From an uncultured Candidatus Saccharibacteria bacterium (lineage in GTDB: Bacteria; Patescibacteriota; Dojkabacteria; SC72): DNA of 30,440 bases. Positions 1 through 30,440 of this stretch are shown here, piece after piece. The position numbers were made by a program, and so were the translations under genes. Location: NCBI GenBank assembly GCA_964430365.1, contig CAYSEU010000002.1, positions 1-30,440 on the forward strand, written 5' to 3'. Numbering within the stretch: position 1 is the first letter of the stretch; each line of letters starts with the position of its first letter. Under the pieces are notes generated by a model, which worked only from the letters and a program-made list of their open reading frames with translations, ran no database searches and was not told where the DNA came from.

Positions 1-29
1 AACTTATGGAATTAGAAGATGAAAAGTAA
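1..29 (+). CDS. 3' end of an upstream gene (...LMELEDEK*), possibly prfA
   Basis: The open frame from position 3 ends at TAA 27-29 and overlaps the prmC ATG at 19. Identity as prfA is inferred only from the common prfA-prmC linkage. Confidence 0.3.
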
Positions 30-828
30 TTTAGCTCAAATATTTCGTATTCAGAAATTTTTAGATGGTATTAAATATCCTGATAGCTACCGTATAGGGA
101 GAGAGATTACTAAATATTTAACAAAGAATAAGAGAGCTAATGAGGAAAAAATACTTAGAAGATTACATGATAGTGAACCATGGGAATATATTAGGGGAGA
201 TAGTGAATTTTGTGGGAATACATTCAAAGTAACTAAGGATACATTAATACCAAGGATAGAGACAGAACAGCTAGTATATGAATGTAAAGATATATTAGAG
301 GAAGGTAATATTAAAAGCGTAGTAGATGTAGGAACAGGCTCCGGTTGTATTATCATCTCTCTAGCATATCTTCTTAAAAAACCTCCCTACTCCTTCTTTG
401 CTACAGATATTTCTACTAATGCTTTAAATATAGCGAAAAAGAATGAGCTAGCGATACTAAAAAGGAAAAGAATAAAATGGATGAAGAGTAATCTAGTTAG
501 TAGAATACCTGAATTAAAAGAAAGTACACTCTTAGTAGCTAATCTCCCATATATTCCTACTAAACAGTATGAGGAATTGGATACAAGTGTAAAAAGATAT
601 GAACCAAAGGCAGCTTTAGATGGAGGTAAAGACGGGTTAAAATACTATGAAGAGCTATTAGAACAACTAAAAAACAAAAAGATTAATATTAAGGTAATAT
701 ATCTTGAAACAGAGGAAACTATCTTTACTAAAACTAAAAAGTTGGTAAAAAAATACTACCCTAAATCTAATATCATAGGAATAAAAGATGTATTTGAAAG
801 AAACAGGTTTTTAAAGATTATTCTCTAA
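19..828 (+). CDS. prmC: Release factor glutamine methyltransferase PrmC/HemK
   Basis: Motifs EPWEYIRG, TLIPRIETE, SAM-binding DVGTGSG, NLPY (variant of NPPY) and ALDGGKDGL. The N-terminal domain is short. Confidence 0.9.
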   Translation: MKSNLAQIFRIQKFLDGIKYPDSYRIGREITKYLTKNKRANEEKILRRLHDSEPWEYIRGDSEFCGNTFKVTKDTLIPRIETEQLVYECKDILEEGNIKSVVDVGTGSGCIIISLAYLLKKPPYSFFATDISTNALNIAKKNELAILKRKRIKWMKSNLVSRIPELKESTLLVANLPYIPTKQYEELDTSVKRYEPKAALDGGKDGLKYYEELLEQLKNKKINIKVIYLETEETIFTKTKKLVKKYYPKSNIIGIKDVFERNRFLKIIL

Positions 829-1985
829 TTAGCTTCCGCTAAAGTTACCTTTACAGTTCTAGTCTTACCACTATTCCATACTTCTAATGATATCTCATCC
901 CCTACCTTGTATGATTGTATTATATATGCGAATGATTGAGTAACTTCCTTCCCCTCTACCTTTGTAATAATGTCTCCTCTAGTTATATCTGTCTTAGCAG
1001 CAGGACTAGTGGGATCTATAGCAACTACCAAAGCTCCAGCTACTACATCCTTATAGTACATAGCTTCATACTCTGTAATCATCCTATATGAGATTCCTAC
1101 ATAAGGTTTAATAAATTTACCATATGTTCGATACTCCTCTAATCTCTGTTTTACTCTGTTAATAGGTAGTGCAAAAGATATGTTATCTGCATTAGAAGTA
1201 GTAGCAAAATTGACCCCTATTACCTTCCCTTCAGAGCTGATAAGTGGACCACCTGAATTACCTGGGTTTACAGCCGCATCTGTTTGAATTACATCCTCAT
1301 ATATCTTCGTGGTAGAACCAAACCATCCAGAAGAGGTTGTTACAGACCTATTAACACCACTGATTACCCCAGTAGTTACACTCCCTGCATACTCTCCTAA
1401 TGGATTACCAATAGCTATTACTGTTTGACCAACAAGTAATGTGTCTGAGTTACCTAATTCCAAAGAGTCCAAAGACGTAGCATCAATCTTAAGTATTGCA
1501 ATATCATTACTATCATCTCTTAATATTTCAATAACCTCGTATTCTTTTCCATCGTTTGTAATAACCTTGTATGTGGAAGATGTATCTGAAACAACATGCT
1601 GGTTAGTAATAATAATACCGTTAGGATCAACTATAAATCCTGTACCAATATTACTTACCTCATCAACTACTCCCTCTCCACTTTTTAGCGTTAATTGAGA
1701 TACAGCAATACTAACAACGGATGGGGATGCCTCTCGTACAACATTTATTATTACATTCTCTTCTGGTGTTACTGTTAATGTAATATTCTCTTTTACTTCC
1801 TCTTTCCCATCTTTATTTAATATTAAATCCTGAATATTTTCTGAATACCTAACAACAAATATAAAGGATACTAATATTACAAGTATTAATGCAAAAATTA
1901 ATAGTGATACTCCAAATACCTTTAAGTGTTTGTAGTTATCAAAATTTAATTTAGGTACTTTTGTTTTCTTCTCTTCTACTTCCAT
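825..1985 (-). CDS. Membrane-anchored HtrA/DegP-family serine protease with one PDZ domain
   Basis: N-terminal TM helix; triad motifs TNQHV, NDIAILK and QTDAAVNPGNSGGP; C-terminal PDZ (SPAAKTDITRGDII). Confidence 0.93.
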   Translation of the reverse strand: MEVEEKKTKVPKLNFDNYKHLKVFGVSLLIFALILVILVSFIFVVRYSENIQDLILNKDGKEEVKENITLTVTPEENVIINVVREASPSVVSIAVSQLTLKSGEGVVDEVSNIGTGFIVDPNGIIITNQHVVSDTSSTYKVITNDGKEYEVIEILRDDSNDIAILKIDATSLDSLELGNSDTLLVGQTVIAIGNPLGEYAGSVTTGVISGVNRSVTTSSGWFGSTTKIYEDVIQTDAAVNPGNSGGPLISSEGKVIGVNFATTSNADNISFALPINRVKQRLEEYRTYGKFIKPYVGISYRMITEYEAMYYKDVVAGALVVAIDPTSPAAKTDITRGDIITKVEGKEVTQSFAYIIQSYKVGDEISLEVWNSGKTRTVKVTLAEAN

Positions 1986-2007
1986 CTTAATATTTTTAAC
2001 AATTTAT

Positions 2008-3225
2008 TTATTTGTTAATTAATATCATTGCCTCATTATATTGCTTATCTACACCTTTTACAAAATCTTCTGCCGTATTCTCTACTATTACATCTGGTTT
2101 TATTGGGTTATCCCTATTTAACCAACTACCATCAGGAAGTAACCATTTAAGAACTGTAATATGAATACTTGCACCCCCTCTAAGGTCTAATACCGTTTGA
2201 GCTGTACCTTTACCATATGTTTCTACACCAATTACGGTTGCCACACCATTCTGTTGTAGAGCTCCCGCAAAGATTTCAGATGCGGATGCACTACCCTCAT
2301 CTACAAGTATAACCACTTTGCTACCAAGTAATCTTCCACCACTCTCTGCATCAAATGTTTGTATATTACCTTTACCATCCTCTTGCTGAGATATAACTTT
2401 CCCAATATCCAAAAAATCATCCGCAGCATACACAGCAGCATTAAAGTATCCTCCAGGATTACCCCTTAAATCTATCAATATTTTTTTTACCTTACTTTTT
2501 TGAATATCTTCTACCACCCTGTCCCAAGCTGCGTTCCAATCTGAAAGAGATGCTTCTGTAAACCGAGTAATATCCACCAACGCTATATCCTTCCTATCAC
2601 CTACATATGAAAGCTCCATACTTGGAACAGTTATCTCCCCCCTTGTAATTTCAACCGTAATGGGTTCAAACTCCCCCTTATGTAATATCTCTAATGTAAC
2701 CACTGTACCAGCATCTCCTCTAATCTTTTGTACAATCTCATATACATTGTCTCCACTCTTAACTTCATAGTCATCAACAGCAAGAATATAATCCCCTGCC
2801 CTAATACCTGCTTCCTTAGCAGGAGAACCATCTAAAGGTGTTACAATGATAATAGCACCATCTAAATACCCTAACTCTGCTCCAATACCTTGGAACAGTT
2901 TACCCTCATTAGAATCATTAAAGCTTTCTGTTTCCTCAGGTGTAAGAAATACAGTAGCAGGATCATCATACGAGCTCACCAAACCTTTAATAGCACCATA
3001 TACTTTCTCATCTTCAGTAGCTACATCTTTTTCTACATACTTACTATCAAGTATATTCCATACTTCCCAGAATAAATCAAAATTTACACTCTTAGAGGGA
3101 TTAAAAGTAAGAATATCTGTACCAGAAGGTGCAACAAATCTTCCAAATATTACACCTATACAAAATGCTACTACCGTAAGCATTAATATACCAAATATTC
3201 TACTACTGTTACTATTTTCTTGCAT
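2008..3225 (-). CDS. S41 family C-terminal processing peptidase (CtpA-like) with PDZ domain
   Basis: N-terminal TM/signal; GIGAELG (PDZ); DLRGNPGG; catalytic SASASE and TYGKG. ATG 3225 is preferred over TTG 3252 because the promoter -10 lies only 5 nt upstream of the TTG. Confidence 0.92.
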   Translation of the reverse strand: MQENSNSSRIFGILMLTVVAFCIGVIFGRFVAPSGTDILTFNPSKSVNFDLFWEVWNILDSKYVEKDVATEDEKVYGAIKGLVSSYDDPATVFLTPEETESFNDSNEGKLFQGIGAELGYLDGAIIIVTPLDGSPAKEAGIRAGDYILAVDDYEVKSGDNVYEIVQKIRGDAGTVVTLEILHKGEFEPITVEITRGEITVPSMELSYVGDRKDIALVDITRFTEASLSDWNAAWDRVVEDIQKSKVKKILIDLRGNPGGYFNAAVYAADDFLDIGKVISQQEDGKGNIQTFDAESGGRLLGSKVVILVDEGSASASEIFAGALQQNGVATVIGVETYGKGTAQTVLDLRGGASIHITVLKWLLPDGSWLNRDNPIKPDVIVENTAEDFVKGVDKQYNEAMILINK

Positions 3226-3257
3226 ATCAAAAATTTTAAAAGTAAGATCCAAAATCT

Positions 3258-3287
3258 ATTATATTCCCCTTAAGGATATAATTACAA
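3258..3287 (-). promoter_or_regulatory. sigma70-type promoter for the S41-HtrA pair
   Basis: TTGTAA (3287-3282), 18-nt spacer, TATAAT (3263-3258) on the minus strand. Confidence 0.55.
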
Positions 3288-4289
3288 ATCTATAAATTCT
3301 AATAGACCAATATGTATTAGTGAAGTACCTCTCTTACCAAAATCTACTAAAGCGAAACCACTCTCCTCATCAAACTCTAATACTTTTCCAATATATCCAT
3401 ATGTTAAAAAGGAACGAGATATTACACTCTGATTTGTGTACTGTTTAACAAACCACCCCTTATGATTAATATCCAAATTAGCAAGAATATATAGTTGATT
3501 TTGCTTACCATCTAAGATAACGAATTTGTTTCTTAAAGATACAAATCTTTTTAGGAAAGCATTATCACAATGTACAGAACCAAAACCTCCTAGAATCATA
3601 ATGGGTAATCCTATCTCTCTAAACTCTGTATATGACATAGCGTATGTTAATACAGCTATAGCCCCTCTCTCAAATAACTCTATAGCTACCCTATTGTATA
3701 GATATGGACCTACCCATACAATCTTGCCCCTATAATCATCCTCTAAACCTTTCTCAGTTAATACTGTATTACCATCTCCAAGTATCTCCAAATTACCAAA
3801 CAGTCTCTCTTGGGTTTTACTACTTACTACCCCATCTACACATATTACATCAGTACTAATGAGTAACCCTTCTATTGGATCTATACCTTTTACTGTTCCT
3901 GTGAAATCACTCACTACAGTTGACTTCCTTTCTTCTCCTAAGATATCAATATACCCCTGCTTCATCCTAGATAAATCTATAATCCCACTAACAGGAGAAA
4001 ACAGTTCGAACATATTTAGACCTCCAGAAGAAACTCTTTGTGCTAGTAACTCGCCCTCTTCAATATACTCTCCATCCATTCTTAGTACATACTTCTCACA
4101 ATCTTCATTCTTACAGTTTAATACCTTAGAAATACTAAGAGATTTTTTTAGTGTACTTTCAGACTTTTCTAAAAGGATATCACCTTCCTTAATCTTTTTA
4201 CCTTTAAACATAACTCTGTCCCCCTGCTTAAGAGGAATACTAAATTCCCAATCTTTATATTTTTCAAATATCCTACTCCTTATCTCCAT
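3282..4289 (-). CDS. Hypothetical protein with barrel-sandwich-hybrid-like repeats and an SH3/KOW-like C-terminus (partner of the GlmL-like gene)
   Basis: 335-aa ORF overlapping the upstream stop by 17 nt. Motifs GEYIEEGELLA and SPVSGII resemble biotinyl/lipoyl-type hybrid barrels. Resembles the uncharacterised partners of GlmL-like genes (from recall). Confidence 0.55.
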   Translation of the reverse strand: MEIRSRIFEKYKDWEFSIPLKQGDRVMFKGKKIKEGDILLEKSESTLKKSLSISKVLNCKNEDCEKYVLRMDGEYIEEGELLAQRVSSGGLNMFELFSPVSGIIDLSRMKQGYIDILGEERKSTVVSDFTGTVKGIDPIEGLLISTDVICVDGVVSSKTQERLFGNLEILGDGNTVLTEKGLEDDYRGKIVWVGPYLYNRVAIELFERGAIAVLTYAMSYTEFREIGLPIMILGGFGSVHCDNAFLKRFVSLRNKFVILDGKQNQLYILANLDINHKGWFVKQYTNQSVISRSFLTYGYIGKVLEFDEESGFALVDFGKRGTSLIHIGLLEFIDL

Positions 4290-5616
4290 TACCCCATATT
4301 CTTAATTTAACCCTATTCTCATGTGCGGATGGTCCATACACTATTGGCCTACTCCTCCCATCTACAACAAGATATTCATACTCTAGTATCTTTTTAGAAG
4401 ATATGTACTGTACCTGTTTAAATGGTAAATGAGAAAAAACAGTACCATTCTTTAGCTCTCCTTCTATTAGTAATTTTTCATCCCTTTGAGGAAGTTTAAA
4501 TATTTCTAAAGAAGAACCTAAGGAGTAAATCTCTTGTGGTTCTAACAGTTGAGAATATATCTTCGCAGAAAATATTATCTTACTCTTAGCCTTAGAAGGT
4601 ACCTCTGGTATTAGGAGTTTAATAGCTTTAGGTAATATATCTCCCTTAAGTACTACAATATTTTGAGACTCTTCTTTCTCAATCATGCTCTTCCCAAAGG
4701 TATACAGCTTACTATCCCTATCTATGAAGATATCAAATACTCCATCTAACTCTAATCCATCTATTACACAAAAGAGTAATTCCCTAAGTTGTAGTAAATT
4801 GGGGACTTTACCAGTAAGTATGATAGCTGTATTACTCTTACCAATTCTCTCATACTTTTTCCTATTACTCTGTTTAACAGAGAGTATTTGTAAGGTTGTA
4901 AATGCCCTAATTACATCACTTAGTAAAGAATCAGTAATATATTCATATCCATGTGCTATACAGTTAGCCCATCTATTTGAAATCTCTTCAGAGGATGAAT
5001 CTATAGAAAGAAAAGCATTTAACTTAGAACTCTTAACAAAATCTATTAACCCTATCTCATTACCCCAATCTATCTTAGAAGAAGAGAATCTTACATTCCC
5101 CTCTTTATTATTCTTACCTCTATATATCGAGAAATGAGAGAAATCTAAATCTAGCCATATGATATCATCATACTCTAACCTATCTACTAATCCCTTTATT
5201 AATACTTCCATATACCTATCATCTAATATCCTAAGTACAATATCCTTAGAAAACTCTTTTAAAGAAAAATATATGTTTTTAAAGAAAGCTTGATTATCAT
5301 CAACAACAACCTTAATACCGGATACCCCCATCTCTTCCCTTTCAAAATCCTTAACCCTAAAATCTTCACTCCACTCCCTATCTACAATATCCCAATCAAA
5401 TACTTTCTCTAAGGAATCAAAATATTCAAACCAGAAATTTTTAGTAAAAACACTATCATCTAATCTAAACTTCAAAGGAGAAAGGTCTGTTCTATCTGAA
5501 AGTATATATGTTTTTTGAGCAGAAAGATCTGTATATGCTAAATTAGCGTATATATAGTTATCTTTTATTAATATAGAAAGATATGCATTTTTCTTTAATA
5601 CAGGCAGTGTATCCAT
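4273..5616 (-). CDS. Divergent glutamate mutase L (GlmL/MutL, actin-like fold) family protein
   Basis: Segments IILTG...IDGLELDGVFDIFIDRD..L..FG and VVDGRSRP...RVKLRIW match the C-terminal signature of GlmL-like proteins as I recall it. Start set at ATG 5616 because the longer ORF runs into the rpsR terminator. Confidence 0.5.
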   Translation of the reverse strand: MDTLPVLKKNAYLSILIKDNYIYANLAYTDLSAQKTYILSDRTDLSPLKFRLDDSVFTKNFWFEYFDSLEKVFDWDIVDREWSEDFRVKDFEREEMGVSGIKVVVDDNQAFFKNIYFSLKEFSKDIVLRILDDRYMEVLIKGLVDRLEYDDIIWLDLDFSHFSIYRGKNNKEGNVRFSSSKIDWGNEIGLIDFVKSSKLNAFLSIDSSSEEISNRWANCIAHGYEYITDSLLSDVIRAFTTLQILSVKQSNRKKYERIGKSNTAIILTGKVPNLLQLRELLFCVIDGLELDGVFDIFIDRDSKLYTFGKSMIEKEESQNIVVLKGDILPKAIKLLIPEVPSKAKSKIIFSAKIYSQLLEPQEIYSLGSSLEIFKLPQRDEKLLIEGELKNGTVFSHLPFKQVQYISSKKILEYEYLVVDGRSRPIVYGPSAHENRVKLRIWGNGDKE

Positions 5617-5624
5617 TACAAAAT

Positions 5625-5633
5625 AGTTTACCA
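5625..5633 (-). promoter_or_regulatory. Extended -10 promoter 8 nt upstream of the GlmL-like ATG
   Basis: TGG-TAAACT-N8-ATG on the minus strand. Confidence 0.45.
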
Positions 5634-5648
5634 GTAAAAGAGAAATTT

Positions 5649-5677
5649 TAAAACAAAAAGAGGCCATAAGGCCTCTT
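5649..5677 (-). terminator. Rho-independent terminator of the rpsF-ssb-rpsR operon
   Basis: Perfect 8-bp stem AAGAGGCC-TTAT-GGCCTCTT followed by TTTGTTTT on the minus strand, about 20 nt after the rpsR stop. Confidence 0.85.
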
Positions 5678-5698
5678 AATTTTACTAACTAATTACAC

Positions 5699-6052
5699 TT
5701 AAACATCCTTAGCTACATATGGTAAAAGTGCCATGTATCTTGCTCTCTTAATTGCACTTTTCAATTGCTTCTGATGCTTATGACATGCCCCTGATTTCTC
5801 TACAGAGATTATCTTACCTCTCACAGATGTGAACTTCTTTAATTGATATACATCTTTGTATGACACACTCTTTACACCAGAATCACACAATGGACATGAA
5901 AGATTTTGTACAATCTTTCTTCTTCTTCTCTGTTTCTTCTTTCCACCGTAGGTATCATCACTCTCTTCTTCCGTAACTACCTTCTCATCAAAAACATCAT
6001 CCAAAGAAGGAGTAACTAAACTCTTCTTTTCTATTATTTTCCCTTCCTCCAT
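5699..6052 (-). CDS. rpsR: 30S ribosomal protein S18 (zinc-binding form) with acidic N-terminal extension
   Basis: CPLC...SYKDVYQLKKFTSVRGKI...GACHKHQKQLKSAIKRARYMALLPY; position after rpsF-ssb. Confidence 0.95.
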   Translation of the reverse strand: MEEGKIIEKKSLVTPSLDDVFDEKVVTEEESDDTYGGKKKQRRRRKIVQNLSCPLCDSGVKSVSYKDVYQLKKFTSVRGKIISVEKSGACHKHQKQLKSAIKRARYMALLPYVAKDV

Positions 6053-6071
6053 TACACAGTATTAATACAAA

Positions 6072-6539
6072 TTAAAATGGTAAATCAGTATCCTCTAAAG
6101 GATCTTCATCTGTAGCCTCTACCTCTGGGACCTCTTCCTCTACTTCTACTTCCTTTTCCTCAACTTCTTCTTTCTGTTCATCTAGACCTGCACCCTGCTT
6201 ACCTTTACTATCCAAAAGAATCATATCATCTACTCTAATCTCAGTTTTATACCTTGTAGAGCCATCCTCTGCTTCCCATGATCTGGTAGTGAGAGATCCT
6301 TCTACATATATCTTCATACCCTTTGCTAGTAACTGTTGGCATATTTCAGCCATCTTATTCCAAGCAACAATATTATGAAACTCTGCAACTTCCTTAGTCT
6401 CTCCATTTTGATCTTTCCAAGATCTATTAGTTGCTAAACCAAATGTTACTACTGGAGTTCCACCAGTGGTATATCTTAACTCTGGTTCCCTAGTTAAGTT
6501 ACCTATCAACTGAACTTTATTTAAAGACCTTGCTGACAT
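6072..6539 (-). CDS. ssb: Single-stranded DNA-binding protein
   Basis: LNKVQLIGNLTREPELRYT, EFHNIVAW, acidic tail ending DLPF. Confidence 0.97.
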   Translation of the reverse strand: MSARSLNKVQLIGNLTREPELRYTTGGTPVVTFGLATNRSWKDQNGETKEVAEFHNIVAWNKMAEICQQLLAKGMKIYVEGSLTTRSWEAEDGSTRYKTEIRVDDMILLDSKGKQGAGLDEQKEEVEEKEVEVEEEVPEVEATDEDPLEDTDLPF

Positions 6540-6603
6540 TTTTTTGTGTATATAAATTTAACTTACCTTTAATATTAACAGCCAAAGATTAAAAAATATT
6601 GAA

Positions 6604-6960
6604 CTAAACCTCTATCTCTTTTTTCTTTATACCCTTACCCACTAATGCTGGATTATCAACCTCTATTATCATAAACCTAAGTATCTCCTGCTTTAATTGT
6701 AATAACCTTTTCATCTCATTTATATTCTTAGGAGTATGTTTAAAGTTATAAACAATGTAATACCCTTCGTTATGACCATCTATTTTGTATGAGAGATATC
6801 TTTTACCCCATACATCTACATCTAAAACCTCTCCACCATCCTTACTCATGAGTTCTGTAAACTCCTTATGTATACTCTTTCTTAAATCATCAGGTAACAA
6901 AGGTTTAAGTGCTACCATTAACTCATATGTTTTTAATTTTACATCTCTTTCTATCAACAT
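6604..6960 (-). CDS. rpsF: 30S ribosomal protein S6
   Basis: KTYELMV, VDVWGKRYLSYKI, GYY, ILRFMI; first gene of rpsF-ssb-rpsR. The exact start is uncertain. Confidence 0.95.
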   Translation of the reverse strand: MLIERDVKLKTYELMVALKPLLPDDLRKSIHKEFTELMSKDGGEVLDVDVWGKRYLSYKIDGHNEGYYIVYNFKHTPKNINEMKRLLQLKQEILRFMIIEVDNPALVGKGIKKKEIEV

Positions 6961-6993
6961 CTAAATATATCTATATTTTAACTTAGCGAATGG

Positions 6994-7022
6994 ATTTTAT
7001 CAGAAAAAATCACAGATTACAA
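6994..7022 (-). promoter_or_regulatory. sigma70 promoter of rpsF-ssb-rpsR
   Basis: TTGTAA (7022-7017), 17-nt spacer ending in TGA, TAAAAT (6999-6994): both a -35 and an extended -10. Confidence 0.65.
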
Positions 7023-7027
7023 TTCTA

Positions 7028-8152
7028 TTAAGTATTAGCCAAAATTACAATATATTCACCATCCTTAACTATGTACTCTTTCCCATGATTCCTAATTAAA
7101 CCCTCCTCCTTAGCCCTATTCCATCCACCAATATCAATCATATCATCTACATTAACTACATCTGCTGTGATGAAGTTTTTACCTAGATCGGTGTGTATTA
7201 CACTAGCAGCACTCTTAATATTAGCACCATTTTCAATACTCCATGCGTTACACTCCTTTTCAGAACCAGTATAGAAAGTTATTAGATTTAACCTATGATA
7301 CGCACTCATAATGACATCTTCTACTGTAATAGGTTGTTTACCCAATAACTCTATATATTCATTTAACTCTTGCTCTTCCATACTAGCTAAATCAGAGAGT
7401 AATTTTACATCTACCTCTAATATATATGTGCGATCAGTATCACCAGATATCTCTCCTAATTGTTTCTTCCACTCTTCCATCTTTTCTTCTTCTAAACCCT
7501 CTTTACAGTTAAGTATAAATACCCTCTGCTTATTAGTAAGTAACCATAACTCCCTTACAATATCCCTTTGCTCACCTGTAAGCTTTATATCAATCGCTGG
7601 GATACCCTCATTTAACCCCTTAAGTACACTTTGAAGTGTATCTAACTCTAACTGCATTTCATCTGTTATACCTGGTCTAGAGTTCCTCTTAACCGTACCA
7701 TATCTCTTCTCTACACTCTCAATATCTTTAATTATTAATTCTGATTGAACAATCTCAAAATCATCTACTGGATCTACCCTGTTATACACATGTACAATCT
7801 CTTCACTTTTAAATGCTCTTAATACATAGAGTATTACATCTACCTCTCGAATATGAGAAAGGAACTGATTACCTAATCCTTCACCTTTAGATGCTCCCTT
7901 TACTAACCCTGCAATATCTACAAATGTCATTGCAGAGGGCACAACCTTTTGTGCTTTAAAAAAGCTTGCCATTCTCTCTAACCTCTTATCTGGTATCTCC
8001 ACTACTCCAACATTCTTATCTATCGTACAGAAGGGATAGTTTTGAGCAGGTACAGATTTTTTAGTCAATGCATTAAAAAGAGTACTCTTACCTGAATTTG
8101 GTAATCCAACAATACCTAGTGATAGTGTATGTGACCTTGTAACACTTTCCAT
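7028..8152 (-). CDS. ychF: Ribosome-binding ATPase YchF
   Basis: GIVGLPNSGKSTLFNALT, NYPFCTID, FVDIAGLVKGASKGEGLGNQFL, C-terminal TGS-like domain (ASVIHTDL...YIVKDGE). Confidence 0.96.
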   Translation of the reverse strand: MESVTRSHTLSLGIVGLPNSGKSTLFNALTKKSVPAQNYPFCTIDKNVGVVEIPDKRLERMASFFKAQKVVPSAMTFVDIAGLVKGASKGEGLGNQFLSHIREVDVILYVLRAFKSEEIVHVYNRVDPVDDFEIVQSELIIKDIESVEKRYGTVKRNSRPGITDEMQLELDTLQSVLKGLNEGIPAIDIKLTGEQRDIVRELWLLTNKQRVFILNCKEGLEEEKMEEWKKQLGEISGDTDRTYILEVDVKLLSDLASMEEQELNEYIELLGKQPITVEDVIMSAYHRLNLITFYTGSEKECNAWSIENGANIKSAASVIHTDLGKNFITADVVNVDDMIDIGGWNRAKEEGLIRNHGKEYIVKDGEYIVILANT

Positions 8153-8186
8153 TTCCTTTGTACTTACTTAATATTTTAAGATTCCA

Positions 8187-8195
8187 ATTATACCA
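8187..8195 (-). promoter_or_regulatory. Extended -10 promoter for ychF
   Basis: TGG-TATAAT on the minus strand, 34 nt upstream of the ATG. Confidence 0.55.
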
Positions 8196-8233
8196 CTTTC
8201 AAAGAGGTTAATTCTAAAGTAATATATCGGTAT

Positions 8234-10081
8234 ATGAAAATATACAAACTGCTCAGAAAAACATTTTTGTTTTTACCATTACTACTTCTCTTCTTAACAG
8301 ATATACGTGCTGTTACATATGATTTTGAATTCATTAATACAACAACAGTAAACTATACAACAGGTAAAGATTATGTTGATGTTAATACTCAATTTCTAAG
8401 GAAAGTAAATAACAGAGAGTACCTTTTCTCTACAAAAGGAGAGAAGATATTTCATATCCCAGATTCATCTTCAGGAAAAGATTATCAAATTGAGTTAGAA
8501 AGACAGTATAAATTAGATAGCTTAGAGGTAACTAGTAATACAGGAAGCAAGATACCATATACCGTAGAAAAATTAGAATTAGGACAGGGTATGTATATTA
8601 ATGTACCTAATTACAAAACAACAACATATGGTTCTGTATATGTTGTTAACCTTAATTACAAAACTCATATATATGTACACAATGTAAAAGATTGGGTAGC
8701 TATACAGATACCTGCTCTTCATGAAGACACAGAATTCACACAAAAGGATGAAGTTTCTGGTACCACTACTAAGATAGAGTACAACCTAAATATAATTACA
8801 GATGAGAATATTTCTCCAATATCAAAAATCTTTCCTTCTAAATATACTACATCAACAAACAATGACAAAAATATCTACTCCTTCGATGGAAAAGACAGGG
8901 TTGGTGTACCTGTATATATGGAATTTGGAACAGAGAGAGTCTTTAGATTTGAAACGAAATTAAAAACACCTAAAACAGATAATATTGTTCCTGAGAAATA
9001 TTCATCTGCTCTAAGTGCCCTCTCTACAAATATATATCAAGTACCGTTACCAAGAGAGTTTGCAGAGACTAATCAAAAAGTAATGATAGAGGATATATAT
9101 CCCCAACCTAGTAAGGTAACAATAGATTTGGAGGGAAATGTAGTTGGTACTTTTGAAGTACCAGCTAACAAAGATACTGAAATTCTCATATCTGGATATA
9201 TATGGTTAGAACAGAAGGAGTATGAAAATGTGAGAAGTATTCCTAATTTAGGATATTCTGAATACAAAAATCTTGTTAGAAACGATAGTAAACTATCTCA
9301 ATATCTATTACCTACAAAATATTGGGAATCAACAGACTCCTTTATACAATCTAAAGCATCTGAGCTAACAGATGGAAAAGAGAATTTCTTAGATGTTGTT
9401 AGAAGTACATATAGATATATAAATGAGGTATTAGAGTACGACAATACAAAAGCGGAGAGTAGTAATGAGAGAATTGGTGCAAAAGCAGCACTACAAGGAG
9501 GAGCTTCAGTATGTATGGAGTACTCTGACTCTATGATTGCCCTACTTCGTGCACAGGGTATTCCCTCAAGAGCTGCTGTTGGGTATGTTGGCATTGAGGA
9601 GAAAACAGAAGAGGAGAACATACCACATCAATGGGTACAGGTATGGGTACCAGAGTATGGATGGTTAAGTATAGATCCCTCATATGAAAGTATTAATATG
9701 CAAATTGGTAGTAATATTGATTCTGTACTTTGGGAAACCTTTTTTGATGATGACGAGACTAATCTAGGTGTATATACAGCAGATAGTATAGATTTAAGTA
9801 CATTTACAAAAGAAAACTACTCTATACAAGTATATGCCATAGATGAAAAAGATATACCTGAAATAGAGACCCTACTCTCATACAGTGATATAGTATCTGA
9901 GCAAGAAGATATGAATGTAAAAGATACTCTAAATATATTAGTAAAAACTACAACTATCGGAAAAGCTTTTATAATTATATTACCAATACTAGTAGTACTA
10001 ATATTATTAATATTGTTACTCTCCCTTATTACAGTATTAATTAGAAGAACTAGAACTCAAAAAATTTCTCAAAATCAATAG
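8234..10081 (+). CDS. Secreted, C-terminally membrane-anchored transglutaminase-like (Cys-His-Asp) protein
   Basis: Signal peptide (…LLLLFLTDIRA); catalytic motifs GGASVCMEYS..MIALLRAQGIPSR, HQWVQVW and GWLSIDPS; C-terminal TM followed by RRTR. Confidence 0.85.
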   Translation: MKIYKLLRKTFLFLPLLLLFLTDIRAVTYDFEFINTTTVNYTTGKDYVDVNTQFLRKVNNREYLFSTKGEKIFHIPDSSSGKDYQIELERQYKLDSLEVTSNTGSKIPYTVEKLELGQGMYINVPNYKTTTYGSVYVVNLNYKTHIYVHNVKDWVAIQIPALHEDTEFTQKDEVSGTTTKIEYNLNIITDENISPISKIFPSKYTTSTNNDKNIYSFDGKDRVGVPVYMEFGTERVFRFETKLKTPKTDNIVPEKYSSALSALSTNIYQVPLPREFAETNQKVMIEDIYPQPSKVTIDLEGNVVGTFEVPANKDTEILISGYIWLEQKEYENVRSIPNLGYSEYKNLVRNDSKLSQYLLPTKYWESTDSFIQSKASELTDGKENFLDVVRSTYRYINEVLEYDNTKAESSNERIGAKAALQGGASVCMEYSDSMIALLRAQGIPSRAAVGYVGIEEKTEEENIPHQWVQVWVPEYGWLSIDPSYESINMQIGSNIDSVLWETFFDDDETNLGVYTADSIDLSTFTKENYSIQVYAIDEKDIPEIETLLSYSDIVSEQEDMNVKDTLNILVKTTTIGKAFIIILPILVVLILLILLLSLITVLIRRTRTQKISQNQ

Positions 10082-11558
10082 CCTTAATACCATCTTCCAT
10101 TCTATCTTTAGTAGTAGCATATAGGGTCATTAGAGTATCTCCCTTTACTACCTTATCCCCTGGCATCTTATTAAAATATATACCAGCTTCTTTTATCTTT
10201 GGTGTACCCAATGATCTAGCAACTTCTACTATTTCTCTAGTACAGATGTTCTTTAGATCCCCGCTCTTTATAGACTTAACCTCATACGTAAGAGAACCGA
10301 GTTTAATATCAGAAGACTTAATCATTTTCTTCTCTCCCTGTGCTTTAGCTATATCCCAGAATTTCTTCAATGCTTTACCTGAATCTAATAGTTCTAGAGC
10401 AAATTTTTTACCCATACCCTTTTTAGCCTTACCATTGTTCTCAAATATAATAGATGCCATCTCTACCACTATATCTTCTAACTCCTCCGAACGTTTCTCA
10501 TCTCTTTCAAGTATCTTTAAACACTCCTTCATTTCTAAAAGAGGACCTACTCCATTACCATCTGGTCCCTTAACTATCCTTTTGTATGTTACACACTTTA
10601 TACCAAACCTATGGAAGAGTTTCTCAAATTCTCTACTTAAAAATTCCAGATCATCTGGCTTCTCTAATTTAGTACCCTTACCATATGGTAAATCTATTAG
10701 AACAAATGTAGAACCCATTGCTATTTTCTTAGCAACAATACTTACTAATACTTTCTGAAATTCCTGTATCCTTAAAGATCTCTCTACATTAATGATTTCA
10801 TCATCAGCAGGAGCTAAATAGAGTGAACCTCCCCATATCATACAAGCCCCTGTTTTCTCTACAACCTCATATACTTGCTCTTTAGTAAGTGACACTGGCA
10901 TTACACTCTCTATTATATCCGTGGTACCTGCTGGAGAAGTTATTGCCCTTGTAGAAGTATTAGGTACTACTAGACCACCTGCCGCTAATATTGGGACTAA
11001 GGTTGGAGTTATACCTTTACCTGCTGTTCCTCCTATTGAATGCTTATCAACTACCAATCCTTTATTATCTTTAATATATTTAAAGTCTAAAATCTCTCCT
11101 GATTGAGCCATGCCTTTTGTCATCCAAGTTATCTCATCGTCATCAAAACCTGGACTAAAGAAAGTAGCCACAAAAAATGCTACCTCCGTCTCCTTAAGCC
11201 TCCTAGACCCTATATCTTCCATAATGGAAAGTAATTCCTCCTCATTTAGCCTATGACCCGAGATCTTTTTCCTAAGAGCTTCAAGTGACTTAGTAGGAGC
11301 AGGGATATCAAGTAGTATCTTCCTACCCTCTGGGATATGATACTCATCCGTTAATTCCTCATACAGACCTACTTCTCCAATCTCTACCTCACTATCTGTA
11401 ATTATAACTTTTACGTAAAGTTCTATATCCTTAAAACCAAGTAAAAGGACCTCACCCTCTTTAACTCCTAAGTCATCCGCATCTTCACTATGCATCAAAA
11501 CAAACAAGTTCTTACCCGCTCCTAGATCAAATTTCTTACTCTTAAGGTATAGTGCCAT
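10050..11558 (-). CDS. AMP/NMP phosphorylase (archaeal-type thymidine phosphorylase family)
   Basis: About 85-aa N-terminal extra domain typical of AMP phosphorylases; DKHSIGG; TSTRAITSPAGTTD; SIVAKK; IDLPYG; adjacent to R15P isomerase. Confidence 0.9.
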   Translation of the reverse strand: MALYLKSKKFDLGAGKNLFVLMHSEDADDLGVKEGEVLLLGFKDIELYVKVIITDSEVEIGEVGLYEELTDEYHIPEGRKILLDIPAPTKSLEALRKKISGHRLNEEELLSIMEDIGSRRLKETEVAFFVATFFSPGFDDDEITWMTKGMAQSGEILDFKYIKDNKGLVVDKHSIGGTAGKGITPTLVPILAAGGLVVPNTSTRAITSPAGTTDIIESVMPVSLTKEQVYEVVEKTGACMIWGGSLYLAPADDEIINVERSLRIQEFQKVLVSIVAKKIAMGSTFVLIDLPYGKGTKLEKPDDLEFLSREFEKLFHRFGIKCVTYKRIVKGPDGNGVGPLLEMKECLKILERDEKRSEELEDIVVEMASIIFENNGKAKKGMGKKFALELLDSGKALKKFWDIAKAQGEKKMIKSSDIKLGSLTYEVKSIKSGDLKNICTREIVEVARSLGTPKIKEAGIYFNKMPGDKVVKGDTLMTLYATTKDRMEDGIKAIDFEKFFEF

Positions 11559-11575
11559 ATTTTTAATATTTTAAA

Positions 11576-12520
11576 TTAATCATTAAAAAGCCAAGTATAT
11601 TTAGCTTTAACAATATCATGTATCTCTTCTGGTTTAATAATACCAAATTCAGTCATAAAAGCAGTAATGAGTTTAGCATCAACTATCTCAAACGCAGGGT
11701 TATACATCTTAAGCTCTTTTGGTGCCTCACTCCATAATTCATCATCTTCACGAATTTCTATAGAAATATCTTTAGCTTTAATATATGGATCAACCTTTAA
11801 AAGCGGTGAAACTACATACAACGGTTTACTTGCTAAGTTAGCTGCCATACCTATACCCCAACTCCCAATCTTATTTATACAGTACCCATCTAGTGTAATC
11901 TGGTCACAACCGATAAAGATTGCATCTATAGGAATAGAGCCTCTACCAATAATGAAAGACTCAGCAGCACTATCCGCTATCATAGTGGTAGAAATACCGT
12001 CGTCTAGGAGACTTTTAGCAGTAGTTCTTCCCTGAAAAAGAGGTCTAGTCTCTGTACAAACAACATCAAACGAGCTACTTACTTCCCCTATCCCTTTTAA
12101 TATTGCTACAGCAGTAGATGAGTGACAGTGAGTAAGAACATTTTCAAAATGCTTAACATATGGAAGACCTAACTCTACTACACTTCGCTTAGAATCAGAT
12201 ATTTTAAATAGATACTCATCACAGTAATCTAATAGCTGTTGTTTCATATCATTAATGGAGTGTAAATCATCCTTCTTCTTTTTAAATAGATAAGCTACAT
12301 ACTTAACTCCATTTCTTGCTAATGGCTCATTTAATCTCGCATTAGCTAATTTGTTACCTACTCTTTCTAACTCATTGTAAAACAGCTCTTTATCTTGAAC
12401 ATTAGATTCTTCAATGAAAATCTTCATACCTTCTAATGTAGCAATGGCTACATTGGTGGCACCCTGTATGTTCAATTCTTTTATATCTTTTTCAATATCT
12501 AATATCTGTTTAACACTCAT
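11576..12520 (-). CDS. Ribose-1,5-bisphosphate isomerase (eIF-2B-like family)
   Basis: IQGA, LTHCHSS (catalytic Cys), ETRPLFQG, IGCD (catalytic Asp), INKIGS, NPAFE. ATG 12520 starts 1 nt after the MBL stop. Confidence 0.88.
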   Translation of the reverse strand: MSVKQILDIEKDIKELNIQGATNVAIATLEGMKIFIEESNVQDKELFYNELERVGNKLANARLNEPLARNGVKYVAYLFKKKKDDLHSINDMKQQLLDYCDEYLFKISDSKRSVVELGLPYVKHFENVLTHCHSSTAVAILKGIGEVSSSFDVVCTETRPLFQGRTTAKSLLDDGISTTMIADSAAESFIIGRGSIPIDAIFIGCDQITLDGYCINKIGSWGIGMAANLASKPLYVVSPLLKVDPYIKAKDISIEIREDDELWSEAPKELKMYNPAFEIVDAKLITAFMTEFGIIKPEEIHDIVKAKYTWLFND

Positions 12521-12521
12521 C

Positions 12522-13949
12522 TTACTTAAGATCAAACTCTTCGTTTAATTTAGGTATATCAACATCTACCCCAAGTTCAGATTTAATATTAGTACCGAAA
12601 CCAATAGCGATTTCTTCATCAGCATGTACAATGAAAATCCTTTTAGGAGAATGACCAAAACTTCTTAACCAATATCTTAGATCTCTTTGATCCCCATGAG
12701 CAGAAAATCCACCTAAGGTATGAATTTGTGCTTTAACCTGTAAAGTTTGTCCCATTACCCTTACTTCAGGACTTTTCTCTACAATCTTTCTACCTAATGT
12801 ACCCTCTACTTGATATCCAACAAATATCATATGAGTATTTTCCTTCTCAATATGGTTCTTAATATGATGTACTATTCTTCCTCCTGTACACATACCACTT
12901 CCAGCAATAATGACAACTCCCTTTTTTGATATTAATCTCTTAGATTCCTCAGCAGAATCAACTGCAACTAGCCCTGGGAAATGAAATGGATCATCTCCTT
13001 TTTCTAACAATCTTCTAGCATCTTCATCGTAGAAAGTAGGATACTGTTTAAAAACGGCAGTAGCTTTAGATGCCATAGGACTATCTAAATACACCTCTAA
13101 GTTATTTAATAGCTTGTTTTCAACAAACAGATTTATCTCATACAAGATTTCTTGGGTTCTTTCAATAGCGAAAGAAGGTATTAAAACATTACCACCCTCC
13201 TCCTGTGCCTGTTTTAATATGGAAAGTAATTCTAAGACAGTCTCATCCTTATTCTTATGCAACCTATTACCATATGTAGCTTCACATATTACATAGTCAG
13301 CCTCTCTTACTAAGTCTGGATCTCTTACAATTCTTGCACCAGGTTGCCCTAAGTCTCCACTAAAGACAATTTTTCTATCCCTACCCTCGGCTGTCTTTAT
13401 CCAAAACTCAATCATTGCGGAACCTAGTATATGTCCGGCATCTCTCATTCTAAATTCAACACCTTTCTTTAAATCAACAGATGAACCGTATGGGTATACA
13501 TCAAAGAGTTCGAGCATACCTTCTACATCTGTTTCAGAAAAAAGAGGCTTCCTCTCTGCATAGAGCGAACCTTCCTCTGAAAGATTCTTAGATGGTCTTT
13601 CCGTTTTACTTTTAGATTGCCATCTCTCATACTCCTCTTGTTGTAACTTCGCAGAATCTAACAACACAATCTTAGCTAAATCTCTAGTTGGTTGAGTACC
13701 AATAATACGACCCTTAAATCCCTGTTTAATAAGTATAGGAATTCTCCCACAATGATCATAGTGAGCATGTGTTAGAAATATAGCATCCAACTGAGTTGGA
13801 TCAAATGGGAAGGGCTCATAATTAAGTGTATTTAACTCATCTTTACCTTGGAAAGCACCACAGTCTACTAAAAATTTGTACGAACCGGTATCCACATAGT
13901 AACAGGAACCTGTAACTGTTCTGGCAGCTCCACAGAATTTCAATTTCAT
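12522..13949 (-). CDS. beta-CASP metallo-beta-lactamase family ribonuclease
   Basis: GAARTVTGS, THAHYDHCG, AGHILGS, FSGDLG, EATYG, PSFAIERTQE, AGSGMCTGGR, FSAHGD. Confidence 0.9.
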   Translation of the reverse strand: MKLKFCGAARTVTGSCYYVDTGSYKFLVDCGAFQGKDELNTLNYEPFPFDPTQLDAIFLTHAHYDHCGRIPILIKQGFKGRIIGTQPTRDLAKIVLLDSAKLQQEEYERWQSKSKTERPSKNLSEEGSLYAERKPLFSETDVEGMLELFDVYPYGSSVDLKKGVEFRMRDAGHILGSAMIEFWIKTAEGRDRKIVFSGDLGQPGARIVRDPDLVREADYVICEATYGNRLHKNKDETVLELLSILKQAQEEGGNVLIPSFAIERTQEILYEINLFVENKLLNNLEVYLDSPMASKATAVFKQYPTFYDEDARRLLEKGDDPFHFPGLVAVDSAEESKRLISKKGVVIIAGSGMCTGGRIVHHIKNHIEKENTHMIFVGYQVEGTLGRKIVEKSPEVRVMGQTLQVKAQIHTLGGFSAHGDQRDLRYWLRSFGHSPKRIFIVHADEEIAIGFGTNIKSELGVDVDIPKLNEEFDLK

Positions 13950-13982
13950 ATCAGGCAGTTAACAAAATTAATTATTCTAATA

Positions 13983-15395
13983 TTACAACATATGCTTAGC
14001 TTCATCCAACAATTTCTCTTTTGTATTCATTAAAGGATCCTCAATAACTATATCTAGTAATCTTTTTAATATACTTCCCATCTGAGGACCAGGTTTAACA
14101 CCAATACTTTGTAAATCCTCTCCCTTAATATCTAAGTCCGTAACCTTTAATACCATATCCTGTGCTCTTACCCTAGAAATATGTCTCTGTAACTCAGTAA
14201 TTTCCTCTGGTTGAAAAGGTGAATTAGGATTAGATGTAGCATCCGCTATTCTTAATTTAAAAAGGTCTTCAACATTCTCTTCCCCTACCCTATTTAAAAA
14301 TCTTCTAACAGCAGAATCACTCCACTGACTTAAAGAAATCTCTCCCTCTTTCTTACTTTCTAGTTGAGAATGAGGATAGTAGAACATATGGTTGCGAACC
14401 AATAGCTTAGTTCTCTCTATCTCCGATTTAGAAAACTTTAAACGCTTCATAATATCCTCAACCATTCCCATACCTACAACATCATGACCATAGAAATGAC
14501 CATTACCCATATCTGTTCTAGGTTTAGCAATATCATGTAGTAATGCAGCTAATTTAACAGAATCTTCGGCAAAATCACATGTTCTTAAACTATGTGTATA
14601 TACATCGTGAGCATGAAAGAGCTTCTGTTCAACACCATATCCCTCCAGTAACTCAGGAAGGAAGATATTTAACAGTCCTGTTTGTCTCATTAGCTCTATC
14701 CCCTTAGAAGGCTTAGGAGAATTTAAAAGTAATTTCATAAATTCGTCCCTAATTCTTTCCATAGATACCTGTTTCGCTATAGGTAAACTTTGCTTAATAG
14801 CATTGAAAGTCTCTCCCTCTATTTCAAAATCTAACTGAGAGGCTAATCTACAAGCCTTAAAAGCCCTTAAACCATCCTCTTTGAATCTTTCAATTGGTGT
14901 ACCTACAGCCCTAATTAATTTCATATTAATATCTGTAATACCACTAAAAGGATCATGTATATCCCACTCTCTTTCTACCTCTTCTCCATCTAAAAGGTCA
15001 GAAGAAAGATCCAGTGCCATGGCATTAATTGTGAAATCTCTCCTTCCTAAATCCTTATCCAAATCATTTACAAACTCTACCTTACTAGGCCATCTACCAT
15101 CTATATACTCCGCTTCACTTCTAAAAGTAGTAACCTCTACCTCTCTATTCTCACCATCAATATCTTCTACTAGAGCTATTACAGTGCCAAACTTTGCCCC
15201 AGTAGAAACAGCTTTAGGAAAAAGTTCTAACATCTCATCTGGAAGCGCATTAGTAGCTAAATCAAAATCATGGGGCTTTTTACCCATAACGATATCTCTA
15301 ATTGCTCCCCCAACAAGATATACATCATATCCTTCTTTAGAAAGTATTCTTGCTACCTTCTGTACATATTTGGGAATTGTAAACTTTATTTTCAT
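13983..15395 (-). CDS. cca: Class II tRNA nucleotidyltransferase (CCA-adding enzyme) with HD domain
   Basis: VGGAIRD...DFDLAT, EYIDGRWP flexible loop, RRDFTINA, EDGLR, HD domain (HDVYTH...LLHDIAKP). Start has an AAGGAG Shine-Dalgarno and an ATGA overlap with the upstream stop. Confidence 0.9.
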   Translation of the reverse strand: MKIKFTIPKYVQKVARILSKEGYDVYLVGGAIRDIVMGKKPHDFDLATNALPDEMLELFPKAVSTGAKFGTVIALVEDIDGENREVEVTTFRSEAEYIDGRWPSKVEFVNDLDKDLGRRDFTINAMALDLSSDLLDGEEVEREWDIHDPFSGITDINMKLIRAVGTPIERFKEDGLRAFKACRLASQLDFEIEGETFNAIKQSLPIAKQVSMERIRDEFMKLLLNSPKPSKGIELMRQTGLLNIFLPELLEGYGVEQKLFHAHDVYTHSLRTCDFAEDSVKLAALLHDIAKPRTDMGNGHFYGHDVVGMGMVEDIMKRLKFSKSEIERTKLLVRNHMFYYPHSQLESKKEGEISLSQWSDSAVRRFLNRVGEENVEDLFKLRIADATSNPNSPFQPEEITELQRHISRVRAQDMVLKVTDLDIKGEDLQSIGVKPGPQMGSILKRLLDIVIEDPLMNTKEKLLDEAKHML

Positions 15396-16567
15396 TTTAT
15401 TAATCTCCTTAATAGATAGTACCAAAGTAGAGGGAATACAACAAGAAAAGGAAACATATTAATACTTGTTTGGGGTAATTTTTTAATACCTAGAACTTCC
15501 CCACCACTCTCTTCTACCTCTATAAATACATCCTCCTGAGCTGTATCTTCCTCAATCTCTTCTAATATAATCTCTCCACTGTACAACGTATACGGTATTC
15601 TTGTAACACAGAAACTATCCATATGTGGCTTAACCCTTGAACCAATATATGATAGATATTCACTATCCTTTTCTCTTACACCCGCAACTATTACAGACTC
15701 TCCAACATAGTTAGATTCCATATGTTCACCTTTCACTGCACACTGTTGATTTTCGTTAGGATCATATATCCCTGCATACCCTAAATTTAAACTCTCCCCT
15801 ACCTCTAACTCATACTCATATATATATTCTTCGTTAGGATTAAAATCTCTTACTAACGAATACTGATTATGAGTAAAGACAGTATCTTTTAATGGAATAT
15901 CTGAATCGTTTCTTACATATACCCTTACTAAGACGGATTCCTCATTCCTTTGTGCTTCCCACTTTATAAACTGAAGGGCAGGTCTAACATATACCCTATC
16001 TAGTATCATTCCTCCATCAAATCCCCCTCCATTCTTAACTACTCCTACACCTGGATATGTCTTTACTATCCCATCTCTTGGATAGTTGTAGATTATATAT
16101 TTAATAGGGATACTCTCATACTCTCCATCTATATACAAAAGCTCTCTTAAATCTCCATTAGTAATATCCTGCTTGGAAAGTAATACCTTCAAGGAAGTAA
16201 CATTTATATCCTCCCCTACCCTATTCTCCGACCAATATATGAAATCTAAAGATGAGTATGGTGGAAGAGCAACCCTATCATACACATTCCAATTTCTAAC
16301 TAATCCATACCTCCAATCATCATCTGTTACATCTGAAATATTAATATGTGAAAGTATCCAACTACTACTAGTGCCTGAAACTTTAGATATGTCATACTCA
16401 ACACAGTTAGAACACTTTTCACTTTCTAAAAGATCTCCAATACCATATCCTAATGTATCAAAATACCTATTGTATGTAATATCTCCATCATTAGAGAAGT
16501 AAGAGTCTGCGAAAACAGTATTTATACATAAAAAGAGTAAAACAAAACAAAGTAAGATCTTTCTCAT
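15392..16567 (-). CDS. Secreted hypothetical protein with C-terminal LPxT-type sorting-like tail
   Basis: Signal peptide MRKILL...TVFA; acidic linker; EVLG..KLPQTS, then a hydrophobic stretch and RRLIK. Confidence 0.65.
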   Translation of the reverse strand: MRKILLCFVLLFLCINTVFADSYFSNDGDITYNRYFDTLGYGIGDLLESEKCSNCVEYDISKVSGTSSSWILSHINISDVTDDDWRYGLVRNWNVYDRVALPPYSSLDFIYWSENRVGEDINVTSLKVLLSKQDITNGDLRELLYIDGEYESIPIKYIIYNYPRDGIVKTYPGVGVVKNGGGFDGGMILDRVYVRPALQFIKWEAQRNEESVLVRVYVRNDSDIPLKDTVFTHNQYSLVRDFNPNEEYIYEYELEVGESLNLGYAGIYDPNENQQCAVKGEHMESNYVGESVIVAGVREKDSEYLSYIGSRVKPHMDSFCVTRIPYTLYSGEIILEEIEEDTAQEDVFIEVEESGGEVLGIKKLPQTSINMFPFLVVFPLLWYYLLRRLIK

Positions 16568-16624
16568 TAGATACCCAAACTTAATTTAGATATCTAATTT
16601 TAAAGAGTAAAGATTAAAAAGTAC

Positions 16625-17479
16625 TTAAATATTCCTTTCCCATTTTTTACGATCTATCCTATCTAACTCTAGACCTTTTTGAAGAATGCTAACTAAGATA
16701 ACTACAAACATAATTGCACTCACTCCAAATATTACAAAATCATACTGAGTTAACCAGTGTCCGTATACATCAAAATATTTAACAGGGAGAAAGAAAAGAA
16801 CGATAGTAAATATTATCCCTATTATCCTCATTTCAGTTGGACCAAATAGCCCAAATGAGTATTTAAATTCATTCTGAACATATGTTACTAATTCTACATG
16901 GGCCATTAAAACCAGATACATTATTCCAAAAAGCATAGCAATCTCTATCTTTACATATCCAGAGAGTCCTAACCCCAAACTAAATATTATTACAGCAACA
17001 CTATCAACAATATGATCTATGTAATACCCAAAGTTAGGCCTAGTCCTTTTCCTATACCTTGCTAAACTACCATCAAAGCTATCTCCAAACCAATTAAGAA
17101 ATAGCCCAATTATTACAAGCACAAGGTAGTAATGATTCATAAAACCTAAGATAAAACCCATTGCGGTCATAACATAGCCAATAATACCCAACCCTGTTAA
17201 AAGGTCTGGTGTAACCCACATAGGAATCCTTGGACATATCCACTCTTTAGCTTTCTCTTCCATATTAGCAGTAATGCCCGTATTTATTGCATTTTGATCA
17301 TCCCTTCTATACTCTACTTTCAACTTACTAATCTGTTCTCTAATTTCCCTTTCTAATGTTTTATTAAAACCCATTGTAACCCTATCTATAAATTCTTCGA
17401 CAGATTTAACATCAAAAATGTTAAATTCATGCTCATCTTTCTTCCTATTCTCATTCCCATTATTTTTTATTCCGAACAT
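16625..17479 (-). CDS. CDP-alcohol phosphatidyltransferase family protein
   Basis: Signature D-x2-DG-x2-AR-x8-G-x3-D-x3-D (DSFDGSLARYRKRTRPNFGYYIDHIVD); several TM helices; TPDLLT motif. Confidence 0.9.
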   Translation of the reverse strand: MFGIKNNGNENRKKDEHEFNIFDVKSVEEFIDRVTMGFNKTLEREIREQISKLKVEYRRDDQNAINTGITANMEEKAKEWICPRIPMWVTPDLLTGLGIIGYVMTAMGFILGFMNHYYLVLVIIGLFLNWFGDSFDGSLARYRKRTRPNFGYYIDHIVDSVAVIIFSLGLGLSGYVKIEIAMLFGIMYLVLMAHVELVTYVQNEFKYSFGLFGPTEMRIIGIIFTIVLFFLPVKYFDVYGHWLTQYDFVIFGVSAIMFVVILVSILQKGLELDRIDRKKWERNI

Positions 17480-17511
17480 CTATTTCAAACCTATTTAATT
17501 TAGATAAACAT

Positions 17512-17520
17512 ATTATATCA
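17512..17520 (-). promoter_or_regulatory. Extended -10 promoter for the phosphatidyltransferase gene
   Basis: TGA-TATAAT on the minus strand, 32 nt upstream of the ATG. Confidence 0.55.
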
Positions 17521-17805
17521 AATTCTGTCCATCAAGGGTCTGCCCTAGCCCTATCCCCATTCAGATTATTAACCATCTACAAATTCCACAATCTCAAGAA
17601 AACAAACCCAACCTTTATACCTAGCCAAAATCAACAAGATGGTAAAAAATAGTTTGTATTTTTGGTCGAAGAAACGCATAAAGGTTGTACCAAATATTGT
17701 TATAACAGTCTTTGTACTAGAAAAAGAGGGACAGATCTAGGACAAACCTCCTCTACTCTAATTTATTGATAACAGTATCTATACATGATAATTTATATAT
17801 TAGAG

Positions 17806-18417
17806 ATGAGATTAAAAGCACCTGCCCCATTGGGTGAAAGTGAAACAAAAAAACAGTCCTCTATCAATCAATCTACCCAGGTGTATCAAAATAACGAAAT
17901 AAAACAGAATATACTGCCCCCTACAACCCAAATAAACCTTAAATGGTTAAAACTTCCTAAAATAAATATACCTTGGTTAAAATTACCAAAGCTTAATATC
18001 CCCTCACAAAAAAAGAGAATGATAACAGAAATATCACTAATAGCAGTTCCCTCTCTTTTACTATTAATACTTACAATAATGATAATATCTTTCGTTAAAT
18101 CAGAACCATATAGAATGACAAGGGAATTCTTGGAGAAAATTGATAATGGAAATACCGTTGGAGCATATGATATGACTACTGATGCGTATAAATCTGCTAA
18201 GAGTTTAAAAGATTTTAAAGAGATAGTAAACAAACTAAACTCTGTAGATATATCCCACCCAGAAGAGAAAGATAGATATATAGAAGAAATACCTGGCATG
18301 GGACAGTATGCTCATGTAAAGTATAAAATCTCAGGATATTATGTTGATATTACTGTATTCAACGATAAAATAGATTGGGGGATACACTCTGTTACACTAT
18401 CTCTTATCAATCAGTAA
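17806..18417 (+). CDS. Single-pass membrane hypothetical protein with a small extracytoplasmic alpha/beta (NTF2-like?) domain
   Basis: Low-complexity N-terminus, one TM helix (ISLIAVPSLLLLILTIMIISF), then REFLEKIDNGNTVGAYD. ATG 17806 is preferred over 17785 because TTGATA-N17-TAATTT lies at 17766-17794. Confidence 0.6.
   Translation: MRLKAPAPLGESETKKQSSINQSTQVYQNNEIKQNILPPTTQINLKWLKLPKINIPWLKLPKLNIPSQKKRMITEISLIAVPSLLLLILTIMIISFVKSEPYRMTREFLEKIDNGNTVGAYDMTTDAYKSAKSLKDFKEIVNKLNSVDISHPEEKDRYIEEIPGMGQYAHVKYKISGYYVDITVFNDKIDWGIHSVTLSLINQ
17944..18003 (+). repeat. Imperfect 30-nt tandem repeat encoding WLKLPKINIP / WLKLPKLNIP
   Basis: tggttaaaacttcctaaaataaatatacct / tggttaaaattaccaaagcttaatatcccc. 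Confidence 0.75.
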
Positions 18418-19493
18418 TTAAGAGATATAGCCCTCTCTTTATAGAAGTTTTCCAATCCCAAAGTTATTAACCTATCTATTACCTTAGAATACGGCATACC
18501 ACTCTCTTCCCACAATTTCGGAAACATACTAATGGATGTAAATCCAGGGATAGTATTTACCTCATTAACAAATACTCTACCATCTTTTAATAGGAAGAAA
18601 TCTACTCTGGCAAATCCTTCACATCCTAATACTTCATATGCTTTTCTTGCCATAAACCTTATCTCATCACTTTTCTCTTTATCTATATCTGCAGGGATAA
18701 TAATCTTGGCACCATCCTTTTTAATATATTTAGCCTCATATGAATAGTATTCATCATTAGGAATTATTTCTCCTAAACATGAAGCCTTAGGTACCTTATT
18801 ACCTATTACACCACACTCTATCTCCCTACCTTCGATAAGTTCTTCTATTAAAACCTTCTTACCATATTTAAAAGCTTTTTTAATATTAACTGTCAAAGTT
18901 ACAGAGTTATTAATCTTACTAGTACCAATAGAAGACCCTGAATCTGCCGGTTTAATGAAAGCTTTTGTACCAAACTTGAAAAGTATCTCATCATTATTAA
19001 CCCTCGTAATATTAGAATATGCTATATAGTCTACAATAGGAATACCTGCATCTCGCAGTAATCTCTTTGTTACATCCTTATCCATACATATTGCAGAACT
19101 CAATACAGAAGAACCCACGAATGGGACATTTGCTATCCTTAATAACCCTTGTATAGAGCCATCTTCTCCATATGTACCATGTAAGACAGGAAATACAATA
19201 TCCACTATTTCTTTTTTTGAAGGGTTAGTAATATTGTATATCTCACCATTAGATTGAGGTAAGAATATTACTCTATCCGTAGTAGTTCGAATTGGTCGAG
19301 AAGCGCTTTTATTTTCTAAAAAATATTTAATGTCTTGTAAAAACCATTCCCCCGTCTTAGTAATACCTATTAGAACAATATCATATTTATCCTTATCAAT
19401 AGCTCTAACAACATTTCTAGCAGATTCTAAAGACACAGAATGTTCTGCAGATTTTCCACCGTATAGTATTGCAACTTTTATCTTCTTTGTCAT
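18411..19493 (-). CDS. ddl: D-alanine--D-alanine ligase (DdlA-like)
   Basis: YGGKSAEHSVS, FPVLHGTYGEDG, MDKDVTK, FIKPADSGSSIG, YSYEAKY, EVNTIPGFT. The true start is ATG 19493 (AAGGA SD); the longer ORF runs through the tRNA. Confidence 0.93.
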   Translation of the reverse strand: MTKKIKVAILYGGKSAEHSVSLESARNVVRAIDKDKYDIVLIGITKTGEWFLQDIKYFLENKSASRPIRTTTDRVIFLPQSNGEIYNITNPSKKEIVDIVFPVLHGTYGEDGSIQGLLRIANVPFVGSSVLSSAICMDKDVTKRLLRDAGIPIVDYIAYSNITRVNNDEILFKFGTKAFIKPADSGSSIGTSKINNSVTLTVNIKKAFKYGKKVLIEELIEGREIECGVIGNKVPKASCLGEIIPNDEYYSYEAKYIKKDGAKIIIPADIDKEKSDEIRFMARKAYEVLGCEGFARVDFFLLKDGRVFVNEVNTIPGFTSISMFPKLWEESGMPYSKVIDRLITLGLENFYKERAISLNY

Positions 19494-19519
19494 ATTGAAA
19501 ATATCCTTATATTTAATGA

Positions 19520-19606
19520 CGGAGAGAGTGGGATTCGAACCCACGGTACGGAAACCCGTACAACGGTTTTCAAGACCGTCACTTTCGACCACTCAGTCAT
19601 CTCTCC
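19520..19606 (-). tRNA. tRNA-Ser (anticodon UGA), no encoded CCA
   Basis: Acceptor stem GGAGAGA/TCTCTCC, D-arm ACT..AGT, anticodon stem ACGGT-CTTGAAA-ACCGT, long variable arm GTACGG-GTTT-CCGTAC, T-arm GTGGG-TTCGAAT-CCCAC, discriminator G followed by TCA. Confidence 0.97.
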
Positions 19607-19616
19607 ATTGCCACAA

Positions 19617-19625
19617 ATTATATCA
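19617..19625 (-). promoter_or_regulatory. Extended -10 promoter for tRNA-Ser (and probably ddl)
   Basis: TGA-TATAAT 10 nt upstream of the tRNA 5' end. Confidence 0.65.
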
Positions 19626-19647
19626 TACTCATCTCTCATTTCCTTTA

Positions 19648-19676
19648 TTGACTAAACCGTATATCTTACATATCAT
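19648..19676 (+). promoter_or_regulatory. sigma70 promoter of the surface-protein cluster, leaderless geometry
   Basis: TTGACT (19648-53), 17-nt spacer, TATCAT (19671-76), 7 nt, ATG 19684. Confidence 0.7.
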
Positions 19677-19683
19677 CATATAT

Positions 19684-20877
19684 ATGCCCAAAATATTAAA
19701 AATGGTTTTTACAATATATATATGTATATTACCTACCCTTCTTTTTGCTGCAGAATTAGATTCTACTAATTACAAAATAGTGGGTGCTACTACCAAAGGA
19801 GGATCTATACTTGAGACAGCAAGTGGAGATTACTCTGCCCTACTTGAAGTAGGAAGAATATCAAATAATCCAAGAAATTACTCTAACAGTTATAAAATGC
19901 TAACAAGTCCAGAGCAAGCATTCCTGCCTGCAGTACCCGAAGTATCATGCTTTGAAACTACTACTTCAGGATCTTCTAGCTGTACTACCGGACCAACAGA
20001 GCTATCTACAGGAGGTATGGTAGCAATATGTGGACCTAGTGGTTGCTATGATAAAGCAAGGTTTGAAATTGATACTAATGGTAACCCAATAGATACCCTT
20101 TACGCTGTAATGATATCTACTGACAATTTTGTATCCGATATTAGATACGTAGATGGTTCATCCCTCTGGCCAGAGAGTATAAGTACACATAACCTAAGTG
20201 ATTTCTTAACAAAGACAGATTGGGAAATACCAGATTTTAATATACAAGGCCTTCAAACAGCTACCACCTACTATATTAGGATATTGGCTTTACATGGTGA
20301 CTTTACTCAAACAGAACAAGGTCCCATTGCTAGTGCAACTACTTCAGCAGGATCTGTATTTTTTGATATAGATATTGATGATGAGACCGGAATAACTACA
20401 GAGACCGTATCTCCATATACAATTTCTTTTACAGGAGCATATGAATTAATTGGAGGAACTGCTCCTACTACAGCTCAAAACAGAATCTGGATAGATGGAG
20501 CAACGAACTCAGAGGGAGGATTTGCAATAATTGTAAGAGGAGTAAATGGAGGTTTAAAGAGTGATACTACTGGACAAACAATAGTATCAGCTACTGCCGA
20601 TTTAAATACTGCTGCAGATGGTTTTGGAATACAAAGCGAGTATATAGATTATGATACTTATCCATATTTAGGATCTATTACAGCTACTACAGATTACAGT
20701 GGAACAGGAAACTATGTAGGAATAGTTGGAACTACTGCCACCAAGGTTTATGAATCAGAGTTACCTGTATTTAATGGAAGAATGGCGTTAAAGGTAATAG
20801 CAAAACCAGGTATGGATAAGGTTGCTGCTACTGACTATCAGGAGACCATATATTTTGTATTAATTCCTAGATTTTAA
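19684..20877 (+). CDS. Secreted multidomain beta-rich protein (FN3-like domain plus WxL/pilin-like C-terminal domain)
   Basis: Signal peptide MPKILK...TLLFA; FN3-like segment GLQTATTYYIRILA; ends YQETIYFVLIPRF; no TM anchor. The upstream part of the computed ORF (19330-19683) is spurious. Confidence 0.6.
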   Translation: MPKILKMVFTIYICILPTLLFAAELDSTNYKIVGATTKGGSILETASGDYSALLEVGRISNNPRNYSNSYKMLTSPEQAFLPAVPEVSCFETTTSGSSSCTTGPTELSTGGMVAICGPSGCYDKARFEIDTNGNPIDTLYAVMISTDNFVSDIRYVDGSSLWPESISTHNLSDFLTKTDWEIPDFNIQGLQTATTYYIRILALHGDFTQTEQGPIASATTSAGSVFFDIDIDDETGITTETVSPYTISFTGAYELIGGTAPTTAQNRIWIDGATNSEGGFAIIVRGVNGGLKSDTTGQTIVSATADLNTAADGFGIQSEYIDYDTYPYLGSITATTDYSGTGNYVGIVGTTATKVYESELPVFNGRMALKVIAKPGMDKVAATDYQETIYFVLIPRF

Positions 20878-20880
20878 CTA

Positions 20881-20909
20881 TTGACACCATGCTTAAGAGA
20901 ATGTAAATT
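20881..20909 (+). promoter_or_regulatory. Near-consensus internal sigma70 promoter upstream of the 372-aa secreted protein
   Basis: TTGACA (20881-86), 17-nt spacer, TAAATT (20904-09). Confidence 0.7.
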
Positions 20910-20956
20910 GTATTATAGAAAATAAATATGAACTCTAATTTTTTAATCTGCCCAAT

Positions 20957-22075
20957 GTGAAGAGTCTGAAAACCAGTTTGAAGATAGTAGTCCCAACCCT
21001 ATTTTTAGTATTCTCTACGGCCTTCTTTATAGTGTTCTCTGCACAGGCAGGTACATTAGCTGCTGTATATATATTCATGAGTAGATTAAAGGCAGGTTTA
21101 GATGGAACAGGTCCTAACACAGTACAATTTATACTCGCCATTGATACAGCAACAACTATTCCTACAGCAGGTACAATTAAAATAGAGTTTCCAGATGATG
21201 AAGACGCTACATGGTGTAGAACAGCTGGAGCTTTAACTGTAGCTGGAGTTACAGCATCTGCGGTAGATTTAGCAGGAGGAAACTGGGATATTGATAGCGC
21301 ACTACCAACATCTGGTGTACTTAGTGCTGCATGTTCACAAGGTGGCATTGGTACTGTAGACACTATCACTATCTCTAATGTTGGTGCATTAACTGCAGGT
21401 ACTACATATGGAGTACAGATTTCAAATAGCGTTGGAGTCATAGGTACTAATGGAACAACGGGAGAACACGAACTTACAATTACCGCTGCTTCTGGAGCAA
21501 CTATGGATTCAAAATCATTCAAGGTATATCTTTTAGGTGATGACGCTGTCGTAATTACTGCAACAGTATCTGATATGCCAACTGTTGTTTGTTCTATTAG
21601 TACAAATACTGTAAATCTTGGTACCTTATACCCAGGTGGTGCATATGCAACTGGAACTCATACGATTAGTACTTCCACAACCTCAAGTGGTTACTACTGG
21701 GCTGTATATGGAACAGGAGATAGTTCAACAGATGCTGGTTTGTATAAATCTACGGTTACTACACATTTGATTGCTTCCGGTGCAACAGCTACACTTGATC
21801 TTACTAATGCAACAATCTCTGGATTTGGTTTAACACTTTCAGATCCTGACTCAACAGATCCTGCAACTGTAGCTACAAACTTTGTAAATACAACAGCTGG
21901 TACATTCGGAACAATAGATAGATTGTACTCTGGTGCTAAATTAGTACTATCACAATCTGGTACACAAGGCTCAGCAGAAAACTCTACTGTTACATATGGT
22001 GCGAAAGCAAGCTCCTCGGCTCCAGCAGGTTCATACCAGGAGACTGTATATTGGATATGTGGTGGTTACTACTAG
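20957..22075 (+). CDS. Secreted Thr/Ala/Gly/Ser-rich two-domain protein with WxL/pilin-like C-terminal domain (candidate major surface subunit)
   Basis: GTG start; signal peptide ending AQA; four Cys; internal VVITATV strand; C-terminus APAGSYQETVYWICGGYY; no TM anchor. Confidence 0.6.
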   Translation: MKSLKTSLKIVVPTLFLVFSTAFFIVFSAQAGTLAAVYIFMSRLKAGLDGTGPNTVQFILAIDTATTIPTAGTIKIEFPDDEDATWCRTAGALTVAGVTASAVDLAGGNWDIDSALPTSGVLSAACSQGGIGTVDTITISNVGALTAGTTYGVQISNSVGVIGTNGTTGEHELTITAASGATMDSKSFKVYLLGDDAVVITATVSDMPTVVCSISTNTVNLGTLYPGGAYATGTHTISTSTTSSGYYWAVYGTGDSSTDAGLYKSTVTTHLIASGATATLDLTNATISGFGLTLSDPDSTDPATVATNFVNTTAGTFGTIDRLYSGAKLVLSQSGTQGSAENSTVTYGAKASSSAPAGSYQETVYWICGGYY

Positions 22076-22093
22076 TAATTGATATACTTGAAC

Positions 22094-23068
22094 ATGAGAT
22101 TTACTCGATTCATGAAATATAACGGAATATTATTACTGCCCGTAATAATACTTCTCCTGAGTGTTCACCCTCTTTTTGCTCAAACCTCTCTATCAATAGG
22201 CGTTGCTCCTACTTCTAAAGTTTTAAAACTAAGCCCAGGAGAAACCTACTCTGATGAAATAGTATATTGGAATCTATCTCAAGAAGCAGGTACCTACCGT
22301 GTCTTTATTAGTGGCTTCCAACAGATAGAGAATCAACCAGGTACCGCTGTCATTTTAACAGAAGAAGAAGATGCCCTTGTCGATTACTCTGCTTCAAAAT
22401 GGGTTACAGTATCCAAAGATATTCTAGAATTAGAACCTAATAAAAATATTAAATTACAATACACTATTAAAGTACCTACAGACACTACGAATGGAGAGTT
22501 TAATGTAGAGATATTTCTAATTTCTGAAAATGCTTACCAGCAACAAGGTACAGCAGCATTTACCAATCTTGCTGCAGGAACCCCTATACTAATACAAATT
22601 GGAGATGACTATGTTCAGAATGCAGAATTACTCAGGTTTATTGCAGACAAAAAAGTATATGAAAAGATAAATGTAGACTTCTTAACCACTATTAAAAACC
22701 TTGGTGACATGCATATAACCCCTACAGGAGAGATATTAATAGAAAATATCTTTGGACAAGAGGTAGCTAGAATCCCCTTTAATAAGAATGCTAAAAGCCT
22801 TCTTAGAGACACATTAGGAAACTATACCGATAATTGGACTCAATCAGGATACTTATCTCCTAACAAGGCTATAGCAGTTGGCCCTATGAAAGCCAAATTA
22901 ATGGTTACATACAGAAGCTTTCAACCCGGTTTTGCAGTCTTAGGTAGTGAAGCAACCTTCTGGATAATTCCATGGAAGATTATTCTTGCTATCCTTGCTG
23001 CTATTCTTCTTGTTATAATAGTTAGAATAAATAAGAAGAAAATAAATAGAAAGAATGAAATTTCTTAA
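22094..23068 (+). CDS. Membrane-anchored DUF916/DUF3324-like (WxL-interacting or chaperone-like) protein 1
   Basis: Signal peptide; GVAPTSKVLKLSPGETY...N; second domain IKNLGDMHITPTGEILIENIFG; FWIIPW followed by TM and a basic tail. The start could be 22079, 22094 or 22112. Confidence 0.6.
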   Translation: MRFTRFMKYNGILLLPVIILLLSVHPLFAQTSLSIGVAPTSKVLKLSPGETYSDEIVYWNLSQEAGTYRVFISGFQQIENQPGTAVILTEEEDALVDYSASKWVTVSKDILELEPNKNIKLQYTIKVPTDTTNGEFNVEIFLISENAYQQQGTAAFTNLAAGTPILIQIGDDYVQNAELLRFIADKKVYEKINVDFLTTIKNLGDMHITPTGEILIENIFGQEVARIPFNKNAKSLLRDTLGNYTDNWTQSGYLSPNKAIAVGPMKAKLMVTYRSFQPGFAVLGSEATFWIIPWKIILAILAAILLVIIVRINKKKINRKNEIS

Positions 23069-23948
23069 AATCCTTATTACAGCAGCCTTTATATATACCT
23101 TGCTTGGTATTCCTCTACTCTATGCAAGTAGTAGTATTGATCCTGCAATTAGAAGAATTACACTTGCTCAAGGTGAAAGAATGTTTGGTAGTGTTGTATT
23201 TAAAAATGGAGAAAACAAAGATATACAAGTCTTACTTACACCATATACTTACAACCCCAAAACAGATGAGATTACAGAAGATAAGAGGAATATCTTTCTT
23301 AAAGTAGATACTGATAGTATAAAAGTAAAAGCCAATTCTTCATACAATATTAAATATGAGATACTACCCCTTAGTAACTTACCAAATGGAAGCTACTTTA
23401 ATATACTAGCTATTACACCAGTTACTGATTCTAAGAACGTAAAAATAAATCTAAGTATATCTCAATTAATAATATTAGATATAGTAGACCCCAATGACCA
23501 AGTAAGGGGTATTACAACTACGCAGTACTCTACACAAATAGAAGTTAAAAGAAGAGGAATCCCCTTTATACTACCCACTATACTTAAATACAGTATAAAG
23601 AATAATTCTAACTACCTTCTTACACCCCAAGGAAGAATGGATGTATTCAATGAGAGAAATAGCTACCAACCAACATACCTTTACCTCAATGAGGAGAAAA
23701 AAGATATATACCCAGGAGAGACATTAGAAGGAGAGATTAAAATACCTACTTGGTATATACAAGATCTCTTTATTAAAAGAGTTGTAAAAGCACAAGTATA
23801 TAATGGTGTAGATAATAATGCTCAAGATATAGAGATAGAGATTAATAATTACATATTTGAATTAATTGCCTTACTAATAGTAATAATAATAGGTATACTA
23901 CTTTCCAAATCTATAGTAGAAGATTTTTCTAAAAAGAGAAAAACTTAA
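23055..23948 (+). CDS. Membrane-anchored DUF916/DUF3324-like protein 2 (paralog of the upstream gene)
   Basis: Signal peptide; IDPAIRRITLAQGE...FKN; IKNNSNYLLTPQGRMDVFN; C-terminal TM and basic tail; overlaps the upstream gene by 14 nt. Confidence 0.55.
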   Translation: MKFLKILITAAFIYTLLGIPLLYASSSIDPAIRRITLAQGERMFGSVVFKNGENKDIQVLLTPYTYNPKTDEITEDKRNIFLKVDTDSIKVKANSSYNIKYEILPLSNLPNGSYFNILAITPVTDSKNVKINLSISQLIILDIVDPNDQVRGITTTQYSTQIEVKRRGIPFILPTILKYSIKNNSNYLLTPQGRMDVFNERNSYQPTYLYLNEEKKDIYPGETLEGEIKIPTWYIQDLFIKRVVKAQVYNGVDNNAQDIEIEINNYIFELIALLIVIIIGILLSKSIVEDFSKKRKT

Positions 23949-24847
23949 AAAAGAGACATTACCTGCTTAGTAGTCTTAAAACCTATCTTAGCAACCTCAT
24001 TTAGTTTCTCACTACCATGTAATGCTACAAACTCTCTACCCTGAGCTATTACATTGGAAGCACCCTTAGGAAATTCAAAATCATATTTTTCATTCATATT
24101 ACTCCACTCTCTAAGAAAGATTCCTCTCGCTATTATAGAAGCACAAGCTACCGCTATATCCGATTCCCCCTTATGATGCTGTATTAATTCACACTGTTTA
24201 CCAAGTACCCCTAACTCATCAGACACCCTACTTTTGGATGTAGAGAACTGATCTACAACAACATACTCACATTTAATACCCTTCTTTTTTAAATCTTTTA
24301 ATCCCATCTCAATAACTTTAGTATGCTGTTTAGCAAGTAATATAGAAACGTTTCTGTACTCTTCAATCTGTTTGTTGTATTCTTTAGGTTCTAATACTGA
24401 AGAGTAATAGTATGGATAATCACTTACCATATCGAAAAGATTACGTATTTTTCCATCAGAGAATTTCTTAGAGTCTGCAAAACCCAAAAGTTTAACCTTC
24501 TTAGAAAACTCTTCCGTAATAAAACAACTAACTACTACTAAAGGACCAAAGTAATCTCCCTTACCCACCTCATCTACACCCATATGAGGTCTAAATAGTT
24601 CTATAGATACATCCTTCTCTGTTTTTTTAATATTGGATATAACAGATGTAAAATCTTCTCTACCCTGAAATACTAATTTACCACTACTGTACATCATAGC
24701 TACAGAACCCTTAGGACTCCTTAATCTAAAAATAACATACAAGTTGTCATATGCCTCTTCCCTCCAGTTATTTGCTAAAAGGACCTCTCTTACACCCTCT
24801 AGTTCATCTCTTTTAAATTCTACTGTAAATGTATTTTGATTACTCAT
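23945..24847 (-). CDS. rnhC: Ribonuclease HIII
   Basis: N-terminal TBP-like domain (MYSSGKLVFQG), GVDEVGKGDYFGPLVV, DSKK, VVVDQF, KGESDIAVACASIIAR. Confidence 0.92.
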   Translation of the reverse strand: MSNQNTFTVEFKRDELEGVREVLLANNWREEAYDNLYVIFRLRSPKGSVAMMYSSGKLVFQGREDFTSVISNIKKTEKDVSIELFRPHMGVDEVGKGDYFGPLVVVSCFITEEFSKKVKLLGFADSKKFSDGKIRNLFDMVSDYPYYYSSVLEPKEYNKQIEEYRNVSILLAKQHTKVIEMGLKDLKKKGIKCEYVVVDQFSTSKSRVSDELGVLGKQCELIQHHKGESDIAVACASIIARGIFLREWSNMNEKYDFEFPKGASNVIAQGREFVALHGSEKLNEVAKIGFKTTKQVMSLF

Positions 24848-26294
24848 CCCTTTTTACAAGACTCTGCCCTTGGGGTGTATCTAACACCTTATACCCCTTC
24901 TCGTAAATTAAATCTCTTAATCTATCTGACTCATTAAAGTCCTTACTATCCCTAGCCTCTTGCCTCTGTTTAAGTAAATCATCTATTTCCTCTGTATTAC
25001 TATCCTCATCTGAAAAAGAGATGTTTTTTAAATCTAATCCTAATACCCTATCAAAATCATATATTGTAGAAAGGATATCTTCTTTAGGGTATTCTGACTT
25101 AAGAAGTTCATTTACTAGACCTAATACACCAGACATATTAAGATTGTTCTCCAGCTCTTTCTTAAACCTGTCTACATACTCTTGTATAACCTTACCCTCT
25201 TTATTACCTAACTCCTTAACTCGTCTTATTAATGCTAGTCTAGCATTCTTAGCCCCCTCTAAAGCCCCTATTGAAAAGCTTATCTTAGTTCTATAGTTGA
25301 TGGAAAGGAATAGATATCTTAAGTCTAGAGGATTAAAACCTAACTGCTCTATCTCAGGTAGAGTATTAGCCCCACCCCTACTCTTAGAAAGTTTCTCTTC
25401 ATCTTTATTTAATAACCATTCATTATGTACCCAATATTTAACAACAGGATGTTTGAATGCTCCAATATTTTGTGCTCTCTCATTAGTATGATGTACAGGA
25501 ATATGATCTATACCACCAGTGTGAATATCAAAATACTCACCTAATATCTTTGTTCCCATTGCAGAACACTCTATATGCCAACCAGGGAAACCATCTCCCC
25601 AAGGAGAAGACCAATTCATAATGTGATCTTTGTATTTACCTACTCTCTTCATCCAAAGTACAAAATCAGCAGGATTCTTTTTGTCCGAATCAACACCGAC
25701 CTCTTCTCTTACACCGACCTCCTTCTCACTTAAATCTTGTCCTGTGAATATTGTATAGTCCTCTAATTTGCTTACATCAAAATATACTGCTTGCTTAGTC
25801 TCATACGTATATCCATTCTCTTCCATCCTCTTAATCATATCAATCATATCTTTAATATATTCCGTTGCTCTACTCCACCCATATTTACTTACCTCTGTAT
25901 ATGTAACACCCTCTGGTATCTCTTTTCCATTAGGAGCAAGAATATTTAATTTCCTAAAATCATCTAAAACAGTATCAATATATTTATTTGCGATATCTAT
26001 TGGTTCTAACCCCTCCCTTTCTGCCTGCCTATCTATTTTATCATCACCAAAATCATCACCAAAATCATCTTGAGATGACATATGTCCCACATCAGTAATA
26101 TTCATTACCCTCTTTACATCATATCCTAGATACAGTAACGCTCTGTGTAATATATCCCAGTTTACATATGCCCTAAGATTTCCAACATGCATTCTGAAGT
26201 AGACTGTAGGACCACAGCTATATATTGAAATTTCCCCCTTCCTTTGAGGTATAATATCCACTACCCTCCTATCTAATGTTGAATACAGTTTCAT
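24840..26294 (-). CDS. cysS: Cysteine--tRNA ligase
   Basis: [49 protein letters not shown]...HH, KLSKS; AAAGGA SD. Confidence 0.96.
26041..26069. repeat. Exact 12-nt tandem duplication inside cysS ([10 protein letters not shown])
   Basis: tcatcaccaaaa x2 followed by tcatc. Confidence 0.8.
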
Positions 26295-26308
26295 AATTAT
26301 TCCTTTAC

Positions 26309-26935
26309 TTAAATATCTCTTCTACCCTCTAATGCCCTCTTTAAAGTCAACCTATCTGCATACTCTAAGTCAGCACCTGTAGGTAATCCCATTGCTAATC
26401 TTGATATATGTATTTTACCCTCTTTAAGCAAAATACTAAAGATATCTTGTATATATGCAGCAGTAGCTTCTCCCTCTAAACTTGGATTAGTAGCTACAAT
26501 TAACTCTACCTTTTTCTCACTCTCCTTTACTACACTATTAACCCTCTCCTCTAACTCCTTAAATCTTAACTCTGAAGCAGTAATACCCTCAGCAGGTGAT
26601 ATTACACCACCAAGTACAAAGTACAACCCATTGTATATACCAGAGTTTTCAAACGCTACAACGTCTAGAGGTTCCTCTACGATACATATAGTGGAGTGAT
26701 CTCTTAAATGACTACTACAGATATTACATATCTCTTCATCAGTAACATTAAAACATGAAGTACAAAATTTGGTCTTCTCATCCATCTCAATTAAAGCTTG
26801 ACCTAGCTTAGTAGCATCTTTGTTTGGAGAACGTAAATAGTGGTAAGTCATTCTAGAAGAGGACTTAGGACCTACTCCTGGTAGTTTACTAAATTCATTA
26901 ATTACATTTTCTACAGATTTAGGAAGTACAGACAT
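26309..26935 (-). CDS. recR: Recombination mediator RecR
   Basis: LPGVGPKSS, C4 zinc finger CTSC...CNIC, Toprim IVEEPLD, ATNPSLEGEATA. Confidence 0.96.
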   Translation of the reverse strand: MSVLPKSVENVINEFSKLPGVGPKSSSRMTYHYLRSPNKDATKLGQALIEMDEKTKFCTSCFNVTDEEICNICSSHLRDHSTICIVEEPLDVVAFENSGIYNGLYFVLGGVISPAEGITASELRFKELEERVNSVVKESEKKVELIVATNPSLEGEATAAYIQDIFSILLKEGKIHISRLAMGLPTGADLEYADRLTLKRALEGRRDI

Positions 26936-26936
26936 A

Positions 26937-27227
26937 CTAGCTAAACATACTCTTTATCTTGTCCAAGTCCATATCCTGTGCCATCTCCTTTTGTAAAGCC
27001 TTTTGGTAATCCTTAAATGCCTCTTTCACATCCTTTTTAAACCTATCCATCATACTAGCATCTAGTAGATTATCGTCTACCCATATATCTTCAAACTCCT
27101 GAGCACCATTCATAAATATTTTTAACATTCCATCTTTAGACTCACCAGATATTTTTTTCTCTCTTAATCTCTTCTGCATTTTTTTTGCTTCCATTTGCAT
27201 CTTTATTAACTCTTTAGGATTTAACAT
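26937..27227 (-). CDS. YbaB/EbfC family nucleoid-associated protein
   Basis: 96 aa between dnaX and recR; QMEAKKMQKRL...GESKDGMLKIFMNGAQE. Confidence 0.85.
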   Translation of the reverse strand: MLNPKELIKMQMEAKKMQKRLREKKISGESKDGMLKIFMNGAQEFEDIWVDDNLLDASMMDRFKKDVKEAFKDYQKALQKEMAQDMDLDKIKSMFS

Positions 27228-27283
27228 TACATTGTTTAGAACAAATTAAATATATACTACTAGGATTATACATAATTACTATA

Positions 27284-28876
27284 TTACATACCAGCAAAGA
27301 TTGCTTCTACATCAGGGCTGACCTTTCTAGGAGCAAACGTTTTCTTCTTCTCTACCCCTATCTTCTCTCCTTTCTTCTTTTCGAATACAGGAATATTTTT
27401 CAATACTACATCTGCATTAGATTGTAATTTAGGCTTTACATTCTCATTAACAACACATCTAAGCCTACAGTGAGTACCTAATACATTAAAGATTACCCCC
27501 CCAATTAAATCTCTACTAACAGGAGTATCTATCTGATCCTTGTAGAATTTAAAAGGTACCTCTATACACAATATATTCTTTTCTATACTAATGGGTTTAG
27601 ATGCACCTAAAAATGCAAAAAGGTGTGTATTAAGAGGTTTAACTCCCTGAGCTACCCTCTCCCAATTCTTTTCTACATCAGAGATATCTAACTCTATTAC
27701 ATCGCTATTAACCACCTCTACACTTTCACTCTTACCCTCTACAATCGTTGTACTTTTTCTTACTACTTTTTTTTCTGCAACAGGCTGTGTATCCTTTTTG
27801 TCTACGATTCCTTCTTTTGAGTACATTGGTATTAACATCTGTAATATTAATATCTGGTTTGTACTGTTTTTTAAATCCCTCTCCACATTAAGAAAATCTT
27901 TAATTAAGGAGAGTATCTCTCTTAATTGTAAACCCTTAGCAAAGGTATACTCTCCTACCTCTTTACCAGAAATCTTACCCACTAATACCTCACGCAATAC
28001 CTCTAGAGTAAAATTAGTAAACTGCACTAAGTTAGTACCCTTACTCTCTAGCTCCTTAATACACTCTAAAGATTTTTTAGAATCACCCTTTAAAAGAGAC
28101 GATATGAAATCATTAACCATATATACCTCAGGAATACCTAACACAGCTCTTACCTCATCCTCTGTAATCTTTTTAGCATCTTCACTCCTCAATTGGCTAT
28201 TAACTACAACATCTAGTAATGAAAGAGCATCCCTATAGCTACCTCTAGCATTTCTCACAATTATATCTAGCCCTTTACCCTCTACTTTTAACTTCTCCTT
28301 AGAAAGGATATTCTCTAATGTAATTCTAATCTCTTCCTCTGTACCCAACCTAAAATCATACCTTTGACATCTAGAAAGAATCGTAGCAGGTAACTTATGT
28401 ACATCAGTAGTAGCAAGTATGAATATTACATGCTCTGGAGGCTCCTCTAGAGTCTTTAAAAGAGCATTAAATGCCTCTGTGGTTAACATATGCACCTCAT
28501 CAATTACATATATCTTAAATCTCCCCTTACTAGGTACAAACTCTATCCTCTCCTTTAACTCTCTAATCTGATCTATCCCCCTATTAGATGCTGCATCTAT
28601 CTCAATCATATCCATAAAGTTACCATTAGAAATAGATTGACATATCTCACACTTGTTACATGGATTACCGTCTTTTTTAGGATTAAGACAATTAACAGCC
28701 TTAGAAAGTATCCTAGCAGTACTTGTTTTACCAGTACCCCTAGAACCAACAAAGAGAAAAGCATGAGAGAGCTGATTACTCTTAATCGCGTTTTTCAAAA
28801 GCTTTGTAATATGATCTTGTCCAACAAGTTCATCAAAGTTTTGTGCTCGATATTTTCTATACAGTACAGTGGACAT
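27284..28876 (-). CDS. dnaX: DNA polymerase III subunit gamma/tau
   Basis: LYRKYR.QNFDELVGQ, Walker A GSRGTGKT, zinc motif, IDEVHML, FNALLKTLEEPP, SRCQ. Start set at ATG 28876 from promoter spacing. Confidence 0.96.
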   Translation of the reverse strand: MSTVLYRKYRAQNFDELVGQDHITKLLKNAIKSNQLSHAFLFVGSRGTGKTSTARILSKAVNCLNPKKDGNPCNKCEICQSISNGNFMDMIEIDAASNRGIDQIRELKERIEFVPSKGRFKIYVIDEVHMLTTEAFNALLKTLEEPPEHVIFILATTDVHKLPATILSRCQRYDFRLGTEEEIRITLENILSKEKLKVEGKGLDIIVRNARGSYRDALSLLDVVVNSQLRSEDAKKITEDEVRAVLGIPEVYMVNDFISSLLKGDSKKSLECIKELESKGTNLVQFTNFTLEVLREVLVGKISGKEVGEYTFAKGLQLREILSLIKDFLNVERDLKNSTNQILILQMLIPMYSKEGIVDKKDTQPVAEKKVVRKSTTIVEGKSESVEVVNSDVIELDISDVEKNWERVAQGVKPLNTHLFAFLGASKPISIEKNILCIEVPFKFYKDQIDTPVSRDLIGGVIFNVLGTHCRLRCVVNENVKPKLQSNADVVLKNIPVFEKKKGEKIGVEKKKTFAPRKVSPDVEAIFAGM

Positions 28877-28883
28877 GATGTAC

Positions 28884-28912
28884 ATATTAAACTACAAAGA
28901 GAGTAGTAACAA
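28884..28912 (-). promoter_or_regulatory. sigma70 promoter of dnaX, leaderless geometry
   Basis: TTGTTA (28912-07), 17-nt spacer, TAATAT (28889-84), 7 nt, ATG 28876. Confidence 0.6.
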
Positions 28913-28934
28913 GTAAAAAATATTTACACACCTA

Positions 28935-30440
28935 CTAACCATTAATATCACTACTTTTTAAACCCTCAACAGCCTCAGACAAAAGACGTGTATACAATCC
29001 GTAACCAATTGAGTTAATTGCACCACTCTGTTTCTTACCTAAAATATCTCCTGCTCCTCTAATTTCTAAATCTCTATTAGAGAGTACAAAGCCAGATCCT
29101 AATGCCTCTGATTCTCTCAATGCTTCTAATCTTAGAGTCGCATCTCCCTTTAATTCGTCATACAGAAAACACGCATATGCTTGCTTTTCTCCTCTACCTA
29201 CCCTACCTCTAATCTGATACATTTGAGAAAGACCCAACCTATTTACATCATCCACTATTAAGGTATTCGCATTAGAAATATCTAAACCATTCTCAATTAT
29301 CGTTGTACAAAGTAGTACATCTATATCATGGTTAACAAACCTCTCCATTACCTCAATCAACCTATTACCACTCAACCTACCATGAGCTACCTCTATACGT
29401 ATATCAGGAAGCAACTCTCTCAACTTCTCCTCTAAACCATATATACTCTCTACACGGTTATGTAGGTAATATACCTGCCCATCTCTTTTTAACTCACGCA
29501 ATATATACTCTCTTACTTTCTCAAAACTAAACTTACTGAACTCATTTTTAATCTCTCTTCTACCTAAAGGGGGGATAGCGAGAACGGAGATATCTCTTAC
29601 TCCCATTAATGAGAGATTTAGAGTCCTAGGGATAGGGGTTGCAGTCATAGAGAGGACATGTGTATCTACTCTACTACCCTTAAGTTTCTCCTTCTGCTTT
29701 ACACCAAACTTCTGCTCTTCATCTACTACAAGTAATCCTAAATTCTTAAACTTAATACCCTGAGAAAGTATTGCATGAGTACCAATCAATATATCAATCT
29801 TACCCACATTTACATCCCTAGTAATTATCTCTTTCTCTTTACCTGTTTGTAACCTTGATATTAAGGATATATTGAATGGGTATTTCTTAAACCTTTCCTT
29901 AAAAACTCTTAAATGCTGATTAGCTAATACTGTTGTAGGAGCAAGAACAGCTACCTGCATACCACTATTTACTACCCCAAAGGTAGCTCTCATAGCGATT
30001 TCTGTTTTACCAAAACCAACATCTCCCACCAGTAACCTATCCATTGGTACATCCTTTTGTAAATCCTCCGATATCTTCTTACTAGCAATATATTGATCTT
30101 CTGTATCTGTATATTCGAAATCATTTACGAATTCCCAATATTCATCCGACTCTTTCTCATTAGAAATTACCATCTTAGACTTGGATATCTCTCTAAGTGC
30201 ATATATCTGAAGTAACTCCTTAGCAATATTTTCTACATCCTCCTTAGCCTTACTAGATACCCTCTTCCATACTCCACTATTTAATCCTGTAAGTATAGGC
30301 TGTGCCTTACCACTACCAATGTATTTCATAACCTTTTCAGAGGAATACAATGGTACATACAACCTATCATTTCCTGCATACCCTATCTCAATATATTGAG
30401 TACCTTCTTTTTCAATTAATCCTAGAAATTTTCCAATACC
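28935..30440 (-). CDS. mfd: Transcription-repair coupling factor Mfd, 5'-truncated by the window edge, lacking the C-terminal TRCF domain
   Basis: The frame is open to the window end: CarD/RID-like GIGKF...YAGNDRLYVP, Walker A GDVGFGKT, DEEQKFGV, TATPIPRT, QIRGRVGR, RDLEIRGAG. Stop follows LLSEAVEGLKSSDING. Confidence 0.9.
   Translation of the reverse strand, partial: GIGKFLGLIEKEGTQYIEIGYAGNDRLYVPLYSSEKVMKYIGSGKAQPILTGLNSGVWKRVSSKAKEDVENIAKELLQIYALREISKSKMVISNEKESDEYWEFVNDFEYTDTEDQYIASKKISEDLQKDVPMDRLLVGDVGFGKTEIAMRATFGVVNSGMQVAVLAPTTVLANQHLRVFKERFKKYPFNISLISRLQTGKEKEIITRDVNVGKIDILIGTHAILSQGIKFKNLGLLVVDEEQKFGVKQKEKLKGSRVDTHVLSMTATPIPRTLNLSLMGVRDISVLAIPPLGRREIKNEFSKFSFEKVREYILRELKRDGQVYYLHNRVESIYGLEEKLRELLPDIRIEVAHGRLSGNRLIEVMERFVNHDIDVLLCTTIIENGLDISNANTLIVDDVNRLGLSQMYQIRGRVGRGEKQAYACFLYDELKGDATLRLEALRESEALGSGFVLSNRDLEIRGAGDILGKKQSGAINSIGYGLYTRLLSEAVEGLKSSDING

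Follow-up and report, generated by a model that had tools for sequence, protein, structure and literature searches.

The stretch of DNA analysed in this work (30,440 nucleotides, hereafter the window) carried a Dojkabacteria cluster for pentose-bisphosphate (AMP/NMP) salvage, seemingly extended at its 5' end by the gene of a cytoplasmic TTHA0252-type RNase whose RNA-derived NMPs would feed the pathway, a reading that we consider evenly poised between right and wrong. The adjacency of the nuclease and the pathway genes suggests, without proving it, that this known pathway is supplied by the breakdown of RNA; both the products of the RNase and the flow of substrate into the pathway are what we infer. 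The preliminary description had reported three co-oriented and contiguous minus-strand open reading frames, which the ORF coordinates reproduced (Table 1), and its three gene identities and the Dojkabacteria (WS6, CPR) origin were supported by the Pfam, NCBIfam and PDB matches.

Table 1. Genes of the cluster and its 3' boundary (window coordinates).
Feature	Coordinates	Strand	Remarks
Beta-CASP ribonuclease, TTHA0252 type	12522..13949	(-)	475 aa; Pfam Lactamase_B, Beta-Casp, RMMBL
Ribose-1,5-bisphosphate (R15P) isomerase, putative (e2b2, IF-2B family)	11576..12520	(-)	314 aa from ATG
AMP (NMP) phosphorylase, deoA-type with extra N-terminal domain	10050..11558	(-)	502 aa
CCA-adding tRNA nucleotidyltransferase with HD domain	13983..15425	(-)	upstream neighbour of beta-CASP
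Transglutaminase-like membrane protein	8234..10081	(+)	convergent; 3' boundary of cluster; Pfam Transglut_core 1.2e-19

The beta-CASP stop codon (TAA, 12524-12522) was followed after 1 nt by the e2b2 ATG at 12520, a gap replaced by an overlap if the alternative e2b2 start (TTG at 12535) is taken; the e2b2 stop codon (11578-11576) was followed by the deoA ATG at 11558, 17 nt downstream. The CCA gene lay 33 nt before the beta-CASP start on the same strand; it matched Pfam PolyA_pol, PolyA_pol_RNAbd, HD and tRNA_NucTran2_2, and scored 277 and 269 bits with NCBIfam CCA tRNA nucleotidyltransferase models, below their cut-offs. At the other end, the 3' end of deoA was overlapped by 32 nt by the convergent transglutaminase-like gene, a syntenic neighbour found at the same position in loci of types A, B and C (see below) and not proposed as a pathway member. 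A scan of positions 9800-17900 detected no intrinsic-terminator-like site in the intergenic gaps of 33, 1 and 17 nt; promoter-like sites were fewer there than in shuffled sequences, and the scan was uninformative on promoters. A sediment metatranscriptome held contigs that match each of the four genes at 80-95% identity, and some contigs of relatives crossed the bCASP/e2b2 and CCA/bCASP junctions; carried-over DNA may be included among both. A search for RNA runs with sequence identical at the DNA level to the window found none. CCA, bCASP, e2b2 and deoA may be co-transcribed, the CCA gene probably belonging to the same transcription unit as the other three.

The structural criteria for an R15P isomerase, namely an IF-2B fold, a closer relation to these enzymes than to MtnA or eIF2B subunits, and aligned catalytic Cys and Asp residues, were all found in the e2b2 product: Pfam IF-2B matched at 5e-56, the best PDB matches were the R15P isomerases 5YFJ (2e-37) and 3A11 (4e-35), ahead of the best MtnA (4e-27), and the cysteine of its THCHS and the aspartate of its GCD motif aligned with the archaeal THCHS and GAD. 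Scores were below the cut-offs for TIGR00511 (178.5 bits, equivalog cut-off 314.1) and TIGR00524 (182.9 bits, cut-off 185.85). The protein is a putative divergent R15P isomerase, assigned by its structure matches and gene context. An AMP phosphorylase was defined by a thymidine-phosphorylase fold, an extra N-terminal domain of ~85-90 residues and TK0353 as the closest relative, and the deoA product showed this pattern: it matched Pfam Glycos_trans_3N (starting only at residue 93), Glycos_transf_3 and PYNP_C, and its best PDB match was the Thermococcus kodakarensis AMP phosphorylase 4GA5 (9e-88; residues 10-491 against 8-481), an alignment including the N-terminal domain. TIGR03327 (AMP_phos) scored 434.9 bits, below its equivalog cut-off of 535; the subfamily model NF003338 was just passed (435.4 bits, cut-off 434). 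AMP phosphorylase also takes CMP and UMP.

The third protein matched, together with Lactamase_B, Pfam Beta-Casp (2.6e-37, 128 bits) and RMMBL (3.4e-16, 59 bits). The marks of a beta-CASP nuclease, MBL motifs 1-4 (D; HxHxDH; H; D) and motifs A (D/E), B (H) and C (H), were present as H61-x-H63-x-D65-H66 and the remaining motif residues; in a family alignment of 20 sequences H61, H63, D65, H66, H173, D199, E223, H418 and H442 were invariant and D29 nearly so. A TTHA0252-type enzyme was taken to have ~430-480 aa, a core of MBL, beta-CASP and RMMBL only, and TTHA0252 as its nearest relative; the window protein, at 475 aa, had the TTHA0252 RNase as its best solved relative (8e-92, PDB search). Relatives of 440-480 aa and 37-47% identity were spread over many phyla. 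KH domains, an RNase J C-terminal domain and a signal peptide were absent from the window nuclease. Its N-terminus aligned from position 1 of the profile of cytoplasmic relatives and, because there was no N-terminal extension, the nuclease looks cytoplasmic. With neither signal peptide nor extension, the earlier idea that scavenged or host RNA is the substrate was left unsupported.

TTHA0252 from Thermus thermophilus HB8 (PDB 2DKF, 3IEK-3IEM) has the same two-domain architecture and likewise lacks KH domains and the C-terminal domain of RNase J; its identity to the window protein was roughly 40%, as judged via relatives at about 40% identity, and the window protein differs by an insert of ~30 residues after its residue 100. 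TTHA0252 is reported to be a 5'-3' exo-RNase, probably also an endo-RNase, which is non-essential and takes part in mRNA decay on a global scale (PMC4229858). By analogy, exonucleolytic 5'-to-3' action and 5'-NMP release are predicted for the window nuclease, and this closest characterised relative agrees with the preliminary statement that beta-CASP enzymes can yield 5'-NMPs. The literature examined gave no sign that TTHA0252 is connected with genes of nucleotide catabolism.

RNase J and the archaeal aCPSF1/FttA share the beta-CASP superfamily, the metal-binding motifs and RMMBL with the window protein. An RNase J identity was rejected: no RNase J model was among the NCBIfam matches at E <= 1e-5, and RMMBL, which reaches residue 466 of the 475, is the last domain of the protein. 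The aCPSF1 model was matched at its catalytic core only (positions 282-629 of 631; score 313, below the cut-off of 580), so the aCPSF1 KH domains are absent. The NCBIfam model with the highest score (408 bits) was that of Cas14, the nuclease of type VII CRISPR-Cas and likewise a beta-CASP enzyme; among the PDB matches, Cas14 structures ranked second as a group (8YHD, 1e-66). A type VII CRISPR reading was discarded: the Cas14 cut-off is 800, only profile positions 1-434 of 612 were matched, which indicates that the Cas14 C-terminal part is missing, and there was no cas context (no cas genes in Pfam scans of the larger ORFs of the window). The Cas14 resemblance is shared ancestry of the nuclease core.

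This architecture also bears on a narrower, pathway-linked substrate: the enzyme might convert nanoRNA or nucleotide derivatives to NMPs, or process or destabilise the mRNA of its own operon as a form of regulation. Tight operon membership would suit such a role, as would the use of small nucleotides by other MBL-fold enzymes and a Pfam Anti-Pycsar_Apyc1 signal on the nuclease; that signal, however, was faint and lay beneath the general MBL domain, and the full beta-CASP and RMMBL RNA-specificity architecture and the high similarity to the polymer-degrading TTHA0252 make this explanation quite unlikely.

Linkage of the nuclease to the pathway was followed in 31 Dojkabacteria lineages, defined as clusters at 90% beta-CASP identity. 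In all 31 the beta-CASP gene was the immediate neighbour of e2b2, RbcL or deoA. The two lay -4 to 160 nt apart in 30 of the lineages, the exception having a gap of 1333 nt (median about 6 nt). Four gene orders were distinguished: type A, that of the window (CCA-bCASP-e2b2-deoA), type B (CCA-bCASP-e2b2-RbcL-deoA), type C (CCA-bCASP-RbcL-e2b2-deoA) and type D (deoA-bCASP, with e2b2 1.7-6.8 kb away). The same pattern was seen from the side of the phosphorylase: among 80 loci of an AMP phosphorylase-centred metagenome scan, the beta-CASP gene was present in 26 of the 26 with a deoA of at least 44% identity and enough flank (7 further loci in this identity range end before the beta-CASP position) and in none of the 47 with a deoA of 43% identity or less. 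Recurring in 31 lineages and four orders, the adjacency is more than chance. One 769-aa ORF of lineage L113 was considered as a RuBisCO-isomerase fusion and rejected; its N-terminal 430 residues were S/N/D-rich, of low complexity and matched no family, and the ORF was therefore probably called too long.

Part of this conservation is inertia, and the four orders are permutations of one neighbourhood and not independent assemblies. The nuclease could accordingly be a housekeeping RNA-decay or processing RNase, maybe paired with the CCA enzyme in tRNA 3'-end maturation or repair, and held in place by synteny frozen in a genome that is small and rearranges slowly. The gene next upstream was CCA in 24 of these 31 lineages, and the block CysS-RNase HII...CCA...YchF-S6-SSB-S18 was syntenic across types A-C and is ancient in these small genomes; the function of TTHA0252 in mRNA decay (PMC4229858) and the occurrence of the family as a stand-alone gene with variable neighbours across many phyla point the same way. 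The spacers, however, speak for the pathway side: the CCA-bCASP interval was loose (between 22 and 2254 nt depending on the lineage; in L113 it holds inserted genes), whereas the interval between bCASP and the pathway genes was tight. Insertions likewise fell in the flanks (the RNase HII/CCA interval and the interval between the transglutaminase gene and YchF), and only in L113 did one separate the nuclease from the pathway genes. In type D, moreover, the nuclease had kept its adjacency to deoA, 1-160 nt downstream of it, and had lost the CCA gene (none within 8 kb) and direct adjacency to e2b2, with unrelated genes inserted on its other side. The CCA gene, with its varying gap to beta-CASP and its absence near type D, is a looser member of the cluster than the other genes. 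On balance, a purely housekeeping role is a credible but rather doubtful explanation.

Outside Dojkabacteria the association disappeared. Among 78 loci of the TTHA0252-like family in other phyla, 77 had no link to the pathway, e2b2 was a neighbour in none, an AMP phosphorylase/deoA-like neighbour occurred in one (L021), and no recurrent neighbour was found; conversely, a beta-CASP gene was absent from the AMP-pathway operons of three other lineages (L144, L157 and L167). In one gammaproteobacterial MAG, AMP phosphorylase-like, PRPP-synthetase-like and beta-CASP genes stood in a row, the last two 3 nt apart, a separate instance that speaks for the link. As the family is widespread and was unlinked in 77 of 78 loci, its ancestral role is general RNA metabolism. 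The conserved linkage that the preliminary description had named as a check held within Dojkabacteria, more strongly than expected, but is not a property of the whole beta-CASP subfamily.

No RuBisCO was found in the window, either by Pfam on the ORFs or by a custom HMM at E <= 1. Several Dojkabacteria lineages (type B order) carried a catalytically intact RuBisCO within the cluster. Four look-ups seeded with RuBisCO proteins chosen independently of the nuclease all reached type B clusters, and the RuBisCOs of these look-ups kept 14 of the 14 canonical catalytic residues checked; the in-operon RuBisCOs shared 53-64% identity with a sequence that carries the label Form III-c. In the beta-CASP tree the clade of the window (clade A) was nested among type B lineages; since these carry RuBisCO, clade A has apparently lost the gene from between e2b2 and deoA in its operon. 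A protein search seeded with an odd RuBisCO-like gene of L121 returned 52 proteins, none tied to clade A, and two long-form RuBisCO matches (P0388 and P0394) were dismissed as Dojkabacteria candidates, both being on archaeal contigs. The "III-like" RuBisCO of 33%-GC WS6 genomes has been described as missing catalytic residues and without detectable activity (Wrighton et al. 2016, PMC5113843).

The pathway of T. kodakarensis comprises the AMP phosphorylase TK0353, the R15P isomerase TK0185 and the form III RuBisCO TK2290 (Sato 2007; Aono 2012, 2015, as cited in PMC12628685). Its phosphorylase (4GA5) and the isomerases 3A11 and 5YFJ were the best structure matches of the two window enzymes. The three archaeal genes are dispersed, and they are not known to have a nuclease gene associated. 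Dojkabacteria, unlike T. kodakarensis, have one operon-like cluster that includes a beta-CASP RNase, and RuBisCO is missing from it in the clade of the window. The AMP-pathway clusters of CPR bacteria that have a form III-c RuBisCO (Jaffe et al. 2019, PMC6389311) agree with the Dojkabacteria cluster in phylum, in pathway and in having consecutive deoA, e2b2 and RuBisCO genes. RNA-derived ribose had already been proposed as a carbon and energy source of WS6 (Wrighton et al. 2016, PMC5113843); the suggestion of the preliminary description that RNA serves in this way through the pathway therefore has a published precedent and is not new. The words "nuclease", "lactamase" and "operon" are absent from PMC6389311 and PMC5113843, neither of which mentions a nuclease or metallo-beta-lactamase neighbour, and a conserved RNase member of the cluster was not found in the searchable literature. 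What is new with respect to these two papers is the conserved RNase member and, in one large clade, an operon that has apparently lost RuBisCO.

In the favoured reading, that of a salvage cluster fed by the RNase, the enzyme would degrade intracellular RNA, either the products of the cell's own turnover or imported oligonucleotides, to 5'-NMPs. RNase J-type exoribonucleases release 5'-NMPs, the class of compound on which AMP phosphorylase acts; any exoribonuclease would give NMPs. AMP phosphorylase would then convert NMP and phosphate to the base and ribose-1,5-bisphosphate, and the isomerase would convert the latter to ribulose-1,5-bisphosphate (RuBP). In sister lineages, RuBisCO, present in their operons and not in the window, would yield two 3-phosphoglycerate; in the window organism the sink could be a RuBisCO encoded at some other site in the genome, or a different route that consumes RuBP. 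For the feeding of NMPs to the pathway by the nuclease, as originally proposed, the gene identities, the packing and the linkage in Dojkabacteria stood, but host RNA as the source and a subfamily-wide link did not. A bolder version, which we put forward as possible and tentative, would see a dedicated four- or five-gene RNA-to-3-phosphoglycerate operon of beta-CASP RNase, AMP phosphorylase, R15P isomerase and RuBisCO, in which the RNase was recruited from housekeeping decay as the committed first step; these symbionts would then draw on polymeric RNA as a principal source of carbon and energy, and the role of RuBisCO in them would be RNA catabolism.

The AMP/pentose-bisphosphate pathway accounts for RuBisCO without a Calvin cycle in many CPR bacteria and archaea. 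In the large Dojkabacteria clade that includes the window organism, the apparent loss of RuBisCO from the cluster, with the other three genes intact, shifts attention to which reaction consumes RuBP. If the link were synteny alone, the gene would still be marked as the TTHA0252-type housekeeping RNase of the lineage. The source of nucleotides for the pathway in minimal symbionts has so far been guesswork only, and an RNase gene that keeps its place beside deoA, e2b2 and RuBisCO throughout a class-level lineage offers a definite candidate for the upstream step that was missing.

The window is AT-rich (30-40% GC) and almost every gene from 825 to 19600 is carried on the minus strand. The preliminary description of three co-oriented, contiguous ORFs, encoding a beta-CASP RNase, a ribose-1,5-bisphosphate (R15P) isomerase (e2b2) and an AMP phosphorylase (AMPpase, deoA), proved accurate when stop and start positions were checked: the e2b2 ATG lies one base past the RNase stop codon (an alternative upstream start, TTG at 12535, was also listed), and deoA begins 17 nt downstream of the e2b2 stop. 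The remaining genes encode housekeeping proteins (YchF, S6-SSB-S18, Ddl, CysS, RNase HII, RecR, YbaB, DnaX, proteases) and several hypothetical proteins. Consensus scanning found the intergenic gaps free of terminators and yielded no promoter signal of use.

Coordinates of the RNase/pentose-bisphosphate cluster and its flanking genes (window positions).
Feature	Position	Strand	Details
Transglutaminase gene, convergent	8234-10081	+	32-nt overlap with the deoA end
AMP phosphorylase, deoA	10050-11558	-	502 aa
R15P isomerase, e2b2	11576-12520	-	314 aa counted from the ATG; stop 11578-11576
Beta-CASP RNase	12522-13949	-	475 aa; stop TAA 12524-12522
CCA-adding enzyme, HD domain	13983-15425	-	gene upstream of the RNase, ending 33 nt ahead of it

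The nuclease carries the Pfam domains Lactamase_B, Beta-Casp and RMMBL, and its nearest solved structure is TTHA0252, a Thermus thermophilus RNase (8e-92), followed by Cas14, archaeal CPSF1/FttA, CPSF73 and INTS11. In NCBIfam, the top model was Cas14 (408 bits vs. a cut-off of 800, over profile positions 1-434 of 612 only), the aCPSF1 model matched in the catalytic core only (313 bits vs. 580), and RNase J models gave no match. In an alignment reaching relatives of 39% identity, no metal-binding or beta-CASP motif residue varied. Matches to the NCBIfam profiles start at position 1, so the protein has neither a signal peptide nor an N-terminal extension; it is predicted to be a cytoplasmic TTHA0252-type RNase. 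The preliminary description had it supplying NMPs from scavenged or host RNA, but with no export signal in the enzyme, there is no indication that it acts on RNA of a host or outside the cell. TTHA0252 itself is reported to be a non-essential 5'-3' exo-RNase, probably also an endo-RNase, which affects global mRNA levels (PMC4229858). Cas14, the type VII CRISPR nuclease, was also the top NCBIfam model for a gammaproteobacterial homologue (379 bits); from these matches, the nuclease core of Cas14 appears to have its closest non-CRISPR relatives among TTHA0252-type RNases.

The e2b2 protein, of the IF-2B family, is nearest to the Pyrococcus and Thermococcus R15P isomerase structures, with MtnA behind, and keeps the catalytic Cys and Asp. 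The deoA protein is nearest to the T. kodakarensis AMP phosphorylase across its whole length, N-terminal domain included. Both scored under the NCBI equivalog cut-offs, which points to divergent members of their families.

Identical nuclease copies were present in contigs of one hydrocarbon metagenome and three other samples, and the nearest named relatives (95-83% identity) belong to MAGs of candidate division WS6/Dojkabacteria whose names contain “33” (% GC). At nuclease identities of at least 66% the entire neighbourhood is common (CCA-adding enzyme, RNase, e2b2, deoA, convergent transglutaminase gene, YchF, S6-SSB-S18), though synteny among such close relatives proves little by itself. In a nuclease-centred scan of 80 loci, one genome per species, e2b2 and deoA adjoined the nuclease in two, both Dojkabacteria-like; in the other 78 (nuclease identity 37-47%; Firmicutes, Proteobacteria, Chloroflexi, Aquificae, one Parcubacterium and archaea) e2b2 was absent, no recurrent nuclease neighbour was common, and the sole AMPpase-like neighbour was found in L021, a gammaproteobacterial MAG locus. 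A second scan, centred on AMP phosphorylase in metagenomes, comprised 80 loci with deoA identity from 91% down to 35%. The nuclease was present in all 26 loci with deoA identity of at least 44% and sufficient flank (seven further loci at this identity were on contigs ending short of the nuclease position), and in none of the 47 at 43% or less, including three e2b2-(RbcL)-deoA operons from other lineages (L144, L157, L167; RbcL being RuBisCO). Conserved linkage of nuclease and pathway genes holds within Dojkabacteria (31 of 31 lineages, as defined below) but not in other phyla (77 of 78 loci unlinked).

In L021 (7547-11389 of CAWDUG010000005.1), an AMPpase-like phosphorylase (TIGR03327, 501 bits; ARCH_P_rylase, 617 bits), a PRK07199-type ribose-phosphate diphosphokinase (PRPP-synthetase-like) and a TTHA0252-type beta-CASP gene are consecutive, with gaps of 19 nt and then 2-3 nt before the beta-CASP gene. 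This is an independent association of the TTHA0252-type RNase family with an NMP-phosphorylase-like enzyme, in which the PRPP-synthetase-like partner replaces R15P isomerase; the trio is missing in the nearest beta-CASP relatives (L051, L052, L086).

Beyond the window's order (type A, CCA-RNase-e2b2-deoA), three others were found. L118 has CCA-RNase-e2b2-RbcL-deoA (type B) and L115 has CCA-RNase-RbcL-e2b2-deoA (type C), every gap being 2-32 nt; in L116 and L120 the nuclease lies directly 3' of deoA (gaps of 1 and 17 nt). When the L116 nuclease served as a protein query, this second clade likewise proved to be labelled Dojkabacteria, and three of its long contigs, including the 1.09 Mb CP129477.1, share the order Rho...deoA-RNase-M23 peptidase-(0-2 genes)-e2b2...YchF, with no CCA gene within 8 kb (type D). 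Four RuBisCO proteins picked irrespective of the nuclease as entry points all landed in CCA-RNase-e2b2-RbcL-deoA-(transglutaminase)-YchF clusters (4 of 4). The type B flanks correspond to the window gene for gene: DnaX-YbaB-RecR-...-CysS-RNase HII upstream, S6-SSB-S18 and an S41 protease downstream. Between the CCA gene and RNase HII (23945-24847), the window has about 8.5 kb extra with respect to type B relatives (15400-23950), containing a CDP-alcohol phosphatidyltransferase, a D-Ala-D-Ala ligase, a tRNA-Ser(TGA) and a plus-strand block (19330-23948) of four large ORFs with no Pfam match; at the matching position L177, a related locus, has an ABC ATPase alone.

Co-expression of a cytoplasmic RNase with the NMP-degrading enzymes, which it feeds with mononucleotides, is the best-supported explanation, and we give it about an even chance. 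The mononucleotide products of the RNase would enter the pentose-bisphosphate pathway. Product and substrate would match because TTHA0252 is reported to be an exonuclease, 5'-NMPs are the products of beta-CASP 5'-3' exoribonucleases, and AMP, CMP and UMP are all substrates of archaeal AMPpase. Alternatively, the nuclease might simply serve RNA housekeeping in this lineage, its gene belonging to a block of ancient synteny, and might act on tRNA ends jointly with the CCA enzyme; we hold this as a tentative, less probable alternative, in keeping with the wide distribution of the family as a stand-alone gene and with the four gene orders being permutations inside one neighbourhood rather than independent assemblies. 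The type D rearrangement and the spacing of the genes argue against it. When loci were collapsed at 90% nuclease identity into 31 lineages, e2b2, RbcL or deoA was the immediate nuclease neighbour in all 31, at -4 to 160 nt in 30 lineages and at 1333 nt in L113, whereas the spacer between CCA gene and nuclease ranged from 22 to 2254 nt and the CCA gene was missing in type D loci; by this measure, linkage of the nuclease gene to the pathway genes is tighter than to the CCA gene. The feeding and housekeeping roles could partly coexist: if the lineage had a single exoribonuclease, for housekeeping, its activity would supply the pathway in any case, and a place in the operon would signify co-regulation only. 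In L113, a low-complexity, S/N/D-rich stretch of about 1.3 kb (5518-6807) has an open frame continuous with e2b2 and no family matches; it reflects either an ORF called too long or an N-terminal extension of the isomerase that is disordered.

In a neighbour-joining tree of the nuclease, types A-D form one Dojkabacteria clade, with type D sister to C, B and A jointly, the RuBisCO-less type A (window) nested inside, and L118 outside on a long branch. No RuBisCO was present among the window ORFs. The in-operon RuBisCOs of the clusters reached from the four RuBisCO entry points keep 14 of 14 canonical active-site residues checked; their identity to a sequence labelled Form III-c is 53-64%. Where L177 carries RuBisCO between e2b2 and deoA (9962-11331), the window has a 17-nt spacer (11559-11575) with no pseudogene remnant. 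The simplest reading is that the ancestral cluster comprised nuclease, e2b2, RbcL and deoA, and that the window's clade later deleted RbcL, cleanly since just 17 nt remain. WS6 genomes of 33% GC have been listed with “III-like” RuBisCO, and recombinant WS6 RuBisCO proteins, missing catalytic residues, had undetectable carboxylase activity (Wrighton et al. 2016, PMC5113843).

Both e2b2 and deoA are well conserved across the RuBisCO-less clade, which argues for some RuBP sink there. By analogy with haloarchaea, in which a non-carboxylating route from RuBP exists (PMC12628685), such a route is an alternative candidate sink in the window's organism. In L144, from outside Dojkabacteria, a HAD-family hydrolase (5977-6603) between isomerase and RuBisCO recalls the RuBP phosphatase of that route. 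In another locus, L121 (1-2501), the gene immediately 5' of deoA (42% identity to the window deoA) is RuBisCO-like. Its product has lost K175, K177, K201, D203, E204, G403 and G404 (local sequences RPC... and DIILDHPAL) and shares only 48% identity with the nearest relatives; this may be a RuBisCO-like protein whose function has changed, in an AMP-pathway setting.

No RNA runs containing the window itself were found. In one sediment metatranscriptome (run X15), short contigs 80-95% identical to deoA, e2b2, nuclease and CCA genes (window 9800-15600) included some across the nuclease/e2b2 junction (12380-12538, 12517-12743) and across the CCA/nuclease junction (13930-14089). These fit co-transcription in relatives, or may alternatively be DNA carry-over; they suggest that related Dojkabacteria express the cluster in situ, with carried-over DNA as the other possible source.

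The pathway itself, including its presence in Dojkabacteria, and RNA-derived ribose as fuel for these cells were already published. In a limited literature search, no paper combining beta-CASP and AMP phosphorylase was found; a nuclease or lactamase-fold neighbour is never mentioned in Wrighton 2016 (PMC5113843) or Jaffe 2019 (PMC6389311), nor is the link drawn in a survey of CPR genes of the MBL fold. What appears to be new here is a conserved RNase member of the pentose-bisphosphate operon and, in one clade, the apparent loss of RuBisCO from it.

Follow-up and report, generated by a model that had tools for sequence, protein, structure and literature searches.

A probable minimal Pam-type pilus gene cluster with membrane-anchored chaperones in Candidatus Dojkabacteria

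Four genes of a Candidatus Dojkabacteria (WS6) contig, here named g1 to g4, probably encode a minimal pilus of the Pam type, i.e. a chaperone-assisted fibre of a monoderm CPR bacterium that would be assembled without an usher and without a sortase. They represent a stripped-down version of the Pam system, with two secreted subunits for the fibre and two helpers anchored in the membrane. The Pam pilus was first described in 2026 for the ultra-small Ca. Mycosynbacter amalyticus (Saccharimonadia), in a study that also determined the structures of its PamA and PamB filaments by cryo-EM. In each Pam pilin, a donor linker connects an N-terminal sandwich to a truncated Ig-like C-terminal domain (CTD); PamC and PamD are PapD/FimC-like and contain a C-terminal transmembrane (TM) helix, and the system has no usher (Troman et al., bioRxiv 10.64898/2026.03.03.709456).

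A four-gene unit conserved in Dojkabacteria

The stretch of DNA analysed, referred to as the window, is 30,440 nucleotides long. The four genes are located on its plus strand (19684-23948), the other window genes being mostly on the minus strand, and the flanking genes encode Ddl, tRNA-Ser, an RNase HII-family protein, CysRS, RecR, YbaB and DnaX. The genes g1 and g2 are separated by 79 nt and g2 and g3 by 18 nt, and g3 and g4 overlap by 14 nt (Table 1). In near-identical metagenome contigs, genes that had been called independently encode the same 372-, 324- and 297-aa products for g2, g3 and g4, and the start of g1 (397 aa) is backed by database homologues. The g3 span in the initial annotation begins at a TTG codon (position 22079). 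Promoter-like sites precede g1 and g2, but the evidence for promoters is weak: the region contains 10 matches to the consensus versus a mean of 18 in shuffled controls.

Table 1. Features of the four-gene cluster, in window positions (the domain borders of g1 were inferred from alignments).
Feature	Residues	Position	Strand	Remarks
Promoter-like site		19648-19676	+	TTGACT, 17 nt, TATCAT; directly upstream of g1
g1		19684-20877	+	397 aa, ATG start
g1 signal peptide	1-23	19684-19752	+	
g1 N-terminal segment	24-133	19753-20082	+	four invariant Cys
g1 FN3-like segment	134-220	20083-20343	+	
g1 polar linker	221-236	20344-20391	+	
g1 Pam-type CTD	237-397	20392-20874	+	
Promoter-like site		20881-20909		upstream of g2
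g2		20957-22075	+	372 aa, GTG start
g2 signal peptide	1-31	20957-21049	+	
g2 N-terminal beta-sandwich	32-193	21050-21535	+	
g2 inter-domain linker	194-209	21536-21583	+	putative donor strand, GDDAVVITATVSDMPT
g2 Pam-type Ig-like CTD	210-372	21584-22072	+	
g3		22094-23068	+	324 aa, counted from ATG
g3 signal peptide	1-29		+	
g3 beta-sandwich domain 1	30-144	22181-22525	+	
g3 disordered loop and strand	145-170	22526-22603	+	putative G1-like donor element
g3 beta-sandwich domain 2	171-291	22604-22966	+	
g3 TM helix and basic tail	292-324	22967-23065	+	
g4		23055-23948	+	297 aa
g4 signal peptide	1-24		+	
g4 domain 1	25-120	23127-23414	+	
g4 G1-like strand region	121-145	23415-23489	+	
g4 domain 2	146-262	23490-23840	+	
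g4 TM helix and tail	263-297	23841-23945	+	

All four proteins begin with a hydrophobic segment and, behind it, an A-x-A-like site, and only g3 (residues ~292-316) and g4 (~263-290) contain a second, C-terminal hydrophobic helix with a basic tail. No TM anchor is present in g1 or g2, which end in a common terminal strand (...ATDYQETIYFVLIPRF and ...AGSYQETVYWICGGYY, respectively). None of g1 to g4 is an usher or a sortase or carries an LPXTG signal, and the window ORFs that were scanned with Pfam or assigned by synteny include neither of these enzymes and proteins. The initial annotation had described exactly this arrangement, of co-oriented, closely spaced genes with signal peptides, the first two lacking an anchor but sharing their last strand, and neither usher nor sortase.

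The order g1-g2-g3-g4 is kept in nearly all of the ~70 Dojkabacteria/WS6 loci where the contig is long enough, so that the four genes also co-occur in other genomes; because the same order recurs across these loci, the arrangement is not due to chance. Homologues of PamT, PamR and PamE are absent from the window, and none of PamR lies within +-8 kb of ~65 related Dojkabacteria loci. In other CPR lineages, genes of the pilin type and of the TM-chaperone type are always adjacent, and a C-terminal motif shared by the pilins, [ST]xTxTY[IV]C...[FY], recurs beside TM chaperones in various loci, among them those of CPR3, Nomurabacteria and Saccharimonadales. With 5123 clusters at 50% identity (E<=1e-3), the chaperone family is large, and a C-terminal hydrophobic segment is present in 114 of its 123 top representatives of 280-460 aa.

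g3 and g4 are related to Pam-operon chaperones and to WxLIP

Pairwise BLASTP between g3 and g4 is not significant (21% identity, E 0.57). Comparison of their family profiles with hhalign, however, gave 91-96% (E 1e-6 to 1e-8, 194-227 columns), with the motifs P..+.L..GE...N and IKN....TP.G....N in register. At the level of sequence profiles, this establishes g3 and g4 as paralogues. The AF2 model of g3 (pLDDT 82.6) contains two beta-sandwiches and a C-terminal helix (residues 294-323), in line with the earlier view that g3 and g4 are paralogues, each built of two beta domains and a TM segment at the C-terminus.

For comparison, we used a Saccharimonadales locus (L082), whose pilin passes the NCBIfam model CPR_Pam_pilin_C (162 bits versus a cutoff of 55) and which also contains a PamR-like gene (261 bits, E 9e-78). 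One of its two TM chaperone-like genes (7866-8861) matches g3 (BLASTP, 26% identity over 281 aa, E 6.8e-29) and the other (5259-6188) matches g4 (E 3.4e-8), which ties g3 and g4 to the Pam operon.

Foldseek of the g3 model returned the WxLIP structure 9i25_C first (E 2.3e-12) and 9i1y, followed by the chaperones CfaA (1.5e-9), CsuC (1.5e-8) and DraB. In profile comparisons with Firmicute WxLIP, hhalign gave 89.5% (E 1.9e-6) for the g3 family, 94.8% (E 5.4e-8) for the g4 family and 99.1% (E 7e-19) for the wider CPR chaperone family, and Pfam WxLIP_PGBD is weakly matched by 31 of the 32 g3 family members. Pfam DUF3324 is not matched by the second domain of g3, and the Pfam comparisons gave neither PapD_N/PapD_C nor fimbrial matches. 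Together, profiles and predicted fold make a solid case for homology of g3 and g4 with Firmicute WxLIP (DUF916/DUF3324), the WxL-interacting proteins known from Gram-positive bacteria of the gut; we found no paper linking Pam-type chaperones to these proteins.

g1 and g2 contain Pam-type C-terminal domains

The CTD of g2 aligns with an alignment of CPR Pam-pilin CTDs from which g1 and g2 were excluded (hhalign, 96.2%, E 2.1e-9), and g2 matches the L082 pilin by BLASTP (E 8.8e-4). Among the NCBIfam models for Pam (NF058578, NF058579 and NF058581), CPR_Pam_pilin_C is matched by g2 over the whole profile (17.6 bits versus the cutoff of 55), and 12 of the 34 g2 family members match it (best E 1.7e-6). 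The AF2 model of g2 (pLDDT 84) consists of two all-beta domains with a low-confidence linker between them, and Foldseek relates it to tandem Ig folds such as those of CfaE, SafDAA and CfaB. The hydrophobic linker lies where Pam pilins have their donor strand, and its counterparts in other CPR pilins, by alignment, read QITITASV and QVTVSATV; its conservation is not above that of the rest of the protein. Three cysteines (Cys87, Cys126 and Cys212) are invariant in the family and a fourth (Cys368) is nearly so, and these residues could form two disulfide pairs. We consider g2 a candidate shaft pilin resembling PamB. The models of g2 and g3 agree with the expected Pam architectures, a result supported by Foldseek, and the predicted Ig-like beta-sandwiches are thus seen in two models, with the other genes judged by sequence.

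Residues 237-397 of g1, reaching the very C-terminus, align with the same CPR CTDs (hhalign, 81.8%, E 1.1e-5). The PamT model NF058579 is not matched by g1 itself and weakly by 6 of 34 g1 orthologues (best E 1.1e-5). Some orthologues (~620-636 aa) contain a lectin-like Laminin_G_3 domain inserted between g1 residues ~131 and 134, and one has a weak fn3 match. By these sequence features g1 looks like an adhesin, and it may be either the tip adhesin or a pilin of the PamA/PamT kind. Similarity between g1 and g2 is confined to the terminal strand (BLASTP E 0.16, not significant), and the two families are scarcely alike (hhalign, 4-8%).

The initial annotation had likened g1 and g2 to WxL proteins. 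They lack a W-x-L motif and a PF13731 match, and hhalign against WxL gave P values of 0.09 for g1 and 0.19 for g2 (controls, 0.2-0.6); for Pam CTDs the comparison is not significant either (best P 0.003, prob 11%). A WxL domain is therefore not demonstrable in either subunit; by homology, the proteins are Pam-type pilins. The parallel drawn with WxL partners and PapD-like chaperones stands for the anchor proteins, the best PDB match of g3 being WxLIP of E. faecium.

Alternatives to a fibre

It is conceivable, though rather unlikely, that the cluster displays g1 and g2 as monomeric adhesins or binding proteins in the manner of WxL/WxLIP (Csc) systems, strand-complemented by anchored g3 and g4 and never polymerising. 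The homology of g3 and g4 to WxLIP, which is interpreted as a WxL anchor and stabiliser, fits such display, as do the presence of two anchors for two subunits and the absence of tip and terminator genes. However, the CTDs of g1 and g2 are homologous to those of pilins that polymerise, the g2 linker sits where the Pam donor strand lies, and the W-x-L motif, the PF13731 match and an LPXTG partner in the cluster are all missing. Far less credible still is that these are unrelated secreted or membrane envelope proteins (S-layer-like, nutrient-binding or cell-wall-associated) whose likeness to pili reflects ubiquitous Ig-like folds: integrins, RbmA, sialidase CBMs and ciliary proteins do appear in the same Foldseek lists, and all Pfam/NCBIfam matches of the window proteins themselves are below curated cutoffs, but g3 and g4 are homologous in sequence to pam-operon chaperones (E 7e-29 and 3e-8), the g1 and g2 CTDs align with Pam pilin CTDs with their C-termini in register, the four genes are inherited strictly together with their order preserved, and both protein types are always neighbours in other CPR lineages.

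Proposed assembly of the Pam-type fibre

Assembly of a Pam-type pilus from these components would start with export of g1 to g4 by Sec, after which the signal peptides would be cleaved off. The C-terminal Ig-like domain of g1 and g2 would fold one strand short, and g3 and g4, held in the cytoplasmic membrane by their C-terminal helix, would cap the groove with a loop or strand that ends domain 1 (donor-strand complementation). In the subsequent donor-strand exchange, the hydrophobic linker of an incoming g2 (AVVITATV) would take the place of the chaperone strand in the subunit before it, so that a linear shaft of g2 is built up. If the fibre works like Pam, the strand donated would be the linker that joins the two pilin domains, whereas chaperone-usher pilins use an N-terminal extension. 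Most likely g1 is located at the tip as the host-binding subunit, because its counterpart of the g2 linker in the alignment is polar and because its N-terminal half is built in modular fashion, with the LamG insert in some species; the fibre would then serve in host attachment. The last subunit probably stays on the membrane-anchored chaperone, which would double as anchor, since no PamR-like terminator/anchor is encoded nearby.

Comparison with known systems

WxL/WxLIP clusters of Bacillota encode WxL-domain proteins and a DUF916-DUF3324-TM protein (Siezen 2006; Hassan et al. 2023, PMC10599100), and WxLIP is currently read as an anchor and stabiliser that completes the sandwich of WxL proteins with a strand. 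WxLIP, g3 and g4 have the same architecture, of signal peptide, two Ig-like sandwiches and C-terminal TM helix. In both systems the anchor is encoded beside secreted subunits without TM segment and is predicted to supply the strand that the incomplete sandwich of the subunit lacks; the last strands of the subunits also look alike (AGxYxxTxTYI in Pam CTDs, ATxYxTTLTWxL in WxL). Unlike WxL clusters, the Dojkabacteria cluster lacks a small LPXTG protein, and WxL proteins presumably bind peptidoglycan and form no polymers.

Of the diderm pili, the alternate and archaic chaperone-usher classes (CfaA/CfaB/CfaE of CFA/I, CsuC/CsuA/B, DraB) are closest. The modelled g3 shares the boomerang-like two-domain fold of CfaA and CsuC, the subunits in both cases are Ig-like with a conserved C-terminal strand and a Tyr near the end, and assembly presumably also involves donor-strand complementation and exchange. 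The Dojkabacteria cluster, however, has no usher and belongs to a cell without outer membrane, its chaperones are fixed to the membrane by a TM helix whereas those of chaperone-usher pili are soluble periplasmic proteins, its subunits have two domains, and the donor strand suggested by Pam homology is an internal linker instead of an N-terminal extension. Sortase-assembled Gram-positive pili are likewise fibres of Ig-like subunits on a monoderm cell, but g1 and g2 lack an LPXTG sorting signal and a pilin motif, the cluster has no sortase gene, and subunit linkage would be non-covalent.

The closest relative is the Pam system, which is likewise restricted to CPR bacteria. In both, all components are exported by Sec (as predicted for g1 to g4), each operon encodes two different pilins, and the two PapD-like chaperones are paralogues that carry a TM helix at the C-terminus; both lack an usher, a sortase and an ATPase. 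They differ in that the Dojkabacteria cluster has four genes only, with the PamT tip, PamE and the RbmA-like PamR terminator/anchor absent from the window, and is not surrounded by the ATP-synthase, CorB and MFS genes of the Pam neighbourhood; its sequences are too diverged to pass the NCBIfam cutoffs, and the N-terminal half of g1 is Cys-rich and FN3-like.

The initial annotation had proposed a monoderm fibre of secreted Ig-like subunits assembled by membrane-tethered chaperones without usher or sortase, with no known functional characterisation of such clusters. This proposal is essentially right, backed as it is by Pam homology and fold prediction; the Pam pilus, though, has been characterised, and an usher-free mechanism with membrane-tethered chaperones was already proposed for it (Troman et al., bioRxiv 10.64898/2026.03.03.709456), so that the concept is no longer new and its novelty is much lower than first assumed. 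What is new compared with Pam is the lineage (Dojkabacteria/WS6 are not mentioned in that paper), the minimal four-gene set without PamT, PamR or PamE nearby, the adhesin-like g1 with a lectin-like insert in some orthologues, and, on profile and fold evidence, the homology of the chaperones with Firmicute WxLIP.

Organization and conservation of the g1-g4 cluster

The four genes g1 to g4 are located on the plus strand in a region with mostly minus-strand genes, and they are closely spaced: 79 nt separate g1 from g2, 18 nt separate g2 from g3, and g3 and g4 overlap by 14 nt. The coordinates of these and other features are given in the table. Products of the same 372, 324 and 297 aa were called independently on near-identical metagenome contigs, and the start of g1 is backed by homologues of 397-401 aa; a longer mechanical ORF for g1, starting at 19330, crosses the tRNA-Ser and Ddl genes. 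All four proteins have a hydrophobic N-terminal segment with an A-x-A-like site at its end, but another hydrophobic helix, close to the C-terminus and with Lys/Arg after it, is present in g3 and g4 only. These ORF and topology signals agree with the initial annotation, which described four co-oriented genes with signal peptides and membrane anchors on g3 and g4 only. The C-terminal ends of g1 and g2 are DYQETIYFVLIPRF and SYQETVYWICGGYY, respectively. Scans for promoters and terminators gave fewer matches than shuffled controls and are therefore uninformative on operon structure.

Pairwise BLASTP is by itself insufficient as proof of paralogy of either g1 and g2 or g3 and g4. Comparison of family profiles confirmed that g3 and g4 are paralogous two-domain proteins (hhalign 91-96%, E 1e-6 to 1e-8). 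The direct comparison of g1 with g2 is not significant (BLASTP E 0.16; hhalign 4-8%), and their relatedness is based on the alignment of both to a third-party set of C-terminal domains (CTDs) built without them, as described below.

Coordinates of the features discussed
Feature	Sequence	Position	Strand	Remarks
g1	window	19684-20877	+	397 aa
g2	window	20957-22075	+	372 aa, GTG start
g3	window	22094-23068	+	324 aa from ATG; mechanical ORF start is TTG at 22079
g4	window	23055-23948	+	297 aa
335-aa ORF	window	3282-4289	-	overlaps next ORF
464-aa ORF	window	4273-5667	-	
391-aa secreted protein	window	15392-16567	-	no Pfam match
210-aa ORF	window	17785-18417	+	single TM, no Pfam match; extra relative to L003
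D-Ala-D-Ala ligase (Ddl)	window	18411-19490	-	extra relative to L003
tRNA-Ser(TGA)	window	19518-19607	-	extra relative to L003
Tandem g2 copies	L054	5484-6614, 6740-7870		59-60% identity to window g2
TM chaperone-like protein	L082	5259-6188		matches g4
Pam pilin	L082	6786-7841		
TM chaperone-like protein	L082	7866-8861		matches g3
Giant secreted protein	L079	589-6765		Nomurabacteria
Giant secreted protein	L080	754-6936		Nomurabacteria
Giant secreted protein	L073	653-3478		
Accessory gene	L071	8270-9982		
Accessory gene	L072	2124-2900		
Accessory gene	L083	8372-10171		

All the proteins have their closest named homologues in Candidatus Dojkabacteria or candidate division WS6. When species-representative genomes were scanned with the g3 family, 426 relatives were retrieved; 80 loci were kept, about 65 of them of Dojkabacteria type. 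In nearly every Dojkabacteria-type locus on a long enough contig the gene order is g1-g2-g3-g4, with identities of 26-89%, so that the co-occurrence on which the initial annotation had made its proposal depend was found. On contigs of 730-760 kb the position of the cluster is also unchanged, beside the genes for an RNase HII-family protein, CysRS, RecR, YbaB and DnaX. The flanks of the cluster are housekeeping genes (Ddl, tRNA-Ser, RNase HII-family, CysRS, RecR, YbaB, DnaX and CCA-adding enzyme). The conserved order and position demonstrate that the four-gene unit is real and vertically conserved.

Some variation was observed around this unit. The Dojkabacteria locus L054 contains tandem copies of g2 between g1 and g3. 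Relative to the syntenic 734-kb Dojkabacteria contig L003 (window 16625-19607 versus L003 6570-7600), the window has three additional genes in the interval from the CDP-alcohol phosphatidyltransferase gene to g1. The 391-aa secreted protein is unrelated to the cluster; it has the signal peptide MRKILLCFVLLFLCINTVFA and its C-terminus, ...KKLPQTS-INMFPFLVVFPLLWYYLL-RRLIK, is an LPXTG-type (LPQTS) sorting signal. In L001 and L003, the corresponding place two genes upstream of the cluster is taken by a gene of similar size, which also lacks a Pfam match. Upstream of rpsR-ssb-rpsF, the overlapping 335- and 464-aa ORFs lack Pfam matches and an obvious signal peptide or TM segment, and are candidates for conserved hypothetical proteins. 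Finally, the record titles of MAG contigs with CPR-type pilus clusters (L073-L076, L078, L083 and many of L004-L069) do not match their genes: the titles read 'uncultured Gammaproteobacteria', 'Candidatus Nanoarchaeia archaeon' or 'uncultured Candidatus Saccharibacteria', while the genes are closest to those of Dojkabacteria or other CPR. These titles are an unreliable guide to taxonomy.

The cluster is homologous to the Pam pilus genes

The thin filaments formed by Ca. Mycosynbacter amalyticus, a parasitic member of the Saccharimonadia, were solved by cryo-EM and are composed of PamA and PamB, pilins in which a donor linker connects an N-terminal sandwich to a truncated Ig-like CTD; the pam operon also encodes PamC and PamD, which are FimC/PapD-like chaperones each with a C-terminal TM helix, as well as PamE, the tip pilin PamT and the RbmA-like membrane anchor PamR, and an usher is not involved (Troman et al. 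2026, bioRxiv 10.64898/2026.03.03.709456). The first lead to this system came from NCBIfam: residues 215-372 of g2 match positions 2-148 of the 148-column profile NF058581 'Pam pilus system pilin subunit' (CPR_Pam_pilin_C) with 17.6 bits (E 0.0031), which is below the curated cutoff of 55 bits. Twelve of the 34 g2-family members match this profile, all below the cutoff (best E 1.7e-6). g1 itself has no NCBIfam Pam match; 6 of 34 g1 orthologues match the PamT profile NF058579 (best E 1.1e-5).

The locus L082, from a Saccharimonadales MAG, contains a pam operon that NCBIfam does recognize: NF058581 gives 162 bits for its pilin, and the PamR profile 261 bits for the adjacent gene. Each of the two TM chaperone-like proteins of this locus matches one of ours, g3 at 26% identity over 281 aa (BLASTP E 6.8e-29) and g4 at E 3.4e-8. 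This reciprocal pattern suggests that the two chaperone types already existed before the lineages diverged. In CPR3, Nomurabacteria and other CPR-type loci, one to three g3-like TM proteins are encoded per locus, always adjoining secreted proteins of 221-2058 aa that all end in ...[ST]xTxTY[IV]C/A...[FY].

We then compared g1 and g2 with an alignment of CPR pilin CTDs that includes the L082 pilin and from which g1 and g2 were left out. The g2 family aligned to it with 96.2% (hhalign E 2.1e-9, 155 columns, residues 200-372) and the g1 family with 81.8% (E 1.1e-5, 147 columns, residues 237-397), and for both the register is kept to the last residue. On these profile alignments, the CTD of g1 and g2 is homologous to that of NCBIfam-recognized Pam pilins. 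The hydrophobic linker of g2 (AVVITATV), through which the subunits may polymerize by donor-strand exchange, can be aligned to those of other CPR pilins; conservation of the linkers is not above that of the rest of the proteins.

Two further types of gene were observed at CPR loci. Giant secreted proteins of 2058 and 941 aa (L079 and L080, and L073) have a Pam-type CTD and strand at their end (ETSITYIAVPVY, ETKVTYILTGTY) and are encoded directly upstream of genes for TM-anchored chaperone-like proteins; in these very large surface proteins, the pilin CTD seems to have the role of an attachment module. In the distant CPR-type loci L071, L072 and L083, genes for a conserved secreted protein with the C-terminus TDFSIMM[YF]CWTG and for small TM proteins come after those for the pilin and the chaperone. 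These accessory genes are undescribed in the Pam paper and missing from the Dojkabacteria cluster.

Predicted folds of g2 and g3

The AF2 model of g2 (pLDDT 84) contains two all-beta domains, with strands in 36-193 and 210-370, connected by the linker 194-209, GDDAVVITATVSDMPT, which is unstructured and of low confidence in the model. This layout agrees with that of the Pam pilins; for g1, it is predicted from alignments. Foldseek matched full-length g2 to generic tandem-Ig proteins, among them the chaperone-usher subunits CfaE, SafDAA and CfaB, with low query-normalized TM-scores of 0.14-0.25. These matches support two Ig-like domains in g2 and indicate no particular family. Pfam yielded nothing for g1, g2 and g4, and for the g2 family only scattered weak Ig-like and CsgC matches. 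The model of the curli chaperone CsgC (NF007507) weakly matched 11 of 34 g2 relatives in the N-terminal domain of the g2-family alignment A1 (best E 5e-4), and Pfam Tafi-CsgC matched four; these matches probably reflect the Ig-fold resemblance of this domain, which contains the invariant Cys87 and Cys126. The sequences of g1 and g2 and the profiles of A1 and of the further family alignment A3 gave no useful match to PDB chains, and the Pam filament structures are evidently absent from the copies searched.

The g3 model (pLDDT 82.6) consists of two sandwiches and a TM helix (294-323), with a disordered loop at 151-159 preceding strand 162-169, which ends domain 1. PapD-like chaperones have their F1-G1 loop and G1 donor strand at the position matching g3 151-169. 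The best Foldseek matches of g3 in the PDB are Enterococcus faecium WxLIP structures, WxLIP being the TM-anchored partner of WxL proteins in Bacillota: 9i25_C, in complex with a long WxL protein, at E 2.3e-12, and 9i1y. Next in rank are the chaperones CfaA, CsuC and DraB (target-normalized TM-scores 0.47-0.51), and also RbmA. In the search of PDB chains with the g3 profile, EfmWxLIP1 was matched with no better than E 0.45.

The membrane-anchored chaperones are related to Firmicute WxLIP

The initial annotation had drawn an analogy with Firmicute WxL clusters, and this proved informative: it is supported as homology for the anchors g3 and g4 and is unproven for the subunits g1 and g2 as WxL domains. 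Pfam WxLIP_PGBD (DUF916, PF06030) matched g3 with E 0.0028 and 18 bits, the gathering score being 27.3, and 31 of 32 members of the g3 family; DUF3324 did not match g3. A HMMER search of 1.84 billion representatives with the chaperone family retrieved 5123 clusters at E<=1e-3, including 2203 at E<=1e-10. A C-terminal hydrophobic segment is present in 114 of the 123 top matches of 280-460 aa. These matches plus g3 form alignment A6 (124 sequences), of which 69 match DUF916 (best E 8.5e-12) and one is named 'DUF916 domain-containing protein [Patescibacteria group bacterium]' by NCBI. As a comparison set we used eight annotated plasmid WxL loci from Enterococcus, Bacillus, Lactococcus, Companilactobacillus, Pontibacillus and Listeria. 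In hhalign against their WxLIPs, the g3 and g4 families scored 89.5% and 94.8%, respectively, and the wider CPR family reached 99.1% (E 7e-19, 257 columns, both domains). Homology of the Pam-type tethered chaperones to Firmicute WxLIP is therefore well supported by these profile comparisons.

The reading of the subunits themselves as WxL domains was rejected as unproven. The W-x-L motif (W.L tripeptide) is absent from g1 and g2, none of 20 CTDs matched the WxL domain PF13731 even at E<=10, and hhalign against the WxL profiles of the eight Firmicute loci was not significant, with P values of 0.003 for the Pam CTD (probability 11%), 0.09 for g1, 0.19 for g2 and 0.2-0.6 for unrelated controls, in alignments of essentially the last strand.

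In the prediction of Hassan et al. 2023 (PMC10599100), the WxL sandwich is completed by a disordered hairpin of WxLIP that turns into a strand; they read WxLIP as a peptidoglycan- and host-binding protein. Neither these authors nor Troman et al. (10.64898/2026.03.03.709456) name the other's system, and our literature search, which was incomplete, retrieved no paper connecting WxL/WxLIP with chaperone-usher systems or PapD, and none on Dojkabacteria pili. Given the mutual silence of the two papers, the homology between CPR Pam-type chaperones and WxLIP appears to be a new connection. We tentatively propose, giving it somewhat less than even credence, that the Pam pili of CPR and the WxL/WxLIP (Csc) clusters of Bacillota have branched from a single ancient monoderm 'chaperone without usher' system. 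WxLIP would then be a membrane-tethered PapD-like chaperone/anchor and not a peptidoglycan- or host-binding protein, WxL domains would be diverged donor-strand-complemented subunits related to the Pam CTD, and the Dojkabacteria cluster would be the minimal form, in which the chaperone also anchors the fibre in the membrane. Of the two parts of this proposal, the one on the chaperone is well supported by the profile alignment of the wider CPR family and by the top Foldseek match; the one on the subunits is only hinted at by the last-strand motif in common and the P value of the Pam CTD.

Possible roles of g1 and g2 and anchoring of the fibre

The N-terminus of g1 contains a segment with four invariant Cys and an FN3-like segment. 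Several Dojkabacteria also have a Laminin_G_3 domain (ConA-like lectin, PF13385, E 1e-18 to 1e-21) of about 220 residues inserted in g1 between residues ~131 and 134. These orthologues are 620-636 aa long and make up about one-tenth of those listed (P0283, P0293, P0302, P0311 and others; loci L010, L036, L051, L055, L061 and L068). The lectin insert is a swappable module, as a receptor-binding subunit would have. In a weak g1/g2 profile alignment (hhalign 4.4%, E 0.009), the hydrophobic g2 linker (VVVSATVS) lies opposite a polar g1 stretch (G.T.ES, with the invariant Glu240). From these features of g1 and g2 and the PamT-like scores of the g1 family we infer, with low to moderate confidence, that g2 may be the polymerizing shaft pilin and g1 the host-binding tip that accepts the g2 strand.

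PamT, PamE and PamR were not found within the window. PamR- or PamT-like genes were not found either within 8 kb on both sides of the Dojkabacteria clusters, including by BLASTP with the PamR-like protein of L082 at the ~65 loci. Since no PamR-like terminator or anchor was found, the simplest model is that the basal subunit would stay capped by the membrane-anchored chaperone, which would thereby anchor the fibre.

Implications

This type of pilus was discovered very recently and has been studied experimentally in one Saccharimonadia species only, and is now extended to Dojkabacteria/WS6. Its functional core may be two pilins plus two tethered chaperones, which is also the smallest set for heterologous reconstitution of usher-free donor-strand assembly. 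How a fibre of this kind would end and be attached to the cell without PamR becomes a question, and g1, whose lectin-like module is swappable, is a concrete candidate host-recognition determinant in an uncultured episymbiont lineage. The most interesting by-product is the well-supported homology of the chaperones to WxLIP, which joins two literatures without cross-citation. The long-open role of WxL/Csc in enterococci, lactobacilli, Listeria and Bacillus can now be tested as donor-strand complementation by a membrane-tethered chaperone.

Comparison with known systems

CPR bacteria are monoderm. The initial annotation described the four-gene system as having no usher or sortase; neither is encoded in the window, and an ORF for an outer-membrane usher was not found in the flanks of the syntenic loci either. 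The PapD families PapD_N and PapD_C of Pfam did not match, and whereas the chaperone of chaperone-usher systems is soluble and periplasmic, g3 is TM-anchored and resembles it in fold only. The small LPXTG protein characteristic of WxL clusters is not among g1-g4, and g1 and g2 lack a C-terminal LPXTG motif with hydrophobic tail, the LPTSG of g2 being internal.

The usher-free fibre with tethered chaperones proposed in the initial annotation is supported in its essentials by homology to Pam, which has been demonstrated in another lineage. The published Pam system belongs to Saccharimonadia, whereas g1-g4 belong to Dojkabacteria, which are named neither in Troman et al. nor in the supplement. 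The Dojkabacteria cluster has only four genes, is not surrounded by the ATP synthase/CorB/MFS neighbourhood of the Pam operon, encodes a g1 with a modular N-terminal half, and its sequences fall below the curated NCBIfam thresholds. For this cluster we infer that the subunits polymerize, which strands are donated, what g1 and g2 do and how the fibre is anchored. PapD/FimC-like chaperones with a C-terminal TM helix are common to Pam (PamC and PamD) and to g3/g4, and by homology the g1-g4 cluster belongs to the Pam kind of pilus, as a minimal variant in a new lineage.

Follow-up and report, generated by a model that had tools for sequence, protein, structure and literature searches.

The window analysed here, a stretch of 30,440 nucleotides from a bacterium of the Dojkabacteria lineage of the CPR, carries four co-directional genes on the forward (+) strand (19684..23948), which encode proteins of 397, 372, 329, and 297 amino acids (aa). 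In the 76 related Dojkabacteria loci that were compared, the 372-aa protein was found in 73, the 397-aa and 329-aa proteins in 66 each, and the 297-aa protein in 62, many of the missing genes falling at contig ends; the order of the four genes is alike in most of these loci. Promoter-like sites are present ahead of both subunit genes, those of the 372-aa and 397-aa proteins. The promoter and terminator scan is nevertheless given no weight, because such sites were fewer in the DNA (10) than in shuffled sequences (18.5).

The 372-aa protein (20957..22075, + strand, GTG start, defined by its open reading frame and translation) is a Pam-type pilin and candidate shaft subunit. It comprises a signal peptide (residues 1-31), a nine-strand N-terminal domain (32-193), a linker, and a C-terminal domain (208-372). 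The linker, or putative donor strand, DDAVVITATVSDM (residues 195-207, 21539..21577, + strand) has its core at V198-V204 (21548..21568), and the C-terminal, pilin-like acceptor domain occupies 21578..22072 on the same strand. In class-5 pili, the pilin CfaB starts with the donor strand NITVTASVDP and ends in TAGNYSGVVSL. The first-pass annotation had pointed to two comparable segments in the 372-aa protein, and the translation contains both of them: DDAVVITATVSDMP at residues 195-208 and PAGSYQETVYW at residues 356-366. The first segment is real, but the start given for it, 21541, is one base out of frame. This is a slip of a single base only, since codon D195 ends with base 21541, a new codon begins at 21542, and the frame read from 21541 contains stops. 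The two cysteines that had been proposed as a possible stapling disulfide, those of the VVCS and WICG motifs, correspond to C212 (21590..21592, + strand) and C368 (22058..22060, + strand).

Conservation was assessed in an alignment of the window protein with 29 homologues (56-90% identical, hand-picked among the best 120 of 263 matches). In all 30 sequences, D196, V198, A202, V204, P208, C212, and C368 are invariant, as are C87 and C126, and position 200 is always V or I. This invariance indicates that the motifs are more than chance resemblances, and it makes a C212-C368 disulfide plausible, as both cysteines are retained throughout the family.

The Pam pilus has been described in Candidatus Mycosynbacter amalyticus and other CPR bacteria (Troman et al., bioRxiv 2026, PMC13278184). 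According to the text of that preprint, Pam pilins were seen as filaments by cryo-EM, and PamA and PamB share one architecture, in which an N-domain of nine strands is followed by one linker strand and then by an Ig-like C-domain that is truncated, the linker being donated to the neighbouring subunit (PMC13278184). Bona fide Pam pilins were taken here as the eight proteins, from 8 of 12 loci fetched, that pass the cut-off of the NCBIfam model NF058581 (CPR_Pam_pilin_C). These proteins carry the linker motif of the 372-aa protein (e.g., VQVTATVDPSITF): VVITATVSDMP-TVVCSIS in the 372-aa linker matches VQVTATVDP-SITFSIS in the pilins. Profile comparison with hhalign aligned the 372-aa family to the eight pilins over the full length (98.1%, E 9.2e-14, 322 columns), and the linker and C-domain alone to the Pam pilin C-domain (94.4%, E 9e-8). 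Divergence is nonetheless strong, since the 372-aa protein scores only 17.6 bits (protein) to 19.9 bits (genome search) with NF058581, against a cut-off of 55. At E ≤ 0.1 this model matches 5 of the 30 family members (best 1.2e-4), and an HMM built from the eight bona fide pilins retrieved nothing from the host genome at E ≤ 1. Likewise, a Pfam scan at E ≤ 1 gave no match in the 372-aa or the 397-aa protein, and a PDB sequence search with the profile of the 372-aa family returned nothing relevant and matched no solved structure.

The 397-aa protein (19684..20877, + strand, defined by its open reading frame and translation) is a secreted subunit and a candidate for the tip or for a minor subunit. 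After a signal peptide (approximately residues 1-23) come a PamT-like segment at residues 24-76 and an FN3 domain at 78-225; the FFDIDI strand and a polar linker then lead to the C-domain (244-397). In the AF2 model (pLDDT 75.6), residues 17-76 fall below 50 and the C-domain is at about 90. The sequence TSAGSVFFDID lies at residues 220-230, and the unit before it, which had been called FN3-like, indeed has an FN3 fold in the model: VIA-align matches, which filled the listing for this model, reach Z 9.4 (rmsd 2.6 A, 100 residues aligned, model residues 75-225), with 46 chains at Z ≥ 8. The C-domain follows this unit, but not directly, as had been supposed. Between the two stand an amphipathic strand, VFFDIDID (residues 225-232, 20356..20379, + strand, defined by conservation and model), and an 11-residue polar and variable segment, DETGITTETVS (residues 233-243, 20380..20412, + strand). 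F227, D228, D230, and I231 are invariant in 30/30 members of the 397-aa family alignment. The FFDIDI strand is predicted at residues 227-232 with pLDDT of about 60-70, beyond the FN3 fold, whose matches end at residues 220-227. The polar segment, which stands where the 372-aa protein has its putative donor strand, shows column entropies of 1.3-2.4 bits except at G236 and E240, and its hydropathy is mostly negative; the first-pass annotation was right that no obvious VxxTATV strand is found there. Two hhalign runs, both of low probability, align residues 233-243 with the linker of the 372-aa family and with that of Pam pilins, and set FFDIDI opposite the last N-domain strand. FFDIDI could belong to the N-domain as its last strand, complement its own C-domain in cis, or act as a donor strand.

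Several features bear on a tip role of the 397-aa protein, the proposed tip of the Pam pilus being PamT. The PamT model NF058579 aligns its positions 6-64 with residues 7-62 (E 0.0027), at 15.9 bits against a cut-off of 240, and matches 6 of the 30 family members at E ≤ 0.1 (best E 9.3e-6). The N-terminal segment was also aligned by hhalign to six bona fide PamT proteins (66%, E 5.5e-5). In addition, among the 120 matches listed for the 397-aa protein, at least 11 homologues have a LamG domain inserted in the FN3 domain. PamT has a single truncated Ig-like domain without a linker strand, whereas the 397-aa protein has the extra FN3. Its C-domain resembles that of the 372-aa protein weakly (hhalign, 4.2% and 18.8%) and gave 11.8% with three 470-aa PamT-like/LamG proteins of the same class, with no detectable likeness by hhalign to the C-domain of PamT (0.1%) or of Pam pilins (3.6%); BLASTP between the 397-aa and 372-aa proteins gave E 0.17. 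The PamT-like N-segment, the polar segment at the donor position, and the lectin variants lend moderate, indirect support to the earlier proposal of a two-domain tip, but the C-domain is only weakly like that of the 372-aa protein. On balance, we consider the odds slightly in favour of the 397-aa protein being the tip of the fibre.

There is a smaller chance, roughly half as good, that the 397-aa protein is an adaptor or a further subunit within the fibre, inserted between copies of the 372-aa protein or alternating with them in the manner of PamA and PamB; FFDIDI would then serve as its donor strand. The strand would be suited to this role, being invariant and amphipathic, with V225, F227, I229, and I231 on one face and acidic residues opposite. 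The text of the Pam preprint ranks the donated linker among the most conserved regions and places two pilins in one filament (PMC13278184). Similarly, for the WxL (Elr) pilus of Enterococcus faecalis and other Bacilli, the preprint text has an adhesin predicted inside the fibre and not as a cap (Sleutel et al., bioRxiv 2026, 10.64898/2026.10.17.759780). However, between FFDIDI and the proline that opens the C-domain lie 11 residues (233-243), whereas the corresponding spacer has three residues in the 372-aa protein and at most one in Pam pilins, and the two low-probability profile alignments mentioned above pair FFDIDI with the last N-domain strand. The PamT-like N-terminal segment also argues for the tip, which we retain as the preferred position of the 397-aa protein.

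The two downstream genes encode candidate chaperones of the PamC/PamD type. The 329-aa protein (22079..23068, + strand; probable true start at ATG 22112) has a signal peptide, two beta domains, a C-terminal transmembrane (TM) helix (~22973..23032), and a basic tail; its Atlas sequence begins at residue 12. The gene of the 297-aa protein (23055..23948, + strand), a second membrane-anchored paralogue with a signal peptide and a C-terminal TM helix (~23856..23918), overlaps that of the 329-aa protein by 14 bases. With hhalign, the 329-aa family matched eight chaperones encoded beside bona fide Pam pilins (100%, E 8.9e-44, 276 columns), the 297-aa family matched Pam-locus chaperones (99.2%, E 3.1e-19), and the two families matched each other (97.9%, E 4.2e-13), which identifies them as paralogues. 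The order of pilin gene followed by chaperone gene is also common to bona fide Pam loci and to the Dojkabacteria operon. By sequence, a Pam chaperone is thus recognizable here from its signal peptide, two beta domains, TM helix, pilin neighbour, and homology, and the 329-aa and 297-aa proteins are very probably chaperones. At the end of domain 1 of the 329-aa protein is a conserved strand, GTPILIQIG (residues 167-175, 22577..22603, + strand), in which hydrophobic residues alternate; G167 and L171 are invariant in the family and G175 is nearly so. Pam-locus chaperones hold an equivalent segment, with the consensus SVGTLILLxVxG, and, by analogy with the chaperone strands described for strand-exchange pili, GTPILIQIG is a candidate for the strand lent to the pilin groove. 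PDB sequence searches with the profiles of the 329-aa and 297-aa families returned nothing relevant.

The Pfam model PF06030 (WxL-interacting protein, DUF916) scores 18.1 bits against 27.3 with the 329-aa protein, matches the N-domain of 28/30 members of its family at E ≤ 0.1, and reaches about the gathering score (E ≤ 5e-6) for 26 of the 132 close relatives no longer than 500 aa (18 longer proteins were dropped from 150). This model matches 0/30 members of the 297-aa family, and the 297-aa protein is without a Pfam match; no DUF3324 (PF11797) match was obtained in the 329-aa protein, its 30 family members, or the 132 relatives. DUF916/DUF3324 proteins are described as binders of WxL proteins (PMC10599100). 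Together with the DUF916 matches, this could suggest a non-filamentous surface complex of the WxL/Csc kind, in which the membrane proteins would anchor the two secreted proteins without any polymer. We consider such a complex improbable. The preprint text reports that the WxL cluster itself builds a pilus by strand exchange, its DUF916 protein acting as the chaperone (10.64898/2026.10.17.759780), and no WxL domain (PF13731) was detected in the genome at E ≤ 1, with a positive Lactococcus control. Moreover, the 372-aa protein is homologous to pilins that the Pam preprint reports as cryo-EM filaments, and in the two-copy model its linker strand is set in trans.

This model and that of the monomer are computed predictions, and together they bear on how the 372-aa protein would polymerize. 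In the AF2 monomer (pLDDT 78.2), nine strands lie between residues 36 and 193 and the C-domain is a beta domain, while residues 197-208 are unstructured, with pLDDT below 50. The two-copy prediction scored 0.54 (runs 0.58, 0.54, 0.42) versus 0.00 for the best control, although it used our own alignment, and its pass may merely mirror likeness to known strand-exchange pili; in calibration, the mark of the complex tool was reached by 20 of 30 proteins solved as pairs and by 1 of 23 solved as single chains. The runs share at least 76% of contacts, and the partner has pLDDT of at least 86. In the predicted interface, the C-domain of copy 1 meets the linker (195-206) and parts of the N-domain (34-44, 102-105, 169-172, and 186-193) of copy 2, with residues 198, 200, and 202 contacting residues 220-223, 231, 233, 345, and 349 of the other copy. 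In the comparison of monomer and two-copy models that the first-pass annotation had recommended, the strand is disordered alone and is predicted to insert into the neighbour's C-domain in the pair.

The modelled C-domain also resembles known donor-strand-complemented domains. VIA-align gave Z 8.0 with CfaE 2hb0_A (rmsd 3.3, 127 aligned), Z 6.1 with CfaB 3f84_B (rmsd 3.0, 116 aligned), Z 7.9 with the Csu pilin, and Z 6.5-6.8 with the pilin domains of FimA, FimH, and PapG, Z values of 6-8 being middling by the tool's own note. By title, 15 of the 23 rows aligning to this C-domain alone are chaperone-usher pilus subunits. A Foldseek search with the whole 372-aa model found generic two-Ig proteins only, at TM of about 0.25.

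Structure predictors commonly close donor-strand grooves in cis, and the first-pass annotation had allowed for self-complementation, yet it is very unlikely that VVITATV complements its own C-domain, which would make the 372-aa protein a monomeric adhesin with two domains and a closed fold: the monomer model left the groove open, the pair favoured the trans arrangement over all controls, and with only three residues between the strand and P208 the linker probably cannot fold back on its own domain. Of the two options first offered, self-complemented or domain-swapped, the models thus favour exchange in trans. The evidence, all of it computed (the models, the homology to Pam pilins, and the conservation of the linker), supports the view of the 372-aa protein as a subunit that donates an internal strand, and we regard it as quite probably the shaft pilin, joined by strand exchange.

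Taken as a whole, the region 19684..23948 is likely a stripped-down and strongly diverged Pam-type pilus operon. It most likely builds a thin surface fibre whose subunits are joined by a strand lent to the neighbour, a mechanism that is itself already known, this pilus type having been first described in 2026. From the sequence features, conservation, homologies, and gene order, and from the computed folds and trans insertion, we infer the following course of chaperone action and growth. The 372-aa protein would be exported by Sec, with its C-terminal Ig-like domain short of one strand, and a strand of the 329-aa and/or the 297-aa protein, as membrane-anchored chaperone, would occupy the resulting groove until assembly. 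The V198-V204 linker of the next subunit would then oust the chaperone and take its place in the groove. Repetition of this exchange could give a linear fibre of subunits arranged head to tail, with growth at the membrane and no need for an usher; the N-domain would contribute to every subunit contact. The 397-aa protein would most likely be the first, distal subunit, accepting the first 372-aa linker strand and displaying its FN3 domain and, in some relatives, a LamG lectin domain.

Among known systems, chaperone-usher pili (class 5 CFA/I, with CfaB and CfaE, and the archaic Csu) share with this operon the logic of strand exchange, a C-terminal strand motif G-x-Y-x-x-T-V, and, in the 372-aa C-domain, a fold like that of a donor-strand-complemented pilin domain. 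The Dojkabacteria operon, by contrast, has an internal donor strand and a membrane-anchored chaperone, and its fibre would not have to traverse an outer membrane. A classical chaperone-usher system was rejected, as neither an usher (PF00577) nor a PapD-type chaperone (PF00345) was found at E ≤ 0.01 in the 99.1%-complete genome, the E. coli control being positive for both. A sortase pilus was likewise rejected: although four sortases are encoded elsewhere in the genome, none of the four operon proteins, and hence neither subunit, ends in an LPxTG signal.

The WxL pilus, as its preprint text presents it, is likewise assembled by strand exchange, but with no usher and in cells that lack an outer membrane. 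Its chaperone combines a DUF916 N-domain, the Pfam model that the 329-aa family matches, with a C-terminal helix as membrane anchor, and the donor strand stands directly before the acceptor domain with a small residue at its centre. In contrast, the Dojkabacteria operon has no PF13731 or DUF3324 match, and the putative donor strand of the 372-aa protein, instead of standing at the mature N-terminus, lies inside the chain after an additional N-domain. The WxL system was reported in Bacillota only, from a survey of one RefSeq proteome per genus, in the text of the preprint (10.64898/2026.10.17.759780).

The likeness to the Pam pilus, as described in the available text, extends over the pilin (signal peptide and conserved linker strand, with a nine-strand N-domain and truncated Ig-like C-domain in the models), the two membrane-anchored, PamC/PamD-like paralogues directly downstream, the lack of an usher, and the CPR lineage. 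It is also seen in the profile comparisons of the pilin (98.1%) and both chaperones (100% and 99.2%). However, the Dojkabacteria scores are far under the NCBIfam cut-offs, and the locus has only four genes; profile searches of the 99.1%-complete genome for PamT, PamE, and further pilins revealed no separate gene of any of these types. The candidate tip also differs: its C-domain is diverged, and its PamT-like N-segment is joined to an FN3 domain, with LamG added in some relatives. The text and supplement text of the Pam preprint name neither Dojkabacteria nor WS6 (PMC13278184).

Pam pili are thought to let ultra-small CPR bacteria reach host cells; so far, knowledge of them comes from a single cultured species and from surveys of sequences. 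The Dojkabacteria locus shows the Pam design where curated models miss their cut-offs, and such operons may consequently stay labelled hypothetical. With two subunits and two chaperones, the system is small enough for simple reconstitution. In their texts, the Pam and WxL preprints each call their own system lineage-confined, and neither mentions the other system (PMC13278184; 10.64898/2026.10.17.759780); a literature search found no published link between the two pili. We tentatively propose, at somewhat less than even odds, that the Pam pili of the CPR and the WxL (Elr) pili of Bacillota are two branches of one old family, whose common traits may be the absence of an usher, a membrane-anchored chaperone of the DUF916 type, and a donor strand directly before an incomplete Ig-like domain. 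If so, the Dojkabacteria operon would be a minimal, four-gene form of this family, with a tip that carries an FN3 or lectin payload. The DUF916 likeness of the chaperone also offers a way to test whether the pili of CPR bacteria are linked to the WxL pili found in enterococci and lactic acid bacteria.

Four genes arranged head to tail on the + strand make up the locus. They encode proteins of 397 aa (19684..20877), 372 aa (20957..22075, with a GTG start), 329 aa (22079..23068), and 297 aa (23055..23948), and are spaced, in that order, by a 79-base gap, a 3-base gap, and a 14-base overlap. The gene order is identical in most of 76 related loci, in which the 372-aa protein is present in 73, the 397-aa and 329-aa proteins each in 66, and the 297-aa protein in 62; many of the loci without one of the four genes end at contig ends. 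Immediately 5' of the 397-aa gene, on the opposite strand, is a tRNA-Ser(TGA) gene (19518..19607, minus strand). A longer ORF of 515 aa (19330..20877) was rejected as an artefact because it reads through this tRNA gene; the ATG at 19684 agrees with homologues. For the 329-aa gene, the longest open frame starts at a TTG (22079). Because the ESM Atlas entry begins at residue 12, the ATG at 22112, and several homologues begin near this position, the real product, judged from sequence, is probably one of about 318 aa.

In the genome that carries the window (760 kb, 99.1% complete), profile searches found only this one pilus locus; the G+C content of the window is low (about 0.30-0.40). On contig C64 of this genome (430-831, - strand), a weak chaperone-profile match (E 7e-4, 17.4 bits) with two internal stop codons may represent a degraded second copy or have arisen by chance. 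Two further genes lie upstream of the operon, and a family search gave no match for either product. The product of the first (15392..16567, - strand) has 391 aa, a signal peptide, and a hydrophobic helix at its C-terminus, and is encoded upstream of the operon in 22 of the 76 related loci at 24-84% identity. That of the second (17785..18417, + strand), 210 aa long, contains a short internal repeat (LKWLKLPKINIP / WLKLPKLNIP) and a single hydrophobic segment and is conserved in 15 of the 76. Public records of homologues of the genes studied name Candidatus Dojkabacteria or candidate division WS6. Many MAGs titled 'uncultured Candidatus Saccharibacteria', including those of loci L015-L017, carry the operon at 55-70% identity; these labels look like coarse automatic names.

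It had been proposed in the first-pass annotation that the 372-aa protein polymerizes by donating an internal strand, by analogy with the donor strand and C-terminus of the class-5 pilin CfaB. All strings quoted there are found in the translations; the segment placed at 21541 is present, but that position lies 1 base ahead of the codon boundary at 21542. The putative donor segment, DDAVVITATVSDMP, corresponds to residues 195-208, PAGSYQETVYW to residues 356-366, and the two cysteines suggested to form a disulfide are C212 and C368. In an alignment of the protein with 29 homologues (56-90% identity, hand-picked among 120 listed of 263 matches), D196, V198, A202, V204, P208, C212, C368, C87, and C126 are invariant in 30/30 sequences, and residue 200 is V or I in all 30.

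In the AF2 monomer (30-row alignment, pLDDT 78.2), nine strands are predicted within residues 36-193 and the C-domain is all beta. The VIA-align neighbours of this C-domain are donor-strand pilin domains, among them CfaE (Z 8.0, rmsd 3.3, 127 aligned) and a Csu pilin (Z 7.9, rmsd 2.8, 120 aligned; a Z below 8 is middling according to the tool's own warning), and 15 of the 23 rows that cover the C-domain only are chaperone-usher subunits by title. The VVITATV strand, whose insertion site was to be compared between monomer and homo-oligomer, is disordered in the monomer (residues 197-208, pLDDT <50), whereas in the two-copy prediction (residues 32-372) it enters the C-domain of the neighbor. This prediction scored 0.54 (runs of 0.58, 0.54, and 0.42) against 0.00 for the best control, with at least 76% of contacts in agreement among runs and a partner pLDDT of at least 86. 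In the calibration of the tool, the corresponding mark was reached by 20 of 30 pair-solved and 1 of 23 single-chain-solved proteins, counts that are only rough for the present pair because its own alignment was supplied. The predicted interface joins the C-domain of copy 1 with linker residues 195-206 of copy 2, of which V198, I200, and A202 pack on residues 220-223, 231, 233, 345, and 349, and with N-domain residues 34-44, 102-105, 169-172, and 186-193 of copy 2. The model thus predicts a linker strand acting in trans, with the N-domain contributing to the contact. The pass may stem from resemblance to known strand-exchange pili.

The reading of strand donation in trans also agrees with homology. 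The first pointer was a match of the NCBIfam model CPR_Pam_pilin_C to residues 215-372 (E 0.0031, 17.6 bits, cut-off 55). The Pam pilin name comes from a preprint that describes cryo-EM structures of two pilins from a cultured CPR bacterium (Troman et al., 2026; PMC13278184). Each pilin is composed of an N-domain of nine strands, one linker strand, and a truncated Ig-like C-domain holding the neighboring pilin's linker. This is the arrangement that had been deduced from sequence for the 372-aa protein. Among 301 genomes of the phylum (tallies including one unpublished genome, G154), the model matched at E<=0.001 in 91 and above its cut-off in 26. Full-length pilins passing the cut-off, with the adjoining gene, were taken from 8 of 12 loci fetched; the other four (two PamT matches, one truncated giant protein, one unclear) were left out. 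The 372-aa family aligned over its full length with these eight bona fide pilins (hhalign 98.1%, E 9.2e-14, 322 columns), and the linker and C-domain alone gave 94.4% (E 9e-8); the positive control, the Pam pilin C-domain against that of PamT, gave 99.9%. The linker of one such pilin, for example, reads VQVTATVDPSITF, and its counterpart in the 372-aa protein VVITATVSDMPTVVC. Other results weigh against the homology: an HMM built from these eight sequences found no match in the window's genome at E<=1, the NCBIfam model matched just 5 of 30 family members at E<=0.1, and a PDB sequence search with the 372-aa protein returned no matching chain.

A signal peptide and a hydrophobic C-terminal helix with basic residues after it are common to the 329-aa and 297-aa proteins. 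The two families are paralogues (97.9%, E 4.2e-13), and each is homologous to the genes 3' of bona fide Pam pilins (329-aa family, 100%, E 8.9e-44; 297-aa family, 99.2%, E 3.1e-19). According to the Pam preprint, the Pam operon encodes the chaperones PamC and PamD, anchored via a C-terminal helix, as well as PamT, a proposed tip without a linker, and PamR, a proposed membrane anchor (Troman et al., 2026; PMC13278184).

The 397-aa protein had been proposed as a tip, with its C-domain directly following an FN3-like unit. The unit (model residues 75-225) is borne out by a Z of up to 9.4 (rmsd 2.6 A), and TSAGSVFFDID corresponds to residues 220-230. F227, D228, D230, and I231, invariant in 30/30 family members, lie within an amphipathic strand (225-232), and the next 11 residues (233-243) are polar and variable. 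Two low-probability profile alignments pair this variable stretch with the donor strand of the 372-aa and Pam pilins, and FFDIDI with the final strand of the N-domain. At the N-terminus, residues 7-62 match the PamT model (E 0.0027, 15.9 bits, cut-off 240), as do 6 of 30 family members (best 9.3e-6). Within the class this model has a match at E<=0.01 in 28 of 61 genomes, mostly at profile positions 5-80 and in open reading frames some 400-440 aa long. Residues 18-116 also align with six cut-off-passing PamT proteins (hhalign 66%, E 5.5e-5). The AF2 model leaves the PamT-like segment unplaced (residues 17-76, pLDDT <50) and gives the C-domain a pLDDT of about 90. A LamG lectin-type insertion between FN3 residues 131 and 134 occurs in 11 among the 120 homologues listed and in 5 of 66 loci (LamG E 4e-18 to 5e-21 in three insert-bearing proteins scanned). 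The predicted strands of the C-domain are collinear in order and spacing with those of the 372-aa C-domain. These features, with the PamT-like segment, the polar residues at the donor position, and the LamG variants, fit a tip role, but the C-domain is only weakly like that of the 372-aa protein (hhalign 4.2% and 18.8%), and likeness to the PamT C-domain was not detectable (0.1%). On balance, we lean slightly toward the 397-aa protein as the distal, adhesive subunit. In genomes of the same class (L095, L096, and L097), 470-473-aa proteins begin with a PamT-like segment and the initial strands of the C-domain, continue with an apparent LamG-type insert, judged by eye from its motif, and end in the final pilin strands; each adjoins a TM-anchored chaperone-like gene (291-294 aa). 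This looks like a second way to put a lectin on a tip pilin.

The N-domain of the 329-aa protein, a probable chaperone, also matches Pfam PF06030 (DUF916, WxL-interacting protein) at 18.1 bits (cut-off 27.3), as do 28 of 30 family members at E<=0.1 and 7 of 8 Pam-locus chaperones at E<=0.05; no member of the 297-aa family does (0/30). When 1.84 billion representative sequences were searched with a profile, 6638 relatives were found at E<=0.001; of the 150 best, those no longer than 500 aa (132 proteins) were scanned with Pfam, and PF06030 matched 26 of them at E<=5e-6 (best 8.5e-12). DUF3324 had no match in any Pfam scan of the putative chaperone families and relatives. A search of the genome gave no match for an usher, a PapD-like chaperone, or a WxL domain, and four sortases, all over the Pfam cut-off, are encoded away from the locus (contigs C17, C18, C37, and C42). 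A second preprint shows that in Enterococcus a WxL pilus assembled by strand exchange has ElrE (DUF916/DUF3324) as its membrane-anchored chaperone, and reports this system in Bacillota only (Sleutel et al., 2026; 10.64898/2026.10.17.759780). We found no publication tying Pam to WxL pili, and neither preprint mentions the other.

Taken together, the Pam pilin homology and the two-copy model indicate that the strand-donation reading of the 372-aa protein was right in kind, and the analysis favors a Pam pilus over a WxL-like surface complex. The linker predicted to act in trans, together with the N-domain contact, resembles the description of Pam pili; the strand-exchange mechanism has been published since 2026, and the four genes most likely represent a minimal, diverged form of the Pam system.
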